Assembly (NCBI RefSeq): GCF_013167455.1 | Contig: NZ_CP038328.1 | DNA: 64,000 nt | Direction: 5' to 3' (one strand) | From: Escherichia coli O157:H7 | GTDB lineage: Bacteria; Pseudomonadota; Gammaproteobacteria; Enterobacterales; Enterobacteriaceae | Part shown: piece after piece, positions 1 through 64,000 of the stretch | Layout of the letters: each line of letters starts with the position of its first letter | Position numbering within the stretch: the stretch's first letter is position 1 | The notes under the pieces: generated by a model | What the model was told of the DNA's origin: nothing | The model's database searches: none | Seen by the model: the letters and a program-made list of their open reading frames with translations, nothing else | Translations under genes and position numbers: made by a program

Positions 1-944
<944 letters not shown>

Positions 945-1757
945 TTAAAGATCCAACCCAGCCGCTACGTGGCGAATGCCGCGAATTGCTAAACCCGCAT
1001 CAGCGTTGATCATCACACCGCTTAATGCGCGATTATTGCGCCGCGATGCCAACATCACATACGGACCCGTAAAATCAGCCGGTTGCGGGAAAAATTGCAG
1101 CGGTAAAATGGCGGCAATTTTCTCCGGCGTCAGAGACTGCATTATTGAGGTTTCACTTTGCCCGAGCGCCTGTGGGCCGCGCAGGTCGCTGGCCATACCA
1201 CAAGGGCCGACGCCATTCACCCGTACTTTCGGAGCCAGTTCATAAGCCAGTTGGCGAATAAGCCCGGTTGCGGCATGTTTACTGGCGGTGTACAGCGGGC
1301 CACCGCCGCCGGGATACCAGGCGGCATTTGATAGTGTGAAAATCATGCTGCCTTCACCGGCGATTAACGCCGGAGCGCAGGCTTTTGCACCCAGCAGGTA
1401 ACCGAGTACGTTGACGTTAAACAGCTCGTGGAAGCCGGTTTCGAGCGTCTCTGCGGGAGTATTAACCAGTGAGGCATTGTGATCCCAGATGCCCGCATTG
1501 CCGATAAAACAATCCAGCTTGCCGGAACGAGTCAGGATCTGATCGACCGCGCGTTGATAATCGGCATAACAGGTCACGTTGCCTTCCACCGCCAGAATAT
1601 GTTCACCAAATCGCTGACGCAGACTGGCGACTTTCGCCGCCGACAGTTCCAGCGTGGCAACCTGCGCGCCTTCTTCGATAAATCGCTCGACCAGCGCCAG
1701 CCCTAATCCCGATCCGCCGCCGGTAATAAAAATGGACTCGTTATGCAGATCGCTCAT
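945..1757 (-). CDS. hcaB: 2,3-dihydroxy-2,3-dihydrophenylpropionate dehydrogenase (short-chain dehydrogenase)
   Basis: 270 aa ORF with SDR glycine motif TGGGSGLG near N-terminus; operon position. Confidence 0.92.
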
Positions 1758-2073
1758 GGCTGCGCCTCCGGTAAGTCGATGAAAATGTCACCACCTTCAA
1801 CGTGTACTGGATAAGTGGTGAGCGGATCGGTGGCGGGCAGGCATAACGCTTTCCCCGTTTTCAGGCAAAAACTGGCGGCGTGTAGCGGGCACTCCACCGT
1901 GGCGTCATCTTCCAGATACCCTTCTGACATCGACGCATTACCATGGCTGCAACGATCGTTAATGGCATAAAACTCGCCGCCAACGTTGAACAAGGCGATG
2001 ACGGGCGAGGTATCGATCCGGAGAGCCTCACCCTCCGGCACATCCGCAACGGGACACGCATAAATTCGATTCA

Positions 2074-2074
<1 letters not shown>
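1754..2074 (-). CDS. hcaC: Rieske-type ferredoxin of 3-phenylpropionate dioxygenase
   Basis: 106 aa ORF with Rieske ligands CSHG and CPLH; 4 bp overlap with hcaB. Confidence 0.92.
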
Positions 2075-3986
<1,912 letters not shown>

Positions 3987-4085
3987 CTATTTTTGTGTCA
4001 TAAGGATGTTGCTGGTTGGTTGCTAATATGTGAAATAGTTAATTTCTACCAGCTGAGACGTTTTTTCGATAACAAGGGGAAGGTG

Positions 4086-4976
4086 ATGGAACTACGGCAT
4101 TTACGCTATTTCGTCGCAGTGGCGCAGGCACTGAACTTTACCCGTGCGGCGGAAAAACTGCATACCTCACAGCCTTCGTTAAGCAGCCAGATCCGCGATC
4201 TTGAAAACTGTGTCGGTGTTCCGTTACTGGTGAGGGATAAGCGCAAAGTCGCGTTGACGGCGGCGGGAGAATGTTTTCTCCAGGACGCGCTGGCAATCCT
4301 CGAACAAGCGGAAAATGCCAAATTACGGGCGCGGAAAATTGTTCAGGAAGACAGACAATTAACCATTGGCTTTGTGCCATCGGCGGAAGTGAATTTACTG
4401 CCAAAAGTATTACCGATGTTTCGTCTCAGACAGCCAGACACCTTGATTGAGCTGGTGAGTTTAATCACCACGCAACAGGAGGAAAAAATTCGCCGTGGTG
4501 AACTCGACGTCGGCTTAATGCGCCATCCTGTTTATAGCCCGGAGATTGATTATCTGGAGCTTTTTGACGAACCATTAGTGGTGGTGTTACCGGTTGATCA
4601 CCCTTTAGCACATGAAAAAGAGATCACCGCCGCGCAACTGGATGGCGTGAATTTCGTCAGTACCGATCCGGCGTATTCCGGTTCGCTTGCGCCGATCGTT
4701 AAAGCGTGGTTTGCACAAGAAAACAGCCAGCCAAATATCGTCCAGGTGGCAACGAATATTCTGGTGACCATGAATCTGGTGGGCATGGGGCTGGGCGTCA
4801 CTTTGATACCCGGTTATATGAATAATTTTAATACCGGGCAGGTTGTTTTTCGTCCCATTGCCGGAAATGTGCCTTCCATTGCTTTACTGATGGCGTGGAA
4901 GAAAGGGGAGATGAAGCCGGCATTACGCGATTTCATCGCCATTGTGCAGGAACGTTTGGCAAGCGTAACGGCATAA
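4086..4976 (+). CDS. hcaR: LysR-type transcriptional activator of the hca operon
   Basis: ORF track frame 3993..4976; chosen start MELRHLRYFVAVAQ (LysR HTH) at 4086 gives 296 aa; divergent from hcaE. Confidence 0.9.
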   Translation: MELRHLRYFVAVAQALNFTRAAEKLHTSQPSLSSQIRDLENCVGVPLLVRDKRKVALTAAGECFLQDALAILEQAENAKLRARKIVQEDRQLTIGFVPSAEVNLLPKVLPMFRLRQPDTLIELVSLITTQQEEKIRRGELDVGLMRHPVYSPEIDYLELFDEPLVVVLPVDHPLAHEKEITAAQLDGVNFVSTDPAYSGSLAPIVKAWFAQENSQPNIVQVATNILVTMNLVGMGLGVTLIPGYMNNFNTGQVVFRPIAGNVPSIALLMAWKKGEMKPALRDFIAIVQERLASVTA

Positions 4977-5135
4977 TTACGCATTATCTTTGCAACATGC
5001 GTCACGGATCGCAGTTTTTGAGTGCTTGTGAACTGGCGTTACAGACATCGGGAAGCAGGCTCGAATATTCTTATTTTTCAACTTGCACCAACATTAGATT
5101 AACTCCAGACTAACGCCTCCTGACGGGAGGGACTC

Positions 5136-6275
5136 ATGGTTTTGCAATCCACGCGCTGGTTGGCGCTCGGCTATTTCACATACTTTTTTAGTTACGGCAT
5201 TTTTCTACCTTTCTGGAGCGTCTGGCTTAAAGGGATTGGTTTAACGCCAGAAACCATCGGCCTGTTATTGGGGGCAGGTCTGGTTGCCCGTTTTCTCGGG
5301 AGTTTGCTCATCGCGCCCCGCGTCAGCGATCCTTCTCGCCTGATTTCCGCCTTGCGCGTGCTGGCACTGCTGACACTTCTCTTTGCTGTCGCCTTCTGGG
5401 CGGGGGCGCACGTAGCGTGGCTGATGCTGGTGATGATTGGCTTTAACCTCTTTTTCTCACCGCTGGTACCGTTGACCGATGCACTGGCGAATACGTGGCA
5501 AAAGCAGTTCCCGCTTGATTACGGCAAAGTGCGACTGTGGGGCTCGGTGGCGTTTGTCATTGGCTCGGCGCTGACGGGCAAACTGGTCACTATGTTTGAT
5601 TATCGGGTGATCCTCGTGCTGTTGACGTTGGGCGTGGCATCCATGCTGCTCGGCTTTCTCATCCGTCCGACGATTCAGCCACAAGGGGCAAGCCGCCAGC
5701 AGGAGAGCACCGGTTGGTCAGCGTGGTTGGCGCTGGTTCGCCAGAACTGGCGCTTTCTGGCCTGCGTTTGTTTATTGCAGGGGGCACATGCGGCCTATTA
5801 CGGTTTTAGCGCCATTTACTGGCAGGCAGCTGGCTACTCGGCCTCGGCGGTGGGGTATTTGTGGTCGCTGGGCGTGGTGGCGGAAGTCATTATCTTTGCA
5901 CTGAGTAATAAACTTTTCCGCCGTTGTAGTGCACGCGATATGCTGTTGATCTCAGCGATTTGCGGCGTAGTGCGCTGGGGCATTATGGGAGCAACTACGG
6001 CGTTGCCGTGGTTGATAGTGGTGCAAATTCTGCATTGCGGCACCTTCACGGTCTGCCACCTGGCCGCCATGCGCTATATTGCTGCTCGCCAGGGTAGCGA
6101 AGTCATCCGTTTACAGGCGGTTTACTCTGCCGTCGCGATGGGCGGCAGTATCGCTATCATGACCGTTTTCGCCGGTTTCCTGTATCAATATCTGGGCCAC
6201 GGCGTGTTCTGGGTGATGGCGCTGGTGGCGCTTCCGGCAATGTTTTTGCGCCCGAAAGTTGTTCCCTCATGCTGA
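5136..6275 (+). CDS. hcaT: MFS transporter (putative 3-phenylpropionate transporter)
   Basis: 379 aa multi-pass hydrophobic ORF. Confidence 0.9.
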   Translation: MVLQSTRWLALGYFTYFFSYGIFLPFWSVWLKGIGLTPETIGLLLGAGLVARFLGSLLIAPRVSDPSRLISALRVLALLTLLFAVAFWAGAHVAWLMLVMIGFNLFFSPLVPLTDALANTWQKQFPLDYGKVRLWGSVAFVIGSALTGKLVTMFDYRVILVLLTLGVASMLLGFLIRPTIQPQGASRQQESTGWSAWLALVRQNWRFLACVCLLQGAHAAYYGFSAIYWQAAGYSASAVGYLWSLGVVAEVIIFALSNKLFRRCSARDMLLISAICGVVRWGIMGATTALPWLIVVQILHCGTFTVCHLAAMRYIAARQGSEVIRLQAVYSAVAMGGSIAIMTVFAGFLYQYLGHGVFWVMALVALPAMFLRPKVVPSC

Positions 6276-7547
6276 TTCGAGCATTTTGCGGATCTGCTCC
6301 TGTTGATGTGTTGTCAGTGTCAGGTCCGTATAGATCAGCGGTGGTGAAAAGAGCGGTAACGGCATGGTATAAGGAGCAATAATCAGTGCCGCGCCACGCG
6401 GAGCGCCTGTCTGCAAAAATGCCTTTACCGACATATGTTTAATGTTGAGCGGCAGTAACGTTAGTTCGCGTAACTGTTGCTCAATCTGCGCTTCTCGCTC
6501 GCTATCATTCCCGGTCAGTAGAATAATCTGTTTTTCATGCAGATCGTTTTCCTGCATTAGCCAGGCACCGAAAATCACCGCGACCAGACCACTTTCCTCA
6601 TCAGAAAGATGGACGCCGTATTCACTTTCAAATCCGGCCAGCGCCGCGCGGGTGGTGCGTACCAGGCGTGGATACAGTCTGGCGAACTCTTCCGGCAGGG
6701 TATTATCAATACCGATGGCAAACAAACTGCGATTTAACGCCTGGGCGAGGTGGGTATAAAGCTGATCACATAACCCCTGTTCATCATAAAAACGAACATT
6801 TCCCAGCTCACGAAAATGGTTTACCAGACGTTTGATAGACTGACGCAATTGTCTGTCCCGCTGATGCGCATCCCGCAATGGATCGGGAACCCGCAACATG
6901 GAAAAAAGTAGTGCCATAAACAGTGGCTCATCAGGTGGTACAGGCTGGAGCGCCCGACGCTGCCAGTGGCGTCCAATTTCCTGCGCTACCTGAAATTCAA
7001 GGCAGGATTCCGCCCAGCGACGTTGGAGCGGATTAAACTGAGGCGTAATTCCAGCGTGGTGCTGCAGCAAACAATATTGCAGATACAGACACAGGAAATG
7101 AATATCGCGCGATTCAAAGCGTTTTTGCAGCCGTCGGGAGCAGAGATTCACTAACGCTTGTAGATTGGTATCGTCGTAAAAGTTACGCGCAATTCCGCGC
7201 CGCTTCAGTTCACTCTTCAGGGCGGGGGTGAATTGGCTGGTAATAAATGACGGACACAGACGGAAACCACGTCGTAGCCAGTGAAATAAACACAAACGTT
7301 GGTTAAGCACTGTACCTTCAACCCGGTAGCTACCGTCATAACCAGTCGTCAGTGTGAGTTGATGATAGCGCAGGATCTCCCGTCCTGTTTCGCTGATATC
7401 AAGACTGGCAATATCATCATCCACACCATTAAGCTCGCTGAAGGTTGCCATGGTGGCGGTCAACCCCGGCTGAAAGAGCGTCAGCAAGATCTGGCAGCGG
7501 CGCTGGGGAGCCGAAAGGACAGATGGTGGAGCAAGCGTAGGCATCAT
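6267..7547 (-). CDS. csiE: Stationary-phase inducible protein CsiE
   Basis: ORF track 433 aa; start chosen at MMPTLAPPSV giving 426 aa; 3' end overlaps hcaT 3' end by 9 bp (convergent). Confidence 0.85.
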   Translation of the reverse strand: MMPTLAPPSVLSAPQRRCQILLTLFQPGLTATMATFSELNGVDDDIASLDISETGREILRYHQLTLTTGYDGSYRVEGTVLNQRLCLFHWLRRGFRLCPSFITSQFTPALKSELKRRGIARNFYDDTNLQALVNLCSRRLQKRFESRDIHFLCLYLQYCLLQHHAGITPQFNPLQRRWAESCLEFQVAQEIGRHWQRRALQPVPPDEPLFMALLFSMLRVPDPLRDAHQRDRQLRQSIKRLVNHFRELGNVRFYDEQGLCDQLYTHLAQALNRSLFAIGIDNTLPEEFARLYPRLVRTTRAALAGFESEYGVHLSDEESGLVAVIFGAWLMQENDLHEKQIILLTGNDSEREAQIEQQLRELTLLPLNIKHMSVKAFLQTGAPRGAALIIAPYTMPLPLFSPPLIYTDLTLTTHQQEQIRKMLESA

Positions 7548-7737
7548 CTGTAGATCTCCCATAAGCATAATTGATAAGAATAGCTAAAGTTTGCTCAGGG
7601 AAATGGCGAAGGGAATGCTAATCATCAGAAATGTTGGCAAGCGTCACAGAATTTTTCTCATCTTAAACTGTCCTGACCAGTGGATTAGCATGTCTTAAGG
7701 TGATTTTGTGAATGATTATCGTGCTAGAGATCATGGG

Positions 7738-8592
7738 TTAGTTCTGCGGATTCAACGCGCTAAGGATAAAGTTCACCATCTGTTCGCGATAAACGTCGCC
7801 GTGACGATCGGAAAAAGCATCAATGTGTTCGCCATCCGGGATTAGGATCAACCGTTTTGGCTCTTTTGCCAGGCTATACAACTTTTCGCTGTGCTGCCAT
7901 GGGATAACGTGATCAGCTTTACCGTGAATGAGTAAAAGCGGGATCGGGCTGACGCTGGCGATATAATTTTCGCCGCTGTAACTCTCATCAAGTAAGTAGC
8001 CACTGCCGGGGATCATCTGGTTGGCGATGGTTGCATAAGAGGCAAATGTGGAGTCGAGGATCACTGCACGTATGCCTTCACGATCACCCTGACCAATAAC
8101 AGCAAGAATATTCGCCCCGCCAATACTCTGCCCGAACAGCACCAGCCGTTGTGGGTTTACATCACTGCGATGGCGCACCACATTGATGGCGCTTTGCGTA
8201 TCGTCCAGCAATCCGGCCTGGGACGGCGTGCCTTTTGATTTACCAAACCCGCGATAATCAAACATAAAAACGTTGAAATTACGCTCGGGTAACCAACTGA
8301 CCAGCGGCCAGTGGGCGGACATATTTCCGGCATTGCCGTGAGCATGAATGATGGTTGCGATGGCGTTGTCAGCAGGGCCCGTCGAAGAAGGAATAAACCA
8401 GCCTTGCAGACGAGTACCGTCCTTAGCCGTAAATTCGACGGATTCCGCCGACCAGGGGTCGGGACCGTAAATTTTATCGTCAGGATAATAGAAGAAGTTG
8501 ATGGCAACGCGCGGCACTAAATAAACGCAGAAGGCAACAACAAAGAGAATAAACAGAATTTTGGGAACGCGTTTGTTCACTGGCAGTGCCAT
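7738..8592 (-). CDS. yfhR: Alpha/beta-hydrolase (S9 peptidase-like) membrane-anchored protein
   Basis: ORF track frame 7738..8619; internal ATG at 8592 (MALPVNKR...) is preceded by AAGGAAAGG Shine-Dalgarno, the 8619 ATG is not; N-terminal TM helix, GQSIGG nucleophile elbow. Confidence 0.85.
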   Translation of the reverse strand: MALPVNKRVPKILFILFVVAFCVYLVPRVAINFFYYPDDKIYGPDPWSAESVEFTAKDGTRLQGWFIPSSTGPADNAIATIIHAHGNAGNMSAHWPLVSWLPERNFNVFMFDYRGFGKSKGTPSQAGLLDDTQSAINVVRHRSDVNPQRLVLFGQSIGGANILAVIGQGDREGIRAVILDSTFASYATIANQMIPGSGYLLDESYSGENYIASVSPIPLLLIHGKADHVIPWQHSEKLYSLAKEPKRLILIPDGEHIDAFSDRHGDVYREQMVNFILSALNPQN

Positions 8593-8736
8593 AACCTTTC
8601 CTTGCGACTTCTTTATCATCCATTAATCGGGGAAAGATGGTGGGAGAGTGACGAAAGAAAGTAAAGCGGTGAGGAAGTATTTCGGAATAGCGCCTGAAAG
8701 GCGAGGGCGGGTGAGTGATATCACCCGCCTGAGTCA

Positions 8737-9540
8737 TTAACGCTTCAGAGCGTCGCTTAACTCGTCACGCATGTTCGCCAGCATGGCTTTAACAACACGC
8801 GGGTTACCAGCAACGATGTTACCGGTCAGCATATAGTTATGACCACCGGTGAAGTCGCTGACGATGCCGCCCGCTTCACGAACAAGCAGCTCGCCTGCAG
8901 CGAAGTCCCACGGGCGCAGACCGATTTCAAAGAAACCGTCAACACGACCCGCAGCGACGTAAGCCAGATCCAGCGCCGCAGAACCGGTACGACGGAAGTC
9001 TGCACATTCGTTGAACAGTTTGCCGACGATGTTGATGTAGGTAGTGGCGTACTGTTTTGCTTTGAACGGGAAGCCGGTCGCCAGAATAGTACCGTCGAGA
9101 TCGCGAGCGGTGCTGCCGCGCAGACGGTAGCCGTTCAGCTGTGCGCCCTGACCGCGAGTGGCGGTGAACAGTTCGTTACGCATAGGATCGTATACCACAG
9201 CAACTTCGGTGCGGCCTTTGATACGAACGGCGATAGATACCGCGAAGTGCGGCAGACGTTTGATAAAGTTGGTAGTGCCATCCAGTGGATCGATAACCCA
9301 TTGAACATCCTGATCAGTACCTTCAAGTTCACCGCTTTCTTCGGTGATGATGGTGTGCTGTGGGTAAGATTTACGAATCGTGTCGATAATCACCGCTTCG
9401 GCAGCTTTATCTACGTTGGTCACGAAGTCGTTACTGCCTTTCTGGCTCGCTTCTACAGCGTCCGGGGTTTCATAGTTTTTGGCAATCAAATTACCCGCCT
9501 TGCGCGCTGCGCGCACGGCGATGTTCAGCATCGGATGCAT
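8737..9540 (-). CDS. suhB: Inositol monophosphatase family protein
   Basis: 267 aa ORF with IMPase motifs (EESG, DPLDGT, WDFAAG). Confidence 0.93.
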   Translation of the reverse strand: MHPMLNIAVRAARKAGNLIAKNYETPDAVEASQKGSNDFVTNVDKAAEAVIIDTIRKSYPQHTIITEESGELEGTDQDVQWVIDPLDGTTNFIKRLPHFAVSIAVRIKGRTEVAVVYDPMRNELFTATRGQGAQLNGYRLRGSTARDLDGTILATGFPFKAKQYATTYINIVGKLFNECADFRRTGSAALDLAYVAAGRVDGFFEIGLRPWDFAAGELLVREAGGIVSDFTGGHNYMLTGNIVAGNPRVVKAMLANMRDELSDALKR

Positions 9541-9658
9541 CGGTCTCTCTCACTGGATGTTAAAGAACGGGAAAACGGCGCAGAGTATAGCAGCGAGATC
9601 GGCATCTGTCTTCGTTTTATGATAAGATGCGCGAATAATCTTTAGACGAAGAAAGACA

Positions 9659-10396
9659 ATGCTGCAAAATATTCGAATTGTGCTGGTGGAGACGTCACAC
9701 ACCGGCAATATGGGTTCTGTTGCCCGTGCCATGAAAACAATGGGATTAACCAATCTGTGGCTGGTTAATCCACTGGTGAAACCTGACTCCCAGGCGATTG
9801 CCCTGGCGGCGGGGGCCAGCGATGTGATTGGTAATGCTCACATCGTCGATATGCTCGACGAAGCGTTAGCCGGTTGTAGCCTGGTGGTGGGCACCAGCGC
9901 ACGTTCCCGCACGCTGCCGTGGCCGATGCTCGACCCGCGCGAATGCGGTCTGAAAAGCGTTGCTGAAGCGGCAAATACCCCGGTGGCGCTGGTGTTTGGT
10001 CGCGAACGTGTCGGCCTGACCAATGAAGAGTTGCAGAAGTGTCATTATCATGTCGCGATTGCCGCTAACCCTGAATACAGCTCGCTGAACCTGGCGATGG
10101 CGGTTCAGGTTATTGCCTATGAAGTGCGTATGGCCTGGCTGGCAACTCAGGAAAATGGCGAGCAGGTCGAGCATGAAGAGACGCCGTATCCGCTGGTCGA
10201 TGATCTGGAGCGTTTTTATGGTCATCTGGAACAAACGCTGCTGGCAACCGGTTTTATCCGTGAAAACCATCCGGGGCAGGTGATGAATAAATTGCGCCGT
10301 CTGTTTACCCGTGCGCGCCCGGAAAGCCAGGAATTGAATATCCTGCGCGGGATTCTGGCTTCTATAGAGCAGCAGAATAAAGGTAATAAGGCCTGA
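9659..10396 (+). CDS. trmJ: tRNA (cytidine/uridine-2'-O)-methyltransferase, SpoU family
   Basis: 245 aa ORF; divergent from suhB. Confidence 0.92.
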
Positions 10397-10422
10397 GGGC
10401 TAAGCCAGATAAGTGCACGGAC

Positions 10423-10463
10423 GGTCCCCTCGCCCCTTCGGGGAGAGGGTTAGGGTGAGGGGA
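10423..10463. repeat. GC-rich imperfect palindromic intergenic repeat (BoxC-like)
   Basis: ggtcccctcgccccttcggggagagggttagggtgaggggaac just after trmJ stop; nested inverted repeats, no T-tract, so not a simple terminator. Confidence 0.35.
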
Positions 10464-10563
10464 ACAGGCCTGCGCTAATGCGAATAATTGCCCTCAACCC
10501 GCCCATGGTCTGGAAGGATAACAGGTACAAACGCCACGATAAAAAAATGGCACTGAAGGTTAA

Positions 10564-10614
10564 ATACCCGACTAAATCAGTCAAGTAAATAGTTGACCAA
10601 TTTACTCGGGAATG
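10564..10614 (+). promoter_or_regulatory. IscR operator (type 1 sites) in iscR promoter
   Basis: ATACCCGACTAAATCAGTCAAGTAA at 10564..10588 matches the type 1 IscR motif ATASYYGACTRwwwYAGTCRRSTAT at 24 of 25 positions; a second weaker site follows. Confidence 0.7.
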
Positions 10615-10696
10615 TCAGACTTGACCCTGCTATGCAATACCCCCACTTTTACAATAAAAAACCCCGGGCAGGGGCGAGTTTGAGGTGAAGTAAGAC

Positions 10697-11185
10697 ATGA
10701 GACTGACATCTAAAGGGCGCTATGCCGTGACCGCAATGCTTGACGTTGCGCTCAACTCTGAAGCGGGCCCGGTACCGTTGGCTGATATTTCCGAACGTCA
10801 GGGAATTTCCCTTTCTTATCTGGAACAACTGTTTTCTCGTCTGCGTAAAAATGGTCTGGTTTCCAGCGTACGTGGACCAGGCGGTGGTTATCTGTTAGGC
10901 AAAGATGCCAGCAGCATCGCCGTTGGCGAAGTGATTAGCGCCGTTGACGAATCTGTAGATGCCACCCGTTGTCAGGGTAAAGGCGGCTGCCAGGGCGGCG
11001 ATAAATGCCTGACCCACGCGCTGTGGCGTGATTTGAGCGACCGTCTTACCGGTTTTCTCAATAACATTACTTTAGGCGAACTGGTTAACAACCAGGAAGT
11101 GCTGGATGTGTCTGGTCGTCAGCATACTCACGACGCGCCACGCACCCGCACACAAGACGCGATCGACGTTAAGTTACGCGCTTAA
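10697..11185 (+). CDS. iscR: Fe-S cluster assembly transcriptional regulator (Rrf2 family)
   Basis: 162 aa [22 protein letters not shown] with Cys ligands further on. Confidence 0.95.
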
Positions 11186-11296
11186 TAAAAAGTATTCAGA
11201 ATCAGGCCGGGGCGTATCGCGCTCCGTAAACACGGTCGTACATCCAGCCGGTAGCCTGGTTCCTTGCATTGAGTGATGTACGGAGTTTATAGAGCA

Positions 11297-12511
11297 ATGA
11301 AATTACCGATTTATCTCGACTACTCCGCAACCACGCCGGTGGACCCGCGTGTTGCCGAGAAAATGATGCAGTTTATGACGATGGACGGAACCTTTGGTAA
11401 CCCGGCCTCCCGTTCTCACCGTTTCGGCTGGCAGGCTGAAGAAGCGGTAGATATCGCCCGTAATCAGATTGCCGATCTGGTCGGCGCTGATCCGCGTGAA
11501 ATCGTCTTTACCTCTGGTGCAACCGAGTCTGACAACCTGGCGATCAAAGGTGCAGCCAACTTTTATCAGAAAAAAGGCAAGCACATAATCACCAGCAAAA
11601 CCGAACACAAAGCGGTATTGGATACCTGCCGTCAGCTGGAGCGCGAAGGTTTCGAAGTCACCTACCTCGCACCGCAGCGTAACGGTATTATCGACCTGAA
11701 AGAACTCGAAGCAGCGATGCGTGACGACACCATCCTTGTTTCTATCATGCACGTAAATAACGAAATCGGCGTGGTGCAGGATATCGCGGCTATCGGCGAA
11801 ATGTGCCGTGCTCGTGGCATTATCTATCACGTTGATGCAACCCAGAGCGTGGGCAAACTGCCTATCGACCTGAGCCAGTTGAAAGTTGACCTGATGTCTT
11901 TCTCCGGTCACAAAATCTATGGCCCGAAAGGTATCGGTGCGCTGTATGTGCGTCGTAAACCGCGCGTACGCATCGAAGCGCAAATGCACGGCGGCGGTCA
12001 CGAGCGCGGTATGCGTTCCGGCACTCTGCCTGTTCACCAGATCGTCGGAATGGGCGAAGCCTATCGCATCGCAAAAGAAGAGATGGCGACCGAGATGGAA
12101 CGTCTGCGCGGCCTGCGTAACCGTCTGTGGAACGGCATCAAAGATATCGAAGAAGTTTACCTGAACGGTGACCTGGAACACGGTGCGCCGAACATTCTCA
12201 ACGTCAGCTTCAACTACGTTGAAGGTGAGTCGCTGATTATGGCGCTGAAAGATCTCGCGGTTTCTTCCGGTTCCGCCTGTACGTCAGCAAGCCTCGAACC
12301 GTCCTACGTGCTGCGCGCGCTGGGGCTGAACGACGAGCTGGCACATAGCTCTATCCGTTTCTCTTTAGGTCGTTTTACTACTGAAGAAGAGATCGACTAC
12401 ACCATCGAGTTAGTTCGTAAATCCATCGGTCGTCTGCGTGACCTTTCTCCGCTGTGGGAAATGTACAAGCAGGGCGTGGATCTGAACAGCATCGAATGGG
12501 CTCATCATTAA
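11297..12511 (+). CDS. iscS: Cysteine desulfurase
   Basis: ORF track frame 11273..12511; start chosen at [16 protein letters not shown] (404 aa); PLP site [12 protein letters not shown], active-site SSGSACTS. Confidence 0.95.
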
Positions 12512-12538
12512 TCGGTATCGGAATCAGGAGAATTTATA

Positions 12539-12925
12539 ATGGCTTACAGCGAAAAAGTTATCGACCATTACGAGAATCCGCGTAACGTGGGTTCCTTTGA
12601 CAACAACGACGAGAACGTCGGCAGCGGCATGGTGGGTGCACCGGCCTGTGGCGACGTAATGAAGTTGCAGATTAAAGTCAACGATGAAGGTATCATTGAA
12701 GACGCGCGTTTTAAAACTTACGGCTGCGGTTCTGCTATCGCTTCCAGCTCCCTGGTCACCGAATGGGTGAAAGGGAAGTCTCTCGACGAAGCGCAGGCTA
12801 TCAAAAACACCGATATTGCTGAAGAACTTGAACTGCCGCCGGTGAAAATTCACTGTTCTATTCTGGCAGAAGACGCGATCAAAGCCGCCATTGCGGACTA
12901 TAAAAGCAAACGTGAAGCAAAATAA
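12539..12925 (+). CDS. iscU: Fe-S cluster scaffold protein
   Basis: 128 aa ORF with GAPACGDVMKLQ and LPPVKIHCS motifs. Confidence 0.95.
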   Translation: MAYSEKVIDHYENPRNVGSFDNNDENVGSGMVGAPACGDVMKLQIKVNDEGIIEDARFKTYGCGSAIASSSLVTEWVKGKSLDEAQAIKNTDIAEELELPPVKIHCSILAEDAIKAAIADYKSKREAK

Positions 12926-12941
12926 GAGTTGAGGTTTGGTT

Positions 12942-13265
12942 ATGTCGATTACACTTAGCGACAGTGCAGCAGCGCGAGTAAATACCTTTCTGGCTAACCG
13001 TGGCAAAGGGTTTGGCCTACGTCTGGGCGTGAGAACCTCCGGATGTTCAGGTATGGCTTATGTACTGGAATTTGTTGACGAACCGACGCCGGAAGACATC
13101 GTGTTTGAAGACAAAGGCGTGAAAGTCGTGGTCGATGGCAAAAGCCTGCAATTTCTGGACGGTACGCAGCTGGACTTCGTAAAAGAAGGCCTGAACGAAG
13201 GGTTTAAATTCACCAACCCGAACGTTAAAGATGAGTGTGGTTGCGGCGAAAGCTTCCACGTTTGA
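12942..13265 (+). CDS. iscA: Fe-S cluster A-type carrier
   Basis: Start chosen at [13 protein letters not shown] (107 aa); C-terminal CGCGESF motif. Confidence 0.93.
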
Positions 13266-13360
13266 TGCGCATACCGATAACCCCACCGTGGTCGCCTGCG
13301 CGTGGGGGTTGTTTTACCTGATTCGCCGTTATCGCGGCGGATCGCAGCCCTGAGAATGTT

Positions 13361-13876
13361 ATGGATTACTTCACCCTCTTTGGCTTGCCTGCCCGTTATC
13401 AACTCGATACCCAGGCGCTGAGCCTGCGTTTTCAGGATCTACAACGTCAGTATCATCCTGATAAATTCGCCAGCGGAAGCCAGGCGGAACAACTCGCCGC
13501 CGTACAGCAATCTGCAACCATTAATCAGGCCTGGCAAACGCTGCGTCATCCGTTAATGCGCGCGGAATATTTGCTTTCTTTGCACGGCTTTGATCTCGCC
13601 AGCGAGCAGCATACTGTGCGCGACACCGCGTTCCTGATGGAACAGTTGGAGCTGCGCGAAGAGCTGGACGAGATCGAACAGGCGAAAGATGAAGCGCGGC
13701 TGGAAAGCTTTATCAAACGTGTGAAAAAGATGTTTGATACCCGCCATCAGTTGATGGTTGAACAGTTAGACAACGAGACCTGGGACGCGGCGGCGGATAC
13801 CGTGCGTAAGCTGCGTTTTCTCGATAAACTGCGAAGCAGTGCCGAACAACTCGAAGAAAAACTGCTCGATTTTTAA
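13361..13876 (+). CDS. hscB: J-domain co-chaperone
   Basis: 171 aa ORF with J-domain HPD motif (QYHPDKF). Confidence 0.93.
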
Positions 13877-13892
13877 TTTCTGGAAGCTAAAC

Positions 13893-15743
13893 ATGGCCTT
13901 ATTACAAATTAGTGAACCTGGTTTGAGTGCTGCGCCGCATCAGCGTCGTCTGGCGGCCGGTATTGACCTGGGCACAACCAACTCGCTGGTGGCGACAGTG
14001 CGCAGCGGTCAGGCCGAAACGTTAGCCGACCATGAAGGCCGTCACCTGCTGCCATCTGTTGTTCACTATCAACAGCAAGGGCATTCGGTGGGTTATGACG
14101 CGCGTACTAATGCAGCGCTCGATACCGCCAACACAATTAGTTCTGTTAAACGCCTGATGGGACGCTCGCTGGCTGATATCCAGCAACGCTATCCGCATCT
14201 GCCTTATCAATTCCAGGCCAGCGAAAACGGCCTGCCGATGATTGAAACGGCGGCGGGGCTGCTGAACCCGGTGCGCGTTTCTGCGGACATCCTCAAAGCA
14301 CTGGCGGCGCGGGCAACTGAAGCCCTGGCAGGCGAGCTGGATGGTGTAGTTATCACCGTTCCGGCGTACTTTGACGATGCCCAGCGTCAGGGCACCAAAG
14401 ACGCGGCGCGTCTGGCGGGCCTTCACGTCCTGCGCTTACTTAACGAACCGACCGCTGCGGCTATCGCCTACGGGCTGGATTCCGGTCAGGAAGGCGTGAT
14501 CGCCGTTTATGACCTCGGTGGCGGGACGTTTGATATTTCCATTCTGCGCTTAAGTCGCGGCGTGTTTGAAGTGCTGGCAACCGGCGGTGATTCCGCGCTC
14601 GGCGGCGATGATTTCGACCATCTGCTGGCGGATTACATTCGCGAGCAGGCGGGCATTCCTGATCGTAGCGATAACCGCGTTCAGCGTGAACTGCTGGATG
14701 CCGCCATTGCAGCCAAAATCGCGCTGAGCGATGCGGACTCCGTGACCGTTAACGTTGCGGGCTGGCAGGGCGAAATCAGCCGTGAACAATTCAATGAACT
14801 GATCGCGCCACTGGTAAAACGAACCTTATTGGCTTGTCGTCGCGCGCTGAAAGACGCGGGTGTAGAAGCTGATGAAGTGCTGGAAGTGGTGATGGTGGGC
14901 GGTTCTACTCGCGTGCCGCTGGTGCGTGAACGGGTAGGCGAATTTTTCGGTCGTCCACCGCTGACTTCCATCGACCCGGATAAAGTCGTCGCTATTGGCG
15001 CGGCGATTCAGGCGGATATTCTGGTGGGTAACAAGCCAGACAGCGAAATGCTGTTGCTTGATGTGATCCCACTGTCGCTGGGCCTCGAAACGATGGGCGG
15101 CCTGGTGGAGAAAGTGATTCCGCGTAATACCACTATTCCAGTGGCCCGCGCTCAGGATTTCACCACCTTTAAAGATGGTCAGACGGCGATGTCTATCCAT
15201 GTAATGCAGGGTGAGCGCGAACTGGTGCAGGACTGCCGCTCACTGGCGCGTTTTGCGCTGCGTGGTATTCCGGCGCTACCGGCTGGCGGTGCGCATATTC
15301 GCGTGACGTTCCAGGTCGATGCCGACGGTCTTTTGAGCGTGACGGCGATGGAGAAATCCACCGGCGTTGAGGCGTCTATTCAGGTCAAACCGTCTTACGG
15401 TCTGACCGATAGCGAAATCGCTTCGATGATCAAAGACTCAATGAGCTATGCCGAGCAGGACGTAAAAGCCCGAATGCTGGCAGAACAAAAAGTAGAAGCG
15501 GCGCGTGTGCTGGAAAGTCTGCACGGCGCGCTGGCTGCTGATGCCGCGCTGTTAAGCGCCGCAGAACGTCAGGTCATTGACGATGCTGCCGCTCACCTGA
15601 GTGAAGTGGCGCAGGGCGATGACGTTGACGCCATCGAACAAGCGATTAAAAACGTAGACAAACAAACCCAGGATTTCGCCGCTCGCCGCATGGACCAGTC
15701 GGTTCGTCGTGCGCTGAAAGGCCATTCCGTGGACGAGGTTTAA
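13893..15743 (+). CDS. hscA: Hsp70-family chaperone for Fe-S cluster assembly
   Basis: ORF track frame 13839..15743; start chosen at [10 protein letters not shown] (616 aa); Hsp70 motifs [15 protein letters not shown]. Confidence 0.94.
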
Positions 15744-15744
15744 T

Positions 15745-16080
15745 ATGCCAAAGATTGTTATTTTGCCTCATCAGGATCTCTGCCCTGATGGCGCTGTTCT
15801 GGAAGCTAATAGCGGTGAAACCATTCTCGACGCAGCTCTGCGTAACGGTATCGAGATTGAACACGCCTGTGAAAAATCCTGTGCTTGCACCACCTGCCAC
15901 TGCATCGTTCGTGAAGGTTTTGACTCGCTTCCAGAAAGCTCAGAGCAGGAAGACGACATGCTGGACAAAGCCTGGGGACTGGAGCCGGAAAGCCGTTTAA
16001 GCTGCCAGGCGCGCGTCACCGACGAAGATTTAGTGGTCGAAATCCCGCGTTACACGATCAACCATGCGCGTGAGCATTAA
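15745..16080 (+). CDS. fdx: [2Fe-2S] ferredoxin
   Basis: 111 aa ORF with adrenodoxin-type Cys ligands (CxxxxxCxxC...C). Confidence 0.93.
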
Positions 16081-16091
16081 CAGAGGTTAGT

Positions 16092-16292
16092 ATGGGACTT
16101 AAGTGGACCGATAGCCGCGAAATTGGCGAAGCACTGTACGATGCGTATCCCGATCTTGATCCGAAAACGGTTCGATTCACCGATATGCATCAGTGGATTT
16201 GCGATCTGGAAGATTTCGACGACGACCCGCAGGCATCCAACGAGAAAATCCTCGAAGCGATTTTGTTAGTCTGGCTGGACGAGGCCGAATAA
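16092..16292 (+). CDS. iscX: Fe-S assembly protein IscX
   Basis: 66 aa acidic [27 protein letters not shown]. Confidence 0.92.
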
Positions 16293-16299
16293 TTTCCGC

Positions 16300-16445
16300 G
16301 TCATGCTTCACGCCGCAGATGCGTTGGCTGCGCTCGTTCACCCCAGTCACATAGTTATCTATGCTCCTGGGGCTTCACTCACTTGCCGCCTTCCTGCAAC
16401 GCGAATCATTTAGCGGAAAAATCCTGGGGCTGCCAACTGGCGGCC
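16300..16445. repeat. ERIC (enterobacterial repetitive intergenic consensus / IRU) element
   Basis: Reverse complement of 16331..16380 is gagtgaagccccaggagcatagataactatgtgactggggtgaacgagcg, matching the ERIC core ...CCCCAGGAGC...GTGACTGGGGTGAGCG; sits between iscX and pepB. Confidence 0.7.
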
Positions 16446-16469
16446 CTTTTACAAAGAAGGATAACTAAA

Positions 16470-17753
16470 ATGACAGAAGCGATGAAGATTACCCTCTCTA
16501 CCCAACCTGCCGACGCGCGCTGGGGAGAAAAAGCAACTTACAGCATTAATAATGACGGCATTACCCTGCATTTGAACGGGGCAGACGATCTGGGGCTGAT
16601 CCAGCGTGCGGCGCGCAAGATTGACGGTCTGGGCATCAAGCATGTTCAGTTAAGCGGTGAAGGCTGGGATGCGGATCGATGCTGGGCATTCTGGCAAGGT
16701 TACAAAGCCCCGAAAGGCACGCGTAAAGTGGAGTGGCCGGATCTGGACGATGCCCAGCGCCAGGAACTGGATAACCGCCTGATGATCATCGACTGGGTGC
16801 GTGACACCATCAACGCACCGGCAGAAGAATTGGGACCATCGCAACTGGCACAGCGTGCTGTTGATCTGATCAGCAACGTCGCGAGCGATCGTGTGACTTA
16901 TCGGATCACCAAAGGCGAAGATCTGCGTGAGCAAGGTTATATGGGGCTGCACACCGTCGGACGCGGTTCAGAACGTTCTCCGGTATTGCTGGCGCTGGAT
17001 TACAACCCAACTGGCGATAAAGAAGCGCCAGTGTACGCGTGCCTGGTAGGTAAAGGTATCACTTTTGACTCCGGCGGCTACAGCATCAAACAGACTGCGT
17101 TTATGGACTCGATGAAGTCGGACATGGGCGGCGCGGCAACGGTTACCGGGGCGCTGGCATTTGCCATTACGCGCGGACTGAACAAGCGCGTGAAGCTGTT
17201 CCTCTGCTGTGCGGATAACCTGATTAGCGGCAATGCGTTCAAGCTGGGCGATATCATCACTTATCGCAACGGTAAAAAAGTTGAAGTGATGAACACTGAT
17301 GCCGAAGGGCGCCTGGTGCTTGCCGATGGTCTGATTGATGCCAGTGCGCAGAAACCGGAAATGATCATTGATGCGGCGACCCTCACCGGGGCGGCGAAAA
17401 CTGCGCTGGGTAATGATTATCACGCGCTGTTCAGTTTTGACGATGCGCTTGCCGGTCGTTTGCTGGCGAGTGCCTCACAAGAGAACGAACCATTCTGGCG
17501 TCTGCCGCTGGCGGAATTCCACCGCAGCCAGCTGCCGTCTAACTTTGCCGAACTGAACAATACCGGAAGCGCGGCGTATCCGGCAGGCGCGAGCACGGCA
17601 GCGGGCTTCCTGTCGCACTTTGTTGAGAACTATCAGCAAGGCTGGCTGCATATCGACTGCTCGGCGACTTACCGTAAAGCGCCGGTTGAACAGTGGTCTG
17701 CGGGTGCTACGGGACTTGGTGTGCGCACGATTGCTAATCTGTTAACGGCGTAA
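16470..17753 (+). CDS. pepB: Aminopeptidase B (M17 family)
   Basis: ORF track frame 16383..17753; start chosen at [10 protein letters not shown] (427 aa); M17 motif NTDAEGRL. Confidence 0.93.
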
Positions 17754-17760
17754 ACTAATA

Positions 17761-17860
<100 letters not shown>

Positions 17861-17895
17861 CTTGTGCCCCGAACGTTGAATGAATTGTGGTTCTT

Positions 17896-18672
17896 ATGTC
17901 CGAAACAAAAAATGAACTTGAAGACCTGCTGGAAAAAGCAGCAACCGAACCGGCGCACCGCCCGGCCTTTTTCCGTACTCTACTGGAATCCACCGTCTGG
18001 GTGCCTGGTACGGCGGCGCAGGGCGAGGCTGTGGTTGAAGATAGCGCGCTTGATTTACAGCACTGGGAAAAAGAAGACGGCACCAGCGTCATTCCTTTTT
18101 TTACCTCGTTAGAAGCACTTCAACAGGCGGTTGAAGACGAACAGGCATTTGTCGTAATGCCCGTTCGCACATTGTTTGAGATGACCCTTGGCGAAACGCT
18201 CTTCCTTAATGCCAAACTGCCGACCGGTAAAGAATTTATGCCGCGTGAAATCAGTTTGTTGATTGGTGAAGAGGGAAATCCGCTGAGCAGCCAGGAAATC
18301 CTGGAAGGCGGTGAATCGCTGATATTATCGGAAGTCGCAGAGCCGCCAGCACAAATGATTGATTCACTCACCACCTTATTTAAAACCATTAAGCCTGTGA
18401 AGCGTGCTTTTATTTGTTCAATTAAAGAGAACGAAGAGGCACAGCCTAATTTACTTATTGGCATTGAAGCCGATGGTGATATCGAAGAAATTATTCAGGT
18501 GGCGGGAAGTGTAGCGACCGATACATTACCTGGCGATGAACCAATCGATATTTGTCAGGTGAAAAAAGGGGAAAAAGGAATTAGCCACTTTATTACCGAA
18601 CATATTGCGCCATTCTATGAACGTCGCTGGGGTGGTTTTTTGCGTGACTTTAAACAGAATCGGATAATCTAA
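17896..18672 (+). CDS. sseB: Protein SseB (enhances serine sensitivity)
   Basis: ORF track frame 17887..18672; start chosen at MSETKNELEDL (258 aa). Confidence 0.88.
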   Translation: MSETKNELEDLLEKAATEPAHRPAFFRTLLESTVWVPGTAAQGEAVVEDSALDLQHWEKEDGTSVIPFFTSLEALQQAVEDEQAFVVMPVRTLFEMTLGETLFLNAKLPTGKEFMPREISLLIGEEGNPLSSQEILEGGESLILSEVAEPPAQMIDSLTTLFKTIKPVKRAFICSIKENEEAQPNLLIGIEADGDIEEIIQVAGSVATDTLPGDEPIDICQVKKGEKGISHFITEHIAPFYERRWGGFLRDFKQNRII

Positions 18673-19000
18673 AATATGCCGCCCCAAAGGGCGGCATTCG
18701 GGCTTACCTGCTGCTCTGAAGGTTGTTAATCACCAGTAAATTGTCGCCGGAGAGACTCCGGTTATTATTTACCTCGGTTAACAGCGCACCAGAAACAATA
18801 AGTACGATACAGAAGCACCGTATCTTCATTGTGCGGTCCATGCGAAGACCGCATCACGACAGCACCACTGGCGATATTGCCGCGATAGCAAGCACTGTGG
18901 GGTGCCTGTATTTACGGTCATGGAACATTCTTTCCTAAAGCCAGCGCCCGTTTGCGAGACGGCGAAAAGGGCCATTAAGAATAATACTCTCATGTTTGAA
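18670..19000 (-). ncRNA. ryfA: Candidate RyfA-type small RNA locus; boundaries and strand approximate
   Basis: 499 bp tail-to-tail sseB-sseA intergenic region; hairpin at 18677..18695 followed by T-run on minus strand; RyfA is recalled to map between sseA and sseB in E. coli. Confidence 0.3.
18705..18830 (-). CDS. Candidate small hydrophobic protein (41 aa), type I toxin-like (TimP-like?)
   Basis: Hand translation of the minus strand gives MKIRCFCIVLIVSGALLTEVNNNRSLSGDNLLVINNLQSSR; hydrophobic N-terminal 20 aa; no Shine-Dalgarno, and a 7 bp stem (tgcggtc/gaccgca) ends 3 nt before the ATG; below the ORF-track size cutoff. Confidence 0.35.
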
Positions 19001-19125
19001 TAATTACTCTGTTTATTATCTTGGCACAGCCAGGCATAAAAGAGAGTATTTCAACACTGTGGGGTGCCTGCGTTGCTCCGGCAACACAAGTCAACCTGCT
19101 GGAAAGGCCGCGAACCAGACCAGCA

Positions 19126-19158
19126 ATAAAAAACCGCCAAATTCGGCGGTTTTTTATT
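19126..19158. terminator. Bidirectional rho-independent terminator downstream of sseA
   Basis: aaaaaaccgccaaattcggcggtttttt: GC stem flanked by A-run and T-run. Confidence 0.7.
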
Positions 19159-19171
19159 GCCTGTAAAAAGC

Positions 19172-20017
19172 TTATTTCAATGGCTCAACCGGTAAATCTG
19201 CCCGCGCGCCCCATTCACTCCATGCGCCGTCGTACAGTTTCACGTTTGGCACATCCAGCGTCGCGAGTGCCAACAAAACCACGGCTGCTGTTACACCAGA
19301 GCCGCAGCTGACGATAATTGGTTTGTCATAGCTGACGCCGCGACCAAAAAATATCGCATCCAGTTCATCGGTCGTTTTTAGTTCGCCTTCGCGCACCAGT
19401 TCCGTCCACGGAACGTTCAATGCACCGGGAATATGTCCGCGACGTAAACCTGGGCGAGGTTCATCAACTTCTGCGTTAAAACGTGCAGCCGGGCGGGCAT
19501 CAATAATTTGCGCCGTATTTTCATGGCTTGCCAATAACACATCGGTTACTTTCACCACTGCTTCAGGATTAAACGCGGCGTTAAACTCTCCTTCCGGCAG
19601 CTCTACTGCACCTTCTTCTAACAACAGATCATCGCGCTGCCAGCCTGCAAGTCCACCCCCCAGAATCGACACTTTCTCTACACCAAAGGTGCGCAGCATC
19701 CACCATGCTCGTGGGGCTGAGAAAAGATTACCTTCGTCATAGACAATCAGGTGCTTATCCTGGTTAACGCCTAATTCACGCATCGCCACGGCGAACGTTT
19801 CCGGGCGCGGCAGCATGTGCGGAAGCGGGGAAGTGTGATCAGAAAGCGCTTCGATATCAAAAAACACTGCGCCGGGAATATGTCCATTCAGATACTCCTG
19901 AGCAACGTTACGATCTTCCTGTCCAGGCGACGCCATGCGGGCATCGATAATCTGAATTTCCGGGTCATCAATATGTTCGGCGAGCCAGTCGGCTCCTACA
20001 AACCATGTCGTGGACAT
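19172..20017 (-). CDS. sseA: 3-mercaptopyruvate sulfurtransferase (tandem rhodanese domains)
   Basis: ORF track frame 19172..20176; start chosen at MSTTWFVGADWL (281 aa); catalytic Cys loop VSCGSGVTA. Confidence 0.9.
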   Translation of the reverse strand: MSTTWFVGADWLAEHIDDPEIQIIDARMASPGQEDRNVAQEYLNGHIPGAVFFDIEALSDHTSPLPHMLPRPETFAVAMRELGVNQDKHLIVYDEGNLFSAPRAWWMLRTFGVEKVSILGGGLAGWQRDDLLLEEGAVELPEGEFNAAFNPEAVVKVTDVLLASHENTAQIIDARPAARFNAEVDEPRPGLRRGHIPGALNVPWTELVREGELKTTDELDAIFFGRGVSYDKPIIVSCGSGVTAAVVLLALATLDVPNVKLYDGAWSEWGARADLPVEPLK

Positions 20018-20223
20018 AGGCATCTCCATTTTTGCCGGGGTTAGGCTAAATTGTCGGATGTTTAGTGAAAAGCGACAAGCAAAAGAGGCTGATTTGGCTG
20101 TCTGAGCCACAATTCTCACTAAAATTCGGATTGTATGGGCGTGATACTGAATTACATAACGTAAATTCTCACGCATAATAATTATTCGACGTTGCTAACG
20201 GGCCATTGTGGCAGGGATGAAAA

Positions 20224-23200
20224 ATGAAAAAGTTACGCGTAGCCGCCTGCATGCTAATGCTGGCGCTGGCAGGGTGCGACAACAACGATAACGCGCCAAC
20301 AGCGGTGAAAAAAGATGCGCCTTCTGAAGTTACTAAAGCGGCCTCTTCAGAAAACGCGAGTTCAGCAAAACTCTCCGCGCCAGAGCGACAAAAACTGGCC
20401 CAACAGAGTGCCGGTAAGGCGCTGACATTGCTGGATCTCTCTGAAGTCCAACTTGATGGTGCAGCCACGCTGGTGCTGACGTTCTCCATCCCTCTCGACC
20501 CGGATCAGGATTTCTCACGCGTTATTCATGTCGTCGATAAAAAAAGCGGCAAAGTGGATGGTGCCTGGGAGCTATCAGATAATCTTAAAGAGCTGCGTTT
20601 ACGCCACCTCGAACCGAAACGTGATTTGATCGTTACAATTGGCAAGGAGGTCAAAGCACTCAACAACGCAACCTTCAGTAAAGATTACGAAAAAACTATA
20701 ACTACCCGCGACATCCAACCCAGTGTCGGTTTTGCCAGCCGTGGTTCGCTGCTGCCTGGTAAAGTCGTTGAAGGGCTGCCGGTAATGGCGCTCAACGTTA
20801 ATAATGTCGATGTTAACTTCTTCCGCGTTAAGCCAGAATCTCTGCCAGCATTCATTAGCCAATGGGAATACCGCAATTCGCTGGCGAACTGGCAGTCAGA
20901 CAAACTGCTGCAGATGGCGGATCTGGTCTACACCGGACGGTTTGATCTCAATCCTGCGCGTAACACCCGTGAAAAATTATTGCTGCCGCTGGGCGATATC
21001 AAACCGCTTCAGCAGGCGGGCGTGTATCTGGCTGTGATGAATCAGGCTGGACGTTACGATTACAGTAATCCCGCGACGCTGTTTACGTTAAGTGATATCG
21101 GCGTTTCAGCTCACCGTTATCACAATCGTCTGGATATCTTTACCCAAAGTCTGGAAAACGGCGCGGCCCAGCAAGGAATTGAAGTCTCTTTATTAAATGA
21201 GAAAGGGCAGACTCTGACTCAGGCAACCAGTGACGCTCAGGGGCATGTGCAGCTGGAAAATGATAAAAACGCCGCATTATTGCTGGCACGTAAAGACGGT
21301 CAGACAACGCTACTCGATTTAAAACTTCCGGCGCTGGACTTAGCAGAATTTAACATTGCTGGCGCGCCAGGCTATAGCAAACAGTTTTTCATGTTTGGCC
21401 CGCGCGATCTTTATCGCCCGGGTGAAACGGTAATCCTCAATGGTTTGCTGCGTGATGCAGACGGTAAAGCGTTGCCCAATCAACCCATCAAGTTAGACGT
21501 GATTAAACCCGATGGGCAGGTACTCAGGAGCGTCGTTAGTCAGCCGGAAAATGGCCTCTACCACTTTACCTGGCCACTCGATAGCAATGCGGCAACCGGT
21601 ATGTGGCATATTCGCGCTAACACGGGCGATAACCAGTATCGGATGTGGGATTTCCACGTCGAAGATTTTATGCCAGAGCGTATGGCGCTGAATCTGACCG
21701 GTGAGAAAACCCCGCTTACGCCGAATGATGAAGTGAAATTCTCCGTGGTGGGATACTACCTGTACGGTGCGCCTGCTAATGGTAATACTTTGCAAGGGCA
21801 ACTTTTCCTGCGCCCACTGCGTGAGGCTGTGTCAGCCTTACCTGGTTTTGAATTCGGCGATATAGCTGCCGAAAACCTTTCCCGCACGCTGGATGAAGTT
21901 CAGTTGACGCTGGATGATAAAGGGCGCGGCGAAGTTTCTACAGAAAGCCAGTGGAAGGAAACGCATTCCCCATTGCAGGTTATTTTCCAGGGCAGTTTGC
22001 TGGAATCGGGCGGTCGCCCGGTGACGCGCCGCGCTGAGCAGGCTATCTGGCCTGCCGATGCATTGCCGGGGATCCGTCCGCAGTTCGCCTCGAAATCGGT
22101 TTACGATTATCGCACTGACAGCACGGTGAAACAGCCCATTGTTGATGAAGGCAGTAACGCCGCTTTTGACATCGTTTATAGCGATGCGCAAGGCGTGAAA
22201 AAAGCCGTGTCGGGCTTGCAGGTGCGCCTGATTCGCGAACGCCGCGATTACTACTGGAACTGGTCAGAAGATGAAGGCTGGCAATCACAGTTTGATCAAA
22301 AAGATCTGATTGAAAATGAACAAACTCTGGATCTGAAAGCGGACGAAACCGGCAAGGTCAGTTTCCCGGTAGAGTGGGGCGCTTATCGTCTGGAAGTCAA
22401 AGCGCCGAATGAAGCGGTCAGTAGTGTTCGTTTTTGGGCTGGCTATAGCTGGCAGGATAATAGCGACGGTAGCGGCGCAGTGCGACCCGACCGTGTCACG
22501 CTGAAACTGGATAAAGCCGGTTATCGCCCTGGCGATACCATTAAGTTGCATATCGCCGCGCCAACGGCGGGTAAAGGTTATGCGATGGTCGAGTCCAGTG
22601 AAGGGCCGCTGTGGTGGCAAGAGATTGATGTTCCGGCTCAAGGGCTGGATCTGACGATTCCGGTCGATAAAACCTGGAATCGTCATGATCTTTATTTGAG
22701 TACGCTGGTGGTGCGTCCTGGCGATAAATCTCGCTCCGCGACGCCAAAACGCGCGGTTGGTGTGTTGCATCTGCCGCTTGGTGATGAAAACCGTCGCCTC
22801 GATCTGGCGCTGGAAACACCAGCAAAAATGCGTCCCAATCAACCATTAACCGTGAAAATTAAAGCCAGCACTAAAAATGGCGAGAAGCCTAAACAGGTGA
22901 ATGTGCTGGTGTCTGCCGTTGATAGTGGTGTGCTGAATATTACTGACTACGTCACGCCAGATCCGTGGCAGGCGTTCTTTGGTCAGAAACGCTATGGCGC
23001 AGACATTTACGATATTTACGGTCAGGTTATTGAAGGTCAGGGGCGTCTGGCAGCTCTGCGTTTCGGTGGCGATGGTGATGAGCTGAAACGTGGTGGTAAA
23101 CCGCCGGTCAATCACGTCAATATTGTCGCGCAGCAGGCGCTGCCGGTAACGCTCAACGAACAGGGCGAAGGCTCGGTTACACTGCCGATTGGCGATTTTA

Positions 23201-25185
23201 ACGGTGAATTGCGCGTCATGGCGCAAGCCTGGACGGCAGATGAATTCGGTAGCAACGAAAGCAAAGTGATAGTTGCCGCACCGGTGATTGCTGAACTGAA
23301 CATGCCGCGCTTTATGGCGAGTGGCGATAACTCGCGTCTGACGCTGGATATCACTAATCTTACCGATAAACCGCAAAAACTGAACGTTGCCCTGACCGCC
23401 AGTGGTTTGCTTGAACTGGTCAGCGATTCACCCGCAGCCGTTGAATTAGCGCCAGGTGTGCGTACTACGCTGTTTATCCCGGTGCGAGCATTGCCGGGTT
23501 ATGGCGATGGAGAAATTCAGGCCACCATTAGCGGGTTAGCGTTACCGGGTGAAACCGTTGCCGATCAGCATAAGCAGTGGAAAATCGGCGTCCGTCCGGC
23601 GTTCCCGGCACAAACGGTTAATTACGGTACGGCGTTACAGCCTGGTGAGACATGGGCGATTCCGGCGGATGGATTGCAAAACTTCTCGCCTGTTACGCTG
23701 GAAGGGCAATTGTTGTTGAGCGGCAAACCACCGCTGAACATCGCACGTTATATCAAAGAGTTAAAAGCGTATCCGTACGGCTGTCTTGAGCAAACCGCCA
23801 GCGGCCTGTTCCCGTCACTTTATACCAACGCAGCCCAACTGCAGGCGTTGGGCATCAAAGGCGACAGTGATGAGAAACGCCGTGCATCGGTCGATATCGG
23901 CATTTCCCGTTTGCTGCAAATGCAACGTGATAACGGCGGCTTTGCGCTGTGGGATAAAAACGGTGACGAAGAGTACTGGCTGACGGCTTACGTGATGGAT
24001 TTCCTGGTCCGCGCAGGCGAACAGGGTTACAGCGTGCCGACAGACGCCATTAACCGGGGTAATGAGCGTCTGCTGCGCTATTTACAAGATCCGGGCATGA
24101 TGTCGATCCCGTACGCGGATAATCTCAAAGCCAGTAAATTCGCCGTACAGTCTTACGCTGCGCTGGTGTTGGCCCGTCAGCAAAAGGCTCCGCTGGGTGC
24201 GCTGCGTGAAATCTGGGAGCATCGTGCAGATGCCGCTTCTGGTTTACCGCTGCTGCAACTTGGCGTTGCGCTGAAAACCATGGGTGATGCGACGCGTGAT
24301 GAAGAAGCGATTGCGCTGGCGCTAAAAACGCCGCGTAATAGTGATGAGCGGATATGGCTGGGTGATTACGGTAGTCCACTGCGCGACAACGCGTTGATGC
24401 TCTCCTTGCTGGAAGAGAACAAACTGCTACCCGATGAGCAGTACTCCCTGCTGAACACACTTTCGCAGCAGGCGTTTGGTGAACGCTGGCTATCGACGCA
24501 GGAAAGTAACGCGTTGTTCCTGGCTGCCCGTACGATTCAGGATTTACCAGGTAAATGGCAGGCGCAAACCTCTTTCTCAGCTGAGCCGCTGACAGGCGAG
24601 AAAGCGCAAAACAGCAATCTGAATAGCGATCAACTTGCCACCTTGCAGGTGACCAACAGTGGCGAGCAGCCGTTATGGCTGCGTGTGGATGCCAGCGGTT
24701 ATCCGCAATCCGCACCTTTACCGGCGAACAATGTGCTGCAAATTGAGCGTCATATTCTTGGTACTGATGGTAAGAGCAAATCGCTGGACTCGTTACGTAG
24801 CGGCGATCTGGTGCTGGTCTGGTTGCAGGTAAAAGCTAGTAACAGCGTGCCGGATGCGTTAGTCGTGGATCTGCTGCCTGCGGGTCTGGAACTGGAAAAC
24901 CAGAATCTGGCGAACGGTAGCGCCAGCCTGGAGCAAAGTGGTGGCGAAGTGCAGAACTTACTGAACCAGATGCAGCAGGCGAGTATTAAGCACATTGAGT
25001 TCCGTGACGATCGCTTTGTGGCGGCGGTTGCCGTTGATGAATACCAACCGGTAACGCTGGTGTATCTGGCGCGGGCGGTGACGCCGGGAACGTATCAGGT
25101 ACCGCAACCGATGGTGGAATCAATGTATGTTCCCCAATGGCGGGCGACCGGCGCGGCTGAAGATTTGCTGATTGTCAGACCGTAA
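20224..25185 (+). CDS. yfhM: Alpha-2-macroglobulin family lipoprotein
   Basis: 1653 aa ORF; lipobox LALAGC at N-terminus; thioester motif GCLEQ present (YPYGCLEQTASG). Confidence 0.93.
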   Translation: MKKLRVAACMLMLALAGCDNNDNAPTAVKKDAPSEVTKAASSENASSAKLSAPERQKLAQQSAGKALTLLDLSEVQLDGAATLVLTFSIPLDPDQDFSRVIHVVDKKSGKVDGAWELSDNLKELRLRHLEPKRDLIVTIGKEVKALNNATFSKDYEKTITTRDIQPSVGFASRGSLLPGKVVEGLPVMALNVNNVDVNFFRVKPESLPAFISQWEYRNSLANWQSDKLLQMADLVYTGRFDLNPARNTREKLLLPLGDIKPLQQAGVYLAVMNQAGRYDYSNPATLFTLSDIGVSAHRYHNRLDIFTQSLENGAAQQGIEVSLLNEKGQTLTQATSDAQGHVQLENDKNAALLLARKDGQTTLLDLKLPALDLAEFNIAGAPGYSKQFFMFGPRDLYRPGETVILNGLLRDADGKALPNQPIKLDVIKPDGQVLRSVVSQPENGLYHFTWPLDSNAATGMWHIRANTGDNQYRMWDFHVEDFMPERMALNLTGEKTPLTPNDEVKFSVVGYYLYGAPANGNTLQGQLFLRPLREAVSALPGFEFGDIAAENLSRTLDEVQLTLDDKGRGEVSTESQWKETHSPLQVIFQGSLLESGGRPVTRRAEQAIWPADALPGIRPQFASKSVYDYRTDSTVKQPIVDEGSNAAFDIVYSDAQGVKKAVSGLQVRLIRERRDYYWNWSEDEGWQSQFDQKDLIENEQTLDLKADETGKVSFPVEWGAYRLEVKAPNEAVSSVRFWAGYSWQDNSDGSGAVRPDRVTLKLDKAGYRPGDTIKLHIAAPTAGKGYAMVESSEGPLWWQEIDVPAQGLDLTIPVDKTWNRHDLYLSTLVVRPGDKSRSATPKRAVGVLHLPLGDENRRLDLALETPAKMRPNQPLTVKIKASTKNGEKPKQVNVLVSAVDSGVLNITDYVTPDPWQAFFGQKRYGADIYDIYGQVIEGQGRLAALRFGGDGDELKRGGKPPVNHVNIVAQQALPVTLNEQGEGSVTLPIGDFNGELRVMAQAWTADEFGSNESKVIVAAPVIAELNMPRFMASGDNSRLTLDITNLTDKPQKLNVALTASGLLELVSDSPAAVELAPGVRTTLFIPVRALPGYGDGEIQATISGLALPGETVADQHKQWKIGVRPAFPAQTVNYGTALQPGETWAIPADGLQNFSPVTLEGQLLLSGKPPLNIARYIKELKAYPYGCLEQTASGLFPSLYTNAAQLQALGIKGDSDEKRRASVDIGISRLLQMQRDNGGFALWDKNGDEEYWLTAYVMDFLVRAGEQGYSVPTDAINRGNERLLRYLQDPGMMSIPYADNLKASKFAVQSYAALVLARQQKAPLGALREIWEHRADAASGLPLLQLGVALKTMGDATRDEEAIALALKTPRNSDERIWLGDYGSPLRDNALMLSLLEENKLLPDEQYSLLNTLSQQAFGERWLSTQESNALFLAARTIQDLPGKWQAQTSFSAEPLTGEKAQNSNLNSDQLATLQVTNSGEQPLWLRVDASGYPQSAPLPANNVLQIERHILGTDGKSKSLDSLRSGDLVLVWLQVKASNSVPDALVVDLLPAGLELENQNLANGSASLEQSGGEVQNLLNQMQQASIKHIEFRDDRFVAAVAVDEYQPVTLVYLARAVTPGTYQVPQPMVESMYVPQWRATGAAEDLLIVRP

Positions 25186-27498
25186 ATGCCTCGCTTGTTA
25201 ACCAAACGCGGCTGCTGGATAACGCTGGCAGCTGCGCCATTTCTCCTTTTTCTTGCAGCGTGGGGAGCAGATAAACTCTGGCCTCTACCGCTGCATGAAG
25301 TCAATCCCGCACGAGTGGTCGTGGCGCAGGATGGTACGCCGCTCTGGCGCTTCGCCGATGCTGACGGCATCTGGCGTTATCCTGTAACAATCGAAGATGT
25401 TTCTCCACGTTACCTTGAAGCGCTGATCAATTATGAAGATCGCTGGTTCTGGAAGCATCCTGGGGTGAATCCATTCTCGGTGGCGCGCGCAGCATGGCAA
25501 GATCTCACTTCGGGACGGGTTATTTCCGGTGGCAGCACGCTCACTATGCAGGTTGCTCGTCTGCTTGATCCTCACCCCAAAACATTTGGCGGCAAAATTC
25601 GCCAGCTCTGGCGCGCGTTGCAACTGGAATGGCATCTGTCTAAGCGTGAAATTCTGACCTTGTATCTTAACCGCGCTCCGTTTGGCGGTACGTTGCAGGG
25701 GATCGGTGCGGCAAGTTGGGCTTATCTCGGAAAGTCGCCTGCGAATTTAAGCTATTCCGAGGCGGCAATGCTGGCGGTTTTGCCGCAAGCGCCCAGCCGT
25801 CTTCGCCCGGATCGTTGGCCGGAGCGTGCCGAAGTCGCGCGTAATAAAGTGCTCGAACGGATGGCCGTGCAAGGTGTGTGGTCCCGTGAGCAGGTAAAAG
25901 AGTCAAGGGAAGAACCCATCTGGCTGGCACCCCGACAAATGCCGCAACTGGCACCGCTGTTTTCGCGCATGATGCTCGGTAAAAGCAAAAGCGACAAAAT
26001 CGTTACTACGCTGGATGCCGGTCTTCAACGACGTCTGGAAGAACTGGCGCAAAACTGGAAAGGACGATTACCACCGCGCAGCTCACTGGCGATGATCGTG
26101 GTTGATCATACCGATATGCGTGTTCGCGGCTGGGTGGGTTCGGTTGATCTCAACGATGATTCACGCTTTGGTCATGTTGATATGGTCAATGCGATCCGAT
26201 CGCCAGGATCGGTGCTCAAACCGTTTGTTTACGGTCTGGCGCTGGATGAAGGATTGATCCACCCGGCATCACTGCTGCAAGACGTCCCCCGGCGTACCGG
26301 TGATTACCGACCTGGCAACTTTGACAGCGGTTTTCATGGCCCGATCAGCATGAGCGAGGCGCTGGTGCGCTCGCTGAATTTACCTGCTGTGCAGGTGCTG
26401 GAAGCCTATGGACCGAAACGGTTTGCGGCAAAGTTACGCAATGTTGGATTGCCGTTATATTTGCCCAACGGTGCTGCGCCGAATCTTTCGCTCATTCTCG
26501 GCGGCGCTGGTGCGAAACTGGAAGATATGGCGGCAGCGTATACCGCGTTTGCTCGCCACGGCAAGGCAGGCAAATTGCGCTTACAGCCTGACGATCCGCT
26601 GCTTGAACGGCCTTTAATGTCGTCGGGAGCGGCGTGGATCATTCGCCGGATTATGGCTGATGAAGCGCTACCCTTGCCGGATGGTGCCTTGCCGCGCGTC
26701 GCCCCACTGGCATGGAAAACGGGCACCAGCTATGGCTATCGTGACGCCTGGGCGATTGGGGTTAACGCTCGCTATGTCATTGGGATCTGGACTGGCAGAC
26801 CGGACGGCACGCCCGTTGTTGGTCAGTTTGGTTTTGCCAGCGCCGTACCATTGTTGAATCAGGTCAATAATATCTTACTGTCGCGCAGTGCTAATCTGCC
26901 GGAAGACCCGCGCCCGAACTCAGTCACTCGTGGCGTTATTTGCTGGCCGGGCGGACAGTCTTTGCCGGAAGGTGACGGTAACTGTCGCCGCCGCCTGGCA
27001 ACCTGGCTGCTGGACGGGAGTCAGCCGCCAACTCTATTACTGCCGGAGCAGGAAGGCATTAATGGCATTCGTTTCCCCATCTGGCTGGATGAAAATGGCA
27101 AACGTGTTGCCGCTGATTGCCCGCAAGCGCGACAAGAAATGATAAATGTCTGGCCGCTACCGCTGGAACCCTGGTTGCCCGCATCAGAACGTCGCGCTGT
27201 GCGCTTACCACCGGCCTCGACAATTTGCCCGCCATACGGTCACGATGCCCAGCTCCCGCTGCAGCTGACAGGCGTTCGCGATGGCGAGATTATTAAACGT
27301 TTACCGGGCGCAGCGGAAGCGACTTTGCCGTTGCAATCAAGTGGAGGGGCAGGTGAACGCTGGTGGTTTCTGAATGGCGAACCGTTAACTGAACGCGGGC
27401 GCAACGTGACCCTGCATTTGACGGATAAAGGTGATTATCAATTGCTGGTGATGGATGACGTAGGGCAAATCGCGTCAGTACATTTTTCATTTCAGTGA
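25186..27498 (+). CDS. pbpC: Penicillin-binding protein 1C (bifunctional transglycosylase/transpeptidase)
   Basis: 770 aa ORF starting immediately after yfhM stop (taaATG); glycosyltransferase motifs EDRWFW and RQLWRALQLE. Confidence 0.93.
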   Translation: MPRLLTKRGCWITLAAAPFLLFLAAWGADKLWPLPLHEVNPARVVVAQDGTPLWRFADADGIWRYPVTIEDVSPRYLEALINYEDRWFWKHPGVNPFSVARAAWQDLTSGRVISGGSTLTMQVARLLDPHPKTFGGKIRQLWRALQLEWHLSKREILTLYLNRAPFGGTLQGIGAASWAYLGKSPANLSYSEAAMLAVLPQAPSRLRPDRWPERAEVARNKVLERMAVQGVWSREQVKESREEPIWLAPRQMPQLAPLFSRMMLGKSKSDKIVTTLDAGLQRRLEELAQNWKGRLPPRSSLAMIVVDHTDMRVRGWVGSVDLNDDSRFGHVDMVNAIRSPGSVLKPFVYGLALDEGLIHPASLLQDVPRRTGDYRPGNFDSGFHGPISMSEALVRSLNLPAVQVLEAYGPKRFAAKLRNVGLPLYLPNGAAPNLSLILGGAGAKLEDMAAAYTAFARHGKAGKLRLQPDDPLLERPLMSSGAAWIIRRIMADEALPLPDGALPRVAPLAWKTGTSYGYRDAWAIGVNARYVIGIWTGRPDGTPVVGQFGFASAVPLLNQVNNILLSRSANLPEDPRPNSVTRGVICWPGGQSLPEGDGNCRRRLATWLLDGSQPPTLLLPEQEGINGIRFPIWLDENGKRVAADCPQARQEMINVWPLPLEPWLPASERRAVRLPPASTICPPYGHDAQLPLQLTGVRDGEIIKRLPGAAEATLPLQSSGGAGERWWFLNGEPLTERGRNVTLHLTDKGDYQLLVMDDVGQIASVHFSFQ

Positions 27499-27592
27499 AA
27501 TATACAAAATATTTATTAATCTAATTATGGTATTTATATTTGGAATGCATTAATAATTTAATAATCTCACGTTTTTTTAAACGACTAATTAT

Positions 27593-27606
27593 TTGATTGT
27601 TATCAG
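27593..27606 (+). promoter_or_regulatory. FNR-like box upstream of the accessory molybdoenzyme operon
   Basis: TTGATtgttATCAg matches the FNR consensus TTGAT-N4-ATCAA at 9 of 10 positions, about 56 bp upstream of the ATG at 27662, inside an AT-rich intergenic region. Confidence 0.5.
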
Positions 27607-27661
27607 CATTGTTCTCGAATAAATACGTGAATATTTATTTTTTCATTTTCGGGAACGCAAG

Positions 27662-30043
27662 ATGGATACGCCAGACGAAAAGGAACGCATTACATTTCCG
27701 CAAGTATCACGACGTAGTTTTTTACAAGCGACTTCCGCGCTTATCACTTTGCCTTTTATTTCTTCTACCGCAAAGGCGCAATCCCCAGATGCGTCGCCAG
27801 AAGTTACAGCTCCAGTAGCTGATAAAGTCGTGCCCACCTGTAGCACATTTGACTGCGGTGGTAAGTGCGATATTCGGGCGCATATGCGCGACGGCGTGGT
27901 GACGCAAATTACCACGCTTCCCGATAACGAATTGGATCCACAAATGCCGATTATGCGCGCCTGTGTTCGTGGTCGCGGCTATCGTAAATTTGTTTATCAT
28001 CCAGACCGTTTGAAATATCCGATGAAGCGGGTAGGTAAACGAGGCGAGGGTAAATTTGAGCGTATCTCATGGGATGAGGCGACGACCTTAATTGCCGATA
28101 ACCTGAAAAGGATCACGCAACAATATGGCCCAGCTTCACGTTATGTCCATGTCGGGACGGCTGTTTCTGGTGGAACATTTTCTGGCGATGCGATGGCGCG
28201 TCGGCTGTTAAATTTAACCGGTGGTTATCTTGAATATTATCACTCAGTTAGTCTGGGTAATACTGCGGCGGCCACGCCTTACACGTATGGCGTGGCCGCG
28301 AGCGGTAACTCGATGGATACTCTTCTGGATACCAAACTGGTGATTCTCTGGGGGCATAACCCAACGGAAACCATATTCGGTCACACCAATTACTATTTTC
28401 AAAAAATGAAGCAAAACGGTACACGTTTTATCGTGGTGGATCCGCGCTATTCCGACACCGTATCTTCACTTGCCGATCAGTGGATCCCGCTGTTGCCGAC
28501 CACGGACAATGCGTTGATGGACGCGATGATGTACGTCATTATCAGCGAGAATCTCCACGATAAGACATTTATCGACACATATACTCTCGGTTTTGATGAA
28601 AACTCCATGCCGGAAGGCGTACCAGCCAACGAATCGTTGGTTGCCTACCTTTTTGGCGCAAAAGATGGGATACACAAAACGCCGGAATGGGCAGAAAAAA
28701 TTACCCACGTTCCAGCACAATCCATTCGTCAACTGGCACGCGATTACGCCACTACAAAACCCGCAGCGTTGATTCAGGGATGGGGGCCACAGCGACATAT
28801 TTGCGGCGAACGCACCGCCCGAGGTTCAACTTTACTGGCCTCGATTACCGGTAACGTCGGCATCAAAGGTGGCTGGGCGGCAGGTTACGGCGGTAGTTCT
28901 AATCGTAAATTCTGCGTTGGACCAGATATGCCAGAAAATCCGGTACAAGCGAAAATCTCGATTATGAACTGGATGCAGGCGGCGGATGATGCTTCTAAAG
29001 TTACGCCGCAAGATGGGCTTAAAGGTGTCGATAAACTCGACAGTAATATCCGCCTGCTGTTCTCACTGGCAGGTAATTATCTGGCGAACCAGAACCCGGA
29101 CGTCCACCAGGCCGCGAAGCTCCTTGAAGACGAATCTAAAATAGAATTCATCGTACTCAGCGATCTGTTCATGACTCCGAGCGCGAAATATGCCGATGTG
29201 TTGCTGCCGGAAACCAGCTTTATGGAACGCTGGAATATCGGCGAAACATGGGGAACTGCGAGCTATCTTATTCTGTCAGAAAAACCGATTGAGCCGGATT
29301 TTGAACGTCGCACCGATTATGACTGGTTGCGTGACGTGGCGAAAAAACTGGGTGTCGAAGCCGAGTTCAGTCAAGGACGTGATGAGAAGCAATGGATCGA
29401 GCATATCTGGGAGCAAACTCGTCTGGCGATGCCGGATGAAAATTTGCCGGACTTCGCAACCCTGCAAAAAACACGTCGACATCTTTTCAAAAGCGCGCCG
29501 CACATCGCTTTCGAAGCAAATATTCGCGATCCGCAGAATAATCCTTTCCCGACGCCTTCCGGCAAAATTGAGATCTTCTCTAAGCGTCTTTTTGATATGC
29601 AAGATCCAGAAATTCCCGCGCTTTCGCACTATGTCCCTGCCTTTGAAGGGCCAGAAGATAAACTGACGGCGAAATACCCGTTGCAGCTCATCACCTGGAA
29701 AGGGAAAAACCGTGCTAATTCCACCCAGTATGCTAACCCGTGGCTGCAAGAAGTTCAGACGCAAAAACTCTGGCTGAATCCGCAAGATGCAAAACAGCGC
29801 GGGATTAGCGAAGGAGATAGCGTAAAAATTTATAACGATCGTGGTGTGAGCATTATCCCGGTGGAAATAATCCCCCGTATCATCCCTGGCGTAGTTGCTA
29901 TGCAGGCGGGGGCATGGTGGCAACCGGATGCACAAGGTATCGATCGCGGAGGCTGTGCCAATGTACTGAGTTCGACCCGCATTACGGCGCTGGCGAAAGG
30001 GAATTCGCATCAAACAATGCTGGTGGAGGTTGAGAAAGCATGA
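27662..30043 (+). CDS. Tat-exported Mo-bisMGD oxidoreductase catalytic subunit, DMSO reductase (DmsA/YnfE) family; substrate unknown
   Basis: 793 aa ORF; twin-arginine signal SRRSFLQ...AKAQ; N-terminal Cys cluster CSTFDCGGKCD; block ACVRGRGYRKFVYHPDRLKYPMKRVGKRGEGKFERISWDEA nearly matches DmsA as recalled; ATGA overlap with next gene. Confidence 0.85.
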   Translation: MDTPDEKERITFPQVSRRSFLQATSALITLPFISSTAKAQSPDASPEVTAPVADKVVPTCSTFDCGGKCDIRAHMRDGVVTQITTLPDNELDPQMPIMRACVRGRGYRKFVYHPDRLKYPMKRVGKRGEGKFERISWDEATTLIADNLKRITQQYGPASRYVHVGTAVSGGTFSGDAMARRLLNLTGGYLEYYHSVSLGNTAAATPYTYGVAASGNSMDTLLDTKLVILWGHNPTETIFGHTNYYFQKMKQNGTRFIVVDPRYSDTVSSLADQWIPLLPTTDNALMDAMMYVIISENLHDKTFIDTYTLGFDENSMPEGVPANESLVAYLFGAKDGIHKTPEWAEKITHVPAQSIRQLARDYATTKPAALIQGWGPQRHICGERTARGSTLLASITGNVGIKGGWAAGYGGSSNRKFCVGPDMPENPVQAKISIMNWMQAADDASKVTPQDGLKGVDKLDSNIRLLFSLAGNYLANQNPDVHQAAKLLEDESKIEFIVLSDLFMTPSAKYADVLLPETSFMERWNIGETWGTASYLILSEKPIEPDFERRTDYDWLRDVAKKLGVEAEFSQGRDEKQWIEHIWEQTRLAMPDENLPDFATLQKTRRHLFKSAPHIAFEANIRDPQNNPFPTPSGKIEIFSKRLFDMQDPEIPALSHYVPAFEGPEDKLTAKYPLQLITWKGKNRANSTQYANPWLQEVQTQKLWLNPQDAKQRGISEGDSVKIYNDRGVSIIPVEIIPRIIPGVVAMQAGAWWQPDAQGIDRGGCANVLSSTRITALAKGNSHQTMLVEVEKA

Positions 30044-30669
30044 GCCAATTTAAAGAATTTGCATCTGTCAGCGACAAACAATTAGGGTTCTTTATTGACT
30101 CTTCGCGTTGTTCGGGCTGTAAAGCGTGTCAGGTGGCCTGTAAAGACAAAAACAACCTTGAGGTTGGGCGACGTTTTCGCCGCGTGTATGAAGTGAACGG
30201 AGGTGGCTTCATCGCCACTGGAGAGGGCGGTGTGAGTCATAATGTCTTTGCTTATACCCTTTCTGTTTCCTGTAACCATTGCGCGGATCCGATCTGTACC
30301 AAAAATTGCCCGACGATGGCGATGCATAAGCGTCCCGGAGACGGTATTGTGCGCGTGAATACTGATAAGTGCGTCGGTTGCGGTTACTGCGCCTGGTCCT
30401 GTCCTTACGGCGCACCACAAATGAATGAGCAGACCGGGCAGATGTCGAAATGCGATTTCTGTATTGATCTGCAAGCTAAAGGAGAACAACCCATTTGCGT
30501 GGCAACGTGCCCGTTGGGGGCGATTAAGTTCGGCCCTATTGATGAGTTGCGTGAAAAGTATGGCGATGTCAGTGATGTGAAAGGTTTACCTGATTCGTCG
30601 ATTACGCAGCCAAATCTGGTGATTAAACCGCATCAGGGCGCGGAAAAGGAGGCGTCACATCATGCATGA
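30040..30669 (+). CDS. Four-cluster [4Fe-4S] electron-transfer subunit, DmsB/YnfG family
   Basis: 209 aa ORF with four ferredoxin Cys motifs (CSGCKACQVAC, CNHCADPICTKNCP, CVGCGYCAWSCP, CDFC...CVATCP); GGAGG Shine-Dalgarno; overlaps neighbours. Confidence 0.85.
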   Translation: MSQFKEFASVSDKQLGFFIDSSRCSGCKACQVACKDKNNLEVGRRFRRVYEVNGGGFIATGEGGVSHNVFAYTLSVSCNHCADPICTKNCPTMAMHKRPGDGIVRVNTDKCVGCGYCAWSCPYGAPQMNEQTGQMSKCDFCIDLQAKGEQPICVATCPLGAIKFGPIDELREKYGDVSDVKGLPDSSITQPNLVIKPHQGAEKEASHHA

Positions 30670-31483
30670 ATTACCGTTAATGGCTTTTACGCTGTTGTTA
30701 CAGGCATCGGTCGGTATGACGTTGTGGCTGGCGTTTCTTCATCGTCATATTTTAATCACCTCCAGCGCCCGCCCGGTTATGCGGCCGCCATTACTGTTGG
30801 CTTTTTTGGCAGGTGCCGTAGGGTTACTGATTTCTACCTTACACCTGGGTTATCCACTTAATGCGATGCATGCGCTGAGCCACTTTTCCAGTTCATGGCT
30901 GAGTCGGGAAATTATCTTTGGTGCGCTGTATCTGGCGCTATTGGGTTTATCCACATTACTGGTCATGTTACGCAAAGGCGGCTGGCAACTCCTGCTTATG
31001 CTAGCGGCAGTGGTCGGGATTGTTGATGTTTTCTGCATGGCGCAAGTTTACATCCATACGTCGATTATCACCTGGCAGCATTACAACACGCTGATTATGT
31101 TCTTAGGTACAGTGGGAATTCTCGGTTCAGCGCTGGTAGCAGTGTTTCGTATTAGCGGAATTTTGCCGCAGATTGATGCCCTGCGTAATGGATGCGTGTT
31201 GGTGATCGCTCTCCTGGTTCTGCTGCGTTTGTTGGTTCAGCCGTTGTGGATAGGGGATTTAACGGCAAATGCGATGCAGATAGCCACATTGCCACATGCG
31301 CCATTAGCGATGCTGGGACAGTTAAAACCCATACTGACACTAAGCTGGGGAATTTCCGTCATTGGGATGATGTTCTTTGCTGTCGGTGGTTGTAAAAAGA
31401 ATATCCCGGCGGCGTTATTCGGTAGCGTAATGCTAGTGGGGAGTGAAGTTATGCTGCGTTTTGTCTTTTTTAGTATCGGCTAA
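30662..31483 (+). CDS. Integral membrane anchor subunit, DmsC/YnfH family
   Basis: 273 aa ORF with about 8 hydrophobic segments; AGGAGG Shine-Dalgarno; 8 bp overlap with upstream gene and TAATG overlap with downstream gene. Confidence 0.75.
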   Translation: MHELPLMAFTLLLQASVGMTLWLAFLHRHILITSSARPVMRPPLLLAFLAGAVGLLISTLHLGYPLNAMHALSHFSSSWLSREIIFGALYLALLGLSTLLVMLRKGGWQLLLMLAAVVGIVDVFCMAQVYIHTSIITWQHYNTLIMFLGTVGILGSALVAVFRISGILPQIDALRNGCVLVIALLVLLRLLVQPLWIGDLTANAMQIATLPHAPLAMLGQLKPILTLSWGISVIGMMFFAVGGCKKNIPAALFGSVMLVGSEVMLRFVFFSIG

Positions 31484-32337
31484 TGTTAAGTCATAACATA
31501 ACGATTGGCGCGGAATGCGCGCGCCAACGCTTTCGTTTTGCAACATGTCATGCCTGTGTCGAGGCTTGCCCGGCACAGGCGCTAACGCTGACAGAAGAGG
31601 GCATAGCGGTCGACGCGGAACAATGTATTGATTGTGCGGTTTGCCAGTTTATTTGTCCGCAAGAGGCTATTCGTGGCGTTAATTCCCCTTTACGTTATTT
31701 TTGCAATCACACCCTGGTCGCACCTTTCACCACTATTGCGCCGACGCTGGAAGAACTTTTGCTATGGCATAAAGAGCAGGGGATCACAGCGATCGCGATT
31801 GATCTGAGTCAGGCGAAGGCATGGGAGCGCGCATTATTGCTGTTAAACGAATGCTTACGGCAATATGGCGAGGAAGGCTGGTCTGTGGTATCTCCACATA
31901 CCAGTGAGGTGAATGTTTCCCGGCGTCGTTTGTTCCATGTGCAGCGTGCGGATGTTCAGATGACACAAATACAACCAGGATTACGTCGGTTACATTATTT
32001 ATGGCCCCAGATTAGTGATGCTCGCCCGATGATGGATCCTCAAAAGTGTCAGCTTTGCGGTGCATGCTGGCGGGCCTGCGAGCAACAGGTCTTTTCGCTT
32101 AACGAAGGCCATTTACAAATAAATGATGCCTTGTGTAACGGATGCCAAAATTGTATTGCTGTTTGTTTTCATCAGGCAATGACCGTTGAATTGACGATTC
32201 TACCGGCAAAAATTGTGAATCTTCATGCTAATCGCAAAGTCTGTAAAACCTGTCAAAAATCCTTTCTTACTTTTCAGCAAAATGCGCAAAATTGTCTTTA
32301 TTGCCAACGTCATCGTTATGGGATGAGAACACCATAA
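31483..32337 (+). CDS. Cysteine-rich polyferredoxin-like protein (NapF/iron-sulfur maturation-like?), function unknown
   Basis: 284 aa ORF, no signal peptide; motifs CHACVEACP, CIDCAVCQFICP, CQLCGACWRACE, CNGCQNCIAVC, plus C-terminal CKTC-x13-CLYC; translationally coupled to the membrane subunit. Confidence 0.7.
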   Translation: MLSHNITIGAECARQRFRFATCHACVEACPAQALTLTEEGIAVDAEQCIDCAVCQFICPQEAIRGVNSPLRYFCNHTLVAPFTTIAPTLEELLLWHKEQGITAIAIDLSQAKAWERALLLLNECLRQYGEEGWSVVSPHTSEVNVSRRRLFHVQRADVQMTQIQPGLRRLHYLWPQISDARPMMDPQKCQLCGACWRACEQQVFSLNEGHLQINDALCNGCQNCIAVCFHQAMTVELTILPAKIVNLHANRKVCKTCQKSFLTFQQNAQNCLYCQRHRYGMRTP

Positions 32338-32477
32338 AAGTCGAGTTGTTGCTAAAACTCATTTTATTTTAAAAAAATGTTACCTTCATCAATAGTCAAC
32401 GGCTCTGTTGCTCATTATAATCCGCGCCATCTCGTACGCTGGTACAGACAACAACAGAACAATTTACAGAGGTAAAA

Positions 32478-32909
32478 ATGGCTATTGAACGTACTTTTTC
32501 CATTATCAAACCGAACGCGGTAGCAAAAAACGTCATTGGTAATATCTTTGCGCGCTTTGAAGCTGCAGGGTTCAAAATTGTCGGCACCAAAATGCTGCAC
32601 CTGACCGTTGAACAGGCACGTGGCTTTTATGCTGAACACGATGGAAAACCGTTCTTTGATGGTCTGGTTGAATTCATGACCTCTGGCCCGATCGTGGTTT
32701 CCGTGCTGGAAGGTGAAAACGCCGTTCAGCGTCACCGCGATCTGCTGGGCGCGACCAATCCGGCAAACGCACTGGCCGGTACTCTGCGCGCTGATTACGC
32801 TGACAGCCTGACCGAAAACGGTACCCACGGTTCTGATTCCGTCGAATCTGCCGCTCGCGAAATCGCTTATTTCTTCGGCGAAGGCGAAGTGTGCCCGCGC
32901 ACCCGTTAA
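32478..32909 (+). CDS. ndk: Nucleoside diphosphate kinase
   Basis: 143 aa [24 protein letters not shown] with active-site NGTHGSDS. Confidence 0.95.
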
Positions 32910-33058
32910 TAATTTCGTAAATGCCGCGTGCAAACGTGGCATCCGTGCGCCAGAATTTGTACAATGCAGCGCCCCCGGACGAGCAGCCGCTCACCGGGGC
33001 GTTTCTTTTTTCAACCCTCCAGGGGCCATAACGTGTAATAACGAGGCCGGAATAGCAT

Positions 33059-34213
33059 ATGTCTGAACAATTAGTCACACCTGAAAACGTCACCACCAAA
33101 GATGGAAAAATCAACCTGCTGGATCTCAATCGTCAGCAGATGCGGGAGTTTTTTAAAGATTTAGGTGAAAAACCCTTCCGCGCCGATCAGGTGATGAAGT
33201 GGATGTATCACTATTGCTGCGACAATTTTGATGAGATGACCGACATCAACAAAGTGTTGCGCGGCAAACTGAAAGAGGTGGCGGAGATCCGCGCACCGGA
33301 AGTGGTTGAAGAACAGCGTTCATCTGACGGCACCATTAAATGGGCGATTGCCGTGGGTGACCAGCGTGTCGAAACGGTGTACATCCCGGAAGACGACCGC
33401 GCTACGCTCTGCGTCTCTTCGCAGGTGGGGTGTGCGCTGGAGTGTAAATTCTGTTCCACCGCCCAGCAGGGCTTTAACCGCAACCTGCGGGTATCGGAAA
33501 TTATTGGCCAGGTGTGGCGTGCGGCGAAAATCGTCGGCGCAGCAAAAGTCACCGGTCAGCGCCCAATCACTAACGTAGTGATGATGGGCATGGGCGAGCC
33601 GCTGCTCAACCTGAACAACGTCGTTCCGGCGATGGAAATCATGCTTGATGATTTCGGTTTTGGTCTGTCTAAACGTCGCGTGACGCTTTCCACTTCCGGT
33701 GTAGTTCCAGCGCTGGATAAACTGGGCGATATGATCGATGTTGCGCTGGCAATTTCCCTGCACGCGCCGAACGACGAAATTCGTGACGAAATTGTGCCGA
33801 TCAACAAAAAGTACAATATCGAAACGTTCCTTGCTGCGGTGCGCCGTTATCTGGAGAAATCCAACGCCAATCAGGGCCGAGTCACTATTGAATACGTGAT
33901 GCTTGACCACGTTAACGACGGCACTGAACACGCGCACCAACTGGCGGAACTGCTGAAAGATACGCCGTGTAAGATCAACCTGATCCCGTGGAACCCGTTC
34001 CCGGCTGCGCCGTATGGACGCAGCTCGAACAGCCGTATCGACCGTTTCTCAAAAGTGCTGATGAGCTACGGTTTCACCACTATTGTGCGTAAAACGCGTG
34101 GTGATGATATCGATGCTGCCTGTGGTCAGTTGGCGGGCGATGTTATCGACCGTACGAAACGTACCCTGCGTAAACGGATGCAGGGTGAAGCCATCGACAT
34201 TAAAGCGGTCTGA
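33059..34213 (+). CDS. rlmN: Radical SAM 23S rRNA/tRNA adenine-C2 methyltransferase
   Basis: 384 aa ORF with radical SAM CxxxCxxC ([10 protein letters not shown]). Confidence 0.93.
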
Positions 34214-34217
34214 TAGC

Positions 34218-34260
34218 CATTACGCCACGGTTACTTTATGTACCGTGGCGTAATGTTTTA
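34218..34260 (+). terminator. Rho-independent terminator after rlmN
   Basis: 13 bp inverted repeat cattacgccacgg / ccgtggcgtaatg followed by tttta. Confidence 0.6.
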
Positions 34261-34497
34261 TGAATGAAGTATTAAGTTGCAATTGTCTGGTCAATATTAA
34301 CGGTGCGTTTTTGCTGACTTTAAGGCAGTATGTAACGATGCAACAGTAAGTTAGCCTTAGTGAATGTGGGCTTTGTCACGAGCACACAGACGGTCTTATA
34401 CTGTATGATAACGGTTAACTTAACGGATGTTTCGCGGTGTGGGTGAGCATGATGGTTCACCGGCATCTCAATTCTCATTTAAACGTACCTGCAGCGA

Positions 34498-35511
34498 ATG
34501 AATACTGAAGCCACGCACGACCAAAATGAAGCACTTACTACCGGCGCTCGCCTGCGTAATGCTCGCGAACAACTAGGACTTAGTCAGCAGGCCGTTGCCG
34601 AGCGACTTTGCCTGAAGGTTTCCACGGTACGCGACATTGAAGAAGATAAGGCACCCGCCGATCTTGCTTCAACATTCCTGCGCGGATATATCCGCTCTTA
34701 TGCGCGTCTGGTACATATTCCAGAAGAAGAACTGCTGCCAGGGCTGGAAAAGCAGGCTCCACTACGGGCTGCAAAAGTTGCGCCGATGCAGAGTTTTTCC
34801 CTCGGTAAACGCCGCAAAAAACGCGACGGCTGGCTGATGACCTTCACCTGGCTGGTGTTGTTTGTGGTTATCGGCCTGAGCGGTGCCTGGTGGTGGCAAG
34901 ACCACAAAGCTCAGCAGGAAGAGATCACCACTATGGCCGATCAATCTTCGGCGGAACTGAGCAGTAATAGCGAGCAGGGGCAGAGTGTTCCGTTAAATAC
35001 GTCGACAACTACAGACCCGGCTACAACGTCCACGCCGCCAGCGTCTGTGGATACTACCGCAACCAACACGCAAACACCTGTCGTAACTGCGCCAGCACCA
35101 GCTGTTGATCCGCAACAGAATGCGGTTGTTTCGCCTTCGCAGGCAAATGTTGATACCGCCGCGACCCCGGCACCAACGGCAGCAACAACGCCAGATGGTG
35201 CTGCGCCGTTGCCAACCGATCAGGCTGGCGTGACCACGCCGGTGGCTGATCCGAATGCGCTGGTGATGAACTTTACTGCCGATTGCTGGCTGGAGGTCAC
35301 TGATGCTACCGGTAAAAAATTGTTTAGCGGTATGCAGCGTAAAGACGGTAATTTGAACTTAACCGGCCAGGCACCGTACAAACTGAAAATTGGTGCGCCA
35401 GCCGCAGTACAGATCCAGTATCAAGGGAAACCTGTCGATCTGAGTCGTTTTATCAGAACTAACCAGGTTGCGCGTCTGACCCTCAATGCCGAACAATCAC
35501 CGGCGCAGTAA
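34498..35511 (+). CDS. rodZ: Cytoskeleton protein RodZ (HTH, TM segment, Pro/Thr/Ala-rich linker)
   Basis: 337 aa ORF; N-terminal XRE HTH; central hydrophobic segment; low-complexity linker. Confidence 0.92.
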
Positions 35512-35537
35512 CAGACGGGTAACGCGGGAGATTTTTC

Positions 35538-36656
35538 ATGCATAACCAGGCTCCAATTCAACGTAGAAAATCAACACGTATTTACGTTGGGAATGTGCCG
35601 ATTGGCGATGGTGCTCCCATCGCCGTACAGTCCATGACCAATACGCGTACGACAGATGTCGAAGCAACGGTCAATCAAATCAAGGCGCTGGAACGCGTTG
35701 GCGCTGATATCGTCCGTGTCTCCGTACCGACGATGGACGCGGCAGAAGCGTTCAAACTCATCAAACAGCAGGTTAACGTGCCGCTGGTGGCTGACATCCA
35801 CTTCGACTATCGCATTGCGCTGAAAGTAGCGGAATACGGCGTCGATTGTCTGCGTATTAACCCTGGCAATATCGGTAATGAAGAGCGTATTCGCATGGTG
35901 GTTGACTGTGCGCGCGATAAAAACATTCCGATCCGTATTGGCGTTAACGCCGGATCGCTGGAAAAAGATCTGCAAGAAAAGTATGGCGAACCGACGCCGC
36001 AGGCGTTGCTGGAATCCGCCATGCGCCATGTTGATCATCTCGATCGCCTGAACTTCGATCAGTTCAAAGTCAGCGTGAAAGCGTCTGACGTCTTCCTCGC
36101 TGTTGAGTCTTATCGTTTGCTGGCAAAACAAATCGATCAGCCGCTGCATCTGGGGATCACCGAAGCGGGTGGCGCGCGCAGCGGGGCAGTAAAATCCGCC
36201 ATTGGTTTAGGTCTGCTGCTGTCTGAAGGCATCGGCGACACGCTGCGCGTATCACTGGCGGCCGATCCGGTCGAAGAGATCAAAGTCGGTTTCGATATTT
36301 TGAAATCGCTTCGTATCCGTTCGCGAGGTATCAACTTCATCGCCTGTCCGACCTGTTCGCGTCAGGAATTTGATGTTATCGGTACAGTTAACGCGCTGGA
36401 GCAACGCCTGGAAGATATCATCACTCCGATGGACGTTTCGATTATCGGCTGCGTGGTGAATGGCCCGGGTGAGGCGCTGGTTTCTACACTCGGCGTCACC
36501 GGCGGCAACAAGAAAAGCGGTCTCTATGAAGATGGCGTGCGCAAAGACCGTCTGGACAACAACGATATGATCGACCAGCTGGAGGCACGCATTCGTGCGA
36601 AAGCCAGTCAGCTGGACGAAGCGCGTCGAATTGACGTTCAGCAGGTTGAAAAATAA
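35538..36656 (+). CDS. ispG: 4-hydroxy-3-methylbut-2-en-1-yl diphosphate synthase (MEP pathway)
   Basis: 372 aa ORF; C-terminal Cys ligands CPTCSR...C. Confidence 0.94.
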
Positions 36657-36750
36657 TAACGTGATGGGAAGCGCCTCGCTTCCCGTGTATGATTGAACCC
36701 GCATGGCTCCCGAAACATTGAGGGAAGCGTTGAGGGTTCATTTTTATATT
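36657..36750 (+). ncRNA. sroE: Possible SroE sRNA (3'UTR-derived, ispG-hisS intergenic region)
   Basis: Assigned by position only: SroE is recalled to lie between ispG (gcpE) and hisS; hairpin gggaagcgcctcgcttccc is present. Confidence 0.3.
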
Positions 36751-36766
36751 CAGAAAGAGAATAAAC

Positions 36767-38041
36767 GTGGCAAAAAACATTCAAGCCATTCGCGGCATGA
36801 ACGATTACCTGCCTGGCGAAACGGCCATCTGGCAGCGCATTGAAGGCACACTGAAAAACGTGCTCGGCAGCTACGGTTACAGTGAAATCCGCTTGCCGAT
36901 TGTAGAGCAGACCCCGCTATTCAAACGTGCGATTGGTGAAGTCACCGACGTGGTTGAAAAAGAGATGTACACCTTTGAGGATCGCAATGGCGACAGCCTG
37001 ACTCTGCGCCCTGAAGGGACGGCGGGCTGTGTACGCGCCGGCATCGAGCATGGTCTTCTGTACAATCAGGAACAGCGTCTGTGGTATATCGGGCCGATGT
37101 TCCGTCACGAGCGTCCGCAGAAAGGGCGTTATCGTCAGTTCCATCAGTTGGGCTGCGAAGTTTTCGGTCTGCAAGGTCCGGATATCGACGCTGAACTGAT
37201 TATGCTCACCGCCCGCTGGTGGCGCGCGCTGGGTATTTCCGAACACGTAACTCTTGAGCTGAATTCTATCGGTTCGCTGGAAGCACGCGCCAATTACCGC
37301 GATGCGCTGGTGGCATTCCTTGAGCAGCATAAAGAAAAGCTGGACGAAGACTGCAAACGCCGCATGTACACTAACCCGCTGCGCGTGCTGGATTCAAAAA
37401 ATCCGGAAGTGCAGGCGCTTCTCAACGACGCTCCGGCATTAGGTGATTATCTGGACGAGGAATCTCGTGAGCATTTTGCCGGTCTGTGCAAACTGCTTGA
37501 GAGCGCGGGGATCGCTTACACCGTAAACCAGCGTCTGGTGCGTGGTCTGGATTACTACAACCGTACCGTTTTCGAGTGGGTGACTAACAGTCTCGGCTCC
37601 CAGGGCACCGTGTGTGCAGGCGGTCGTTATGACGGTCTTGTGGAACAACTGGGCGGCCGTGCAACACCGGCTGTCGGTTTTGCGATGGGCCTCGAACGTC
37701 TTGTATTGTTAGTACAGGCCGTTAATCCGGAATTTAAAGCCGATCCTGTTGTCGATATATACCTGGTGGCTTCAGGTGCTGATACACAATCTGCGGCTAT
37801 GGCATTAGCTGAGCGTCTGCGTGATGAATTACCGGGCGTGAAATTGATGACCAACCACGGCGGCGGCAACTTTAAGAAACAGTTTGCCCGTGCTGATAAA
37901 TGGGGTGCCCGCGTTGCTGTGGTGCTGGGTGAGTCTGAAGTGGCTAACGGCACAGCAGTAGTGAAGGATTTGCGCTCTGGTGAGCAAACGGCAGTTGCGC
38001 AGGATAGCGTAGCCGCGCATTTGCGCACGTTACTGGGTTAA
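36767..38041 (+). CDS. hisS: Histidyl-tRNA synthetase
   Basis: 424 aa ORF, GTG start; class II aaRS motifs. Confidence 0.94.
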
Positions 38042-38058
38042 GGAAGGAGAAGGACAGC

Positions 38059-38679
38059 GTGGAAATTTACGAGAACGAAAACGACCAGGTAGAAGCGATT
38101 AAACGCTTTTTTGCTGAAAATGGCAAAGCACTGGCTGTTGGGGTGATTTTGGGCGTTGGCGCACTGATTGGCTGGCGCTACTGGAACAGCCATCAGGTTG
38201 ATTCTGCACGCTCCGCTTCTCTTGCCTATCAAAATGCGGTTACCGCAGTGAGCGAAGGCAAACCGGATAGCATCCCGGCGGCGGAAAAATTTGCTGCTGA
38301 AAATAAAAATACTTATGGTGCGCTGGCTTCTTTGGAACTTGCGCAGCAATTTGTTGACAAAAATGAACTAGAGAAAGCTGCCGCCCAGTTACAACAGGGG
38401 CTGGCAGACACGAGCGATGAAAATCTCAAAGCCGTGATAAATCTGCGTCTTGCTCGCGTTCAGGTACAGCTCAAGCAGGCTGATGCCGCGCTGAAAACCC
38501 TTGATACCATCAAAGGTGAAGGGTGGGCTGCCATTGTTGCCGACCTGCGTGGTGAAGCATTGCTGAGCAAAGGTGATAAGCAAGGTGCGCGTAGTGCATG
38601 GGAAGCAGGCGTGAAAAGCGATGTTACTCCGGCACTGAGCGAAATGATGCAGATGAAAATTAATAATTTGTCCATCTGA
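38059..38679 (+). CDS. yfgM: Membrane-anchored TPR-like periplasmic protein YfgM
   Basis: 206 aa ORF, GTG start, one N-terminal TM segment. Confidence 0.88.
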   Translation: MEIYENENDQVEAIKRFFAENGKALAVGVILGVGALIGWRYWNSHQVDSARSASLAYQNAVTAVSEGKPDSIPAAEKFAAENKNTYGALASLELAQQFVDKNELEKAAAQLQQGLADTSDENLKAVINLRLARVQVQLKQADAALKTLDTIKGEGWAAIVADLRGEALLSKGDKQGARSAWEAGVKSDVTPALSEMMQMKINNLSI

Positions 38680-38689
38680 GAGGGACCCG

Positions 38690-39868
38690 ATGCAATTGCG
38701 TAAATTACTGCTGCCAGGACTGCTTTCCGTTACCCTTTTAAGCGGCTGTTCGCTGTTTAACAGCGAAGAAGATGTGGTAAAGATGTCCCCATTGCCAACC
38801 GTTGAAAACCAGTTTACGCCGACCACGGCGTGGAGCACTTCCGTTGGTAGCGGCATTGGCAACTTCTATTCCAATCTTCATCCGGCACTGGCGGACAACG
38901 TTGTCTATGCAGCGGACCGCGCTGGTTTAGTAAAAGCGCTGAATGCGGATGATGGCAAAGAAATCTGGTCTGTCAGCCTGGCCGAGAAAGATGGCTGGTT
39001 CTCTAAAGAGCCTGCATTACTTTCTGGCGGTGTGACCGTGTCTGGTGGACATGTCTACATTGGCAGCGAAAAGGCGCAGGTTTACGCGCTGAATACCAGC
39101 GATGGTACTGTGGCATGGCAAACTAAAGTCGCGGGTGAAGCACTTTCGCGCCCGGTGGTCAGCGACGGTCTGGTGTTAATCCACACCAGTAACGGTCAGT
39201 TACAAGCGCTGAACGAAGCTGACGGCGCTGTCAAATGGACAGTTAACCTCGATATGCCTTCGCTCTCTTTGCGTGGCGAGTCTGCGCCGGCAACGGCTTT
39301 TGGTGCGGCCGTCGTGGGGGGCGATAATGGTCGCGTCAGCGCAGTGCTGATGGAACAGGGCCAGATGATTTGGCAGCAGCGTATTTCCCAAGCGACCGGT
39401 TCTACCGAAATTGACCGTCTGAGCGATGTTGACACGACTCCCGCCGTTGTTAACGGCGTTGTTTTCGCGCTGGCCTATAATGGTAACCTGACGGCGCTTG
39501 ATCTGCGCAGTGGTCAGATTATGTGGAAACGCGAACTGGGTTCGGTGAATGATTTCATCGTCGACGGCAATCGCATCTATCTGGTCGATCAAAATGACCG
39601 GGTGATGGCGTTGACCATTGATGGCGGCGTTACGCTGTGGACACAAAGCGATCTGCTGCATCGCCTGCTGACTTCTCCGGTGCTGTATAATGGCAACCTG
39701 GTGGTCGGTGACAGTGAAGGTTATTTGCACTGGATTAACGTCGAAGATGGTCGTTTCGTTGCCCAGCAAAAAGTTGATAGTTCCGGTTTCCAGACTGAAC
39801 CGGTTGCCGCTGACGGCAAACTGCTGATCCAGGCAAAAGACGGAACCGTGTACTCTATTACACGTTAA
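38690..39868 (+). CDS. bamB: Outer membrane protein assembly factor BamB (PQQ beta-propeller lipoprotein)
   Basis: 392 aa ORF; lipobox LLSGCS. Confidence 0.93.
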   Translation: MQLRKLLLPGLLSVTLLSGCSLFNSEEDVVKMSPLPTVENQFTPTTAWSTSVGSGIGNFYSNLHPALADNVVYAADRAGLVKALNADDGKEIWSVSLAEKDGWFSKEPALLSGGVTVSGGHVYIGSEKAQVYALNTSDGTVAWQTKVAGEALSRPVVSDGLVLIHTSNGQLQALNEADGAVKWTVNLDMPSLSLRGESAPATAFGAAVVGGDNGRVSAVLMEQGQMIWQQRISQATGSTEIDRLSDVDTTPAVVNGVVFALAYNGNLTALDLRSGQIMWKRELGSVNDFIVDGNRIYLVDQNDRVMALTIDGGVTLWTQSDLLHRLLTSPVLYNGNLVVGDSEGYLHWINVEDGRFVAQQKVDSSGFQTEPVAADGKLLIQAKDGTVYSITR

Positions 39869-39985
39869 TCGTCTCTGTCGTTCACTTTGAAAACGGCTCC
39901 TGGACAGGGGCCGTTTTCCTGTTTTTAACAACGACGCGAATATAGCGTGCGTTGTCTGATGATTTATAAAAATGAGGCTTTAAAC

Positions 39986-41458
39986 ATGGTACCTGTGGTC
40001 GCGCTTGTCGGGCGCCCTAACGTAGGAAAATCCACGTTATTTAACCGTCTAACTCGCACCCGAGATGCGCTGGTTGCGGATTTCCCGGGTCTGACTCGTG
40101 ACCGTAAGTACGGTCGTGCGGAAATTGAAGGCCGTGAGTTTATCTGTATTGATACCGGCGGGATTGATGGCACAGAAGACGGTGTAGAAACCCGCATGGC
40201 GGAACAGTCGCTGCTGGCGATTGAAGAAGCGGACGTCGTACTGTTTATGGTGGATGCGCGCGCGGGCCTGATGCCGGCAGATGAAGCGATTGCCAAACAT
40301 CTGCGCTCCCGTGAAAAACCGACCTTCCTGGTGGCAAACAAAACTGACGGTCTGGATCCCGATCAGGCAGTGGTTGATTTCTACTCGCTTGGTTTAGGTG
40401 AAATCTACCCGATCGCCGCGTCTCACGGTCGTGGCGTATTAAGTCTGCTGGAGCATGTGCTACTGCCGTGGATGGAAGATCTCGCACCGCAAGAGGAAGT
40501 CGACGAAGACGCTGAATACTGGGCGCAATTTGAAGCGGAAGAGAACGGCGAAGAAGAAGAGGAAGACGACTTCGACCCGCAAAGTCTGCCGATCAAACTG
40601 GCGATTGTGGGTCGTCCGAACGTAGGTAAGTCTACACTCACTAACCGTATTCTTGGTGAAGAGCGCGTTGTTGTTTATGACATGCCTGGTACGACGCGTG
40701 ACAGTATCTACATTCCAATGGAACGCGATGGACGTGAGTATGTGCTCATTGACACCGCTGGCGTACGTAAACGCGGCAAAATCACCGATGCTGTAGAGAA
40801 ATTCTCCGTAATCAAAACGTTGCAGGCCATTGAAGACGCCAACGTGGTGATGTTAGTGATTGATGCGCGCGAAGGTATTTCCGATCAGGATCTCTCGCTG
40901 CTGGGCTTTATTCTCAATAGTGGGCGCTCACTTGTCATTGTGGTGAATAAGTGGGATGGCCTGAGTCAGGAAGTGAAAGAGCAGGTGAAAGAAACGCTGG
41001 ACTTCCGTCTGGGCTTTATCGATTTTGCTCGTGTGCACTTTATCTCTGCCTTGCACGGCAGTGGTGTTGGTAACTTGTTTGAATCAGTACGTGAAGCGTA
41101 TGACAGCTCCACCCGTCGTGTGGGGACCTCTATGCTGACGCGCATCATGACGATGGCTGTTGAAGATCACCAACCGCCGCTGGTACGCGGTCGTCGTGTG
41201 AAGCTGAAATATGCACACGCCGGTGGTTATAATCCGCCGATTGTGGTGATTCACGGTAATCAGGTGAAAGACCTGCCTGATTCCTACAAGCGTTACTTGA
41301 TGAACTACTTCCGCAAATCGCTGGACGTAATGGGATCGCCGATTCGTATTCAGTTCAAAGAAGGGGAAAACCCGTATGCGAACAAGCGTAACACCCTGAC
41401 GCCAACCCAGATGCGTAAACGTAAGCGTCTGATGAAGCACATCAAGAAAAATAAATAA
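39986..41458 (+). CDS. der: Ribosome-associated GTPase Der/EngA (tandem GTPase domains)
   Basis: ORF track frame 39947..41458; start chosen at [17 protein letters not shown] (490 aa); two P-loops GRPNVGKS; acidic linker. Confidence 0.93.
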
Positions 41459-41526
41459 TTATCCGTAAGTATTTTATCTGCCATTCCCTCTATGAATGTA
41501 GAGGGGTGGCTACCGGAGGAATTCAT

Positions 41527-43139
<1,613 letters not shown>

Positions 43140-43185
43140 TTATTCAGTCGATAGTAACCCGCCCTTCGGGGATAGCAAGCATTTT

Positions 43186-43227
43186 TTGCAAAAAGGGGTA
43201 GATGCAATCGGTTACGCTCTGTATAAT
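43186..43227 (+). promoter_or_regulatory. guaBA promoter region (-10 TATAAT at 43222..43227)
   Basis: Perfect TATAAT 44 bp upstream of the guaB ATG; the -35 assignment is uncertain. Confidence 0.4.
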
Positions 43228-43270
43228 GCCGCGGCAATATTTATTAACCACTCTGGTCGAGATATTGCCC

Positions 43271-44737
43271 ATGCTACGTATCGCTAAAGAAGCTCTGACG
43301 TTTGACGACGTTCTCCTCGTTCCTGCTCATTCTACCGTTCTGCCGAATACTGCTGACCTCAGCACCCAGCTGACGAAAACTATTCGTCTGAATATCCCTA
43401 TGCTTTCCGCAGCAATGGATACCGTAACGGAAGCGCGCCTGGCTATTGCTCTGGCTCAGGAAGGCGGTATCGGCTTTATCCACAAAAACATGTCCATTGA
43501 ACGCCAGGCAGAAGAAGTTCGCCGTGTGAAAAAACACGAATCTGGTGTGGTGACTGATCCGCAGACTGTTCTGCCAACCACGACGCTGCGCGAAGTGAAA
43601 GAACTGACCGAGCGTAACGGTTTTGCGGGCTATCCGGTCGTTACCGAAGAAAACGAACTGGTGGGGATTATCACCGGTCGTGACGTGCGTTTTGTTACCG
43701 ACCTGAACCAGCCGGTTAGCGTTTACATGACGCCGAAAGAGCGTCTGGTCACCGTGCGTGAAGGTGAAGCCCGTGAAGTGGTGCTGGCAAAAATGCACGA
43801 AAAACGCGTTGAAAAAGCGCTGGTGGTTGATGACGAATTCCACCTGATCGGCATGATCACCGTGAAAGATTTCCAGAAAGCGGAACGTAAACCGAACGCC
43901 TGTAAAGACGAGCAAGGCCGTCTGCGTGTTGGTGCTGCAGTTGGCGCAGGTGCGGGTAACGAAGAGCGTGTTGACGCGCTGGTTGCCGCTGGCGTTGACG
44001 TTCTGCTGATCGACTCCTCCCACGGTCACTCAGAAGGCGTTTTGCAGCGTATCCGTGAAACCCGTGCTAAATATCCGGATCTGCAAATCATCGGCGGCAA
44101 CGTGGCAACAGCTGCAGGTGCACGCGCTCTGGCAGAAGCTGGTTGCAGCGCGGTTAAAGTCGGTATCGGCCCTGGTTCTATCTGTACGACTCGTATCGTT
44201 ACTGGCGTAGGTGTTCCGCAGATCACTGCCGTTGCTGACGCAGTTGAAGCCCTGGAAGGCACCGGTATTCCGGTTATCGCAGATGGTGGTATTCGCTTCT
44301 CCGGCGACATCGCCAAAGCTATCGCCGCTGGCGCAAGCGCGGTGATGGTAGGTTCCATGCTGGCGGGTACTGAAGAATCTCCGGGTGAAATCGAACTCTA
44401 CCAGGGCCGTTCTTACAAATCTTACCGTGGTATGGGTTCCCTGGGCGCGATGTCCAAAGGTTCCTCTGACCGTTATTTCCAGAGCGATAACGCTGCCGAC
44501 AAACTGGTGCCGGAAGGTATCGAAGGTCGCGTAGCTTATAAAGGTCGCCTGAAAGAGATCATTCACCAGCAGATGGGCGGCCTGCGCTCCTGTATGGGTT
44601 TGACCGGCTGTGGTACTATCGACGAACTGCGTACTAAAGCGGAGTTTGTACGTATCAGCGGTGCGGGCATTCAGGAAAGCCACGTTCACGACGTGACCAT
44701 TACTAAAGAGTCCCCGAACTACCGTCTGGGCTCCTGA
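43271..44737 (+). CDS. guaB: IMP dehydrogenase
   Basis: ORF track frame 43202..44737; start chosen at [21 protein letters not shown] (488 aa); catalytic loop [11 protein letters not shown]. Confidence 0.95.
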
Positions 44738-44805
44738 TTCTCTTCGCCCGACTTCATGTCGGGCGATTTATATTATCTGTTTCACTTGCCTCGGAATAAG
44801 CGTCA

Positions 44806-46383
44806 ATGACGGAAAACATTCATAAGCATCGCATCCTCATTCTGGACTTCGGTTCTCAGTACACTCAACTGGTTGCGCGCCGCGTGCGTGAGCTGGGTGT
44901 TTACTGCGAACTGTGGGCATGGGATGTGACAGAAGCACAAATTCGTGACTTCAATCCAAGCGGCATTATTCTTTCCGGCGGCCCGGAAAGTACTACTGAA
45001 GAAAACAGCCCGCGTGCGCCGCAGTATGTCTTTGAAGCAGGCGTACCGGTATTCGGCGTTTGCTATGGCATGCAGACCATGGCAATGCAGTTGGGCGGTC
45101 ACGTTGAAGCCTCTAACGAACGTGAATTTGGCTACGCGCAGGTTGAAGTCGTAAACGACAGCGCACTGGTTCGCGGTATCGAAGATGCGCTGACCGCAGA
45201 CGGTAAACCGCTGCTCGATGTCTGGATGAGCCACGGCGATAAAGTTACCGCTATCCCGTCCGACTTCGTCACCGTAGCCAGCACCGAAAGCTGCCCGTTT
45301 GCCATTATGGCTAACGAAGAAAAACGCTTCTATGGCGTACAGTTCCACCCGGAAGTGACTCACACCCGCCAGGGTATGCGCATGCTGGAGCGTTTTGTGC
45401 GTGATATCTGCCAGTGTGAAGCCCTGTGGACGCCAGCGAAAATTATCGACGATGCTGTAGCTCGCATCCGCGAGCAGGTAGGCGACGATAAAGTCATCCT
45501 CGGCCTCTCTGGTGGTGTGGATTCCTCCGTAACCGCAATGCTGCTGCACCGCGCTATCGGTAAAAACCTGACTTGCGTATTCGTCGACAACGGCCTGCTG
45601 CGTCTCAACGAAGCAGAGCAGGTTCTGGATATGTTTGGCGATCACTTTGGTCTTAACATTGTTCACGTACCGGCAGAAGATCGCTTCCTGTCAGCGCTGG
45701 CTGGCGAAAACGATCCGGAAGCAAAACGTAAAATCATCGGTCGCGTTTTCGTTGAAGTATTCGATGAAGAAGCGCTGAAACTGGAAGACGTGAAGTGGCT
45801 GGCGCAGGGCACCATCTACCCTGACGTTATCGAATCTGCGGCGTCTGCAACCGGTAAAGCACACGTCATCAAATCTCACCACAACGTGGGCGGCCTGCCG
45901 AAAGAGATGAAGATGGGCCTGGTTGAACCGCTGAAAGAGCTGTTCAAAGACGAAGTGCGTAAGATTGGTCTGGAGCTGGGCCTGCCGTACGACATGCTGT
46001 ACCGTCACCCGTTCCCGGGACCAGGCCTTGGCGTTCGTGTTCTGGGTGAAGTGAAGAAAGAGTACTGTGACCTGCTGCGCCGTGCTGACGCCATCTTCAT
46101 TGAAGAACTGCGTAAAGCGGACCTGTACGACAAAGTCAGCCAGGCGTTCACCGTCTTCCTGCCAGTACGTTCCGTTGGCGTAATGGGCGATGGTCGTAAG
46201 TATGACTGGGTTGTCTCTCTGCGTGCTGTCGAAACCATCGACTTTATGACCGCACACTGGGCGCATCTGCCGTACGATTTCCTCGGTCGCGTTTCCAACC
46301 GCATTATCAATGAAGTGAACGGTATTTCCCGCGTGGTGTATGACATCAGCGGCAAGCCACCAGCTACCATTGAGTGGGAATGA
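44806..46383 (+). CDS. guaA: GMP synthase (glutamine-hydrolysing)
   Basis: 525 aa ORF; GATase Cys (GVCYGMQ), PP-loop SGGVDSS. Confidence 0.95.
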
Positions 46384-46410
46384 TTTGACCCTGCACTATG
46401 AATGAACAAA

Positions 46411-46438
46411 ACCCTCTGTTACTACAGAGGGTTTTTTA
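46411..46438. terminator. Rho-independent terminator after guaA
   Basis: accctctgttactacagagggtttttt. Confidence 0.75.
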
Positions 46439-46475
46439 TCTTCAAGAATTATAGGCTTGAAGTTACTAACATCGA

Positions 46476-47015
46476 TTAATTAAACCAGCTGTCCGATTTA
46501 TTCTCTTCTGCTTTGCCCACGCTTTTCATCAGATCGCGACCGCCTTCAGTCATATTTCTGTTGGCGTCAGCTTCAGATTGCACGACATCAGTTTGCGCGG
46601 CTTTGTGCTTCAGCTCCTGATCGATAAATTCGTTTTCTCGCTTAACGCGGGCTTCTTCTTTTGCCAGCGCCAGTTTTTGTTTCTGAATCTCTAAGCTGCG
46701 TAGCTCATCTTCATAACTTTGATCGCGTTTTTTGTCCGCAGTGGCTTCGGCGTCCAGTTTATCCTGACGAGCTTTCTTATTTGCCGCTGCCGTTGCCGCT
46801 CTTTTGTTAGCGGCAGCCTGGGCATTTGCGCGACGTTGCTTCTCTTGCTGGATTTCCCTGTTGCGCTCCGCGACCCATTCGTCATGCTGCCTTTGCTCTT
46901 CATTTTTACCTTGCTGTTCCGCTTCTGCGACAGCAGAGAGTTGATCCTGCAATGATGAGGCGATAGCCGGATAGCTTAAGGAGGCTAAGATGGCGCAAAG
47001 AAAAACTTTCTTCAT
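46476..47015 (-). CDS. yfgI: Secreted low-complexity charged (coiled-coil) protein YfgI
   Basis: 179 aa ORF; signal peptide MKKVFLCAILASLSYPAIASS, then a Gln/Glu/Lys/Ala-rich sequence. Confidence 0.85.
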   Translation of the reverse strand: MKKVFLCAILASLSYPAIASSLQDQLSAVAEAEQQGKNEEQRQHDEWVAERNREIQQEKQRRANAQAAANKRAATAAANKKARQDKLDAEATADKKRDQSYEDELRSLEIQKQKLALAKEEARVKRENEFIDQELKHKAAQTDVVQSEADANRNMTEGGRDLMKSVGKAEENKSDSWFN

Positions 47016-47030
47016 GACTCCTCCTGATTA

Positions 47031-47549
47031 TTAGCTCTTTTCAGGACATTTGGTATTTGGCTGAATACGCGTTTCGTTATACGTCGTGGTAATAACAACG
47101 GCTAAACCTGTCGTAAACTGGCACTCTTTACCCACCTGAGTAGAGGTATACACTTTGGTGCCTTCCTTATACGTTAAAGAAACACCTTCCACTAAGGTTT
47201 TATCATTCATCATAGAACCCGCTGCCGCGCCTACAGCTCCGCCGCCAACTGCACCTGCCGTCGTTCCGGAATTGCTGCCAGACCCGACGTTGTGGCCGAT
47301 AACACCGCCAGCGACTGCGCCAATAAGCGCGCCGAAGGCTTGTGCGTTCCGTTTATTTTGGGAGTTGTCTACGGCAACTTTTGCGGGAAGAATGGAAATA
47401 ATATTAACGGTTTTAGTTTCTTGTTTGGTATTCAGTTGATCGGTTTGATAAACATCGGCGGCATGATCGTCAGCATTTGACTGGCATCCTGCCAGAGTGA
47501 ATGACGCTAACATTGCCACAGGCAGAAGACATTTTTTAAATTTCATCAC
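47031..47549 (-). CDS. yfgH: Glycine-zipper outer-membrane lipoprotein YfgH
   Basis: 172 aa ORF; lipobox FTLAGCQS; Gly/Ala-rich segment GALIGAVAGGVIGHNVGSG. Confidence 0.85.
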   Translation of the reverse strand: MMKFKKCLLPVAMLASFTLAGCQSNADDHAADVYQTDQLNTKQETKTVNIISILPAKVAVDNSQNKRNAQAFGALIGAVAGGVIGHNVGSGSNSGTTAGAVGGGAVGAAAGSMMNDKTLVEGVSLTYKEGTKVYTSTQVGKECQFTTGLAVVITTTYNETRIQPNTKCPEKS

Positions 47550-47859
47550 TATTCCTTGTTATACACATTACGAAAAATAAGACATTTAAGATCATCAAAA
47601 GAGGAAAGTAAATGTATTGCGTATAAAGGGATGGATTAAATTTATTAAAATTCACGCCGGGAATAATTTATAAAAATACATCATTACAACATATATATTA
47701 ATTTTATATTTATTTCGCAGCCAAACAGGATAAACATCAGTCGGGACAAAGACGTATAATTTAAGATGAAAGAATATCTGCCGCTTTGATAATTCCAAAG
47801 AGCAAAAGCATCCGACAGCGAAGCGCCGTTATGTTCTGTGAAAGTGGAGAAGGTAACCG

Positions 47860-48051
47860 CTAACGTTGTACCGGTGATTCGACGGAGAGTGTGGATTGCT
47901 GAGCTTCTTTTTTGCTCTGATGGTGCTGCCAGGCACCGACGGACGAGTAGATAAAACGGCCAAAGAAGAAGATAAAGCTGATGAGCAGTACGATACGGGT
48001 CATGCGACTGTTAAATCGGTGTCGTTTTCGCATACTGGTTGCCTGACTCAC
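47860..48051 (-). CDS. yfgG: Small membrane protein YfgG
   Basis: 63 aa ORF with one hydrophobic helix (IVLLISFIFFFGRFIY). Confidence 0.7.
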   Translation of the reverse strand: MSQATSMRKRHRFNSRMTRIVLLISFIFFFGRFIYSSVGAWQHHQSKKEAQQSTLSVESPVQR

Positions 48052-48261
48052 AAAAGGTTCCTTGAAGTATGTCCCACGCCGTGGACGGTACTTACATTAA
48101 GGCACAACAGGACAAAATGGTCAATTCTTCGTTATGTAAAAAATCGTCAGTGGATACATATTTTAATGTTATGGAAGTTAATTTAATTATTTACAATGAT
48201 GATGTAATAATGATGAATTAACATGATAAACGTAATAATTCATTAATCAGGGTTATTTTGT

Positions 48262-48275
48262 TTGATATATATCAA
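48262..48275 (+). promoter_or_regulatory. Consensus FNR box upstream of pdeF
   Basis: TTGATatatATCAA is an exact match to TTGAT-N4-ATCAA, in the AT-rich divergent region between yfgG and pdeF. Confidence 0.65.
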
Positions 48276-48402
48276 TTGGAACTTTCATATGACACTTAGA
48301 ATCAATGCTCTCTATAGTGATGAATAATCATCATTCGAAGTCAGGTGGGATGCCTGTCTGAATACACCTCCTTCAGGATGTGGGGGATTCTGCTGAGCAT
48401 CT

Positions 48403-50646
48403 ATGAAACTGAATGCAACTTATATAAAAATACGTGATAAATGGTGGGGGCTTCCGCTGTTCCTGCCTTCTTTAATCTTGCCCATTTTCGCCCACATTAA
48501 TACTTTCGCGCATATTTCTTCCGGTGAGGTTTTTCTCTTTTATCTGCCTCTGGCACTGATGATCAGCATGATGATGTTTTTCAGCTGGGCGGCATTGCCA
48601 GGGATCGCCTTAGGGATTTTTGTCCGCAAATATGCAGAGCTGGGTTTTTACGAAACGCTCTCATTAACGGCTAATTTTATTATCATTATCATTCTCTGTT
48701 GGGGCGGTTACAGGGTCTTTACTCCCCGGCGTAACAACGTTTCACATGGTGATACCCGTTTAATTTCCCAGCGTATATTCTGGCAGATTGTGTTTCCTGC
48801 AACGCTGTTTCTGATACTTTTCCAGTTTGCTGCATTTGTAGGATTACTGGCGAGCAGAGAAAATCTGGTTGGCGTCATGCCTTTTAATCTCGGGACCTTA
48901 ATCAATTATCAGGCCTTACTGGTGGGCAATCTGATTGGTGTCCCGCTGTGCTACTTCATCATTCGGGTAGTGCGAAATCCGTTTTATTTACGTAGTTATT
49001 ATTCGCAATTAAAACAGCAGGTTGATGTCAAAGTCACCAAAAAAGAGTTCGCACTCTGGCTGCTGGCATTAGGTGCTTTACTGTTGCTGTTATGCATGCC
49101 GTTAAATGAAAAAAGCACAATTTTTAGCACCAATTATACCTTGTCATTATTGCTGCCCCTGATGATGTGGGGAGCGATGCGCTATGGTTATAAGCTGATT
49201 TCGCTGCTCTGGGCGGTCGTGTTGATGATCAGCATCCACAGCTATCAAAATTACATTCCCATTTATCCTGGCTATACCACGCAGCTGACCATAACCTCCT
49301 CCAGTTATCTGGTATTCTCTTTTATTGTCAATTATATGGCTGTACTGGCAACCCGTCAGAGAACGGTAGTCAGACGCATTCAGCGCCTTGCGTATGTGGA
49401 CCCGGTGGTTCATCTGCCAAATGTTCGCGCCCTGAATCGCGCGTTGCGTGATGCCCCCTGGTCTGCGCTTTGTTATTTACGCATCCCTGGCATGGAAATG
49501 CTGGTTAAAAACTATGGCATCATGCTGCGGATTCAATACAAGCAAAAACTTTCTCACTGGCTGTCACCCTTGCTGGAACCAGGTGAAGATGTTTATCAGC
49601 TTTCGGGTAACGATCTCGCGCTGCGACTGAATACAGAATCGCACCAGGAGCGCATTACCGCACTGGATAGCCATCTCAAGCAATTTCGTTTCTTTTGGGA
49701 TGGCATGCCGATGCAACCGCAGATTGGCGTCAGTTACTGCTATGTGCGCTCGCCAGTGAATCATATCTACCTGCTGCTGGGAGAGCTAAATACGGTCGCC
49801 GAACTTTCCATCGTGACCAACGCCCCGGAAAATATGCAGCGTCGCGGGGCAATGTATTTGCAACGCGAATTGAAAGATAAAGTCGCGATGATGAATCGAC
49901 TACAGCAGGCGCTGGAACACAACCATTTTTTCCTGATGGCCCAGCCGATTACCGGTATGCGTGGTGATGTTTACCATGAAATTCTTCTGCGCATGAAAGG
50001 TGAGAATGATGAACTAATCGGCCCCGATAGCTTCTTGCCGGTCGCGCACGAATTTGGTTTATCGTCGAGTATCGACATGTGGGTCATTGAGCATACGCTG
50101 CAATTTATGGCTGAAAACAGAGCGAAGATGCCCGCTCACCGTTTTGCTATTAATCTGTCTCCAACCTCGGTATGTCAGGCTCGTTTTCCTGTTGAAGTCA
50201 GTCAGTTGCTGGATAAATATCAGATTGAAGCGTGGCAACTTATTTTTGAAGTCACCGAAAGTAATGCTCTGACCAATGTTAAGCAGGCGCAAATCACCTT
50301 GCAGCATCTTCAGGAATTAGGCTGCCAGATTGCGATTGATGATTTCGGCACCGGCTACGCCAGCTATGCGCGGCTTAAAAATGTGAATGCCGATCTGCTT
50401 AAAATTGACGGCAGTTTTATCCGCAATATTGTGTCAAATAGTCTGGATTATCAGATAGTGGCATCGATTTGCCACCTGGCGCGAATGAAGAAAATGCGGG
50501 TAGTGGCAGAGTACGTTGAAAACGAAGAGATCCGCGAGGCGGTGCTCTCTTTGGGGATCGATTATATGCAGGGTTATCTTATTGGTAAGCCGCAACCGTT
50601 AATTGATACGCTGAATGAAATCGAACCCATTCGCGAAAGTGCCTGA
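48403..50646 (+). CDS. pdeF: Membrane-bound c-di-GMP phosphodiesterase (MASE1, degenerate GGDEF, EAL)
   Basis: 747 aa ORF; multi-pass N-terminal half; EAL-domain signature in C-terminal half. Confidence 0.9.
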   Translation: MKLNATYIKIRDKWWGLPLFLPSLILPIFAHINTFAHISSGEVFLFYLPLALMISMMMFFSWAALPGIALGIFVRKYAELGFYETLSLTANFIIIIILCWGGYRVFTPRRNNVSHGDTRLISQRIFWQIVFPATLFLILFQFAAFVGLLASRENLVGVMPFNLGTLINYQALLVGNLIGVPLCYFIIRVVRNPFYLRSYYSQLKQQVDVKVTKKEFALWLLALGALLLLLCMPLNEKSTIFSTNYTLSLLLPLMMWGAMRYGYKLISLLWAVVLMISIHSYQNYIPIYPGYTTQLTITSSSYLVFSFIVNYMAVLATRQRTVVRRIQRLAYVDPVVHLPNVRALNRALRDAPWSALCYLRIPGMEMLVKNYGIMLRIQYKQKLSHWLSPLLEPGEDVYQLSGNDLALRLNTESHQERITALDSHLKQFRFFWDGMPMQPQIGVSYCYVRSPVNHIYLLLGELNTVAELSIVTNAPENMQRRGAMYLQRELKDKVAMMNRLQQALEHNHFFLMAQPITGMRGDVYHEILLRMKGENDELIGPDSFLPVAHEFGLSSSIDMWVIEHTLQFMAENRAKMPAHRFAINLSPTSVCQARFPVEVSQLLDKYQIEAWQLIFEVTESNALTNVKQAQITLQHLQELGCQIAIDDFGTGYASYARLKNVNADLLKIDGSFIRNIVSNSLDYQIVASICHLARMKKMRVVAEYVENEEIREAVLSLGIDYMQGYLIGKPQPLIDTLNEIEPIRESA

Positions 50647-50651
50647 ATAAT

Positions 50652-50678
50652 GCGGGCCGACATTTCTCGTCGGCCCGC
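50652..50678. terminator. Bidirectional terminator between pdeF and ppx
   Basis: gcgggccgac atttctc gtcggcccgc, a 10 bp perfect stem between convergent genes. Confidence 0.65.
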
Positions 50679-50684
50679 AAAGCA

Positions 50685-54297
<3,613 letters not shown>

Positions 54298-54467
54298 TAC
54301 CACTTTTACTCCGTTTTATTCACGGGACACTGCCTGGATATTATGGCGAGCAATATTGGCAGATGTCCAACTATGCCAGAAAAGGGGGAAAAAAACTGCT
54401 GGAGCTTGCGATTTACAGGTGAATTGAAAAACGCCAGCGGCAGAGCTGGCGCTTTAACTACGGGGCA

Positions 54468-55105
54468 TTACTCGTCGGCAGCGTAGCCCTGCGGCGGCAG
54501 ACGTTGACCATCCAGCCACGCGGCGTTTTCGTGCATTTTCAGACGACCATCGGCAAACCAGCTAATCACCAGTGGATAAATGGCGTGTTCCTGGGTTTGC
54601 ACGCGGGCGGTGACGTCATCCTCCGTATCACCAGCAAATACCGGGACTTTCGCCTGTAAAATAACCGGGCCACCGTCCAGTTCATCGGTGACGAAATGCA
54701 CCGATGTACCGTGCTCTTCATCGCCATTTTCCAGCGCCTGACGATGGGGATGTAATCCGGGATATTTCGGCAGCAGAGAAGGGTGAATGTTCAGCAAACG
54801 CCCGGCATAGTGGGAGACAAATGCCGGGCTGAGAATGCGCATAAAACCAGCCAGCACGACCACATCGGGTGCGTACATGTCGATTTCATGAATCAACTCC
54901 CGGTCATAGGCTTCACGACTGTCAAACGCGCTGGCGATGAGCGTATGCGTTGCAATACCCGCCTGGCGGGCGCGTTCAAGGCCGAACGCGTCGGCCTTAT
55001 TGCTGAAAACTGCCCGTACGGTGCCTTTAATTTTGTTGGTTTTACAGGCGTCAATAATTGCCTGCAAATTACTTCCGTTGCCGGAAATAAGCACCACAAT
55101 ATTCA

Positions 55106-55106
<1 letters not shown>
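54468..55106 (-). CDS. purN: Phosphoribosylglycinamide formyltransferase
   Basis: 212 aa ORF MNIVVLISGNGSNLQAIIDA. Confidence 0.94.
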
Positions 55107-56161
<1,055 letters not shown>

Positions 56162-56205
56162 TTACTTGCGGTAGAAAAATAAAATTCGGCGCAATTCTAA
56201 CAGGG

Positions 56206-56223
56206 AAAGCAAACGTTTGCGAG
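56206..56223. promoter_or_regulatory. PurR operator (pur box) of purMN
   Basis: aaaGCAAACGTTTGCgag, palindromic core matching the pur box consensus, about 65 bp upstream of purM start. Confidence 0.7.
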
Positions 56224-56419
56224 ACTGCTTTACACAACCTTTTTGCACGTCTTTTCCCCAGGCGCGCGGCGAAAGAAGACTTGTGCCAGGGCAAAGGTTA
56301 GTTTTCGGATGGAATAATCTTCTTTCATAACCATTTGAATATAAAATAACTTTATCTCAAACCGTTATCATTTTGACTAAAGTCAACGAAAATAATATTG
56401 CCGCCTTGAAGAAAGGAGG

Positions 56420-56440
56420 TATAATCCGTCGATTTTTTTT
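56420..56440 (+). promoter_or_regulatory. upp promoter -10 and initially transcribed T-tract (UTP-sensitive reiterative transcription)
   Basis: TATAAT at 56420..56425 followed by GATTTTTTTTG (8 T run). Confidence 0.65.
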
Positions 56441-56467
56441 GTGGCTGCCCCTCAAAGGAGAAAGAGT

Positions 56468-57094
56468 ATGAAGATCGTGGAAGTCAAACACCCACTCGTC
56501 AAACACAAGCTGGGACTGATGCGTGAGCAAGATATCAGCACCAAGCGCTTTCGCGAACTCGCTTCCGAAGTGGGTAGCCTGCTGACTTACGAAGCGACCG
56601 CCGACCTCGAAACGGAAAAAGTAACTATCGAAGGCTGGAACGGCCCGGTAGAAATCGACCAGATCAAAGGTAAGAAAATTACCGTTGTGCCAATTCTGCG
56701 TGCGGGTCTGGGGATGATGGACGGTGTGCTGGAAAACGTTCCGAGCGCGCGCATCAGCGTTGTCGGTATGTACCGTAATGAAGAAACGCTGGAGCCGGTA
56801 CCGTACTTCCAGAAACTGGTTTCTAACATCGATGAGCGTATGGCGCTGATCGTTGACCCAATGCTGGCAACCGGTGGTTCCGTTATTGCGACCATCGACC
56901 TGCTGAAAAAAGCGGGCTGCAGCAGCATCAAAGTTCTGGTGCTGGTAGCTGCGCCAGAAGGTATCGCTGCGCTGGAAAAAGCGCACCCGGACGTCGAACT
57001 GTATACCGCATCGATTGATCAGGGACTGAACGAGCACGGATACATTATTCCGGGCCTCGGCGATGCCGGTGACAAAATCTTTGGTACGAAATAA
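56468..57094 (+). CDS. upp: Uracil phosphoribosyltransferase
   Basis: ORF track frame 56441..57094; start chosen at [14 protein letters not shown] (208 aa). Confidence 0.94.
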
Positions 57095-57110
57095 AGAATA
57101 AAAATAATTA

Positions 57111-57140
57111 AAGCCGACTTTAAGAGTCGGCTTTTTTTTG
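57111..57140 (+). terminator. Rho-independent terminator after upp
   Basis: aagccgactt taag agtcggcttttttttg. Confidence 0.75.
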
Positions 57141-57179
57141 AGTAAAGCGCCTATAACACATAATACAGAGGATAATACT

Positions 57180-58469
57180 ATGACGCGCCGTGCTATCGGG
57201 GTGAGTGAAAGACCGCCACTTTTACAGACAATCCCGCTTAGTTTGCAACATTTGTTCGCCATGTTTGGTGCAACCGTCCTGGTGCCCGTCTTATTTCATA
57301 TTAACCCGGCGACTGTACTGTTATTTAACGGTATTGGAACGCTGCTGTATCTCTTCATCTGTAAAGGGAAAATTCCGGCTTATCTTGGTTCCAGCTTTGC
57401 CTTTATTTCACCGGTATTGTTACTGTTGCCGTTAGGGTATGAAGTCGCGCTGGGCGGCTTTATTATGTGCGGCGTGCTGTTCTGCCTGGTTTCTTTTATC
57501 GTGAAGAAAGCGGGGACCGGCTGGCTGGACGTGCTGTTTCCACCTGCGGCAATGGGCGCAATCGTTGCCGTCATCGGTCTGGAGCTGGCGGGCGTAGCTG
57601 CCGGTATGGCGGGTTTACTCCCGGCTGAAGGGCAAACGCCAGACTCCAAAACCATCATCATCTCTATTACCACCCTGGCGGTCACGGTTTTAGGTTCCGT
57701 GCTGTTCCGTGGTTTCCTGGCAATTATCCCGATTTTAATTGGCGTGCTGGTGGGGTACGCGCTCTCTTTCGCAATGGGAATTGTCGATACCACGCCGATT
57801 ATTAATGCTCACTGGTTTGCGCTGCCAACCCTCTATACGCCGCGCTTCGAGTGGTTTGCCATTCTGACTATTCTGCCAGCGGCGTTAGTGGTTATTGCCG
57901 AACACGTAGGGCACCTGGTAGTAACGGCTAATATCGTCAAAAAAGATCTGCTGCGCGATCCAGGTCTGCACCGTTCGATGTTTGCTAACGGCTTGTCGAC
58001 CGTGATCTCCGGCTTCTTTGGCTCCACGCCAAACACCACCTACGGGGAAAACATTGGCGTGATGGCGATCACCCGTGTTTACAGTACCTGGGTTATCGGC
58101 GGGGCGGCGATTTTCGCTATCCTGCTTTCCTGCGTCGGTAAACTGGCTGCCGCTATCCAGATGATCCCATTGCCGGTGATGGGCGGCGTTTCGCTGCTGC
58201 TTTATGGTGTCATCGGTGCTTCCGGTATTCGTGTTTTGATCGAATCGAAAGTGGATTACAACAAAGCACAGAACCTGATCCTGACTTCCGTGATTTTGAT
58301 CATCGGCGTCAGTGGCGCGAAGGTAAACATTGGCGCGGCGGAGCTGAAAGGTATGGCGCTGGCGACCATCGTCGGTATCGGCTTAAGTTTGATTTTCAAA
58401 CTGATTAGTGTGCTGCGCCCTGAAGAAGTGGTGCTGGACGCAGAAGACGCGGATATAACAGACAAATAA
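57180..58469 (+). CDS. uraA: Uracil:H+ symporter (NCS2 family)
   Basis: ORF track frame 57138..58469; start chosen at [16 protein letters not shown] (429 aa); multi-pass. Confidence 0.93.
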
Positions 58470-58563
58470 TGTACCGACCGGGCAGTGTTGCTGCCCGGTT
58501 CAAACATCATGGGATTCTGTGGTAAACTTCTCGCGATTTTGTGAAATCCTGGTTGAGGTATCT

Positions 58564-59265
58564 CTGAACACACCGGCACAGCTCTCTTTGCCACTTTATC
58601 TTCCTGACGACGAAACCTTTGCAAGTTTCTGGCCGGGGGATAACTCCTCTTTACTGGCCGCGCTGCAAAACGTGCTGCGTCAGGAACATAGCGGTTACAT
58701 CTATCTCTGGGCACGCGAAGGCGCGGGGCGCAGCCATCTGCTGCACGCGGCTTGCGCGGAATTGTCGCAGCGTGGCGATGCGGTGGGCTATGTCCCGCTG
58801 GATAAACGCACCTGGTTTGTTCCGGAAGTGCTCGACGGTATGGAGCATTTGTCGCTGGTCTGTATCGACAACATTGAGTGTATTGCAGGCGATGAGTTGT
58901 GGGAGATGGCGATTTTCGATCTCTACAATCGAATTCTGGAATCGGGCAAAACACGGTTGTTGATCACCGGCGATCGTCCACCGCGGCAGTTGAATCTGGG
59001 ATTACCGGATCTCGCGTCGCGACTCGACTGGGGGCAGATCTACAAATTGCAGCCACTTTCTGATGAAGATAAGTTGCAGGCGCTACAGTTACGCGCGCGT
59101 TTGCGTGGTTTTGAACTGCCGGAAGATGTGGGGCGTTTCTTGCTGAAGCGGCTCGACAGAGAAATGCGCACGCTATTTATGACGTTGGATCAGTTGGATC
59201 GTGCGTCGATTACCGCGCAACGTAAGCTGACCATTCCGTTTGTGAAAGAAATTCTGAAGTTGTAG
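58564..59265 (+). CDS. hda: DnaA-inactivating AAA+ protein Hda (probable CTG start)
   Basis: ORF track frame 58519..59265 (248 codons, GTG start at 58519); the 233 aa form starts at CTG 58564 ([14 protein letters not shown]); AAA+ Walker A-like EGAGRSHLL. Confidence 0.8.
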
Positions 59266-59280
59266 ATAAGGTGTTTATTG

Positions 59281-59373
59281 TCGGATGCGGCGCGAACGCC
59301 TTATCCGAACTACGCGAAGTTAATCCATAGAATTCGTAGGCCGGATAAGACGTGGCAAGCGTCGCATCCGGCA
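59281..59373. repeat. REP / BIME element
   Basis: tcggatgcggcgcgaacgccttatccgaactac ... gtaggccggataagacgtggcaagcgtcgcatccggca. Confidence 0.8.
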
Positions 59374-59402
59374 ATGTGCTTCAACTAGCGATGGAGCACA
59401 TC

Positions 59403-59762
59403 TTAACCCACGATTTCCAGTACCTGCTCCGGTGGACGACCAATCCGCGCTTTGCCATTCGCGACCACAATCGGGCGCTCCATCAGCTTCGGATTATCCA
59501 CCATTGCCTGAATCAGCGCCTCTTCGCTAAGCGAACTGTCAGCCAGGTTCAGTTCTTTATAAAGATCCTCTTTCTGGCGCATCAATTCACGGGCGCTATT
59601 CATCCCCAGCATTTTCAGCAAATCGCGCAGCGTTGCCGCATCGGCGGGTGTCTCAAGGTAGAGCACCACTTCTGGCTCCACGCCGTTTTCTTTCAGCAGG
59701 TTCAGCGTTTCCCGGCTCTTTGAACAGCGTGGGTTATGGTAGATTTTTACCTGTTTGGTCAT
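59403..59762 (-). CDS. yfgD: ArsC/Spx-family protein (arsenate reductase-like)
   Basis: 119 aa ORF MTKQVKIYHNPRCSKSRETL (catalytic Cys). Confidence 0.88.
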   Translation of the reverse strand: MTKQVKIYHNPRCSKSRETLNLLKENGVEPEVVLYLETPADAATLRDLLKMLGMNSARELMRQKEDLYKELNLADSSLSEEALIQAMVDNPKLMERPIVVANGKARIGRPPEQVLEIVG

Positions 59763-59782
59763 TGTTCTTCCTTTAATGCGAA

Positions 59783-61246
59783 TTACATCTTGGTATAAGG
59801 CTTAAAGCGTTCCTGCAGCTGGCGCAACTGGTCGATGCGCGCATCGTAACGCGCTTGTTGCAGGCTGCCTAATTTCACCTGCGAACTGGCGCTACTCAAC
59901 AGCGAAATGGCCTGATCGAGTCGTCCGGCGAGCGCATAACCTTCTGCTCGCGCAGCCAGCTCCTGATCGCGGTTATTTAGCGCGGCTTCCGCCTGTGCCA
60001 GCAAATCCCAGCCGTTGCTGTCATCTTTATTATTAAAGGTGTAGCGATTAAGAATATTGGCCGCTTCTTGTGGTTGACCGCCTTGTAGATAAGCGTTCGC
60101 CAGGTTGAGCTGCAACACAGGATTGGTGCGCAAATCGCGGGCATTTTTCAGACGATTGATCGCCTCATTGGCTTTGTTTTGCCCAAGATCGATATCAGTA
60201 GCCAGATCGAGATACCATGCGTTGCCAGGTTCTGCCGCCAGTAACGGTTGCAGCGTTTTTCGCGCCTCGTCGTATTTATTGGCTTCCATCGCCTGTAAAG
60301 CACGACCATATTGCGCCGCTCGTTGCTGACGAACGTTTCCTTTCGCCCATTCATCCAGCAAATCACTGGTGAGCTGGTTACGTCCGGAATTATACATCCC
60401 CAGTGTGCGCGCTTTCGCCAGATAGAAATCTTCCGACGACTGCACCACCATCGGGCGCATCTGATTAGCACGGTTGCGGGCATCTGCCAGACGACTTTCC
60501 GGCAACGGGTGAGTCAGTAAAATTTCCGGCGGGCGCGAGGAGTAACGCGCCTGATCGAGTAATTTTTCGAGGAAGGTTGGCATCGCCTGCGGATCGAATC
60601 CCGAGCGTTGCAGCACCTGAATACCAATGCGGTCCGCTTCCTGTTCATTTTGCTGGGTGAAACTGATCATCCCCTGACGCGTTCCCGCCAGTGTACCGGT
60701 CAGCGCCGCCATCCCCGCCTGCGGACTGGCCATCGCCAGTAAAATAGAACCTAACGCGCCGACCCAGGTCAGCGGCGCGTTGCGCTGCTGATCTTCCATC
60801 GCTCGCGCCAGGTGACGTTGGGTGACGTGGGAGATTTCGTGCGCCATAACTGAAGCCAGTTGACTTTCGTTATCGGAATAACGGAACAGGGCAGAGTGCA
60901 GCACCACGTTGCCGCCAAAGAAAGCAAAGGCGTTAATTTCGTCGTTGTTGATCAGAAAGAAATGAAACGGTGTCTTAACCGAATTGGCATGCGAAACCAG
61001 ACGCATCCCCAGCGAATTAATATATTGCGTTAACAGCGGGTCATTAATTAACGGCGCGCTGCCGCGTAGCTGGCGGACATAATAGTCGCCCATCTGCATT
61101 TCCTGACCAATGGAAAGCGTGCTTCCTGCGGAGGTTCCCATATCCGGCAAGGTGTCTGCGCTGTCGGCAAATGCCGGGGCTACCTGACCAATGGTCATAG
61201 CAGCAATGAGGGTTGCAACCAGGTTTTTTTTCAACTGCCTGAACAT
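59783..61246 (-). CDS. bepA: Periplasmic M48 metalloprotease/chaperone with TPR domain
   Basis: 487 aa ORF; signal peptide; HExxH motif ([12 protein letters not shown]); C-terminal TPR repeats. Confidence 0.92.
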
Positions 61247-61458
61247 AACCTCTATCCTGTATTTCTGAAGATAGTCATTTGACCGATACTGTGAAATATC
61301 GTTCCCACCGCGCCGCCTTTGAGTGTAACGGCGAAGATTAGCCCACTCAAATGACTTTTCAGTTTCCTGAATCCGTCATAAAAAGCGAAGTCTTTTTTGT
61401 GACATTTCGATACAATTGCGGATCGCAATCCCGCTCTTGAGGTTCAGGGAAGGTCTTT

Positions 61459-62520
61459 ATGCTCGAAATGTTGATGCAATGGTATCGCCGCCGTTTTAGC
61501 GACCCGGAAGCGATTGCCTTGCTGGTTATTTTAGTTGCCGGATTTGGCATTATCTTTTTCTTTAGTGGCCTGCTTGCTCCGTTGCTGGTGGCTATTGTGC
61601 TGGCCTATTTGCTGGAATGGCCAACCGTGCGCCTGCAATCTATTGGCTGCTCCCGCCGCTGGGCGACGTCGATTGTATTGGTGGTTTTCGTCGGTATATT
61701 GCTACTGATGGCGTTCGTGGTACTGCCTATCGCCTGGCAGCAGGGCATCTACTTAATCCGCGATATGCCGGGGATGCTCAATAAGCTTTCTGACTTTGCC
61801 GCCACGTTGCCGCGCCGCTATCCGGCGTTAATGGATGCGGGCATTATTGATGCAATGGCCGAAAATATGCGCAGTCGGATGCTGACCATGGGCGATTCGG
61901 TGGTGAAAATTTCCCTCGCCTCGCTGGTCGGTTTGCTGACCATTGCCGTCTATCTGGTGCTGGTACCATTGATGGTCTTCTTCCTGCTGAAAGACAAAGA
62001 GCAGATGCTGAATGCCGTTCGCCGGGTGCTGCCGCGTAACCGTGGACTGGCAGGACAGGTGTGGAAGGAGATGAATCAACAAATCACCAACTATATCCGC
62101 GGCAAAGTGCTGGAGATGATCGTAGTAGGGATCGCCACCTGGCTGGGATTCTTACTCTTCGGGCTGAACTATTCGCTGCTGCTGGCGGTGCTGGTCGGCT
62201 TCTCGGTACTTATTCCGTACATTGGCGCATTTGTGGTGACCATTCCGGTGGTTGGCGTGGCGCTATTCCAGTTTGGTGCAGGCACTGAATTCTGGAGCTG
62301 TTTCGCGGTGTATCTGATCATTCAGGCGCTTGACGGCAACCTGTTAGTACCGGTGTTGTTCTCCGAAGCGGTTAACCTGCATCCGCTGGTGATTATTTTA
62401 TCGGTGGTGATCTTCGGTGGTTTGTGGGGATTCTGGGGCGTATTCTTCGCCATTCCATTGGCGACGCTGATCAAAGCCGTGATCCACGCCTGGCCCGATG
62501 GGCAAATAGCGCAAGAATAA
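61459..62520 (+). CDS. perM: AI-2E family permease
   Basis: 353 aa multi-pass membrane ORF. Confidence 0.88.
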   Translation: MLEMLMQWYRRRFSDPEAIALLVILVAGFGIIFFFSGLLAPLLVAIVLAYLLEWPTVRLQSIGCSRRWATSIVLVVFVGILLLMAFVVLPIAWQQGIYLIRDMPGMLNKLSDFAATLPRRYPALMDAGIIDAMAENMRSRMLTMGDSVVKISLASLVGLLTIAVYLVLVPLMVFFLLKDKEQMLNAVRRVLPRNRGLAGQVWKEMNQQITNYIRGKVLEMIVVGIATWLGFLLFGLNYSLLLAVLVGFSVLIPYIGAFVVTIPVVGVALFQFGAGTEFWSCFAVYLIIQALDGNLLVPVLFSEAVNLHPLVIILSVVIFGGLWGFWGVFFAIPLATLIKAVIHAWPDGQIAQE

Positions 62521-62524
62521 TCTT

Positions 62525-62558
62525 CAGCCCGACGAACTGTTTCGCCGGGCTGATTTTT
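62525..62558. terminator. Putative bidirectional terminator between perM and focB
   Basis: cagcccgacgaactgtttcgccgggctg followed by a T-run. Confidence 0.45.
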
Positions 62559-63406
62559 CAGGATTCCTGACGTAAATAAATAGCCCGATAACAAATACTC
62601 ACCAGCACTGCACCGCCGATAATATTACCCAGCATCACCGGGAGCAGATTGGCGGTAATAAAATGGCTGACCGTCAGTGCAGGAAAATTGTCTGCGCTAC
62701 TGTGCGCCAGTTGCCAGAAGGAGGTAGGGGCGAAATGGCGAATGGCAATGGCGAACGGAATCACAAACAAATTGGCGATACAGTGCTCAAAGCCACTGGC
62801 GACAAACAGGGTGATGGGCAAAATCATGGCGACGATTTTGTCGCATAACGAACGCCCGCAATAACTCATCCACAGCGCCAGGCAAACCATCAGATTGCAC
62901 ATAATGCCGAGGCTGACAGATTCAGTAAATGTATGATGCATTTTGCCCTCGGCGCAGTGTAAAACCGCGACTCCCCACATCGCGTTTTCACTCATCACCA
63001 GCCCGGAAAACCAGATTAACAAACTGAAACAGGCAATACCTGCCAGATTACCGCAGGCCACCAGAAGTGCGTTAATCAGCCAAGTTCGCCAACTAATAAC
63101 GCCCCGACTTTTTGCCATCACCGTCATTACCGACGAGGTGAACAGGCTGGTGCCGCAAACCGCCAGCAAAATAAAGCCGAGTGTAAAGCAAAGGCCGCCC
63201 ACCAGATGGGTTAATGCCTGTGAAGACGGGGCATCGGCGATAACGGAAAGGTAAAAAGTAAATCCGATCGCCATAAACACGCCAGCGGACATCGCCATTA
63301 AAAAGACCGACACTTTACTGCGGGCAATTTTATGGGCGGCAATCCGTTCAGCGATTGCCGCTTTTCTGGCGCTCAACTGCAAGTCGAAAGAGAGTTTGTT
63401 TCTCAT
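62558..63406 (-). CDS. focB: Formate channel (FNT family)
   Basis: 282 aa multi-pass ORF; adjacent to hyfR. Confidence 0.88.
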   Translation of the reverse strand: MRNKLSFDLQLSARKAAIAERIAAHKIARSKVSVFLMAMSAGVFMAIGFTFYLSVIADAPSSQALTHLVGGLCFTLGFILLAVCGTSLFTSSVMTVMAKSRGVISWRTWLINALLVACGNLAGIACFSLLIWFSGLVMSENAMWGVAVLHCAEGKMHHTFTESVSLGIMCNLMVCLALWMSYCGRSLCDKIVAMILPITLFVASGFEHCIANLFVIPFAIAIRHFAPTSFWQLAHSSADNFPALTVSHFITANLLPVMLGNIIGGAVLVSICYRAIYLRQES

Positions 63407-63427
63407 GCATACTCCTGCAAAAGCAGA

Positions 63428-64000
63428 TTACAACACCTCGCGAACCGAGATCCCCAGACGCTGCATTCGTGACAGCAGCGTGGTGCGCTTCATCCCTAAT
63501 CGTGTCGCCGCGCCACGGGGCCCGGCAACAATGCCATTGGTTTCTCGCAATACCTGAACAATGCGCTGACGTTCTTCTTCGTCATTCTCTGGCGTCGTCG
63601 GGTGCAGCAACTGCGCCATTGAACTGCGAAGCGCTGAATCTTCATTTAGCGTCGGCAGTAAACGGCTTTGTCGGACATTAAGATGTAAATTCAGACTGTT
63701 ACCGCGAGTCAGCAGTACCGCTCGCTCAATCACGTTTTCCAGCTCGCGCACGTTGCCCGGCCAATCCCACGACATCAACTGGCGTAGTGCCTCGGTCGGG
63801 ATGGCGTCAATTGCGCGATTCATATGGCGCGCCATTTTTTGCGTGAAATGTTTTGCTAAAAGAGGGATATCTTCCGGACGGTCTCGCAGCGGCGGCAATT
63901 CCAGTGGGAAGACATTCAGGCGATAAAAGAGATCGCTGCGAAACTGGCGATCTTCAACCATTTGCCACAAATCACGGTTGGTGGCGGCAATGACTCTGAC
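63428..64000 (-). CDS. hyfR: Sigma-54-dependent transcriptional activator, truncated by window end (N-terminal part missing)
   Basis: C-terminal sigma-54 activator region with HTH (...[16 protein letters not shown]); reading frame runs off the window edge. Confidence 0.85.

Follow-up and report, generated by a model that had tools for sequence, protein, structure and literature searches.

Escherichia coli O157:H7 carries four genes between the core genes pbpC and ndk, and the question is what these genes encode and how they came to occupy this site. All coordinates given here refer to the window, a stretch of 64,000 nucleotides of contig NZ_CP038328.1. Taken together, the data are best explained, and with good confidence, by an orthologue of the psr1-type operon, that is, a fourth DmsABC-type respiratory enzyme which would function anaerobically, is encoded at an old enterobacterial locus and is accompanied by a probable helper protein. 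The operon is real but not new, as RefSeq already annotates it and the Salmonella orthologue has been the subject of earlier work; a literature search found no paper naming the E. coli copy.

Gene layout, junctions and upstream region

The ORF list and direct reading of the letters revealed four intact, translationally coupled genes, here called A to D, which are located on the plus strand like their flanking genes pbpC (25186-27498) on the left and ndk (32478-32909) on the right. Gene A (27662-30043) encodes a catalytic subunit of 793 amino acids, B (30040-30669) a DmsB-type subunit of 209 amino acids with four [4Fe-4S] clusters, C (30662-31483) a DmsC-type membrane anchor of 273 amino acids and D (31483-32337) a polyferredoxin of 284 amino acids. 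A and B are joined by an ATGA overlap, B and C overlap by 8 bp (ATGCATGA), and C and D are joined by TAATG. Coordinates and protein lengths proposed in a previous sequence-only reading agree exactly with the ORF list, and the same overlaps were recovered from the letters. That reading had also considered that A might be a pseudogene or that K-12 might possess the same four genes; however, the ORF of A is intact, as are those of B to D, and in a K-12 derivative pbpC adjoins ndk, as had been claimed, at a spacing of 148 bp, with about 40 bp in place of the operon.

The left junction is located at about 27476, within the last 8 codons of pbpC (about 27476-27498), and the C-terminus encoded by pbpC reads ..SVHFSFQ* in carriers versus ..TVKFVMQ* in K-12. 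The right junction falls at 32338-32344 (plus strand), and homology to the K-12 spacer restarts at about 32345 (TTGTTGCTAAAACT...). The GC content is 22.1% for the left intergenic region (27499-27661) and 36.4% for the right one (32338-32477), compared to 49.3% for the operon. Both flanks are therefore AT-rich as had been described, but the right one consists mostly of the ndk upstream region (32345-32477, plus strand), which lies outside the insert and is common to K-12, so that the insert includes only the left AT-rich flank. A sigma-70-like site (TAGTCA-17-TATAAT; 32393-32421) is situated within this ndk upstream region.

The left intergenic region (plus strand, 163 bp, 22% GC), which is missing in K-12, is the promoter region of the operon and contains an FNR-box-like palindrome (TTGATTGTTATCAG; 27593-27606, plus strand) that agrees with the consensus at 9 of 10 positions, with one mismatch, and is centred 62.5 bp upstream of the start codon of A. 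FNR-type sites with at most one mismatch occur only four times across the 64-kb window, and in 44 of 79 orthologous loci such a box is found 55-76 bp upstream of A. The Salmonella orthologue was reported to be among the most FNR-activated loci (PMC12636705), and the conserved box suggests that the operon may depend on FNR in E. coli as well.

Subunits A to C and candidate substrates

Profile searches upheld the earlier assignment of A as a molybdoenzyme, of B as a four-cluster FeS protein, of C as DmsC-like and of D as a polyferredoxin. Profile and PDB matches place A in the DmsA/YnfE subfamily of Mo-bisPGD enzymes, with 1122 bits against TIGR02166 (dmsA_ynfE; cutoff 777.7) and matches to DMSO/TMAO reductases of the PDB at 1e-81. 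Against the specific DmsA, YnfE and YnfF models, A obtained 705, 668 and 692 bits, respectively, missing all of their cutoffs (1600-1675), and its identity amounts to 43% with DmsA and 40-43% with YnfE and YnfF. The signal peptide of A contains the Tat motif SRRSFL (27707-27724, plus strand), whose RR pair is retained by at least 77 of the 79 orthologues. The motif for the FS0 [4Fe-4S] cluster, CSTFDCGGKC (27839-27868, plus strand), has the form C-x4-C-x3-C, in contrast to C-x3-C-x3-C in DmsA, YnfE and YnfF; C101 is the fourth cysteine, and the ligands Cys60, 65, 69 and 101 are found in 79 of 79 orthologues. Ser197 (codon 28250-28252, plus strand), the predicted molybdenum ligand, is part of an invariant YHSVS-x-GN stretch and aligns with Ser147 of the DMSO reductase from R. 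sphaeroides (1eu1). In the alignment, the surroundings of the active site differ (HSVS(L/M)GN versus GDYSSAQ, plus a 5-residue deletion), and A has no equivalents of DorA Tyr114 and Trp116. Among 79 orthologues, 290 of the 793 positions of A are invariant, and its dN/dS amounts to 0.06-0.08; judged from such sequence comparisons, the operon ORFs are under purifying selection.

Similarly, B exceeded the cutoff of the DmsB model TIGR02951 (265.8 bits; cutoff 214.1), is 58% identical to both DmsB and YnfG, and possesses 16 cysteines in four motifs without a signal peptide. C matched the Pfam family DmsC (PF04976) at 1.5e-23, a hydropathy scan indicated about eight hydrophobic segments, and the His and Glu residues that align with His65 and Glu87 of DmsC are invariant.

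We propose that FNR would turn on the promoter in the AT-rich spacer and that A would be loaded in the cytoplasm with Mo-bisPGD and the FS0 [4Fe-4S] cluster. The Tat pathway would then export A together with the signal-less B, and the A-B pair would dock on the predicted anchor C. Menaquinol would be oxidised by C at the conserved His/Glu site, and electrons would pass via the four clusters of B and FS0 to the Ser197-ligated molybdenum of A, where an oxo-substrate would be reduced in the periplasm. Maturation is assumed to be performed in trans by DmsD; the E. coli operon contains no gene for a TorD-type chaperone, while one is present in some other lineages. Also in YnfEFGH-DmsD, the selenate/tellurate reductase paralogue whose catalytic subunits belong to the same subfamily as A, there is a TorD-family chaperone gene, whereas the operon has a single A gene and a polyferredoxin in its place.

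The closest known system is Salmonella STM2530-STM2527 (= STM14_3103-3100; 'psr1'), where the same four genes occur in the same order and at the same site as in O157 (arizonae, diarizonae). In comparison with the E. coli copy, A of S. enterica arizonae/diarizonae is 82-84% and B 86-87% identical, while Salmonella C and D are only about 51% and about 37-39% identical, respectively. In S. Typhimurium LT2, STM2526 and STM2531 are presumably ndk and pbpC, respectively. The Salmonella orthologue shares with E. coli the C-x4-C-x3-C FS0 motif and an FNR box at an equal distance from the start of A, and the 43% identity of STM2530 to DmsA (10.1101/2022.11.29.517730) equals the value obtained for A.

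The sequence-only reading had warned that the letters do not reveal the substrate, rightly in our judgement, and only a class may be suggested. It is quite improbable that the operon encodes a redundant DMSO or methionine-sulfoxide reductase, an isoenzyme of DmsABC. Such a role would fit the membership of A in the TIGR02166 subfamily, its DmsB- and DmsC-type partners and the retained Ser ligand. However, A is just 43% identical to DmsA and falls far below the three specific models, and the active site has changed as described above. With DmsABC the operon has in common the three-subunit make-up, the Tat signal, a four-cluster B and an anchor with His65/Glu87; B is 58% and C about 33% identical (C over the N-terminal half only), FS0 is one residue longer, and DmsABC has no gene D. 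In Salmonella, STM2530 failed to restore DMSO-dependent growth (10.1101/2022.11.29.517730), and a mutant deleted for the Salmonella orthologue respired DMSO and MetSO normally (PMC12636705). The substrate is thus probably neither DMSO nor methionine sulfoxide, and another S-/N-oxide or an oxyanion may be reduced instead.

Sulfate is the sole substrate claimed from experiments so far, in a 2025 preprint that renamed STM14_3103 psr1A (PMC12636705). According to this proposal, Psr1 would be a periplasmic sulfate reductase in which sulfite is formed from sulfate at the FS0 [4Fe-4S] cluster and molybdenum is not needed. Viologen-linked reduction of sulfate was reported to be lost in membranes without the four dmsA paralogues, and the preprint set the Psr1A clade apart by its C-x4-C-x3-C FS0 motif (PMC12636705), which is invariant in our orthologues, too. 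We nevertheless regard this as unlikely for the present enzyme. The preprint is unreviewed, its EPR analysis and moa deletion concerned Psr3, not Psr1, and the Moco-independent catalysis it claims for Salmonella paralogues (PMC12636705) conflicts with the electron path proposed here, which ends at molybdenum. The conservation of Ser197 and YHSVS-x-GN, the many invariant positions and the low dN/dS of A are hard to square with a dispensable molybdenum site. Thermodynamics also speak against sulfate reduction by this enzyme. At about -516 mV, the sulfate/sulfite couple has a much lower potential than either menaquinol (about -74 mV) or benzyl viologen (about -360 mV), and known pathways therefore begin by activating sulfate to APS.

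The polyferredoxin D

D consists of two Fer4 dicluster domains, with four [4Fe-4S] motifs and a CxxC-x13-CxxC-xx-H site, and 20 of its cysteines are invariant in 31 orthologues. Its middle part is a small alpha/beta domain, the AF2 model of D has a pLDDT of 89.9, a fold search with D returned ferredoxin folds only, and no signal peptide or transmembrane segment was detected in D. The gene evolves fast (dN/dS up to 0.63). D always follows this enzyme type, distant homologues included, and D-like proteins are also encoded beside DmsA/B-like enzymes in which cytochromes c replace DmsC, which indicates that D tracks A/B and not C. We regard D as an accessory protein specific to this clade of enzymes.

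By analogy, D would most likely be a cytoplasmic NapF-like helper that takes part in maturing the A/B precursor or in handling its redox state. NapF is likewise a signal-less poly-[4Fe-4S] protein from the operon of a Tat-exported molybdoenzyme, the periplasmic nitrate reductase, and in both proteins a CxxCxxCxxxC-E cluster motif is preceded, at a distance of a few tens of residues, by an S-R-R-x-L-like motif. However, at the sequence level the two have only generic ferredoxin motifs in common (the best local match has an E of 5e-05 and spans 25 residues), D matched no NapF model in the profile search, and D (284 aa versus 164 aa for NapF) has in addition the alpha/beta middle domain and the C-terminal Cys4-His site. 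Alternatively, D could be a fourth structural subunit that lengthens the electron chain, having either left the cytoplasm together with A/B or bound to C from the cytoplasmic side. Its four canonical [4Fe-4S] sites resemble those of electron-wire proteins, TAATG couples its translation to that of C, and B is signal-less too and yet taken to be exported. We find this doubtful, since D-like proteins occur with enzymes wholly lacking DmsC, which argues against docking on C, and extra clusters would be superfluous for a standard DmsABC wire. Between E. coli and Salmonella, D is just 37-39% identical, whereas A and B reach 82-89%, and core structural subunits do not usually change so fast. The Salmonella complementation construct STM14_3103-3101 comprised A to C without D (PMC12636705).

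Distribution and history of the locus

The operon is present in 380 of 5,426 complete E. coli genomes (7%); about 80% of the 380 carriers belong to the O157:H7/O55:H7 lineage and about 75 are non-O157. The order yfhM-pbpC-ABCD-ndk-rlmN was encountered in Salmonella, Enterobacter, Superficieibacter, Huaxiibacter, Lelliottia and two cryptic Escherichia lineages, and overall the synteny extends over at least six genera plus these two lineages. S. enterica subsp. diarizonae and arizonae have ABCD at the same pbpC-ndk site, so the Salmonella cluster that the sequence-only reading had placed next to ndk does exist, and it is shared with at least five further genera. As also noted in that reading, no integrase or transposase ORF was present among the ORFs, no tRNA was found at the locus and no meaningful direct repeat was found in the flanks; a search for inverted repeats there gave nothing meaningful either.

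A recent genomic island, in which a mobile element or illegitimate recombination brought 4.9 kb into the O157 lineage at a pbpC-ndk spacer that had been empty, would account for the patchy distribution in E. coli and its concentration in O157:H7/O55:H7, for the very AT-rich left boundary and for the pbpC 3' end altered by the junction. This is highly improbable and largely refuted by the synteny: the insertion point and gene order are common to all the groups named above, mobility genes, tRNA and flanking repeats are missing, the operon has a native GC content (49%), and the divergence of A and B (82-89% identity) is similar to that of their neighbours pbpC and ndk (76-95%). We propose that the site was already occupied in the ancestor of Escherichia, Salmonella and Enterobacter and that the operon was later deleted from most E. 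coli. The earlier view of an ancestral locus lost from K-12 thus holds at the family level, because of the same-site synteny and the lack of mobility genes, tRNA and repeats, but for O157 simple retention does not follow from it.

Within Escherichia, the operon behaves as a presence/absence polymorphism that appears to be shuffled by homologous recombination. When O157 is compared with Escherichia sp. E1V33, identity amounts to 97.7% over the operon and 91.9% over yfhM-pbpC, and genes A to D have dS values of 0.04-0.09 versus 0.32 for pbpC; an allele less diverged than its flank indicates that homologous recombination moved the operon between Escherichia lineages. It is a real possibility, to which we assign somewhat less than an even chance, that the O157 lineage regained an operon ancient in the genus from another Escherichia lineage through its conserved flanks. 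The switch in similarity to E1V33 near 27150, O157 flanks of the usual E. coli type (97-100% identity to K-12) and the mosaic A genes of two E. coli carriers (91-100% per 300 bp) are in agreement with this, and the non-carriers listed all give one two-piece 470-bp match over the empty site, as expected for one shared deletion allele. However, the data do not tell the direction of transfer, E1V33 may be the recipient, and the diverged allele of Escherichia sp. MOD1-EC7003 (dS 0.13-0.28) looks like vertical descent. In strain ZF8-1, the operon was lost independently through IS1, which shows ongoing decay.

The pbpC-ndk locus and its junctions

The sequence-only reading of this locus, an accessory operon for a DmsABC-type molybdoenzyme between pbpC and ndk, was essentially right and the operon is real. 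It is already annotated, and experimental work on its Salmonella orthologue is in progress. The first assigned ORF coordinates were exact for the left neighbour pbpC (25186-27498), for the genes of the catalytic subunit A (27662-30043; 793 aa), the FeS subunit B (30040-30669; 209 aa), the membrane anchor C (30662-31483; 273 aa) and the polyferredoxin D (31483-32337; 284 aa), and for the right neighbour ndk (32478-32909), and the claimed gene overlaps ATGA, ATGCATGA and TAATG were all read in the window sequence. RefSeq already contains A-D as four genes identical to the ORFs found, naming A the 'DMSO/selenate family reductase complex A subunit', B the corresponding 'B subunit', C a 'dimethyl sulfoxide reductase anchor subunit family protein' and D a '4Fe-4S dicluster domain-containing protein'. 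The segment 27300-32600 is 100% identical to the chromosome of ECP19-598 and to many other O157:H7 chromosomes.

In line with the sequence-only reading, pbpC and ndk are adjacent in K-12, being 148 bp apart in a K-12 derivative. Homology to K-12 breaks on the left at about 27476, within the final eight pbpC codons, and restarts on the right at about 32345 (TTGTTGCTAAAACT), so that the 4.87 kb of O157 correspond to about 40 unrelated bases in K-12. The PbpC tail (27476-27498, compared with 1675-1699 of L002, a K-12-type junction) reads ..SVHFSFQ* in E. coli genomes with the operon (carriers) and ..TVKFVMQ* in K-12 and non-carriers, and the indel therefore alters the PbpC C-terminus. As a polariser of the junction this C-terminus was uninformative, since the tails of other genera (..V(N/S/T)FEL..) are equidistant from those of O157 and K-12. 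The GC content amounted to 22.1% for the left spacer, 36.4% for the right spacer, 49.3% for the operon and 56.4% for pbpC. Both flanks are thus AT-rich, as first described, but the right one is mostly the normal upstream region of ndk, in which a consensus scan revealed a TAGTCA-17-TATAAT site. The same type of scan for promoters and terminators found no signal within the operon that exceeded the level expected from shuffled sequence and no terminator behind pbpC or D, and an Rfam scan of 27200-32700 (covering, for example, the Moco riboswitch) returned zero matches at E values up to 1.

Distribution and history of the operon

Among 5,426 complete E. coli genomes, operon sequence was present in 380, with at least 80% of the operon in 379, and all copies were chromosomal and single. 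When the ranking was sampled at even intervals, about four fifths of the carriers were at least 99.9% identical to the window and belonged to O157:H7, O55:H7 and their relatives. The other carriers, about 75 genomes from pig, baboon, dog, fish, bear and human isolates, showed 97.8-99.5% identity. At the empty site, all non-carriers among the matches listed gave an identical two-piece match of 470 bp. In strain ZF8-1 (L087 3963-5137; NZ_CP178597.1), an IS1A replaces nearly the whole operon between pbpC and ndk, leaving 108 bp of A and 315 bp of D as remnants, and this replacement is an independent, recent and ongoing loss of the operon. An 85% match in P276M (L088; NZ_CP044293.1) was rejected as a variant locus because the region is riddled with frameshifts; its yfhM-rodZ region contains many frameshifted pseudogenes, ndk is unannotated, and the whole looks like an error-rich assembly.

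The sequence-only reading had preferred an ancestral locus lost from K-12 to a recent mobile acquisition, noting the lack of an integrase, transposase, tRNA or direct repeats, and this lack held in ORF, annotation, tRNA and repeat checks. No integrase or transposase and no tRNA or att-type target was found at the locus, and the search for repeats at island boundaries yielded short, chance-level matches only. The sole border-spanning pair, the inverted pair I1 (73% complementary), was discarded, its right arm being located within K-12-shared sequence. The features of a mobile genomic island (mobility genes, target, direct repeats and deviant composition) were not found at the operon with its GC content of 49.3%. 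In a wider scan of one genome per species, A orthologues with 67-99% identity were encountered across Enterobacterales. The order yfhM-pbpC-A-B-C-D-ndk-rlmN was found in S. enterica subsp. diarizonae and arizonae (L011 and L012), which confirms the DMSO-reductase-like cluster beside ndk in Salmonella that the sequence-only reading had mentioned, and in 11 additional loci from other genera. Six Enterobacter lineages, Superficieibacter, Huaxiibacter, one Lelliottia and the MAG UBA5654 have this same full order, as do the cryptic Escherichia E1V33 and MOD1-EC7003, and the A-B-C-D unit is placed at other genomic sites in Citrobacter, Leclercia, Atlantibacter, Rahnella, Proteus and others. The E. 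coli and Salmonella proteins share 82-84% identity for A and 86-87% for B, in line with the divergence of the flanking genes (PbpC 81-82%, YfhM 82%, Ndk 94-95%). C (about 51%) and D (37-39%) are less conserved and evolve fast in every lineage, not in Escherichia alone. The common synteny, the native composition and the absence of mobility genes support, at the level of the family, an ancestral locus that was lost from K-12.

Within Escherichia, loss from K-12 of an ancestral locus has to be qualified by allele exchange. When O157 was compared with E1V33 (L004; window 19660-32337), yfhM-pbpC averaged 91.9% nucleotide identity with a dS of 0.32 for pbpC, whereas from about 27150 on the operon averaged 97.7% identity with dS values of 0.04-0.09, and the switch near window 27150 looks like the boundary of a recombination tract. 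The O157 flanks are ordinary E. coli sequence, 97-100% identical to K-12, and mosaic differences occur inside A between two E. coli carriers. The operon allele of MOD1-EC7003 is diverged (dS 0.13-0.28). The contrast between O157 and E1V33, the ordinary flanks and the mosaic A indicate that operon alleles moved between Escherichia lineages, and this transfer is homologous recombination through the conserved flanks. The O157 lineage may have either kept the locus throughout or regained it.

Properties of the four subunits

Subunit A matches TIGR02166 (dmsA_ynfE) over its full length with 1122.2 bits (cutoff 777.7). It stays below the exception-level cutoffs of NF011566 (704.7 versus 1600), NF041885 (667.6 versus 1675) and NF041884 (692.3 versus 1650), and an assignment as DmsA proper, YnfE or YnfF was rejected because A is under all three of these curated NCBIfam cutoffs; its identities to DmsA, YnfE and YnfF are 43%, 40% and 43%, respectively. 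Export of A is predicted from the Tat motif SRRSFL (residues 16-21), with a hydrophobic stretch and AKA-Q behind it, and the twin-arginine RR is kept in at least 77 of 79 orthologues. The motif CSTFDCGGKC of FS0, the [4Fe-4S] cluster near the N-terminus, has the spacing C-x4-C-x3-C, whereas DmsA, YnfE and YnfF have C-x3-C-x3-C, and Cys60, 65, 69 and 101 are invariant in the 79 orthologues. Equally invariant are Ser197, the predicted Mo ligand, and its motif YHSVS-x-GN; this serine aligns with Ser147, the Mo ligand of the R. sphaeroides DMSO reductase, and with the DmsA serine. The residues surrounding the ligand differ from those of DmsA, with a 5-residue deletion in A, and the positions of DorA Tyr114 and Trp116 are occupied by Val and Thr.

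B is a DmsB equivalog (TIGR02951; 265.8 bits, cutoff 214.1), in whose sequence four motifs with 16 Cys were read. C matches Pfam DmsC (PF04976) over its full length with an E value of 1.5e-23, and a hydropathy scan indicated about eight hydrophobic segments. Anchors of the DmsC type are haem-less and bind quinol with a His and a Glu, His65 and Glu87 in DmsC itself, and the equivalents of both residues are invariant in C orthologues. Within Escherichia, dN/dS was 0.06-0.08 in A, 0-0.11 in B, 0.11-0.24 in C and 0.17-0.63 in D, and these ratios mark A-D as functional genes without decay.

All 20 Cys of D are invariant among 31 orthologues of 26-95% identity and are arranged as four [4Fe-4S] motifs, including a C-x9-C-x2-C-x3-C, and a CxxC-x13-CxxC-xx-H at the C-terminus; ELLxWH, LN, W133 and an S/A-R-R-x-L motif are also conserved. 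This last motif, a near-invariant S/A-R-R-x-L/F at residues 145-151, is Tat-like, yet no hydrophobic segment follows, and its position coincides with the single low-confidence loop of the structural model (residues 142-151; pLDDT <50). A profile search of 1.84 billion representatives yielded 92 proteins at E values up to 1e-30, and distant full-length relatives are likewise encoded after a DmsC gene. Relatives of 336-351 aa are encoded in two operons alongside a DmsA-like enzyme and a TorD-like chaperone; a DmsB-like protein is encoded in one of the two, and both contain c-type cytochromes and lack DmsC. D therefore goes with the A/B module and not with the anchor. In L095 (2618-8011, 8151-15011) and L096, the 336-aa D-like protein closes an operon for a multihaem cytochrome, DmsA-, DmsB- and TorD-like proteins and a cytochrome c, which adjoins a pbpC/alpha-2-macroglobulin pair as in E. 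coli, and this may be a coincidence.

The E. coli and Salmonella operon versions have no chaperone gene. D contains Fer4 domains only and no PF02613 (TorD/DmsD) domain. Atlantibacter, Chimaeribacter and Pantoea haifensis have a PF02613 gene (about 190-200 aa) after D (L027, L028, L037, L038, L076), whereas in a 69%-identical paralogue of Proteus, Providencia and Morganella this gene follows C and D is absent (L059-L072, L080); the presence of both D and a PF02613 protein in Atlantibacter and Chimaeribacter and of a chaperone in the D-less paralogue shows that D is not the Tat chaperone. Membership in the NapF family was rejected as well, as only short, generic ferredoxin-motif matches were obtained and no NapF model was among the best 25 NCBIfam matches listed. 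NapF nevertheless offers the closest functional analogy to D, and its N-terminal SRR motif is comparable with the internal S/A-R-R motif of D.

Other gene arrangements were also observed. In Photorhabdus (L044 7932-10358, L041, L043, L045-L048, L050 and L075) an intact A orthologue with Tat signal and CSTFDCGG motif stands alone, without B, C or D beside it (75% identity, a figure given for L044 and eight other loci), and may be a soluble or trans-served enzyme. In Budvicia and Limnobaculum (L036 12244-15785; L082 12173-15170) a second, more DmsABC-like cluster is located directly downstream of A-B-C; its A shares 38-39% identity with the query, and a D gene was not found.

Substrate and probable FNR-type regulation

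The orthologous operon STM2530-2527 of Salmonella was described by Cruz et al. as one of three dmsABC-like operons, with an additional fourth gene; STM2530 shares 43% identity with E. coli DmsA and did not restore DMSO-dependent anaerobic growth, and in Typhi and Paratyphi A it is a pseudogene (bioRxiv 10.1101/2022.11.29.517730). A mutant in the Salmonella orthologue respired DMSO and MetSO normally (PMC12636705). In the Research Square preprint by Kim et al., STM14_3103 was renamed psr1A, and a C-x4-C-x3-C FS0 motif defines the Psr1A clade (PMC12636705); E. coli A carries this signature (CSTFDCGGKC). The preprint, unreviewed and covering only Salmonella, claims that Psr1 and two paralogues are periplasmic, membrane-bound sulfate reductases acting at FS0 without Moco (PMC12636705). 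We treat this claim as a lead only, since its key experiments concern Psr3 and not Psr1, and since the Mo ligand and the pterin domain are strictly conserved, which speaks for the importance of the Mo site. A further reason comes from established thermodynamics, in which the redox potential of sulfate/sulfite is far lower than those of menaquinol and viologen. Neither Salmonella paper treats the E. coli copy or gene D (10.1101/2022.11.29.517730; PMC12636705), and our literature search found no published work on the E. coli copy.

It is conceivable, if rather improbable, that the C-x4-C FS0 clade and D together form a distinct respiratory or assimilatory module whose chemistry is not S-oxide reduction (possibly FS0-centred reduction of sulfate, or of another oxyanion), with D essential for maturation or electron input, and that it gives O157:H7 an anaerobic capability absent from K-12. 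The operon is one metabolic difference between O157:H7 and K-12, encodes a predicted anaerobic enzyme of the FNR type, and its Salmonella orthologue has been linked with gut and systemic fitness. Knowledge of its substrate would help to explain respiration or sulfur acquisition of enteric pathogens in the gut and would test the extraordinary claim of sulfate reduction without Mo. D itself is conserved across phyla as an uncharacterised partner of enzymes of the DmsA/B type.

The Salmonella orthologue is reported to be one of the most FNR-activated loci (PMC12636705). In the window, TTGATTGTTATCAG (27593-27606), centred 62.5 bp upstream of the A start, agrees with nine of ten FNR consensus positions and is a candidate site, and 44 of the 79 orthologous loci have a site with at most one mismatch at a distance of 55-76 bp upstream of A. 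In the 64-kb window, four such sites were observed versus 2.5 expected by chance. A perfect FNR palindrome (TTGATATATATCAA) is located at 48262-48275, some 130 bp upstream of pdeF (yfgF; start 48403), a known FNR-dependent gene.

Follow-up and report, generated by a model that had tools for sequence, protein, structure and literature searches.

The question raised by this locus is how Escherichia coli O157:H7 controls a four-gene molybdoenzyme operon that K-12 does not have. The operon occupies positions 27662-32337 of the 64,000-nucleotide stretch of O157:H7 DNA that was analyzed here (the window). The first-pass annotation had placed a near-consensus FNR box at 27593-27606, about 56 bp upstream of the first ATG in an AT-rich region, and had proposed anaerobic, FNR-dependent expression. 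Our analysis makes it quite probable that this box is the FNR site of a class II FNR-activated σ70 promoter that drives the four genes. What we infer for O157 from sequence comparison is that FNR binds to the box, where transcription starts, and that oxygen controls the operon.

The operon is read from the + strand. Its first gene (27662-30043) encodes a catalytic A subunit of 793 residues with the twin-arginine signal SRRSFLQ, and the protein scores 1122 bits with the DMSO/selenate reductase subfamily model TIGR02166 (cut-off 778). The start of the second gene (30040-30669) overlaps the A stop codon; its product, an iron-sulfur B subunit of 209 residues, reaches the DmsB model TIGR02951 with 265.8 bits (cut-off 214.1). 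The third gene (30662-31483) overlaps the second and encodes a protein of 273 residues that carries the RefSeq name of a DmsC-type membrane anchor. The O157 anchor had no NCBIfam match, and PF04976 matches its Salmonella orthologue. The fourth gene (31483-32337), the start of which overlaps the stop codon of the anchor gene, encodes a protein of 284 residues named in RefSeq as a 4Fe-4S dicluster (ferredoxin-like) protein. All four reading frames are intact and of full length. The subfamily model, the DmsB model, the DmsC-type anchor and the twin-arginine leader together place the operon in the DmsABC/YnfEFGH type. The A subunit was also scored as DmsA, YnfE or YnfF and rejected as each of them, with 705, 668 and 692 bits against cut-offs of 1600, 1675 and 1650 (NF011566, NF041885 and NF041884, respectively). 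Judged by these scores, it is a distinct paralogue of the three. We must also note that several E. coli protein entries are 719-766 residues long, shorter than the 793-residue form, and that the start-codon calls are inconsistent.

Many O157 genomes match the window with 100% identity. Within the species, the operon was found in 379 of the 5426 complete E. coli genomes and was missing from 93% of them. In K-12 MG1655, the entire segment that begins directly past pbpC and ends shortly past the fourth gene is absent (window positions 27499 to ~ 32343), and the pbpC-ndk spacer of this strain corresponds to the O157 sequence that separates the fourth gene from ndk. Because the K-12 gap spans the promoter as well as the four genes, the AT-rich promoter with the box is part of an accessory module of ~ 4.85 kb, which occupies the same site in Salmonella. 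A horizontal-transfer signature was considered and rejected, as the G+C content of the operon is ≈ 50%, typical of E. coli, and only the promoter bins are AT-rich. No intrinsic terminator was predicted after pbpC (scan of 27300-27900) or after the fourth gene (scan of 32200-32600), so transcription may run through into the operon as well as beyond its end, and read-through from pbpC may contribute to its expression. A σ70-like promoter, TAGTCA-17-TATAAT, was observed at 32393-32421, 5′ of ndk.

The box itself reads TTGATTGTTATCAG on the + strand (27593-27606, centered at 27599.5) and matches TTGAT-N4-ATCAA at nine of the ten positions. The sole deviation is G27606, where the consensus has A, so that the promoter-proximal half-site is ATCAG and not ATCAA. 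The first ATG of the 793-residue frame, which is also the RefSeq start of the A-subunit gene, lies at 27662, 56 nt past the last base of the box (55 nt between). The box is situated within a spacer of 163 nt that extends from the pbpC stop codon, ending at 27498, to this ATG (27499-27661) and has a G+C content of 22%. The sequence, position, distance and AT-rich setting claimed in the first-pass annotation were thus all recovered. The substitution at 27606 affects the outermost base pair of the half-site, the T:A pair that Spiro et al. (1990) reportedly found to set FNR sites apart from CRP sites. Many functional FNR sites of E. coli are weaker than 9/10.

Matches to the consensus are not rare in the window. 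Scored by consensus matches only, with no FNR weight matrix, four sites had at most one mismatch, compared with 2.48 expected, and 24 of 100 shuffled sequences reached four; with two mismatches allowed, there were 46 sites and 32 expected. The count is not significant and, taken alone, gives no support to the FNR assignment. Two of the four sites lie within reading frames (14059 and 25034). The other two are intergenic and stand 5′ of a co-directional gene: one is the box of the O157 operon, and the second, at 48262, is that of yfgF.

The evidence that carries the assignment comes from the relatives of the operon. When one genome of each species was scanned for relatives of the A subunit, 80 loci with 67-99% identity were found, ranging from Escherichia to Proteus and Photorhabdus. 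Most of them have a perfect or near-perfect TTGAT-N4-ATCAA at an almost fixed distance 5′ of the gene. When the search window was set to 160 nt, a box of at least 9/10 was present in 31 of the 59 non-redundant orthologous promoters, compared with 0.9 expected from shuffles, and the palindrome was perfect in 29 distinct promoter sequences. Overall, the start of the box lay 102-138 nt from the twin-arginine codons; for most Enterobacteriaceae the distance was 114-117 nt, and one of them reached 134 nt. The gene pbpC stands upstream in Escherichia, Salmonella, Enterobacter, Superficieibacter, Huaxiibacter and one Lelliottia; all other loci have a different gene there. Since the upstream neighbor varies while the distance between box and gene is kept, the conservation of the box does not simply reflect shared ancestry of the whole region; on these comparisons, the box travels with the operon across genomic contexts. 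Among the genera that share the pbpC context, conservation in the alignment is confined to the box, a -10-like element and a short leader, and the stretch from pbpC to the box cannot be aligned at all. The box thus forms a conserved island, the footprint expected of a class II FNR promoter. In a paralogous clade of ~ 69% identity (the second Proteus copy, Providencia and Morganella morganii), no FNR box was found within 900 nt upstream. The upstream region of this clade is different and longer, and the clade is presumably regulated in another way.

The position of the -10 element was derived from 41 non-redundant promoters that were anchored on the box, leaving the flanking columns unselected. 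A nAnAAT signal emerged at offsets 36-41 from the box start, with A37 in 71%, A39 in 76%, A40 in 66% and T41 in 80% of the promoters, and a T-rich tract follows it. A hexamer with A at its second and T at its sixth position begins at offset 36 in 29 of the 41 promoters and at offsets 35 and 37 in eight each; any other offset between 25 and 55 has such a hexamer in 0-6 promoters. At offset 36, the hexamer is TATAAT in Limnobaculum, TATACT in Budvicia and GAGAAT in Salmonella and Enterobacter. In O157 the same alignment columns as GAGAAT hold GAATAT (27629-27634, +), the predicted -10 element, which also has A2 and T6 and begins 36 nt after the box start, leaving a gap of 22 nt between box and hexamer. 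It matches TATAAT at three of six positions and is weaker than the GAGAAT or TATAAT of the relatives.

The bases at the -35 position (GCATTG, 27606-27611), read by eye, match TTGACA at one position of six, and a σ70 scan of 27300-27900 found no complete promoter. This poor -35 region is typical of class II promoters, and the absence of a full σ70 promoter is expected where an activator site replaces the -35 element. The predicted -10 hexamer begins 29.5 nt past the center of the box, as expected for a site at -41.5 with a hexamer at -12, and this distance is within 1 nt of that in yfgF. With a start ~ 7 nt after the hexamer, the box would be centered at ~ -41.5 and transcription would begin near 27641. 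The predicted start region (27639-27643, +) was drawn from the -10 position and the yfgF layout. The predicted start lies in a run of T residues, with no purine in the usual start window (27638-27643); a T-rich tract at the expected start is conserved in the orthologues (offsets 45-54). The leader predicted from this start would be ~ 20 nt long. It includes GGGAA (27651-27655, +), a Shine-Dalgarno-like element 6 nt 5′ of the ATG that aligns with the conserved AAGGAA of the relatives. An Rfam search for a leader RNA or riboswitch (e.g. of the Moco type) gave no match down to E = 1. Conservation of the box beyond chance, the fixed 22-nt gap to a -10-like hexamer and the missing -35 element together argue for the reading of the box as an FNR site.

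The mechanism that we propose follows the class II pattern. In the absence of oxygen, dimeric [4Fe-4S]-FNR would bind to 27593-27606, where its site overlaps the place of the missing -35 hexamer, and would recruit RNA polymerase to the weak -10 element GAATAT (27629-27634). Transcription would then start from ~ 27641, with the box centered at ~ -41.5 and a leader of ~ 20 nt preceding the A-subunit gene.

An internal positive control is available in the same window. The perfect box TTGATATATATCAA at 48262-48275 is followed by TAGAAT at 48297-48302 (offset 35) and precedes a reading frame (48403-50646) for an EAL-domain protein of 747 residues that matches yfgF (pdeF). The yfgF promoter has been published as class II FNR-dependent, with its box at -41.5 and TAGAAT as -10 element. 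The promoter of the O157 operon resembles it in having a TTGAT-N4-ATCAA-type box and, 21-22 nt further on, an nAGAAT-type -10 element. The yfgF promoter differs in its 10/10 box, its better -10 element (TAGAAT) and its leader of ~ 90 nt as against ~ 20 nt, and yfgF is a core gene of unrelated function, encoding a c-di-GMP phosphodiesterase.

Other members of the class are well described. FNR is centered at -41.5 in dmsABC, narGHJI, nirB and nrfA, and between -40.5 and -42.5 in many other activated operons (PMC3688515). The operon studied here is like dmsABC in its A-B-C gene order, in the enzyme subfamily and in encoding a Tat-exported molybdoenzyme; the box of dmsABC stands at -41.5 and the operon is activated under anoxia. 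Unlike dmsABC, it has an A subunit that scores below the DmsA cut-off, a fourth, ferredoxin-like gene, and an accessory distribution in E. coli.

The closest known system is STM2530-2527 of Salmonella (STM14_3103-3100; ‘psr1’), a true orthologue with the same four genes at the same pbpC-to-ndk site. In S. enterica, the gene order is pbpC, the four genes and ndk, and the main protein cluster has 84% identity and 13,070 member sequences. In the S. enterica promoter, the box is the perfect TTGATAAATATCAA, and both it and the GAGAAT that follows keep the offsets seen in O157. Unlike O157, Salmonella thus has a perfect box and GAGAAT as -10, and it also has a NarL/NarP-like repeat of 11-12/14 directly upstream of the box. 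The 801-residue form of the Salmonella A subunit begins at an ATG (locus position 4501) that overlaps the predicted -10 element (GAGAATG) and lies upstream of the predicted transcription start; this start call is probably 8-9 codons too long. A 2025 preprint renamed STM14_3103 psr1A and claimed that it is a periplasmic sulfate reductase (PMC12636705) that protects against oxidative stress. The preprint, citing Fink et al. 2007, lists the dmsA paralogues, STM14_3103 included, with the loci that FNR activates most; this is a microarray result reported at second hand, and a microarray is no proof of direct control. Some aerobic expression of psr1A has also been reported (PMC12636705). One study saw no role of the Salmonella orthologue in DMSO-dependent growth; its substrate is disputed, and its regulation is debated as well.

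Control by nitrate appears to be a different matter in O157 and in the relatives. The first-pass annotation had seen no obvious NarL/NarP heptamer pair, and our search agrees: TACYYMT does not occur exactly in 27499-27661, and no 7-2-7 arrangement there scores above 9/14. The inverted pair of TACYYMT heptamers 2 bp apart that marks a NarL/NarP-controlled promoter was therefore not found in O157. The 9/14 repeat, TGTTCTC-GA-ATAAATA (27610-27625, +), lies between the box and the -10 element (offset +17) and retains only its right heptamer, ATAAATA; as a pair it probably has no function. At this position, Escherichia sp. MOD1 reaches 12/14, and Lelliottia, Pluralibacter, Silvania, Leclercia and Limnobaculum reach 12-13/14. 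Across the family, TACYYMT-NN-AKRRGTA with at least 12/14 occurs in 15 of the 41 orthologous promoters, compared with 1.0 expected from shuffles. In a control with permuted heptamers, two of 300 reached that count, and the top one, TAMYTCY-NN-RGARKTA, closely resembles the real palindrome.

The place of the repeat shifts between lineages. It lies 5′ of the box at -16 in Proteus (13/14), at -18 in Enterobacter (13/14) and Salmonella (11-12/14), at -23 in Budvicia, where it is perfect (14/14), and at -31 to -37 in Rahnella and Cedecea. Between the box and the -10 element, at +15 to +17, it was found in Silvania, Leclercia, Limnobaculum, Lelliottia, Pluralibacter and Escherichia sp. MOD1. NarL has a preference for 7-2-7 sites, and its repression of frdA works by blocking the access of FNR and RNA polymerase (PMC4549865). 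By analogy, a repeat between the box and the -10 element would be well placed to act in the same way, and in this respect the promoters of Leclercia, Silvania, Lelliottia, Pluralibacter and Limnobaculum are like those of the frdABCD type. Unlike these, the O157 repeat reaches only 9/14, and in other lineages the repeat stands 5′ of the box (offsets -16 to -37). The O157 promoter also lacks the heptamer pair that would be expected of a promoter like dmsA, which reportedly is repressed by nitrate through NarL (Bearson 2002). These patterns suggest that the promoters of this family may commonly respond to nitrate, a control that would have decayed in E. coli. As O157 has no 7-2-7 pair, anaerobic induction with little or no direct repression by nitrate would be expected.

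The box reads TTGATTGTTATCAG throughout E. coli, and in a cryptic Escherichia clade it is 8/10. Since the relatives mostly have a perfect palindrome, the Escherichia site is a weakened version; judged by consensus match, the G at the outer position of the proximal half-site leaves the box of O157 weaker than theirs. In E. coli strain 4FM, an IS1 element is inserted 5 bp 3′ of the box (locus position ~ 714-730, corresponding to 27611/27612 of the window) and parts the box from the -10 element and the operon. It could be argued from such signs that the box is a relic, too decayed for useful FNR binding or masked by H-NS or IHF, and that the operon is silent or is transcribed mainly by read-through (yfhM-pbpC) or from another promoter. 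The perfect palindromes of the relatives against 9/10 or 8/10 in all Escherichia fit this idea, as do a -10 element weaker than GAGAAT or TATAAT, the decayed NarL/NarP pair, the loss of the operon from 93% of the complete E. coli genomes, the IS1 that splits the promoter in one strain, and the lack of a predicted terminator after pbpC. Masking has precedents as well, since nucleoid proteins keep many good predicted sites silent: in K-12, 63 of 187 predicted sites were occupied, and ≈ 90% of the silent ones lay under H-NS, IHF or Fis (PMC3688515). The O157 spacer, at 22% G+C and with an IHF-like match at 27586-27598 that covers the left half-site, could be masked likewise. We nevertheless consider a relic, the main rival of our reading, unlikely. 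The box, its spacing and the A2 and T6 of the -10 element are invariant across E. coli lineages that otherwise differ in the spacer, all four reading frames are intact and full length, and a box of 9/10 is still near consensus.

That another regulator acts at the palindrome, be it CRP, IHF or YeiL (the third protein of the CRP/FNR family), or that FNR represses from it, is very unlikely. CRP and FNR sites are related, and 27592-27607 matches TGTGA-N6-TCACA at 7/10, but the core conserved in the orthologues is TTGA…TCAA and not GTGA…TCAC. The case for IHF is one exact consensus match at 27586-27598, overlapping the left half-site, which is not conserved outside Escherichia and was rejected as an IHF site. 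Consensus scans of the spacer for CRP, ArcA and ModE sites gave weak, AT-rich matches that were not conserved, and these were rejected too. As for repression, a site over the -35 position of a promoter that has no -35 hexamer is in the position of an activator, and the Salmonella orthologue is reported to be activated by FNR (PMC12636705). Finally, a chance match in AT-rich DNA with no function, which the window counts (four near-consensus sites against 2.5 expected, and 46 against 32 with two mismatches) would permit, is hardly credible given a position and sequence conserved over many genera and contexts (31/59 against 0.9 expected) and the fixed spacing to the -10 element.

An FNR-activated class II promoter is thus the reading that we retain for the O157 operon. 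The promoter adds to a very well known class, and the FNR dependence of the orthologue is already in the literature. A literature search under the presumed O157 locus tags found no publication on the O157 locus, and the operon is not treated in the comparative study of Ravcheev 2007. In most respects this is a routine, textbook-type assignment of a regulatory site. What it provides is a concrete promoter model, with box, -10 element and expected start, for an operon that sets O157:H7, along with certain other E. coli, apart from K-12. The probable wiring to FNR, apparently without NarL/NarP in E. coli, means that the enzyme is to be sought under strict anoxia and that nitrate is probably irrelevant. 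A more speculative view, which we put forward tentatively and regard as rather doubtful, is that of regulatory turnover, in which the box and the -10 element stayed fixed while the 7-2-7 repeat shifted between lineages and was lost in E. coli together with a weakening of the box, so that O157 would express the operon under anoxia without the nitrate repression of its relatives. If this is true, and if the claim that the Salmonella enzyme is a sulfate reductase that protects against oxidative stress holds, nitrate-independent expression could matter in the nitrate-rich inflamed gut or in the bovine gut.

Follow-up and report, generated by a model that had tools for sequence, protein, structure and literature searches.

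The closest described counterpart of the enzyme analysed here is the Salmonella protein STM2530/STM14_3103, which a preprint names psr1A (PMC12636705). There, the Psr1A clade is described as carrying a C-x4-C-x3-C-xn-C arrangement, whereas DmsA, Psr2A and Psr3A have x3 between the first two cysteines; the Mo-coordinating serine is conserved, and the Salmonella ortholog is reported to be activated by FNR (PMC12636705). STM2530, investigated as a dmsA homolog, fails to restore DMSO-dependent anaerobic growth (bioRxiv 10.1101/2022.11.29.517730), and Salmonella deletion strains show normal respiration of DMSO and methionine sulfoxide (PMC12636705). Membranes containing single paralogs, psr1 among them, display sulfate-dependent oxidation of benzyl viologen. 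Sulfate reduction is claimed to be independent of the Mo-coordinating serine (tested for Psr1A, Psr2A and Psr3A) and, from Psr3 only, of moa, and the FS0 cluster of Psr3, said to be oxidised by sulfate, is claimed as the catalytic site (PMC12636705).

Two further systems come from E. coli itself. DmsA (b0894) has in common with the present enzyme a Tat leader with an LPF motif, an FS0 domain, the bridge arginine, the Mo-coordinating serine, B and C partners and membership of TIGR02166, but it is only 44% identical, has its first cluster cysteine (CysA) one residue later, carries tyrosines at the positions of Val164 and Val196, and has a leader h-region that is 8 residues longer. YnfE and YnfF, putative selenate reductases, share the subfamily, the architecture and the CysC–CysD spacing of 31, but are 42–43% identical, have x3 spacing and keep the tyrosine before the Mo-coordinating serine.

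The DNA examined here (the window) is a stretch of 64,000 nucleotides from E. coli O157:H7 (NZ_CP038328.1). Positions 27662–30043 (+ strand) form a 793-aa open reading frame, and the translation of 27662–27900 matches exactly the peptide quoted in an earlier note on this DNA. The protein is 84% identical to STM2530 (P0079) over 98% of its length, has the same TCSTFDCGGKC motif and lies in the same cassette and slot (pbpC-A-B-C-polyferredoxin-ndk-rlmN-rodZ-ispG in both), so that identity, synteny and the C-x4-C-x3-C-xn-C signature all fit the Psr1A/STM2530 group. The two differ in their host and in that the genes are a minority trait in E. coli, while the published experiments were performed on the Salmonella protein. 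We consider it probable, at roughly 80%, that this frame encodes the Tat-exported catalytic subunit of a membrane-anchored, quinol-linked periplasmic molybdoenzyme of the DmsABC type, orthologous to STM2530/STM14_3103, in which C60, C65, C69 and C101 bind FS0 and the substrate is something other than DMSO.

A four-gene island between pbpC and ndk

The catalytic subunit is the first of four genes in an island with the following features.

27491–32345, + strand: four-gene island of 4.86 kb flanked by pbpC and ndk, comprising a promoter region, genes A, B and C and a polyferredoxin gene
27593–27606, + strand: FNR-like box TTGATTGTTATCAG from a pattern scan, lying within the AT-rich spacer, 62 bp upstream of the ATG
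27662–30043, + strand: catalytic (A) subunit of 793 aa, orthologous to STM2530/STM14_3103 (Psr1A) and a Mo-bisPGD member of the DMSO/selenate reductase family
30040–30669, + strand: B subunit, 209 aa, DmsB-type four-cluster ferredoxin lacking a signal peptide of its own (TIGR02951, PF13247)
30662–31483, + strand: C subunit, 273 aa, hydrophobic DmsC-type membrane anchor (PF04976)
31483–32337, + strand: fourth gene, 284-aa polyferredoxin with two 2x[4Fe-4S] ferredoxin domains and no signal peptide

The genes beside A are thus the DmsB-type and DmsC-type partners that accompany a catalytic subunit of the TIGR02166 kind, with scores of 265.8 bits for TIGR02951 (cutoff 214.1) and 84.4 bits for PF04976 (DmsC). 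The fourth gene, whose product has a conserved middle domain with SRRR and a C-terminal CxxC-x13-CxxC, stays beside A-B-C in Salmonella and Rahnella. Profile and domain searches with it returned generic ferredoxin matches only, which leaves a role as a NapF-like maturation factor as speculation.

The island takes the place of about 23 bp of the K-12 pbpC–ndk spacer, since by blastn the K-12 region matches only window positions 27112–27490 and 32346–33042. It occurs in 380 of the 5426 complete E. coli genomes (7%), always on the chromosome and adjoining pbpC, mostly in O157:H7 and its relatives; the annotation of a second O157:H7 sequence, NZ_CP066753.1, gives the same gene context. Its GC content, 0.45–0.50 against 0.55–0.57 in the upstream flank, is only modestly lower, and copies within E. 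coli are 98–100% identical. Base composition, the slot shared with Salmonella and the identity of the copies fit recent horizontal acquisition and ancestral presence followed by loss from most E. coli equally well.

The box upstream of A departs from TTGAT-N4-ATCAA at one position, and sites with at most one mismatch number only four in the 64 kb window by pattern scan. It may be a working FNR site here; the Salmonella ortholog is reported as FNR-activated (PMC12636705).

The Tat leader and the translation start

27662–27778, + strand: Tat signal peptide, residues 1–39, with RR motif, hydrophobic region and A37-K-A39

The earlier note had read the N-terminus as a twin-arginine signal peptide, and the features of the leader bear this out. 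After the motif S16-R-R-S-F-L-Q22 (27707–27727) come the hydrophobic stretch ATSALITLPFISST and A37-K-A39, the latter aligned with AHA in the leader of E. coli DmsA; together these supply a motif of the S/T-R-R-x-F-L-K type, an h-region of moderate hydrophobicity and a c-region of the A-x-A type. An LPF motif is common to the leaders of the query, DmsA, YnfE and YnfF. The pattern [ST]RRx[FL][LIV] is matched by 41 of 49 orthologs, and the exceptions inspected (P0087, SRRDML; P0119, SRRNVL) retain the paired arginines. In an AlphaFold model residues 1–17 and 24–49 have pLDDT below 50, with a DSSP helix at 17–28. On the motif, the alignment to the DmsA leader, the conservation of the arginines and this low-confidence helical N-terminus, we infer that the A subunit is exported by Tat and cleaved.

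Forms of 719, 737 and 766 aa are common among the database entries for this protein, many of them truncated at the N-terminus, an observation added by this analysis. Dozens begin at V57 (737 aa, MPTCSTFDC) or further downstream (723 and 719 aa, or shorter), which would be expected if translation truly started downstream and both the Tat signal and the cysteine group were artefacts of annotation. We give this almost no credence: an open frame runs through the 5' region from the ATG at 27662, the RR motif, the LPF motif and all four cysteines persist even in orthologs of only 79% identity, RefSeq currently annotates the 793-aa form, and the shortened versions would be missing FS0 ligands found invariantly in the family. 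A frameshift or a wrongly placed start behind this N-terminus we likewise reject on conservation.

A shifted first cysteine in the FS0 group

27839–27868, + strand: FS0 cysteine group C60-STFD-C65-GGK-C69 (CysA, CysB and CysC)
27962–27964, + strand: C101 (CysD), predicted fourth FS0 ligand, in RAC-V-R103-G

The region belongs to the Molybdop_Fe4S4 domain (PF04879), in agreement with the earlier assignment of these cysteines to an FS0 [4Fe-4S] site. The Cx4Cx3C group described there is present as C60-STFD-C65-GGK-C69, and the Cx3Cx3C pattern given for DmsA is also correct: K-12 DmsA (CTVNCGSRC), YnfE (CSVNCGSRC) and YnfF (CTVNCGSRC) are all C-x3-C-x3-C. The later cysteine placed in MRACVRGRG is C101, although it lies outside 27662–27900 and is separated from the group by 31 residues rather than about 33. 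The query therefore possesses the four cysteines of the family-typical C-x3-C-x3-C-xn-C arrangement, spaced instead as C60-x4-C65-x3-C69-x31-C101.

The difference does not stem from an insertion or deletion. In an ungapped alignment with DmsA, YnfE and YnfF, S61 shares the column of their CysA and C60 stands immediately before it. NarG provides a solved example of x3 first-ligand spacing (His49-x3-Cys53-x3-Cys57-xn-Cys92), and its DKxV....C-G/T-G-x-C core aligns without gaps, CysB, CysC and CysD corresponding; here S61 falls on His49 and C60 on Thr48, so that the query has serine where NarG has its histidine ligand and cysteine one residue earlier. NarG also differs in facing the cytoplasm and in being much larger.

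The four FS0 cysteines are conserved in 49 of 49 full-length orthologs, drawn from Salmonella, Citrobacter, Leclercia, Rahnella, Buttiauxella and others and 78.6–85% identical, as is the whole of TCSTFDCGG[KR]C, including Ser61 and the two aspartates, Asp64 and Asp70, that flank CysB and CysC. Such invariance speaks against a chance pattern. In a diverse 56-sequence family alignment C65, C69, C101 and S197 are invariant, and R103 corresponds to the conserved bridge arginine of DmsA. As far as sequence can tell, the x4 spacing is a fixed signature of the clade and no defect, and C60, C65, C69 and C101 are the most likely ligands of FS0.

The serine now occupying the old ligand position raises the question of whether it is itself the fourth ligand, or whether the cluster is [3Fe-4S], with C60 serving some other role. 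Ser61 is invariant in orthologs and sits in the column of DmsA CysA and NarG His49. When FS0 ligands of NarG are replaced, neither FS0 nor Moco is inserted, and PDB 3ir6 contains neither FS0 nor Mo-bisPGD (PMC10609526); the NarG sequence in that entry has serine at position 49. These observations indicate that serine alone would be insufficient and favour C60 as ligand. Together with the conservation of C60 in all 49 orthologs, and with a sister clade in which the Ser61 column is nearly always glycine and cysteine recurs at x4, they make ligation by Ser61 very unlikely.

A different question is whether the shift matters. An ancestor may have lost the x3 cysteine and recruited its neighbour by neutral drift, leaving FS0 and its function as they are in DmsA. 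The remainder of the FS0 motif is canonical (CGG[KR]C, RAC-x-RG), and the distance between the first two ligands is not constant across the superfamily, being x3 in DmsA and NarG and x1, x2 or x4 in relatives. Under the type I/type II classification, FdhF, NapA and PsrA-type enzymes have x2 between these ligands. Against neutrality, the TCSTFDCGG[KR]C loop does not vary among genera whose enzymes share only about 80% identity overall, which points to purifying selection on the loop as a whole, Ser61, Asp64 and Asp70 included; and the shift co-occurs with changes in the active site, which indicates that the clade is not simply a copy of DmsA. We regard neutral drift as possible, if short of probable.

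Family placement and the Bacillota sister clade

The A subunit scores 1122.2 bits against TIGR02166 (dmsA_ynfE; cutoff 777.7), residues 15–793 aligning to profile positions 1–794, which places it among the A subunits of DMSO/selenate reductases. The protein-specific models NF011566, NF041885 and NF041884 for DmsA, YnfE and YnfF stay far below their cutoffs (704.7/1600, 667.6/1675 and 692.3/1650), and in a neighbour-joining tree the orthologs form a clade with 100% bootstrap outside the DmsA/YnfE/YnfF clade. The suggestion that x4 spacing marks a distinct subclade is thereby confirmed; signature and clade are real, and both are already known from the Salmonella ortholog (PMC12636705, a 2025 preprint). 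The converse possibility, a simple paralog identical to DmsA or YnfE/YnfF in spacing and active site, does not describe a protein that is 42–44% identical to them, fails their cutoffs and has exchanged tyrosine for valine twice.

The sister clade (81% bootstrap in the same tree) consists of Bacillota enzymes fused to a TorD/NarJ domain, from Anaerocolumna, Solobacterium and Anaerovoracaceae (P0121–P0135, P0173). They resemble the query in the [VI]-P-T...CGG[KR]C context and, in some (P0121, P0124, P0173), in an x4 cysteine; P0173 is 59% identical and shares HSVSMGN. Unlike the query they lack a Tat signal; a PF02613 chaperone domain is fused to them instead, so that they are presumably cytoplasmic, and most keep the two active-site tyrosines. 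P0122 is additionally fused to a pyridine-nucleotide-disulphide oxidoreductase and P0134 to a DmsB-like ferredoxin. Across the query's wider clade the first FS0 ligand is an x4 cysteine, an x2 or x1 residue, a histidine or absent, in comparison with x3 spacing in about 68 of some 105 representatives outside the ortholog group in which the core can be recognised. That the query's sister group presumably comprises cytoplasmic enzymes with a wandering or absent first ligand is a point added by the present analysis.

Many members of the sister clade have neither cysteine nor histidine at any first-ligand position. Ligation by four cysteines is thus not obligatory in this lineage, an observation that counts against our preferred reading.

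The molybdenum site and the substrate

28151–28153, + strand: V164, aligned with DorA Tyr114 and with the tyrosine in DmsA NYGTG
28247–28252, + strand: V196-S197, S197 being the predicted Mo-coordinating serine and V196 replacing the preceding tyrosine (DorA Tyr146)

The earlier note had left the Mo ligand unassigned pending an alignment, which now settles the matter in favour of Ser197 as the predicted ligand: its aligned counterparts are the invariant serine of DmsA, YnfE and YnfF and, in Rhodobacter DorA, Ser147. The AlphaFold model of the subunit (pLDDT 90, pTM 0.88) has Rhodobacter DorA, Haemophilus influenzae MtsZ and TorA as its nearest solved folds (TM 0.79–0.84), with the Mo-coordinating serine aligned; searches of the PDB by sequence and by fold found no DmsA-type structure. 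These matches are soluble proteins lacking the FS0 domain and B or C partners, and they keep Tyr146, with DorA also keeping Tyr114, where the query has valine at both positions.

Position 164 is valine or asparagine across 11 aligned representative orthologs, and the tyrosine at the V196 position is present in both the DmsA clade and the sister clade. Judged by these alignments, both active-site tyrosines are lost in the query's clade, which is likewise a point added here. In addition, DmsA YSSAQ corresponds to VSLGN, and, compared with E. coli DmsA, five residues are missing beside the loop of the active site, after G171-T-F-S, a gap also found in YnfF. The altered active site (V164, V196 and the deletion), along with Asp64 and Asp70, suggests that the substrate is probably not DMSO.

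Sulfate is the substrate named in the preprint, and with it comes a rather different role for FS0: a site-differentiated, catalytic cluster and no simple relay, in which a loosely held first ligand leaves one iron accessible for chemistry that is independent of Mo, specifically the conversion of sulfate to sulfite. The activity of psr1 membranes, the dispensable Mo-coordinating serine and the oxidation of Psr3 FS0 by sulfate favour such a role (PMC12636705), as does the unusual plasticity of the first-ligand position in the query's wider clade. The EPR, the moa deletion, the Asn66 deletion and R105A all concern Psr3, however, and the source is a preprint that is not peer-reviewed (PMC12636705). 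Psr3 is x3-spaced, and the claimed activity therefore does not depend on x4 spacing. In the query the Mo site is intact (Ser197, the pterin-binding domains and the bridge Arg103).

Thermodynamics also stand against the claim. The SO4/HSO3 couple lies at about −516 mV and menaquinone at about −74 mV, and with these values quinol-driven reduction of sulfate without activation by ATP is uphill by some 85 kJ/mol. We therefore find a Moco-independent sulfate-to-sulfite reductase activity of Psr1A doubtful, and a catalytic FS0 of this kind unlikely in the O157:H7 enzyme.

In the assembly and electron-transfer route that we favour, drawn by analogy with DmsABC, the precursor would fold in the cytoplasm and gain the FS0 [4Fe-4S] cluster followed by Mo-bisPGD, after which the folded A subunit would pair with the B subunit, which has no signal of its own. 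Passage through the Tat system would be directed by the S16-RR-SFLQ leader, which would probably be cut after AKA39. The DmsC-like subunit would oxidise quinol, and electrons would pass through the four B clusters to FS0 and on to Mo coordinated by Ser197. For export, the cleavage site, the quinol specificity and the substrate, this scheme relies on homology. What would set this enzyme apart is a first FS0 ligand moved one residue towards the N-terminus relative to DmsA and NarG, giving a CysA–CysB loop of four residues with Ser61 on the old ligand position. Should the FS0-centred chemistry of the Psr enzymes, independent of the Mo-coordinating serine, hold for Psr1A, the part of this scheme that treats FS0 only as a relay would be wrong.

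Implications

Publication of the spacing difference leaves it little value as a matter of priority. It is nevertheless diagnostic, setting STM2530/Psr1A-type enzymes apart from DmsA and YnfE/YnfF at a glance, and together with the loss of the two active-site tyrosines it warns against annotation as a DMSO reductase. The enzyme is found in two major enteric pathogens and is reported to be FNR-induced in Salmonella, yet it has so far been given no thermodynamically credible substrate.

Correct assembly of FS0 gates Moco insertion in NarG and reportedly also in DmsA, so that this naturally occurring variation in the first ligand offers a ready-made way to probe the effect of ligand spacing on FS0 spin state, potential and maturation. 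It is conceivable, though a long shot, that the instability of the first ligand reflects a site-differentiated [4Fe-4S] cluster with a weakly held or open iron, FS0 being a substrate-binding or redox-tuning site. If so, an open-iron FS0 would provide the structural basis for the contested Mo-independent chemistry of the DmsA paralogs, or may instead mean a new class of substrate for the enzyme of O157:H7 and Salmonella.

The operon and its island

The window DNA is E. coli O157:H7 chromosome, and the peptide quoted in the earlier note is exactly the translation of the first 79 codons of the A-subunit gene, which is 100% identical in NZ_CP066753.1 and many further O157:H7 genomes. Three genes lie downstream, with reading frames that overlap or abut:

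27662-30043, + strand, A subunit, 793 aa (RefSeq 'DMSO/selenate family reductase complex A subunit')
30040-30669, B, DmsB-type four-cluster ferredoxin (TIGR02951, 265.8 bits against a cutoff of 214.1)
30662-31483, C, DmsC-type anchor (PF04976)
31483-32337, + strand, fourth gene, 284-aa '4Fe-4S dicluster domain-containing protein'
27593-27606, FNR-like half-palindrome TTGATTGTTATCAG with one mismatch, 62 bp upstream of the A-gene ATG

The fourth-gene protein lacks a signal peptide and has 16 invariant cysteines across four ferredoxin motifs, a CxxC-x13-CxxC arrangement at its C-terminal end, and, between the two ends, a conserved domain (ELLLWH...) containing an internal SRRR string with an invariant arginine. 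Its homologues are scarce (17 hits) and diverge fast, at 32-53% identity across genera compared with about 80% for the A subunit, and no named family or solved relative was found except generic polyferredoxins. Salmonella complementation constructs (STM14_3103-3101) do not carry this gene.

Homology to K-12 stops at 27490 and resumes at 32346, so that a 4,855-bp island stands in place of about 23 bp of the K-12 pbpC-ndk spacer. At 0.45-0.50, its GC content is below that of the upstream flank (0.55-0.57). Of 5,426 complete E. coli genomes, 380 have the island, invariably on the chromosome adjoining pbpC; carriers are mostly O157:H7, with copies at 98-99.4% identity in other strains. Strain ZF8-1 (NZ_CP178597.1) retains 12% of it beside pbpC, where the match overlaps an IS1A transposase, an example of IS-mediated cassette loss. 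The cassette occupies the same position in Salmonella; in Rahnella the four genes are still together at another location.

The FNR-like sequence is a lone site in a very AT-rich spacer of 163 bp and could tentatively be considered a candidate FNR box, in line with published FNR activation of the Salmonella orthologue (PMC12636705). The sole perfect FNR consensus in the window, TTGATATATATCAA, occupies 48262-48275, in the spacer that precedes pdeF (yfgF) according to the annotation of locus L001, and provided an informal positive control of the scan.

The Tat leader

The leader of the A subunit reads S16-R-R-S-F-L-Q22, then ATSALITLPFISST, then A37-K-A39. Alignment with K-12 DmsA, YnfE and YnfF shows no variation in the S-R-R triplet or in an L-P-F motif of the h-region. 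AKA39 falls on AHA of the DmsA leader, and the h-region is eight residues shorter than that of DmsA. The pattern [ST]RRx[FL][LIV] is matched by 41 of 49 orthologues, and the paired arginines are kept in both exceptions inspected. Together these features bear out the proposal that the N-terminus is a twin-arginine signal, and a Tat-type leader is accordingly predicted.

Database versions of the A subunit are often N-terminally truncated (766, 742, 737, 723, 719 aa and shorter; affecting 27662-27886, the first 75 codons), one of them being the 719-aa 'anaerobic dimethyl sulfoxide reductase chain A' entry, which has been copied widely. Entries of 766 to 737 aa lack the twin-arginine motif, with the leader partly or wholly gone, and those of 723, 719 aa and shorter also lack the first three cysteines of the cluster-binding group. 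Conservation shows the 793-aa version to be the genuine protein.

A shifted first cysteine marks the clade

The cysteine group of the A subunit is C60-STFD-C65-GGK-C69 (CysA to CysC), with CysD, C101, in RAC-V-R-G. The Cx4Cx3C spacing described previously stands; the fourth cysteine, placed about 33 residues on, is in fact separated from C69 by 31 residues and lies beyond the segment then marked. DmsA (CTVNCGSRC), YnfE (CSVNCGSRC) and YnfF (CTVNCGSRC) all have x3-x3 spacing, as the earlier note stated for DmsA. TCSTFDC aligns over SACTVNC with no gap, so the first cysteine has moved one position towards the N-terminus, leaving Ser61 in the CysA column of DmsA. Asp64 and Asp70, flanking CysB and CysC, are among the orthologue group's other differences from DmsA.

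A HMMER alignment to NarG sets DKVVPTCSTFDCGGKC over DKIVRST(H/S)GVNCTGSC, with Ser61 on His49, a ligand of the [4Fe-4S] cluster FS0, and C60 on Thr48. The best-matching NarG entry, 3ir6, has serine at position 49 and contains neither FS0 nor Mo-bisPGD; in NarG, FS0-ligand substitution blocks insertion of both (PMC10609526). Ser61 alone would thus be insufficient, and we infer that C60 is the fourth FS0 ligand.

TCSTFDCGG[KR]C followed by DIR is present in all 49 full-length orthologues examined (78.6-85% identical; from Salmonella, Citrobacter, Superficieibacter, Leclercia, Lelliottia, Rahnella, Buttiauxella and Scandinavium), each of the four cysteines being conserved in 49/49. Cys381 (28802-28804; QRHICGER, compared with QRHANGE in DmsA), which is not an FS0 cysteine, is likewise conserved in 49/49. 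In the 150 top-scoring representatives of clusters at 50% identity, x3 spacing predominates, with 68 sequences as opposed to a handful that have x4. A neighbour-joining tree (106 sequences, 725 trimmed columns) gives 100% bootstrap to the orthologue group, 85% to a Bacillota clade and 81% to their sister pairing, with DmsA, YnfE, YnfF and P0138 elsewhere in their own clade at 100%. The x4 spacing is thus a clade signature, in keeping with the distinct subclade suggested earlier, and by sequence this subclade is of the STM2530/Psr1A type.

The sister clade (P0121-P0135, P0154, P0164, P0173, P0207; also locus L008 776-3824) is the closest outgroup and consists of Bacillota molybdoenzymes without a twin-arginine leader. 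Most begin with an extension of some 200 residues that forms a TorD/NarJ-type chaperone domain (PF02613); P0131 and P0134 have neither extension nor leader, P0134 carries an extra DmsB-like ferredoxin at its C-terminus, and P0122 (Solobacterium, 1357 aa) joins a pyridine-nucleotide-disulphide oxidoreductase, TorD and the molybdoenzyme in one chain. The clade shares with the orthologue group the context [VI]-P-T ... N-C-G-G-[KR]-C. Its x3 column is nearly always glycine, and the first ligand is a cysteine at x4 (P0121, P0124, P0173), at x2 or at x1, a histidine, or absent. P0173, a TorD-fused fragment 59% identical to the A subunit, has both TCSNFDCGGKC and the orthologue group's active-site string HSVSMGN, so the Psr1A-type signature also occurs in a presumably cytoplasmic, chaperone-fused form. 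In L008 the remainder of the enzyme is on a separate 390-aa open reading frame after the P0173 gene, which is therefore split or frameshifted.

Active site and predicted fold

Ser197, the predicted Mo ligand, aligns with the invariant serine of DmsA, YnfE and YnfF; its counterpart in the 823-residue DorA chain is residue 189 (Ser147 in mature numbering), and all 56 sequences of a family alignment carry this serine. Two tyrosines kept by the DmsA clade and most of the sister clade are replaced uniquely in the orthologue group: V164 (Val or Asn in orthologues) occupies the position of DorA Tyr114 (N-Y-G-T-G in DmsA), and V196, directly ahead of the Mo-serine, that of Tyr146. The group also has VSLGN in place of YS[ST]AQ and, compared with E. 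coli DmsA, lacks five residues in the TRSWPPG region, a gap that YnfF shares. The A subunit is thus not a simple paralogue of DmsA, YnfE or YnfF, differing in both spacing and active site.

An AlphaFold2 model based on the 56-sequence alignment reaches a mean pLDDT of 90 and a pTM of 0.88, with scores of about 78-90 over the FS0 region (residues 51-100) and low confidence over residues 1-49, where a helix spans 17-28. The closest solved folds are Rhodobacter DMSO reductase (TM 0.81-0.84), MtsZ and TorA, all of which lack FS0, unlike the A subunit as predicted, followed by PcrA, EbdA, PsrA and NarG. Neither sequence nor fold search of the PDB found a DmsA-type structure.

Function

In the DorA/TorA literature, Tyr114 reportedly favours S-oxide reduction. 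Loss of its equivalent fits the missing DMSO phenotype in Salmonella, where STM2530, 43% identical to E. coli DmsA, failed to restore DMSO-dependent anaerobic growth while STM0964 and STM4305 did so; the same study also remarked on the fourth gene and on the frameshifts that Typhi and Paratyphi A carry (Cruz et al., bioRxiv 10.1101/2022.11.29.517730). The central point of the earlier note is already published for the 84%-identical syntenic Salmonella orthologue, STM14_3103, renamed psr1A by Kim et al. in a Research Square preprint (PMC12636705). These authors claim that Psr enzymes are Moco-independent periplasmic sulfate reductases acting via FS0; their mechanistic experiments concern Psr3, which has x3 spacing (PMC12636705), and so do not bear on the x4 feature. 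We consider sulfate a doubtful substrate of the Psr1A-type enzyme; judged by standard potentials, driving the reduction of unactivated sulfate with quinol is strongly endergonic.

A site-differentiated FS0 that acts as more than an electron relay in this lineage seems improbable. Most likely, the operon encodes a Tat-exported electron chain of the conventional DmsABC type, in which C60, C65, C69 and C101 hold FS0 and the substrate pocket is altered. The earlier observation is confirmed, and its interpretation supported. The x4 feature itself had been described; added here are the residue-level nature of the first-cysteine shift, the loss of two active-site tyrosines, a TorD-fused sister clade whose first ligand is unstable, how far the E. 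coli island extends and where its borders lie, and the prevalence of N-terminally truncated database entries.

Follow-up and report, generated by a model that had tools for sequence, protein, structure and literature searches.

A DmsABC-type operon of Escherichia coli O157:H7 that lacks a chaperone gene may borrow DmsD in trans and encode a candidate maturation polyferredoxin

Which factors mature the catalytic subunit of a Tat-exported molybdoenzyme when its operon encodes no DmsD/TorD-type chaperone? The question is raised by four plus-strand open reading frames at positions 27662–32337 of the window, by which we mean the whole stretch of E. coli O157:H7 DNA that was analysed (64,000 nucleotides). 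Neighbouring frames overlap by 1–8 bp, in agreement with how RefSeq annotates identical O157:H7 genomes, and their positions and family matches are listed in Table 1 together with the associated features.

Table 1. The four-gene operon and its associated features in the window
Feature	Position	Strand	Basis
O157:H7 segment absent from K-12, pbpC end to ndk promoter region	27491..32345		Window aligned locally with the K-12 pbpC-ndk junction
FNR-like box TTGATtgttATCAg, 9/10 consensus bases, putative anaerobic promoter element	27593..27606	+	Pattern match
Subunit A, catalytic, DMSO/selenate-family Mo-bisPGD reductase, 793 aa	27662..30043	+	TIGR02166, PF00384, PF01568, PF04879
Tat leader of A, aa 1–39, MDTPDEKERITFPQVSRRSFLQATSALITLPFISSTAKA	27662..27778	+	Read from sequence
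Subunit B, electron-transfer, four-cluster ferredoxin, DmsB type, 209 aa	30040..30669	+	TIGR02951 DMSO_dmsB, PF13247
Subunit C, membrane anchor, DmsC type, 273 aa	30662..31483	+	PF04976
F, polyferredoxin, 284 aa, proposed cytoplasmic maturation factor	31483..32337	+	4Fe-4S ferredoxin domains

The products of the first three genes fall in the families that make up reductase complexes of the DmsABC/YnfEFGH type, and E. coli dmsABC itself encodes an enzyme of the same TIGR02166, TIGR02951 and PF04976 families. Subunit A scores 1122 bits on TIGR02166 (dmsA_ynfE; cutoff 778) and B 265.8 bits on TIGR02951 (cutoff 214) in an NCBIfam scan, C matches the Pfam DmsC profile with E=1.2e-23 across profile positions 5–273 of 275, and A begins with a predicted twin-arginine leader. 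Assignment of A specifically to DmsA, YnfE or YnfF was rejected, as its near-equal scores on the three models (705, 668 and 692 bits, respectively) lie far below the cutoffs of these NCBIfam exception models (1600, 1675 and 1650 bits); A thus represents a third clade that is neither DmsA nor YnfE/F. The operon departs from dmsABC in other ways too: the first Fe-S motif of A is C-x4-C-x3-C rather than the C-x3-C-x3-C of DmsA, the leader is eight residues shorter, and there is a fourth gene, F. We consider it probable that the locus specifies a complete, periplasm-facing DmsABC-type molybdoenzyme with a conserved cytoplasmic polyferredoxin encoded alongside.

The initial annotation spoke of an accessory operon, which is misleading for a locus that has kept its synteny across Enterobacteriaceae and has been lost by deletion from most E. 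coli. Of 5426 complete E. coli genomes, 379 contain the island at 80% coverage or more; the proportion of E. coli in which the locus has been deleted is about 93%. The pbpC–ndk site is also filled in Citrobacter, Salmonella arizonae and diarizonae, Enterobacter, Lelliottia, Huaxiibacter and Pseudocitrobacter; in S. enterica subsp. arizonae and diarizonae the arrangement is pbpC-[A-B-C-F]-ndk, with A 83–84% identical to its O157 counterpart. Judged by gene order, the O157 locus is orthologous to STM2530–STM2527 of Salmonella Typhimurium, a dmsABC-like four-gene operon that likewise has a fourth gene and for which gene numbering in LT2 points to the same synteny (bioRxiv 10.1101/2022.11.29.517730). 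STM2530 shares 43% identity with E. coli DmsA, showed no DMSO-linked growth phenotype in its sole experimental report, and belongs to an enzyme type that S. Typhi and Paratyphi A have lost through inactivation (bioRxiv 10.1101/2022.11.29.517730).

The FNR-box pattern occurs at two sites in the 64 kb, where 0.28 are expected. One of these is 69 bp upstream of the A start codon and the other is upstream of pdeF. Of 16 orthologous operons, 11 have a box with at least 9/10 matches at 67–72 bp before the start codon, and the O157 operon is probably under FNR control, a function that we infer for the box.

No gene for a signal-peptide-binding chaperone belongs to the operon, and several searches bear out what the initial annotation had concluded from the four reading frames. 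First, a scan of all six frames of 27499–32460 against Pfam (E≤10) returned the molybdopterin, Fer4 and DmsC families only, with no match to PF02613 (TorD/DmsD/NarJ), NapD, FdhE, HyaE or HybE; the small overlooked chaperone frame within the cluster that would have overturned the earlier conclusion was thus sought in six frames and not found. Second, neither the DmsD nor the TorD model of NCBIfam matched any of the four ORF proteins. Third, when E. coli DmsD and two DmsD-like proteins from operons were used as tblastn queries against the whole window, the best match had E≥5, while the same search detects a DmsD-family gene directly 3′ of F in four orthologous operons. Finally, local alignment shows that homology to K-12 starts again 9 bp past the F stop codon, leaving no room for a fifth gene or its remnant. 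The premise that such an absence is unusual does not hold, however, since the classic dmsABC operon is built alike: the serS-dmsABC-ycaC region contains no chaperone gene, and DmsA is served in trans by DmsD (PMC4464133, PMC12096835).

As is the case for dmsABC, the gene for DmsD lies at another site in the genome. In an O157 genome bearing the identical island, dmsD (WP_000148710.1, the same protein as in a K-12-like strain) is located at 2541451–2542065, about 1.22 Mb from the operon, as the last gene of ynfEFGH-dmsD. It is present in 5418 of the 5426 complete genomes, and therefore in at least 371 of those carrying the island. Relatives of the operon are also informative. Four orthologous operons, with subunits A and B 77–80% and 80–84% identical to those of O157, carry a fifth, DmsD-family gene 10–35 bp after F (order A-B-C-F-D), and locus L010 also has this gene, broken by a scaffold gap. 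On the NCBIfam DmsD equivalog model (cutoff 162) the operon-borne proteins of loci L006 and L007 score 176 bits, that of locus L011 150 bits and that of Chimaeribacter arupi (L021) 147 bits; the best PDB match of the L006 protein is E. coli DmsD (E=8e-34). That a DmsD-family gene has been kept after F in four orthologous operons argues that this type of enzyme uses such a chaperone.

It seems unlikely that the chaperone acting in trans is instead another member of the NarJ subfamily (TorD, YcdY, NarJ or NarW). E. coli does have five such chaperones with some cross-binding, such as that of DmsD to the TorA leader (PMC4464133), and for the chaperones encoded beside F in Vibrio and Gallibacterium the TorD model gives slightly higher scores than the DmsD model (82 vs 61 and 66 vs 46 bits, respectively). 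The latter operons have a different catalytic subunit of 859 aa, however, and the chaperones borne by operons of the orthologous enzyme all score best as DmsD (147–176 bits, vs 58–70 bits for TorD). Moreover, A shares an L-P-F leader motif with DmsA, YnfE and YnfF, and to our knowledge this motif is absent from the TorA and NapA leaders.

The A leader contains a twin-arginine motif, S16-R-R-S-F-L21, followed by a hydrophobic stretch that ends in L-P-F, as in DmsA, and by A-K-A, after which cleavage is predicted. The epitope recognized by DmsD has been mapped on Salmonella YnfE to L24/A28/V31/L33/F35, with Ser a frequent alternative to A28 in other DmsD clients (PMC5203670). When the leaders of A, DmsA, YnfE and YnfF are aligned on L-P-F, a putative epitope is apparent in A as L21, S25, I28, L30, P31 and F32, and five of these (L21, S25, I28, L30 and F32) are at matching spacing, where DmsA has L, S, L, L and F. 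At these positions (-11, -7, -4, -2, -1 and 0) all 12 of the leaders from operons without a fifth gene conform to [LI]-S-[ILV]-L-P-F, and the known clients have LSLLPF (DmsA), LSFLPF (YnfF) and LAFLPF (YnfE), whereas the four operons with their own DmsD have IAAVPL, IAAVPL, IAAVPT and VSMVPF – a 12-versus-4 split that does not correspond to 16 independent events, as the four may be one clade, and a contrast that may reflect shared ancestry. The A leader is also compact, with 15 residues from the first arginine of the pair to the phenylalanine as opposed to 23 in DmsA, YnfE and YnfF; the hydrophobic region is eight residues shorter, which places epitope position -11 within the twin-arginine consensus (SRRSFL).

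The short leader could be taken to favor maturation of A with no dedicated chaperone at all, by general chaperones together with the Moco and Fe-S machinery. Among the 13 operons for this enzyme without a fifth gene, none includes a chaperone gene at the locus, and the association of REMP genes with molybdoenzyme operons is variable (PMC4464133). Nonetheless, we regard this as rather improbable, because all five mapped DmsD epitope positions are kept in the A leader, a DmsD-family gene immediately follows F in the four orthologous operons, and both DmsA and YnfE require DmsD (PMC5203670, PMC12096835). Maturation of pre-A most likely depends on the chromosomal DmsD encoded outside the locus. 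The initial annotation had offered either an outside chaperone, with DmsD as the example, or the polyferredoxin; the former is the better supported, by the presence of dmsD in the genome, the DmsD of relatives and the leader epitope, and the latter has not fared well.

What, then, is the role of F? The protein contains two ferredoxin domains of the 2x[4Fe-4S] type (Cys 12/22/25/29 and 48/51/54/58; Cys 189/192/195/199 and 218/221/224/228) separated by a small alpha/beta domain and linker at about residues 70–180, and terminates in a CxxC...CxxC knuckle (Cys 254/257/271/274). No signal peptide or transmembrane segment is seen in its sequence, and its only profile matches in Pfam and NCBIfam are to 4Fe-4S ferredoxin domains. 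Sixteen of the cysteines are invariant, in four groups of the CxxCxxCxxxC type of which the first is C-x9-C-x2-C-x3-C, and F belongs to an unnamed 20-Cys family with members in Enterobacterales, Vibrio, Pasteurellaceae, Betaproteobacteria and Bacillaceae, located beside at least three types of molybdoenzyme.

There is an evident parallel to NapF. This protein resides in the cytoplasm, contains four tetra-cysteine [4Fe-4S] motifs, and both binds NapA and aids Fe-S assembly in it; its gene is present in some operons only, together with those for a Tat-exported molybdoenzyme and a separate signal-peptide chaperone (PMC10609526). F has the same complement of four invariant Cys4 groups, but is larger (284 aa, vs 164 aa for NapF), with an alpha/beta insert domain and a further, fifth Cys4 site, and its partner chaperones are of the TorD/DmsD type rather than NapD. 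Full-length homology is not apparent: hhalign of the F profile with E. coli NapF aligned 46 columns, covering one ferredoxin domain only, NapF is missing from the best 25 of 70 NCBIfam matches of F, and no full-length relative of F was found among solved structures. A second parallel is with Haemophilus influenzae dmsABCDE, in which DmsD and the NapF-like DmsE are both proposed to act in maturation (PMC8340005). The five-gene relatives follow the same logic of DmsD plus an Fe-S protein, with the order F-D rather than D-E, and the E. coli locus differs in having no D; a search with a Pasteurellaceae F homolog returned no Haemophilus protein.

F and TorD-family genes are present together in seven gene clusters, so the two are not alternatives. 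In Vibrio and Gallibacterium, for example, the genes run TorD family-A-B-C-F, and a metagenome contig (L031) has A-B-NrfD-(TorD family)-F-TatA. It is therefore very unlikely that leader binding or proofreading is done by F in place of a chaperone, which was the second possibility raised by the initial annotation. F is strictly tied to this operon type and kept wherever the DmsD gene is missing, its parts include a Cys4 knuckle and a domain that is not a ferredoxin, and NapF binds NapA before export (PMC10609526), but F resembles neither TorD/DmsD nor NapD in sequence or fold, and a homolog in Bacillus sp. EB01 is alone, far from any molybdoenzyme gene. F was rejected as a TorD/DmsD-type chaperone, as its high-confidence structural model has no TorD fold and its sequence is not TorD-like; chaperones of this type have an all-alpha fold of about 200 aa, and Salmonella DmsD has 11 helices and no strands (PMC5203670).

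Rates of divergence bear on whether F could be a structural electron-transfer subunit, either exported with A-B as a hitchhiker or docked on C. Across orthologs F, the chaperone and the anchor are 31–52% identical and the redox subunits A and B 77–90%; between loci L006 and L011, for example, identities are 47% for F, 49% for D and 52% for C, as compared to 80% for A and 86% for B. Because F diverges as fast as D and C, unlike A and B, it evolves like an accessory protein. This pattern counts against a structural role, as do the position of F between the chaperone gene and tatA in the metagenome contig and the orphan homolog in Bacillus. We also know of no cofactor in DmsC-type anchors that could take electrons from a cytoplasmic partner. 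We thus think a structural subunit improbable, if the least so of the alternatives to the reading that we prefer, in which F is most plausibly a NapF-like cytoplasmic maturation factor. More tentatively, F could define a new family of cytoplasmic proteins devoted to the maturation of Tat-exported Mo-bisPGD enzymes, acting alongside chaperones of the TorD/DmsD type.

Overall, we propose – with a probability of roughly 0.6 – that the operon encodes a DmsABC-like enzyme with an FNR-type promoter that borrows DmsD in trans and has F as a partner maturation factor. Pre-A would be held and proofread by the chromosomal DmsD from ynfEFGH-dmsD, and A would then pair with B and be exported by Tat, an arrangement as known for DmsA. 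F would act beside DmsD and not instead of it, probably as a NapF-like Fe-S donor or reductive maturation factor.

A DmsABC-type operon without a chaperone gene is the textbook arrangement in E. coli, and the absence alone matters little. The prediction is that the enzyme of O157:H7 and the STM2530 type is DmsD-dependent through leader residues L21, S25, I28 and F32, and the operons with and without their own DmsD provide a natural comparison set for the co-evolution of leader and chaperone. By analogy with NapF, the F family may have a general and overlooked role in maturing periplasmic molybdoenzymes, and if so the E. coli locus would be a natural case of F function in cis with chaperone function in trans.

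The four open reading frames lie in a stretch of the window (27000–33000) that is 100% identical to many O157:H7 genomes, in the gene order yfhM, pbpC, the four ORFs, ndk, rlmN, rodZ, ispG and hisS. All four are in the same orientation with overlaps of 1–8 bp and thus appear to form a single operon, and our own family scans of A, B, C and F agree with the RefSeq names (see table). A twin-arginine leader (MDTPDEKERITFPQVSRRSFLQATSALITLPFISSTAKA) opens the catalytic subunit A, which scores 705, 692 and 668 bits against the DmsA, YnfF and YnfE models, respectively, well under their cutoffs of 1600–1675. Its first Fe-S cluster motif is C-x4-C-x3-C (CSTFDCGGKC, residues 59–68), a one-residue insertion relative to the C-x3-C-x3-C counterparts of DmsA and YnfE (CTVNCGSRC and CSVNCGSRC); the longer form is seen in all ortholog leaders and N-termini compared, and the insertion may explain the weak PF04879 score of A (25.7 bits).

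An FNR-like box (TTGATtgttATCAg) precedes the start codon of A by 69 bp. Of 16 orthologous operons, 11 have a box matching at least nine of the ten consensus bases 67–72 bp ahead of the start (F-homolog loci L002, L004, L008, L009 and L015–L020, with some at a different chromosomal site), which suggests that anaerobic, FNR-dependent expression is conserved. A perfect palindromic FNR consensus (TTGATATATATCAA), which served solely as an informal check that the pattern picks up such sites, is found ~130 bp upstream of pdeF (yfgF), an anaerobic gene that is FNR-dependent. The pdeF region is also relatively low in G+C (0.44–0.46 versus ~0.50–0.55 around it).

Features of the operon and of compared loci (window positions unless a locus handle is given)
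Feature	Coordinates	Strand	RefSeq name or description	Best family match	Ortholog identity to E. coli protein
A, catalytic subunit	27662–30043	+	DMSO/selenate family reductase complex A subunit	TIGR02166, 1122 bits (cutoff 778)	77–89%
B, electron-transfer subunit	30040–30669	+	DMSO/selenate family reductase complex B subunit	TIGR02951, 266 bits (cutoff 214)	80–90%
C, DmsC-type anchor	30662–31483	+	dimethyl sulfoxide reductase anchor subunit family protein	PF04976, E=1.2e-23	38–62%
F, polyferredoxin (284 aa)	31483–32337	+	4Fe-4S dicluster domain-containing protein	ferredoxin domains only (residues 20–65 and 180–235), no other families	31–53%
Segment absent from K-12	27491–32345
FNR-like box	27593–27606
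First Fe-S motif of A	27836–27865
Lower G+C region	46000–50000		yfgI, yfgH, yfgG, pdeF
Palindromic FNR consensus	48262–48275
L014 (Pseudocitrobacter faecalis), A homolog	4155–5537		single matched segment, A residues 332–792 only
L029 (Bacillus sp. EB01), F homolog	8001–8915		full-length member between a cupin gene and cotE
L031 (metagenome contig), tatA/B/E-family gene	8915–9121		start overlapped by the F gene

The initial annotation held that the operon encodes no DmsD/TorD-type chaperone, and three lines of evidence bear this out. First, the six frames of 27499–32460 were translated with stops as X and scanned against Pfam at E≤10, and the sole families recovered were molybdopterin, Fer4 and DmsC, with no match to PF02613 (TorD/DmsD/NarJ), NapD, FdhE, HyaE or HybE. 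Second, tblastn of three queries, E. coli DmsD and two proteins resembling it, against the full 64-kb window gave a best E of 5. Third, homology to K-12 restarts 9 bp past the F stop codon, leaving no room for a fifth gene or its remnant. A chaperone pseudogene following F is excluded by this breakpoint, and is also disfavored by the F-to-ndk gap of ~120–150 bp in Citrobacter, Salmonella and other syntenic loci.

The absence is not, however, the departure from the norm that it was taken to be, as the canonical dmsABC operon lacks a chaperone gene too. In a K-12-like genome serS-dmsA-dmsB-dmsC precedes ycaC, which is encoded on the opposite strand, and dmsD is the terminal gene of ynfEFGH-dmsD; DmsABC requires DmsD, yet DmsD is encoded in trans (PMC4464133; PMC12096835; PMC8340005). 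In an O157 genome with an identical island dmsD is located at 2541451–2542065, ~1.22 Mb from the island, and its product (WP_000148710.1) is common to that genome and the K-12-like strain. Of 5426 complete E. coli genomes, 5418 carry dmsD and 379 the island. The best-supported reading overall is that maturation would depend on a chaperone encoded outside the locus, most likely DmsD, and we place its probability at roughly 0.6.

The contexts of F homologs show that the A-B-C-F operon recurs in many Enterobacterales, and that four such operons (L006/L007, L010, L011 and L021, the last from Chimaeribacter arupi) have a fifth gene 10–35 bp 3′ of F. This gene is of the DmsD family: the L006 product scores 176 bits against the NCBIfam DmsD equivalog (cutoff 162) and has E. 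coli DmsD as its best PDB match (E=8e-34), and those of L011 and L021 score 150 and 147 bits against the DmsD model, with TorD scores of only 58–70 bits. The fifth gene is missing from 13 operons, namely those of E. coli, Escherichia sp. (L013), Citrobacter freundii, Pseudocitrobacter, Enterobacter sp. RIT418, Lelliottia, Huaxiibacter, Salmonella enterica subsp. arizonae and diarizonae, and Enterobacillus, together with three metagenomic loci at a carB/kefF site. Its presence in four orthologous operons argues that this type of enzyme uses a DmsD-type chaperone, and its absence from others that some lineages can do without the gene at this site. The catalytic gene of the Pseudocitrobacter faecalis locus, matched over a single segment, may be frameshifted or truncated.

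The leader peptides of A, with the L-P-F proline as the alignment anchor and the Phe numbered 0, follow a similar division. All 12 readable leaders from operons without their own DmsD have [LI]-S-[ILV]-L-P-F at positions -11, -7, -4, -2, -1 and 0, and the same positions in the E. coli clients read LSLLPF (DmsA), LSFLPF (YnfF) and LAFLPF (YnfE), whereas the four leaders accompanied by an operon-borne DmsD read IAAVPL, IAAVPL, IAAVPT and VSMVPF. The dissociation constant reported for YnfE is ~45 nM. A28 of the mapped DmsD epitope in Salmonella YnfE is frequently serine in other DmsD clients (PMC5203670). The pattern is suggestive of, and consistent with, leaders adapted to the resident DmsD wherever a private copy is missing, with the caveat that the hydrophobic region of the island leader is eight residues shorter. 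The DmsD-bearing operons may also represent one clade, and the pattern falls short of statistical proof.

The arrangement pbpC-[A-B-C-F]-ndk is also present in Escherichia sp., Citrobacter, Salmonella arizonae and diarizonae, Pseudocitrobacter, Enterobacter, Lelliottia and Huaxiibacter. A recent foreign insertion is rejected, because this synteny spans at least seven genera and A has diverged about as much as pbpC; the locus is instead ancestral, and cleanly deleted in ~93% of complete E. coli genomes. Deletion of the segment elsewhere also alters the final codons of pbpC. The E. coli locus corresponds to Salmonella Typhimurium STM2530–STM2527, a four-gene dmsABC-like operon whose catalytic subunit STM2530 gave no growth advantage with DMSO and is disrupted by a frameshift in S. 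Typhi and Paratyphi A; the Salmonella dmsD deletion was made solely in a background already lacking STM2530 (bioRxiv 10.1101/2022.11.29.517730).

An exhaustive profile search for the F family yielded 76 cluster representatives at E≤1e-30, and the cluster names checked are all generic (e.g. '4Fe-4S binding protein', 'ferredoxin'). Full-length relatives of 283–311 aa occur in Vibrio porteresiae, Gallibacterium salpingitidis, Uliginosibacterium, Bacillus sp. EB01 and Mesobacillus zeae. Twenty cysteines are invariant in 63 sequences, forming four Cys4 cluster motifs and a C-terminal CxxC...CxxC. A structure model from a 13-sequence alignment was poor (pLDDT 60), with Foldseek matches confined to ferredoxin domains; the 63-sequence alignment gave a pLDDT of 92.3. 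In Bacillus sp. EB01 F is alone, with no molybdoenzyme genes within 8 kb, so in Bacillaceae the family may work in trans or serve some wider function.

The initial annotation offered F as the alternative to an outside chaperone, and it is this part of the proposal that fares poorly. F and a TorD-family chaperone occur together in seven gene clusters, which argues against F as a chaperone substitute. Among these clusters, the order is TorD-family, A (859 aa), B, DmsC, F in Vibrio porteresiae and Gallibacterium, and A, B, NrfD, TorD-family, F, TatA in L031, where chaperone, F and TatA make up an accessory block 3′ of the molybdoenzyme genes. Between L006 and L011, F (47% identity) diverges like the chaperone (49%) and anchor (52%) and unlike A (80%) and B (86%), behavior expected of an accessory protein and not of a core electron wire. 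This uneven divergence, with C and F changing as fast as the operon-borne chaperone, is a feature of the operon as a whole.

The closest functional analog of F is NapF, a cytoplasmic four-cluster protein found in some nap operons only, which binds NapA and aids its Fe-S assembly (PMC10609526), although F aligns with E. coli NapF over 46 columns only. In the H. influenzae dmsABCDE operon DmsD is paired with the NapF-like DmsE (PMC8340005); when the F homolog of Gallibacterium was used as a protein query to probe the relation of F to DmsE, no Haemophilus protein was retrieved. By this analogy F could have a NapF-like role, at slightly less than even odds, and it fits the part of a companion in maturation better than that of a chaperone replacement. 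The DmsABC-like operon without a chaperone gene is a further case of a known arrangement, and the uncharacterized F family is the more novel thread of the locus.

Follow-up and report, generated by a model that had tools for sequence, protein, structure and literature searches.

Related systems

How complex molybdoenzymes are loaded with five Fe-S clusters and the molybdenum cofactor, and are then cleared for export by the Tat pathway, is only partly understood. Apart from chaperones of the TorD family, the dedicated accessory factors known to us are few (NapF, NapD and FdhE). NapF is a cytoplasmic protein that acts in the maturation of NapA, for which a reductive or Fe-S assembly role with that enzyme has been proposed, and FdhE, a cytoplasmic protein rich in Cys (CxxC pairs), serves as an accessory factor to the Tat-exported formate dehydrogenases.

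A described counterpart of the locus analyzed here is STM2530-2527 of Salmonella, the fourth gene of which is uncharacterised. STM2530 has no DMSO-dependent growth phenotype, and its expression alone did not restore DMSO-dependent growth. In Shewanella oneidensis, DmsH (SO_1432) is encoded at the end of a DMSO reductase operon, downstream of the TorD-like dmsG, and a dmsH deletion impairs the reduction of both DMSO and iodate. DmsH of S. piezotolerans is annotated as 'conserved hypothetical'.

Organization of the E. coli O157 operon

The window, i.e. the whole stretch of E. coli O157:H7 DNA that was analyzed (64,000 nucleotides), contains a DmsABC-type operon of four genes in the order dmsA-like, dmsB-like, dmsC-like and a polyferredoxin gene. 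The first gene (27662-30043, plus strand) encodes a 793-aa catalytic subunit of the DmsA/YnfE family with an N-terminal twin-arginine signal (VSRRSFLQ), which reaches 1122 bits with the model TIGR02166 (cut-off 778) and stays under the thresholds of the models specific to DmsA, YnfE and YnfF. The second (30040-30669, plus strand) overlaps it by 4 nt and encodes a 209-aa four-cluster Fe-S subunit of the DmsB type (TIGR02951, 266 bits; cut-off 214). The third (30662-31483, plus strand), overlapping the second by 8 nt, encodes a 273-aa membrane anchor placed in the DmsC/YnfH family by its RefSeq annotation; anchor homologues at related loci carry PF04976. The polyferredoxin gene (31483-32337, plus strand) is the last of the operon, in agreement with the original prediction of a fourth operon gene. 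Its ATG start codon shares 1 base with the stop codon of the dmsC-like gene (TAATG), which supports translational coupling of the two genes.

Of the complete E. coli genomes (5426), 379 have the operon between pbpC and ndk, where Salmonella carries STM2530-2527 in the same A-B-C-polyferredoxin gene order. The A subunits of the two loci share approximately 83% identity, compared with 38-40% for STM2527 and the O157 polyferredoxin, whose predicted folds nevertheless agree (Salmonella AFDB entry, TM score 0.90, 39% identity). In the AT-rich intergenic region that follows pbpC, an FNR-like box, TTGATtgttATCAG (27593-27606, plus strand), precedes the start codon of the dmsA-like gene by 62 bp and has one mismatch to TTGATnnnnATCAA. 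Four FNR-box matches were found window-wide against 2.5 expected, which is not significant, and it is by its position alone that the box is suggestive.

Features of the polyferredoxin

The ORF was confirmed as a real gene by the ORF call, the RefSeq annotation (WP_000948584.1, '4Fe-4S dicluster domain-containing protein'), the alignment of its homologues and the structural model. A terminator-like hairpin inside it (31505-31527) was discounted, as its stability does not exceed that of shuffled sequence (z -0.87), and the PADLOC defence models gave no match. The product had been described as a 284-aa protein without a signal peptide, with at least four ferredoxin-type Cys motifs and a C-terminal CxxC-x13-CxxC module, and this description holds in all its parts. 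The N-terminus (MLSHNITIG) lacks an RR pair and no N-terminal signal was detected; the maximum 19-residue Kyte-Doolittle hydropathy is 1.42 and therefore no membrane segment is predicted. The protein contains 22 Cys residues (7.7%). Three motifs are canonical (CxxCxxCxxxC, starting at C48, C189 and C218) and the fourth is a variant with atypical spacing (C12-x9-C22-x2-C25-x3-C29-P). These features support the prediction of a cytoplasmic protein carrying multiple Fe-S clusters.

The domain search proposed with the original prediction revealed two dicluster domains in Pfam (residues 21-63 and 183-233; E 1e-6 to 1e-4) and no match in residues 66-180 or 235-284. The protein may be divided into five parts. 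The N-terminal 2x[4Fe-4S] domain (residues 12-63; 31516-31671, plus strand) combines the Cx9CxxCxxxCP and CxxCxxCxxxCP motifs and matches Fer4_7, Fer4_9 and LdpA_Fe-S-bd, its first motif being spaced x9 and not x2. It is followed by a middle alpha/beta domain (approximately residues 66-140; 31678-31902, plus strand; pLDDT 93-98), with conserved EELLLWH, W114 and LN122, for which Pfam, NCBIfam and the PDB provided no match. An internal twin-arginine-like motif (S146-R-R-R-L-F151; 31918-31935, plus strand) lies in the linker in which the model has its lowest confidence. The C-terminal 2x[4Fe-4S] domain (residues 183-233; 32029-32181, plus strand) matches Fer4_7, Fer4_10 and Fer4_21, and the protein ends with a C4 finger (C254KTC257-x13-C271LYC274; 32242-32304, plus strand). 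AlphaFold predicts one compact fold with high confidence (pLDDT 92.4, pTM 0.89), in which the finger region forms beta-hairpins followed by a helix that begins at the second CxxC. Motif and predicted fold both lend plausibility to the zinc-ribbon resemblance noted in the original prediction, and the finger may be a zinc-ribbon-like or rubredoxin-like metal site (Zn or Fe); the Pfam matches to Zn_ribbon_8 and zf-ChsH2 are weak and confined to two members per alignment.

Conservation of the family

Homologues were assembled into an alignment of 63 full-length sequences and a second one representing a 350-aa proteobacterial sister group (35 sequences). Comparison of the two profiles gave a probability of 100% (E 1.6e-52) over 271 columns. 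The full-length members share a common layout: an N-terminal dicluster, a middle domain, [S/T]RRx[LF][LF], a C-terminal dicluster and a Cys4 finger. All 20 motif Cys (16 of the ferredoxin type and the four of the C-terminal finger, C254 to C274) are invariant in the 63 homologues, at identities down to 22%, and so the conservation of the Cys motifs is far above chance.

In the Enterobacterales loci, the A and B proteins are 77-83% and 83-88% identical to those of the window, while the polyferredoxins share only 33-43% identity; the C anchor diverges fast as well. The dN/dS of the polyferredoxin gene, calculated against two Escherichia sp. loci, is 0.17-0.25, i.e. it is under purifying selection, compared with values of 0.07 or less for A and B. 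From this combination of low identity with a dN/dS above those of A and B, we read the pattern as that of an accessory factor under selection rather than a core electron-transfer subunit.

The family is widespread and unnamed, without annotation at the family level in Pfam or NCBIfam. Neither database holds a family covering the whole protein, none of the best 25 NCBIfam matches listed reaches its cut-off, solved structures do not match beyond a ferredoxin domain, and the database names of the members are generic. The only statement found in the literature on the family concerns the uncharacterised fourth gene of STM2530-2527, and no characterised orthologue was found. The protein had been singled out as the least characterisable part of the cluster.

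Gene neighbourhoods

Relatives of the polyferredoxin occur in Enterobacterales, Vibrio, Pasteurellaceae, Bacillaceae-like contigs and the 350-aa proteobacterial sister group; the scan of genome contigs used one usable peptide pattern and yielded 10 loci, a number that undersamples the distribution at the species level. Co-occurrence had been suggested as a check, and in 19 of the 22 distinct gene contexts examined, Enterobacterales chromosomal loci among them, the gene adjoins those of a molybdopterin oxidoreductase (A) and its Fer4_11-type Fe-S subunit (B). This synteny spans Gammaproteobacteria, Alphaproteobacteria and Firmicute-like contigs and involves several gene orders: (i) A-B-C-polyferredoxin-TorD on a Vibrio plasmid, (ii) TorD-A-B-C-polyferredoxin on a Citrobacter plasmid and in Gallibacterium, (iii) A-B-NrfD-TorD-polyferredoxin-TatA on a Firmicute-like contig, where the anchor is of the unrelated NrfD type, and (iv) cytochrome-A-B-TorD-polyferredoxin, without a membrane anchor, in the sister group. 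The neighbours in common are A, a Tat-signal molybdoenzyme, and B; a TorD-type chaperone frequently accompanies them, and once TatA lies beside the polyferredoxin. The membrane anchor is not constant, and at one further locus (L007) no anchor gene lies beside the polyferredoxin gene. Three family members, namely that of Proteus (beside fnr), P0137 and P0116, do not adjoin any molybdoenzyme gene.

It had also been proposed that the gene occupies the position held by the chaperone gene dmsD in ynfEFGH-dmsD. The position is indeed the same, but the protein is no stand-in for DmsD, because in related operons its gene stands next to that of a TorD/DmsD-family chaperone (PF02613): the polyferredoxin accompanies the chaperone and does not substitute for it. 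It was also rejected as a member of the TorD/DmsD/NarJ family itself, since it gave no PF02613 match and its model is alpha/beta with ferredoxin domains, not all-helical. The two proteins are related neither in sequence nor in fold and, given their co-occurrence in many operons, are not interchangeable; they share a gene neighbourhood and presumably a site and time of action (the cytoplasm, before export).

Comparison with NapF and other iron-sulfur proteins

Like the polyferredoxin, NapF of E. coli (b2208) has four Cys motifs, and its gene shares an operon with that of a molybdoenzyme exported by Tat. Each protein also contains an RR-like motif not used for export, at the N-terminus in NapF (SRRGIL) and internally (residues 146-151) in the polyferredoxin. 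In hhalign, only the N-terminal module of the polyferredoxin aligned specifically with NapF, best with its residues 93-157 (E 2.8e-11), over only 60 columns; both aligned modules have the unusual spacing C-x7/9-C-x2-C-x3-C, in which the first Cys is set wide. The polyferredoxin is larger than NapF (284 vs 164 aa) by a middle domain of about 110 residues and the C-terminal Cys4 finger, and its partner would be an enzyme of the DmsAB type rather than NapA, its gene being in a dmsABC-type operon and not in nap. BLASTP against E. coli NapF gave short, motif-length matches only, and the NapF model was absent from the best 25 NCBIfam matches of both the whole protein and the N-terminal domain alone. 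With no whole-protein match, no N-terminal twin-arginine and no nap operon, the protein is not a member of the NapF family, and the likeness, as judged from sequence, is confined to one dicluster module. A circular permutation, in which the RR motif and C-terminal half would correspond to the N-terminal half of NapF, was likewise discarded, as hhalign left the RR regions unaligned.

The best sequence matches among solved structures were the archaeal MvhB and FwdF (E 2e-36 to 1e-26), which, like the polyferredoxin, are made of repeated 2x[4Fe-4S] domains. Assignment to the methanogen-type polyferredoxins (MvhB, VhuB, FwdF; at least six dicluster domains) was rejected on the scores obtained with Vhu_polyferre (36.6 bits vs 600) and FwdF (38.6 vs 375). 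The likeness to FdhE, a protein without ferredoxin domains, goes no further than a functional analogy, and the polyferredoxin gives no FdhE Pfam match.

The A-B-TorD-X order of the Shewanella operon, X being dmsH, resembles that of the sister-group polyferredoxin operons. DmsH was compared by its primer-derived ends (it starts MTFVTAV and ends RNMGG) and by amplicon sizes; since the complementation amplicon has 468 bp and the deletion takes out 428 bp, DmsH comprises about 150 aa. With this size and unrelated termini, it was rejected as a named homologue.

Predicted function

The gene context favours, by analogy, a NapF-like factor acting in maturation or activation before export, and we consider this reading somewhat better than an even bet. 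That part of the NapF analogy drawn in the original prediction is retained, in spite of the lack of family membership. We infer that the product would be an accessory protein of the cytoplasm, combining four [4Fe-4S] clusters with a Cys4 metal finger at its C-terminus, and would act on the DmsA-like and DmsB-like proteins ahead of Tat export, probably alongside a TorD/DmsD-type chaperone, which in E. coli O157 would be encoded elsewhere in the genome. Its likeliest activity would be redox or Fe-S assistance in enzyme assembly, i.e. (i) loading of clusters into A and B, (ii) holding clusters reduced or (iii) reductive activation of the molybdenum cofactor. The family would thereby be a candidate for a further dedicated accessory factor; it is associated with four or more different types of operon, found in environmental bacteria as well as in pathogens (E. 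coli O157, Salmonella, Citrobacter rodentium, Proteus), and it could help to explain failed heterologous or single-gene expression of such reductases, as with STM2530 alone. The three members without a molybdoenzyme neighbour count against a maturation role, as does the lack of such a gene beside dmsABC and ynfEFGH of E. coli. DmsABC is not known to require a polyferredoxin of this kind for its maturation, and any need for one would therefore be peculiar to this clade.

The original prediction also allowed for an extra electron-input module. As a permanent subunit docked on the cytoplasmic face of the DmsC-like anchor, the protein would connect the periplasmic reductase with an electron donor or acceptor in the cytoplasm (ferredoxin, NAD(P)H or another enzyme); the four [4Fe-4S] sites do look wire-like, as in MvhB or FwdF, the gene directly follows and is coupled to the dmsC-like gene, and both products diverge fast. 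In the anchor-less sister-group operons, however, a cytoplasmic protein can meet A and B only before export, which argues against electron input. This role is also at odds with the L007 locus, with the unrelated NrfD-type anchor of the Firmicute-like operon, with the frequent TorD-type neighbours (and once TatA), and with the DmsC-family anchors themselves, which to our knowledge have no redox cofactor able to carry electrons across the membrane. We regard it as quite improbable. Operon membership would be incidental if the protein were a general-purpose standalone ferredoxin or a decaying passenger, as the purely generic database names and the three homologues without an adjoining molybdoenzyme might suggest; the A/B synteny across these bacterial groups and gene orders, the purifying selection and the 20 invariant Cys make this the least credible option, with very little probability.

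A sensor of redox or Fe-S status, serving as a checkpoint or regulator that keeps the enzyme from being exported or expressed before anaerobic or reducing conditions set in, would have no direct role in cofactor insertion. LdpA is a redox-sensing Fe-S protein, and in 52 of the 63 members the N-terminal domain gives a Pfam match to LdpA_Fe-S-bd; moreover, a binding or regulatory role would suit the C4 finger and the SRRxLF peptide, which is conserved and exposed, and the Proteus homologue adjoins fnr. On the other hand, Pfam and NCBIfam profile searches found no DNA-binding or signalling domain, four clusters exceed the need of known Fe-S sensors, and the gene contexts tie the protein to structural and chaperone genes, not to regulators; we hold a sensor to be distinctly unlikely.

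A feature newly recognized here is the internal S-R-R-x-L/F-F/L motif, which resembles a Tat signal. Its second Arg is present in 61 of the 63 full-length homologues and in 35 of the 35 sister-group sequences, and the motif is conserved about as strictly as the ligand Cys, although the model has its lowest confidence there (pLDDT 59 for residues 141-150), in what is presumably a flexible linker. In Vibrio, the aligned residues of the homologue read ERKPLL, and the RR motif is therefore not universal. In the maturation reading favoured above, the peptide may mimic a Tat signal and dock onto the chaperone or the Tat receptor. An unlikely extension of this idea is that the protein is a new quality-control factor of the Tat pathway, whose SRR peptide would hold TorD/DmsD or TatBC until the clusters or the Cys4 site report that A and B are loaded with Fe-S and molybdenum cofactor; the release for export would then depend directly on redox or cofactor status.

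Organization and location of the operon

The polyferredoxin gene is the last of four overlapping or abutting genes located between pbpC (25186-27498) and ndk (32478-32909). These genes encode (i) a catalytic subunit of the DmsA/YnfE family (27662-30043; A), (ii) a DmsB-type Fe-S subunit (30040-30669; B), (iii) a DmsC/YnfH-type membrane anchor (30662-31483; C) and (iv) the polyferredoxin (31483-32337), whose ATG start codon overlaps the stop codon of the dmsC-like gene (TAATG). The region 27400-32480 shows 100% identity to E. coli O157:H7. The four-gene block (27499-32477) behaves like a variable island: it is carried by 379 of 5426 complete E. coli genomes, and both of its borders are AT-rich (G+C content 0.40-0.41).

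The catalytic subunit, whose Tat signal is VSRRSFLQ, scores 1122 bits against the DmsA/YnfE subfamily model TIGR02166, above the cut-off, but does not reach the cut-off of any of the more specific models (DmsA, YnfE and YnfF). Its Salmonella counterpart, STM2530, was reported to have no DMSO growth phenotype. The same study mentions that STM2530-2527 includes a fourth gene but gives no characterisation of it.

On the plus strand, in and around the last two genes of the operon, no promoter-like site was found before 32393-32421 (TAGTCA-17-TATAAT; plus strand), which lies upstream of ndk. A weak match (9/12) is present upstream of these two genes, at the A/B junction (30030-30058). An FNR-like box, TTGATtgttATCAG (27593-27606), is placed 62 bp 5′ of the dmsA-like start codon, within an AT-rich intergenic region of 160 bp; across the window such boxes (4 found, 2.5 expected) are not above chance. 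A GC-rich palindrome (31505-31527), 22-45 nt inside the polyferredoxin ORF, was flagged as terminator-like on both strands; its fold is not more stable than that of shuffled sequence (z -0.87).

Sequence features of the polyferredoxin

The gene is already annotated, and its product was originally described as a protein of 284 aa with no signal peptide, at least four ferredoxin-type motifs and a C-terminal CxxC-x13-CxxC module. The sequence and Pfam bear out this description. The protein contains 22 Cys residues; no signal peptide was found, and the maximal 19-residue hydropathy (1.42) predicts no membrane segment. The only domains recognized by Pfam are two 2x[4Fe-4S] dicluster domains, at residues 21-63 and 183-233. 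The best NCBIfam matches listed are all below cut-off, with no model near it. Of the ferredoxin Cys motifs, the first has the form C12-x9-C22-x2-C25-x3-C29-P and the other three are canonical; the C-terminal motif is C254xxC257-x13-C271xxC274.

AlphaFold, supplied with an alignment of 63 full-length homologues, produced a confident compact model (pLDDT 92.4, pTM 0.89), weak only at residues 141-160 and at the very C-terminus. Neither the middle domain nor the C-terminal finger matches anything in Pfam, NCBIfam or PDB. UniProt entry Q8XAA2 (E. coli O157:H7) is only 192 aa long; it represents an earlier gene call, truncated at the N-terminus, in which the entire first dicluster domain would be missing. 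Since this domain is conserved in all homologues, the 284-aa form is supported.

A family with a conserved internal motif

A word-indexed search retrieved only 13 full-length clusters (32-71% identity); an exhaustive profile search yielded 76 representatives (E up to 1e-30), mostly full-length matches, and also reached a more distant group of 330-360 aa. In the 63 aligned homologues (identity down to 22%), only L92, the 16 ferredoxin Cys and the four Cys of the C-terminal motif are invariant. The distant sister group comes mostly from Pseudomonadota, counts at least 672 members (E up to 1e-10) and aligns with the family over its whole length (probability 100%, E 1.6e-52). Its middle domain, the profile of which has no match in Pfam or PDB, carries four additional invariant Cys, C-x13-C-x26-C-x2-C (residues 96, 110, 137 and 140 in P0106, for example), which suggests a further metal or cluster site, lost in the O157-type proteins. 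The database names are all generic ("4Fe-4S binding protein", "ferredoxin", "polyferredoxin"). A Foldseek search of AFDB50 found the same fold, always unnamed, in several Bacillaceae, Gallibacterium and Enterobacterales (Salmonella, Enterobacter, Citrobacter rodentium, Lelliottia, Buttiauxella, Rahnella, Hafnia, Cronobacter, Morganella, Providencia and Proteus).

Residues 146-151 (S-R-R-R-L-F; nt 31918-31935) fit the Tat consensus S/T-R-R-x-F-L. Among the non-Cys positions of the family, only the invariant L92 is more conserved; the columns are S/A/T, R (53 sequences) or K (7), R (61 of 63), x, L/F/W, L/F. The sister group has S, R (33 of 35), R (35 of 35), x, F/L, F/L, R; in the Vibrio homologue, the aligned residues are ERKPLL. 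The motif, located in the linker of lowest pLDDT, cannot serve as an export signal, because no hydrophobic h-region follows it and it lies 145 residues from the N-terminus. We hypothesize that it may be a linear motif through which the protein docks to TatBC or to a signal-binding chaperone.

Gene neighbourhood and putative function

Gene context is the main functional evidence on the polyferredoxin. Its constant neighbours, in several operon types, are the catalytic subunit that bears the Tat signal and the Fe-S subunit paired with it; a signal-binding TorD-type chaperone is a frequent third. Enterobacterales chromosomes have the order A-B-C-polyferredoxin, at times followed by a TorD-family gene. 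Other arrangements are A-B-C-polyferredoxin-TorD (a Vibrio alginolyticus plasmid), AraC followed by TorD-A(860 aa)-B-C-polyferredoxin (a Citrobacter freundii plasmid and Gallibacterium), polyferredoxin-radical SAM-TorD-A-B-C (a gammaproteobacterial contig, L011), A-B-NrfD-TorD-polyferredoxin-TatA (a Firmicute-like contig) and, in the sister group, cytochrome-A-B-TorD-polyferredoxin, with no membrane-anchor gene, or B-TorD-polyferredoxin (one short contig). As the polyferredoxin and this kind of chaperone co-occur in these operons, the polyferredoxin does not replace DmsD.

The original interpretation, which drew an analogy with NapF, is partly supported: the context favours a NapF-like accessory role, while membership of the NapF family fails on every feature tested (size, domain content, RR-motif position, operon type). 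BLASTP against E. coli NapF (translated from K-12) gave motif-length matches only; profile alignment matched the N-terminal module to residues 93-157 of NapF (E 2.8e-11). Both proteins have "TIGxxC" and an unusually wide first-Cys spacing (x7 in NapF, x9 in the polyferredoxin), but NapF begins with SRRGIL, whereas the RR motif of the polyferredoxin is internal. The polyferredoxin plausibly works like NapF. Shewanella dmsABGH shares the order A-B-TorD-X, and deletion of dmsH impairs DMSO and iodate reduction (2024 study). DmsH, annotated as "conserved hypothetical" in S. piezotolerans, was rejected as a candidate homologue: the primers of that study (468-bp complementation amplicon, 428-bp deletion), whose coding ends translate to MTFVTAV... 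and ...RNMGG, indicate a protein of about 150 aa with a different architecture.

Identity to the window proteins across Enterobacterales loci is 77-83% for A and 83-88% for B, and only 41-54% for C and 33-43% for the polyferredoxin. The pbpC-ndk site also holds the operon in Salmonella arizonae, diarizonae and Pseudocitrobacter, with A about 82-84% identical and the polyferredoxin only 38-43%. In comparison with two close Escherichia sp. loci, the dN/dS values are 0.06-0.07 (A), 0-0.06 (B), 0.11 (C) and 0.17-0.25 (polyferredoxin). These values indicate a functional gene, loosely constrained outside the ligands, a pattern that may be read as fitting an accessory factor better than a core subunit.

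We consider it moderately probable that the polyferredoxin acts in the cytoplasm as an Fe-S accessory factor, similar to NapF, in the biogenesis or activation of a DmsAB-type molybdoenzyme before its export. In operons in which A and B are periplasmic and no anchor gene accompanies them, a cytoplasmic Fe-S protein can meet them only before they are exported. A permanent electron-input subunit is quite unlikely. A redox checkpoint or regulator is unlikely beside the recurrent A, B and chaperone genes. That the protein is an incidental ferredoxin seems very improbable given the same neighbours, even though three members (the Proteus homologue, P0137 and P0116) have no adjacent molybdoenzyme gene. 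No published experimental work on the family was found. The idea of such accessory proteins is already known; new, as far as the literature found goes, are the architecture and breadth of the family, its consistent pairing with a TorD-type chaperone and the internal Tat-like motif.

Several individual loci have features of their own. The Proteus homologue (L009, 7001-7885) stands alone, preceded by a 50-aa ORF and adjoining an fnr-like gene and uspE. In L011, the radical SAM protein (6634-7974; 446 aa) separates the polyferredoxin from the TorD-like chaperone, and the molybdoenzyme downstream of it is 861 aa long. In Pseudocitrobacter faecalis (L014, 4160-6543), the dmsA-like gene seems to be split into ORFs of 370 and 457 aa, pointing to a frameshift or pseudogene; the other three genes of this locus (B, C and polyferredoxin) are intact.

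Follow-up and report, generated by a model that had tools for sequence, protein, structure and literature searches.

The spacer between ispG and hisS in Escherichia coli O157:H7 raises two linked questions, namely whether it gives rise to a small RNA and why so short a piece of DNA has been so strictly conserved among related bacteria. The window analysed here is the whole stretch of 64,000 nucleotides from contig NZ_CP038328.1 (assembly GCF_013167455.1), and all window coordinates refer to it. An earlier note on this DNA, made from the sequence alone, had placed the 3′-UTR-derived RNA SroE between the two genes, had pointed to a stable hairpin immediately after ispG and had left the ends of the RNA undelimited.

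Identity and predicted folding of SroE

The list of open reading frames and the sequence place the end of ispG (35538-36656, + strand) at 36656, with tandem stop codons TAATAA at 36654-36659, the second in-frame stop occupying 36657-36659. The coding sequence of hisS (36767-38041, + strand) starts with GTG at 36767. The spacer is thus 110 bp long and extends from 36657 to 36766, exactly as the earlier note had it. The names of the two genes come from K-12 and from an O157:H7 record with 100% identity, as annotated in RefSeq.

A search with the Rfam family sroE (RF00371, curated gathering score 51 bits) matched all model positions, 1-92 of 92, to window positions 36656-36747 on the + strand (116.6 bits, E = 1.8e-28). 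Over the 161 aligned bases of region 36630-36790, identity with E. coli K-12 MG1655 is 100%, and window coordinates are converted to K-12 positions by subtracting them from 2677342. In the K-12 annotation the non-coding RNA sroE (b4761) occupies 2640595..2640686 of the minus strand and shares one base with ispG, the final one of its stop codon. The 92 nt published for SroE (PMC6172242 supplement) agree letter for letter with window 36656-36747. In sequence, length, ends, strand and position between ispG (gcpE) and hisS nothing differs from the Rfam and K-12 element, and the identification of the spacer region as SroE is close to certain. The suggestion that SroE resides here is thereby borne out, and the comparison with published coordinates supplies the two ends, 36656 and 36747. 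The presence of SroE at this site was already known; what is added here is its overlap with the hisS promoter, described below. The automatic RefSeq/PGAP pipeline leaves sroE unannotated outside K-12, including in the O157:H7 record, although the element is present and intact in the O157:H7 sequence. SroE was reportedly described originally by Vogel et al. in 2003, and the existence of a discrete in vivo transcript of about 90 nt is said to rest on that description and on the K-12 annotation.

The hairpin noticed earlier has its core at 36666-36684, 10 nt past the stop codon, with arms GGGAAGCG (36666-36673) and CGCTTCCC (36677-36684) of 8 nt that are 100% complementary and enclose a loop of 3 nt. 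With its lower extension included (hairpin 1, 36660-36691, + strand), it folds at −16.5 kcal/mol with z = −4.5, none of 200 shuffled sequences folding as well. A second and larger hairpin, absent from the earlier note, follows at 36694-36740 (hairpin 2, + strand; −22.3 kcal/mol, z = −4.2). It consists of an outer 7-bp clamp, TGAACCC/GGGTTCA, around a variable inner stem, and is followed by the U-rich tail UUUUUAU (36741-36747, + strand), which ends at the annotated 3′ end of SroE. Hairpin 2 and its tail look like a terminator; a simple terminator scan of the E. coli site gave no terminator-like call for hairpin 2. For all 92 nt together, the folding energy is −40.1 kcal/mol (z = −4.7).

The hisS promoter and the transcripts that cross the spacer

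A transcription start near 36700-36703 was first predicted from the sequence, and two published data sets then matched it at G36701. In the start-site table of Kim et al. 2012, the entry 2638663 (old coordinates, minus strand, 6 reads) corresponds to window G36701, and the upstream 51-mer given for this entry, which ends in ...TGAACCCG, places the start at the same base. The SMRT-Cappable-seq data of Yan et al. 2018, a method specific for 5′-triphosphates, list the operon b2514|b2513|b2512 (hisS-yfgM-bamB) with its start at 2640641, again the same base (NC_000913.3, minus strand). G36701 (+ strand) is accordingly the primary start of hisS-yfgM-bamB. It is the only start within the spacer in the tables of Kim 2012 and Yan 2018, neither of which lists one at 36656.

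The −10 hexamer TATGAT (36688-36693, + strand) is part of the linker that joins the two hairpins; it precedes the start by 8 nt and matches the consensus at 5 of 6 positions. The −35-like hexamer ATGGGA (36664-36669, + strand) is situated 18 nt upstream of the −10 and agrees with TTGACA at 3 of 6 positions; that it serves as a −35 element is suggested by the mapped start. With hexamers of this quality at an 18-nt spacing, the promoter is missed by a consensus scan with a threshold of 9/12 matches. The bases that separate the −10 from the start are rich in G+C, and the promoter may on this account respond to stringent control.

The same consensus scan found no promoter-like site upstream of 36656. 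This fits an origin of SroE from the 3′ end of ispG transcripts, and together with the 5′ end inside the ispG stop codon it is consistent with a processed, 3′-UTR-derived RNA. One candidate promoter for the 36656 end was considered, TTGACG (36631-36636) and AATAAT (36652-36657). It was rejected, as its 15-nt spacer is too short, the scan did not call it and the tables of Kim 2012 and Yan 2018 hold no start for it.

Transcripts initiated at G36701 carry a 5′ UTR of 66 nt (36701-36766, + strand), which has neither hairpin 1 nor the 5′ arm of hairpin 2. Its first 47 nt lie within the SroE DNA, an overlap that the earlier note had missed. The start sits inside the 5′ arm region of hairpin 2, just past 36694-36700, so RNA from 36701 cannot form the clamp and thus not hairpin 2; the RNA 36701-36790 has no significant structure (z = −0.66). 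Further downstream lies a conserved ribosome-binding region, AAGAGAA (36755-36761, + strand), of which the arrangement AGAGAA-N4-GTG is kept in the alignment of orthologues described below (A2) and in other Enterobacterales.

Transcripts from further upstream also cross the spacer. The long reads of SMRT-Cappable-seq include ispG-hisS-yfgM and rodZ-ispG-hisS transcripts, that is, read-through from the ispG and rodZ promoters, and the Term-seq tables of Adams 2021 hold no 3′ end at or near 2640595. From these two observations, termination at hairpin 2 is partial at best. One SMRT-Cappable-seq entry begins at about 35361 (+ strand, K-12 2641981) in the 3′ part of rodZ and gives rise to ispG-hisS-yfgM transcripts; this start within the rodZ coding sequence likely marks an ispG promoter. 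Kim et al. 2012 also recorded a second, weak start (4 reads, old coordinate 2638974) at about 36390 (+ strand) inside ispG, which they assigned to hisS with a 5′ UTR of 377 nt and which is missing from the SMRT-Cappable-seq operon table.

Conservation of the spacer and promoter geometry in Enterobacterales

With a degenerate pattern for the 5′ coding end of hisS, 120 Enterobacterales loci were gathered. Wherever enough upstream DNA was available (117 loci), ispG was found directly 5′ of hisS without exception. The length of the spacer varied from 18-24 nt in Sodalis, Biostraticola and Acerihabitans up to 411 nt. About 55 spacers were sroE-like, all of them from Enterobacteriaceae, and 45 distinct ones make up alignment A2. 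The RF00371 threshold was passed in Salmonella, Klebsiella, Trabulsiella, Kluyvera, Enterobacter, Kosakonia and Mangrovibacter, and was not passed in Serratia, Yersinia, Pantoea, Pectobacterium, Rahnella, Erwinia, Edwardsiella and Photorhabdus.

Alignment A2 displays a nearly invariant block composed of TGGGAAGC, 5 variable bases and GCTTCC(C)GTGTATGATTGAACCC. Past this block comes a stretch that is wholly different between genera, and then the invariant GGGTTCA with the T-run. The linker GUGUAUGAU is invariant. The hexamer TATGAT was present in all 45 orthologues, and nTGGGA at the fixed spacing of 18 nt in 40 of them, reading ATGGGA in E. coli and TTGGGA in Klebsiella.

Across the genera in A2, hairpin 1 appears as a 7-bp stem with a 5-nt loop, the latter free in sequence and fixed in length. 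The interior of hairpin 2 cannot be aligned, yet it folds within the conserved clamp in all 45 orthologues. Members of the Enterobacter cloacae group have hairpin 2 reduced to seven base pairs around a loop of 5 nt, accompanied by eight T's, and the Enterobacter cloacae orthologue was called terminator-like by the scan. Over the 45 orthologues, the two conserved helices had standard pairs in 91.3% of the alignment cells, compared with 27-48% when the partners were slid. A compensatory change was seen in 6 cells only, and covariation is weak because the stems hardly vary. The predicted RNA structure is hence supported by conservation and not by compensatory change.

The start codon of hisS was GTG in 115 of the 120 loci and ATG in only five (L008, L054, L072, L107 and L108); in four of these five the ispG-hisS spacer measures only 18-24 nt. 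Insertions of about 95-195 nt were found in the spacers of L025 (2485-2669), L048, L012, L075, L112, L044 and L004. Their sequences (e.g. ...GCAACTTGAAGGATGA...GTATA) presumably resemble mobile repeats of the ERIC/IRU type. In Pseudocitrobacter the insertion splits hairpin 1, keeps TATGAT and supplies a hexamer ATGACG 16 nt upstream of it.

Outside Enterobacteriaceae another arrangement was identified at the homologous place. Thirty loci, from Serratia, Yersinia, Rahnella, Hafnia, Pectobacterium, Brenneria, Dickeya, Lonsdalea, Edwardsiella, Photorhabdus and Chimaeribacter, contain TTGAAn-N18-TATAAT-CGGGTTCA (or a variant) followed by a T-run, in most cases some 27-30 nt before the GTG of hisS. 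Promoters of this Serratia type score 10/12 in the consensus scan. At 9 of these 30 loci (Rahnella, Pectobacterium, one Serratia, Hafnia psychrotolerans, Chimaeribacter and one Edwardsiella) the 8 bases that follow the −10 are complementary over their whole length to a segment 5′ of the −35, so that the hairpin encloses the promoter and the predicted start falls at the 3′ foot of the hairpin. A promoter of E. coli at the place homologous to the Serratia-type TATAAT was considered and discarded, the sequence there being GTTGAG, which is not a −10. In spacers of the Serratia type the place of hairpin 1 is taken by a different G+C-rich hairpin followed by TGTTTATGAA, which in Serratia plymuthica (locus L049, 2954-2973, − strand) was called terminator-like; the TATGAT of Enterobacteriaceae may have arisen from this T-rich tail.

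A proposed junction of two transcription units and other explanations

The evolutionary and transcriptional data may be brought together as follows: The sroE locus would be a compact junction of two transcription units. The 3′ UTR of transcripts from the rodZ and ispG promoters would contain hairpin 1, the terminator-like hairpin 2 and the U-tail. Once such RNA was terminated or trimmed at about 36747 and cut at 36656, in the A/U-rich region of the stop codons, the stable, doubly clamped SroE of 92 nt would result. The same DNA would serve as the hisS promoter, with ATGGGA, the 18-nt spacer, TATGAT and the start at G36701 taken from the published start data, and the hisS mRNAs made from G36701 would lack the terminator and continue through hisS-yfgM-bamB. 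Such DNA would be under a double constraint, as promoter function would fix one arm or the linker, and the opposite arm would have to remain complementary for the RNA hairpin to form; this constraint is the best explanation we can offer for the near-invariance of both stems and the linker. SroE itself would be mainly a by-product of the ispG message or a protector of its 3′ end. Taken as a whole, we consider this model reasonably probable.

Overlapping junctions, in which the terminator-like hairpin of an upstream gene and the promoter of a downstream gene share one short spacer, are familiar from gene clusters. The sroE spacer is of this kind and differs in having its start within the 5′ arm of the terminator hairpin. 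The counterparts in Serratia, Rahnella and Pectobacterium differ from sroE in turn, with the whole promoter inside the hairpin and the predicted start at its 3′ foot. We put it at a little better than even that the conservation of sroE and its score as required in transposon libraries are due to this terminator-promoter module and not to the RNA, and that one principle is realised in two geometries across Enterobacterales. The principle, held with the same slight preference, would be that the hisS start is so placed that transcripts derived from its promoter lack one arm of the ispG terminator. The geometry suggested for Enterobacteriaceae, with the promoter upstream of the hairpin and the start in its 5′ arm, and that suggested for Serratia, Rahnella, Pectobacterium, Edwardsiella and others, with the promoter inside the hairpin and the start at its 3′ foot, are each favoured by a similarly narrow measure. 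Regarding SroE DNA in particular, its conservation is probably explained by the hisS start site in the same DNA.

Two other functions would give the conserved sequence a different meaning. SroE, treated in the literature as uncharacterised, could be a trans-acting, Hfq-dependent sRNA derived from a 3′ UTR that pairs with target mRNAs through its single-stranded linker. Its location at the 3′ end of an mRNA, the terminator-like hairpin with a U-tail and the invariant linker agree with this, as do its listing among the Hfq-associated sRNAs of nitrogen-starved E. coli, which a pure by-product model does not need, and a 1.75-fold fall of its level in a Klebsiella hfq mutant. However, when 10 predicted targets were tested in vitro in one study, 9 failed and the sole positive, ligB mRNA, bound weakly. 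(ARN)x Hfq motifs were absent from SroE, its U-tail is short and interrupted (UUUUUAU), its expression showed no significant differences between the nutrient conditions tested, and a search of the literature found no target validated in vivo. The invariance of the linker, moreover, is fully explained by the −10 hexamer of the mapped promoter. SroE resembles SroC (from gltI) and CpxQ (from cpxP) in following a stop codon and, probably, in carrying the terminator-like hairpin of the upstream mRNA and in having a 5′ end without a promoter of its own. It differs from them in having no validated target, in a weak or uncertain dependence on Hfq, and in that its conserved single-stranded stretch is the −10 box of a promoter and not a demonstrated seed. 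Its abundance is uncertain; in EHEC it was weakly expressed (RPKM 39). A trans-acting function is unproven and, in our judgement, unlikely. Even less probable is the proposal of Barquist et al. 2013 that the element is a T-box-like leader of hisS, a cis-acting attenuator sensing tRNA-His or histidine. They found sroE to be required in Salmonella transposon libraries, and the element always lies directly 5′ of the essential gene hisS, where hairpin 2 and its U-tail stand between the upstream promoters and hisS and can attenuate read-through transcripts. In E. coli and Salmonella a second copy of GGGAAGCG (36722-36729, + strand), a direct repeat of 36666-36673 in the 3′ half of hairpin 2, would also permit an antiterminator-like fold, since 36677-36684 can pair with either copy. 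This alternative is far weaker than the regular fold (−21.6 versus −40.1 kcal/mol), the terminator stays the best fold even when the 5′ part is blocked, and the repeat, judged by eye in A2, is confined to Escherichia, Salmonella and some Citrobacter rows and so missing from most genera; an antiterminator was rejected on these grounds. Since the mapped start, 36701, is within the element, hairpin 1 and the terminator are missing from the main hisS mRNA, whose 5′ UTR is not significantly structured. Inside hairpin 2 the sequence is not conserved, unlike what is seen in leaders that bind a ligand or a tRNA. Rfam returned no match besides sroE at E values up to 10, neither a T-box nor a histidine leader, and such a leader was rejected on this ground. 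The T-box leaders of Gram-positive hisS genes share with sroE the position directly 5′ of hisS and a terminator-like hairpin before the coding sequence, but there is no match in sequence or structure, and sroE, which contains the main start, is much too short for such a leader and carries neither a specifier nor a T-box motif. The required score itself would be accounted for because a transposon insertion separates the essential hisS from its promoter.

Two further readings are very improbable, and about equally so. A leader peptide might be encoded by an open reading frame of 46 codons (36703-36843), which is out of frame with hisS and rich in histidine codons, with six CAT, and the ratio of ribosome footprints to RNA over sroE in EHEC was 2.13. 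This ratio is based on about 63 reads over a region that touches the ispG stop codon and is close to the hisS start. The ATG of the frame is present in 12 of the 45 orthologues, all from the Escherichia/Salmonella/Citrobacter group, for which the frame was rejected; it lies within a stem and is not preceded by a ribosome-binding motif, and 5 of the 6 histidine codons are inside the hisS coding sequence, where they are constrained by the HisS protein. The label REP given to SroE in the RepRanger table would make the hairpin a repetitive extragenic palindrome. But the element is single copy and was rejected as a REP for this reason: 5425 of 5426 complete E. coli genomes contain it exactly once, and the hairpin motif has a single match across the 64-kb window. 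It also occupies the same syntenic site in every case.

The junction of ispG and hisS is the preferred reading, and it counsels caution, as neither conservation nor a transposon requirement is proof that the SroE RNA has a function when the bases that do not vary are also those of the mapped promoter of hisS, an essential gene for a tRNA synthetase. The 110-bp spacer also offers a small and clear example of how one transcription unit can end and the next can start without mutual interference of their signals.

Other RNA families were detected by full-length Rfam matches elsewhere in the window, namely ryfA (RF00126) at 18671-18975 on the − strand with 323.2 bits, and the iscR stability element iscRS (RF01517) at 11186-11295 on the + strand with 127.8 bits. 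Among the gathered loci, that of Yersinia pestis (L099) contained a match to the Yersinia sRNA Ysr224 (RF02770, 77 bits) at 2409-2529 on the − strand, outside the spacer.
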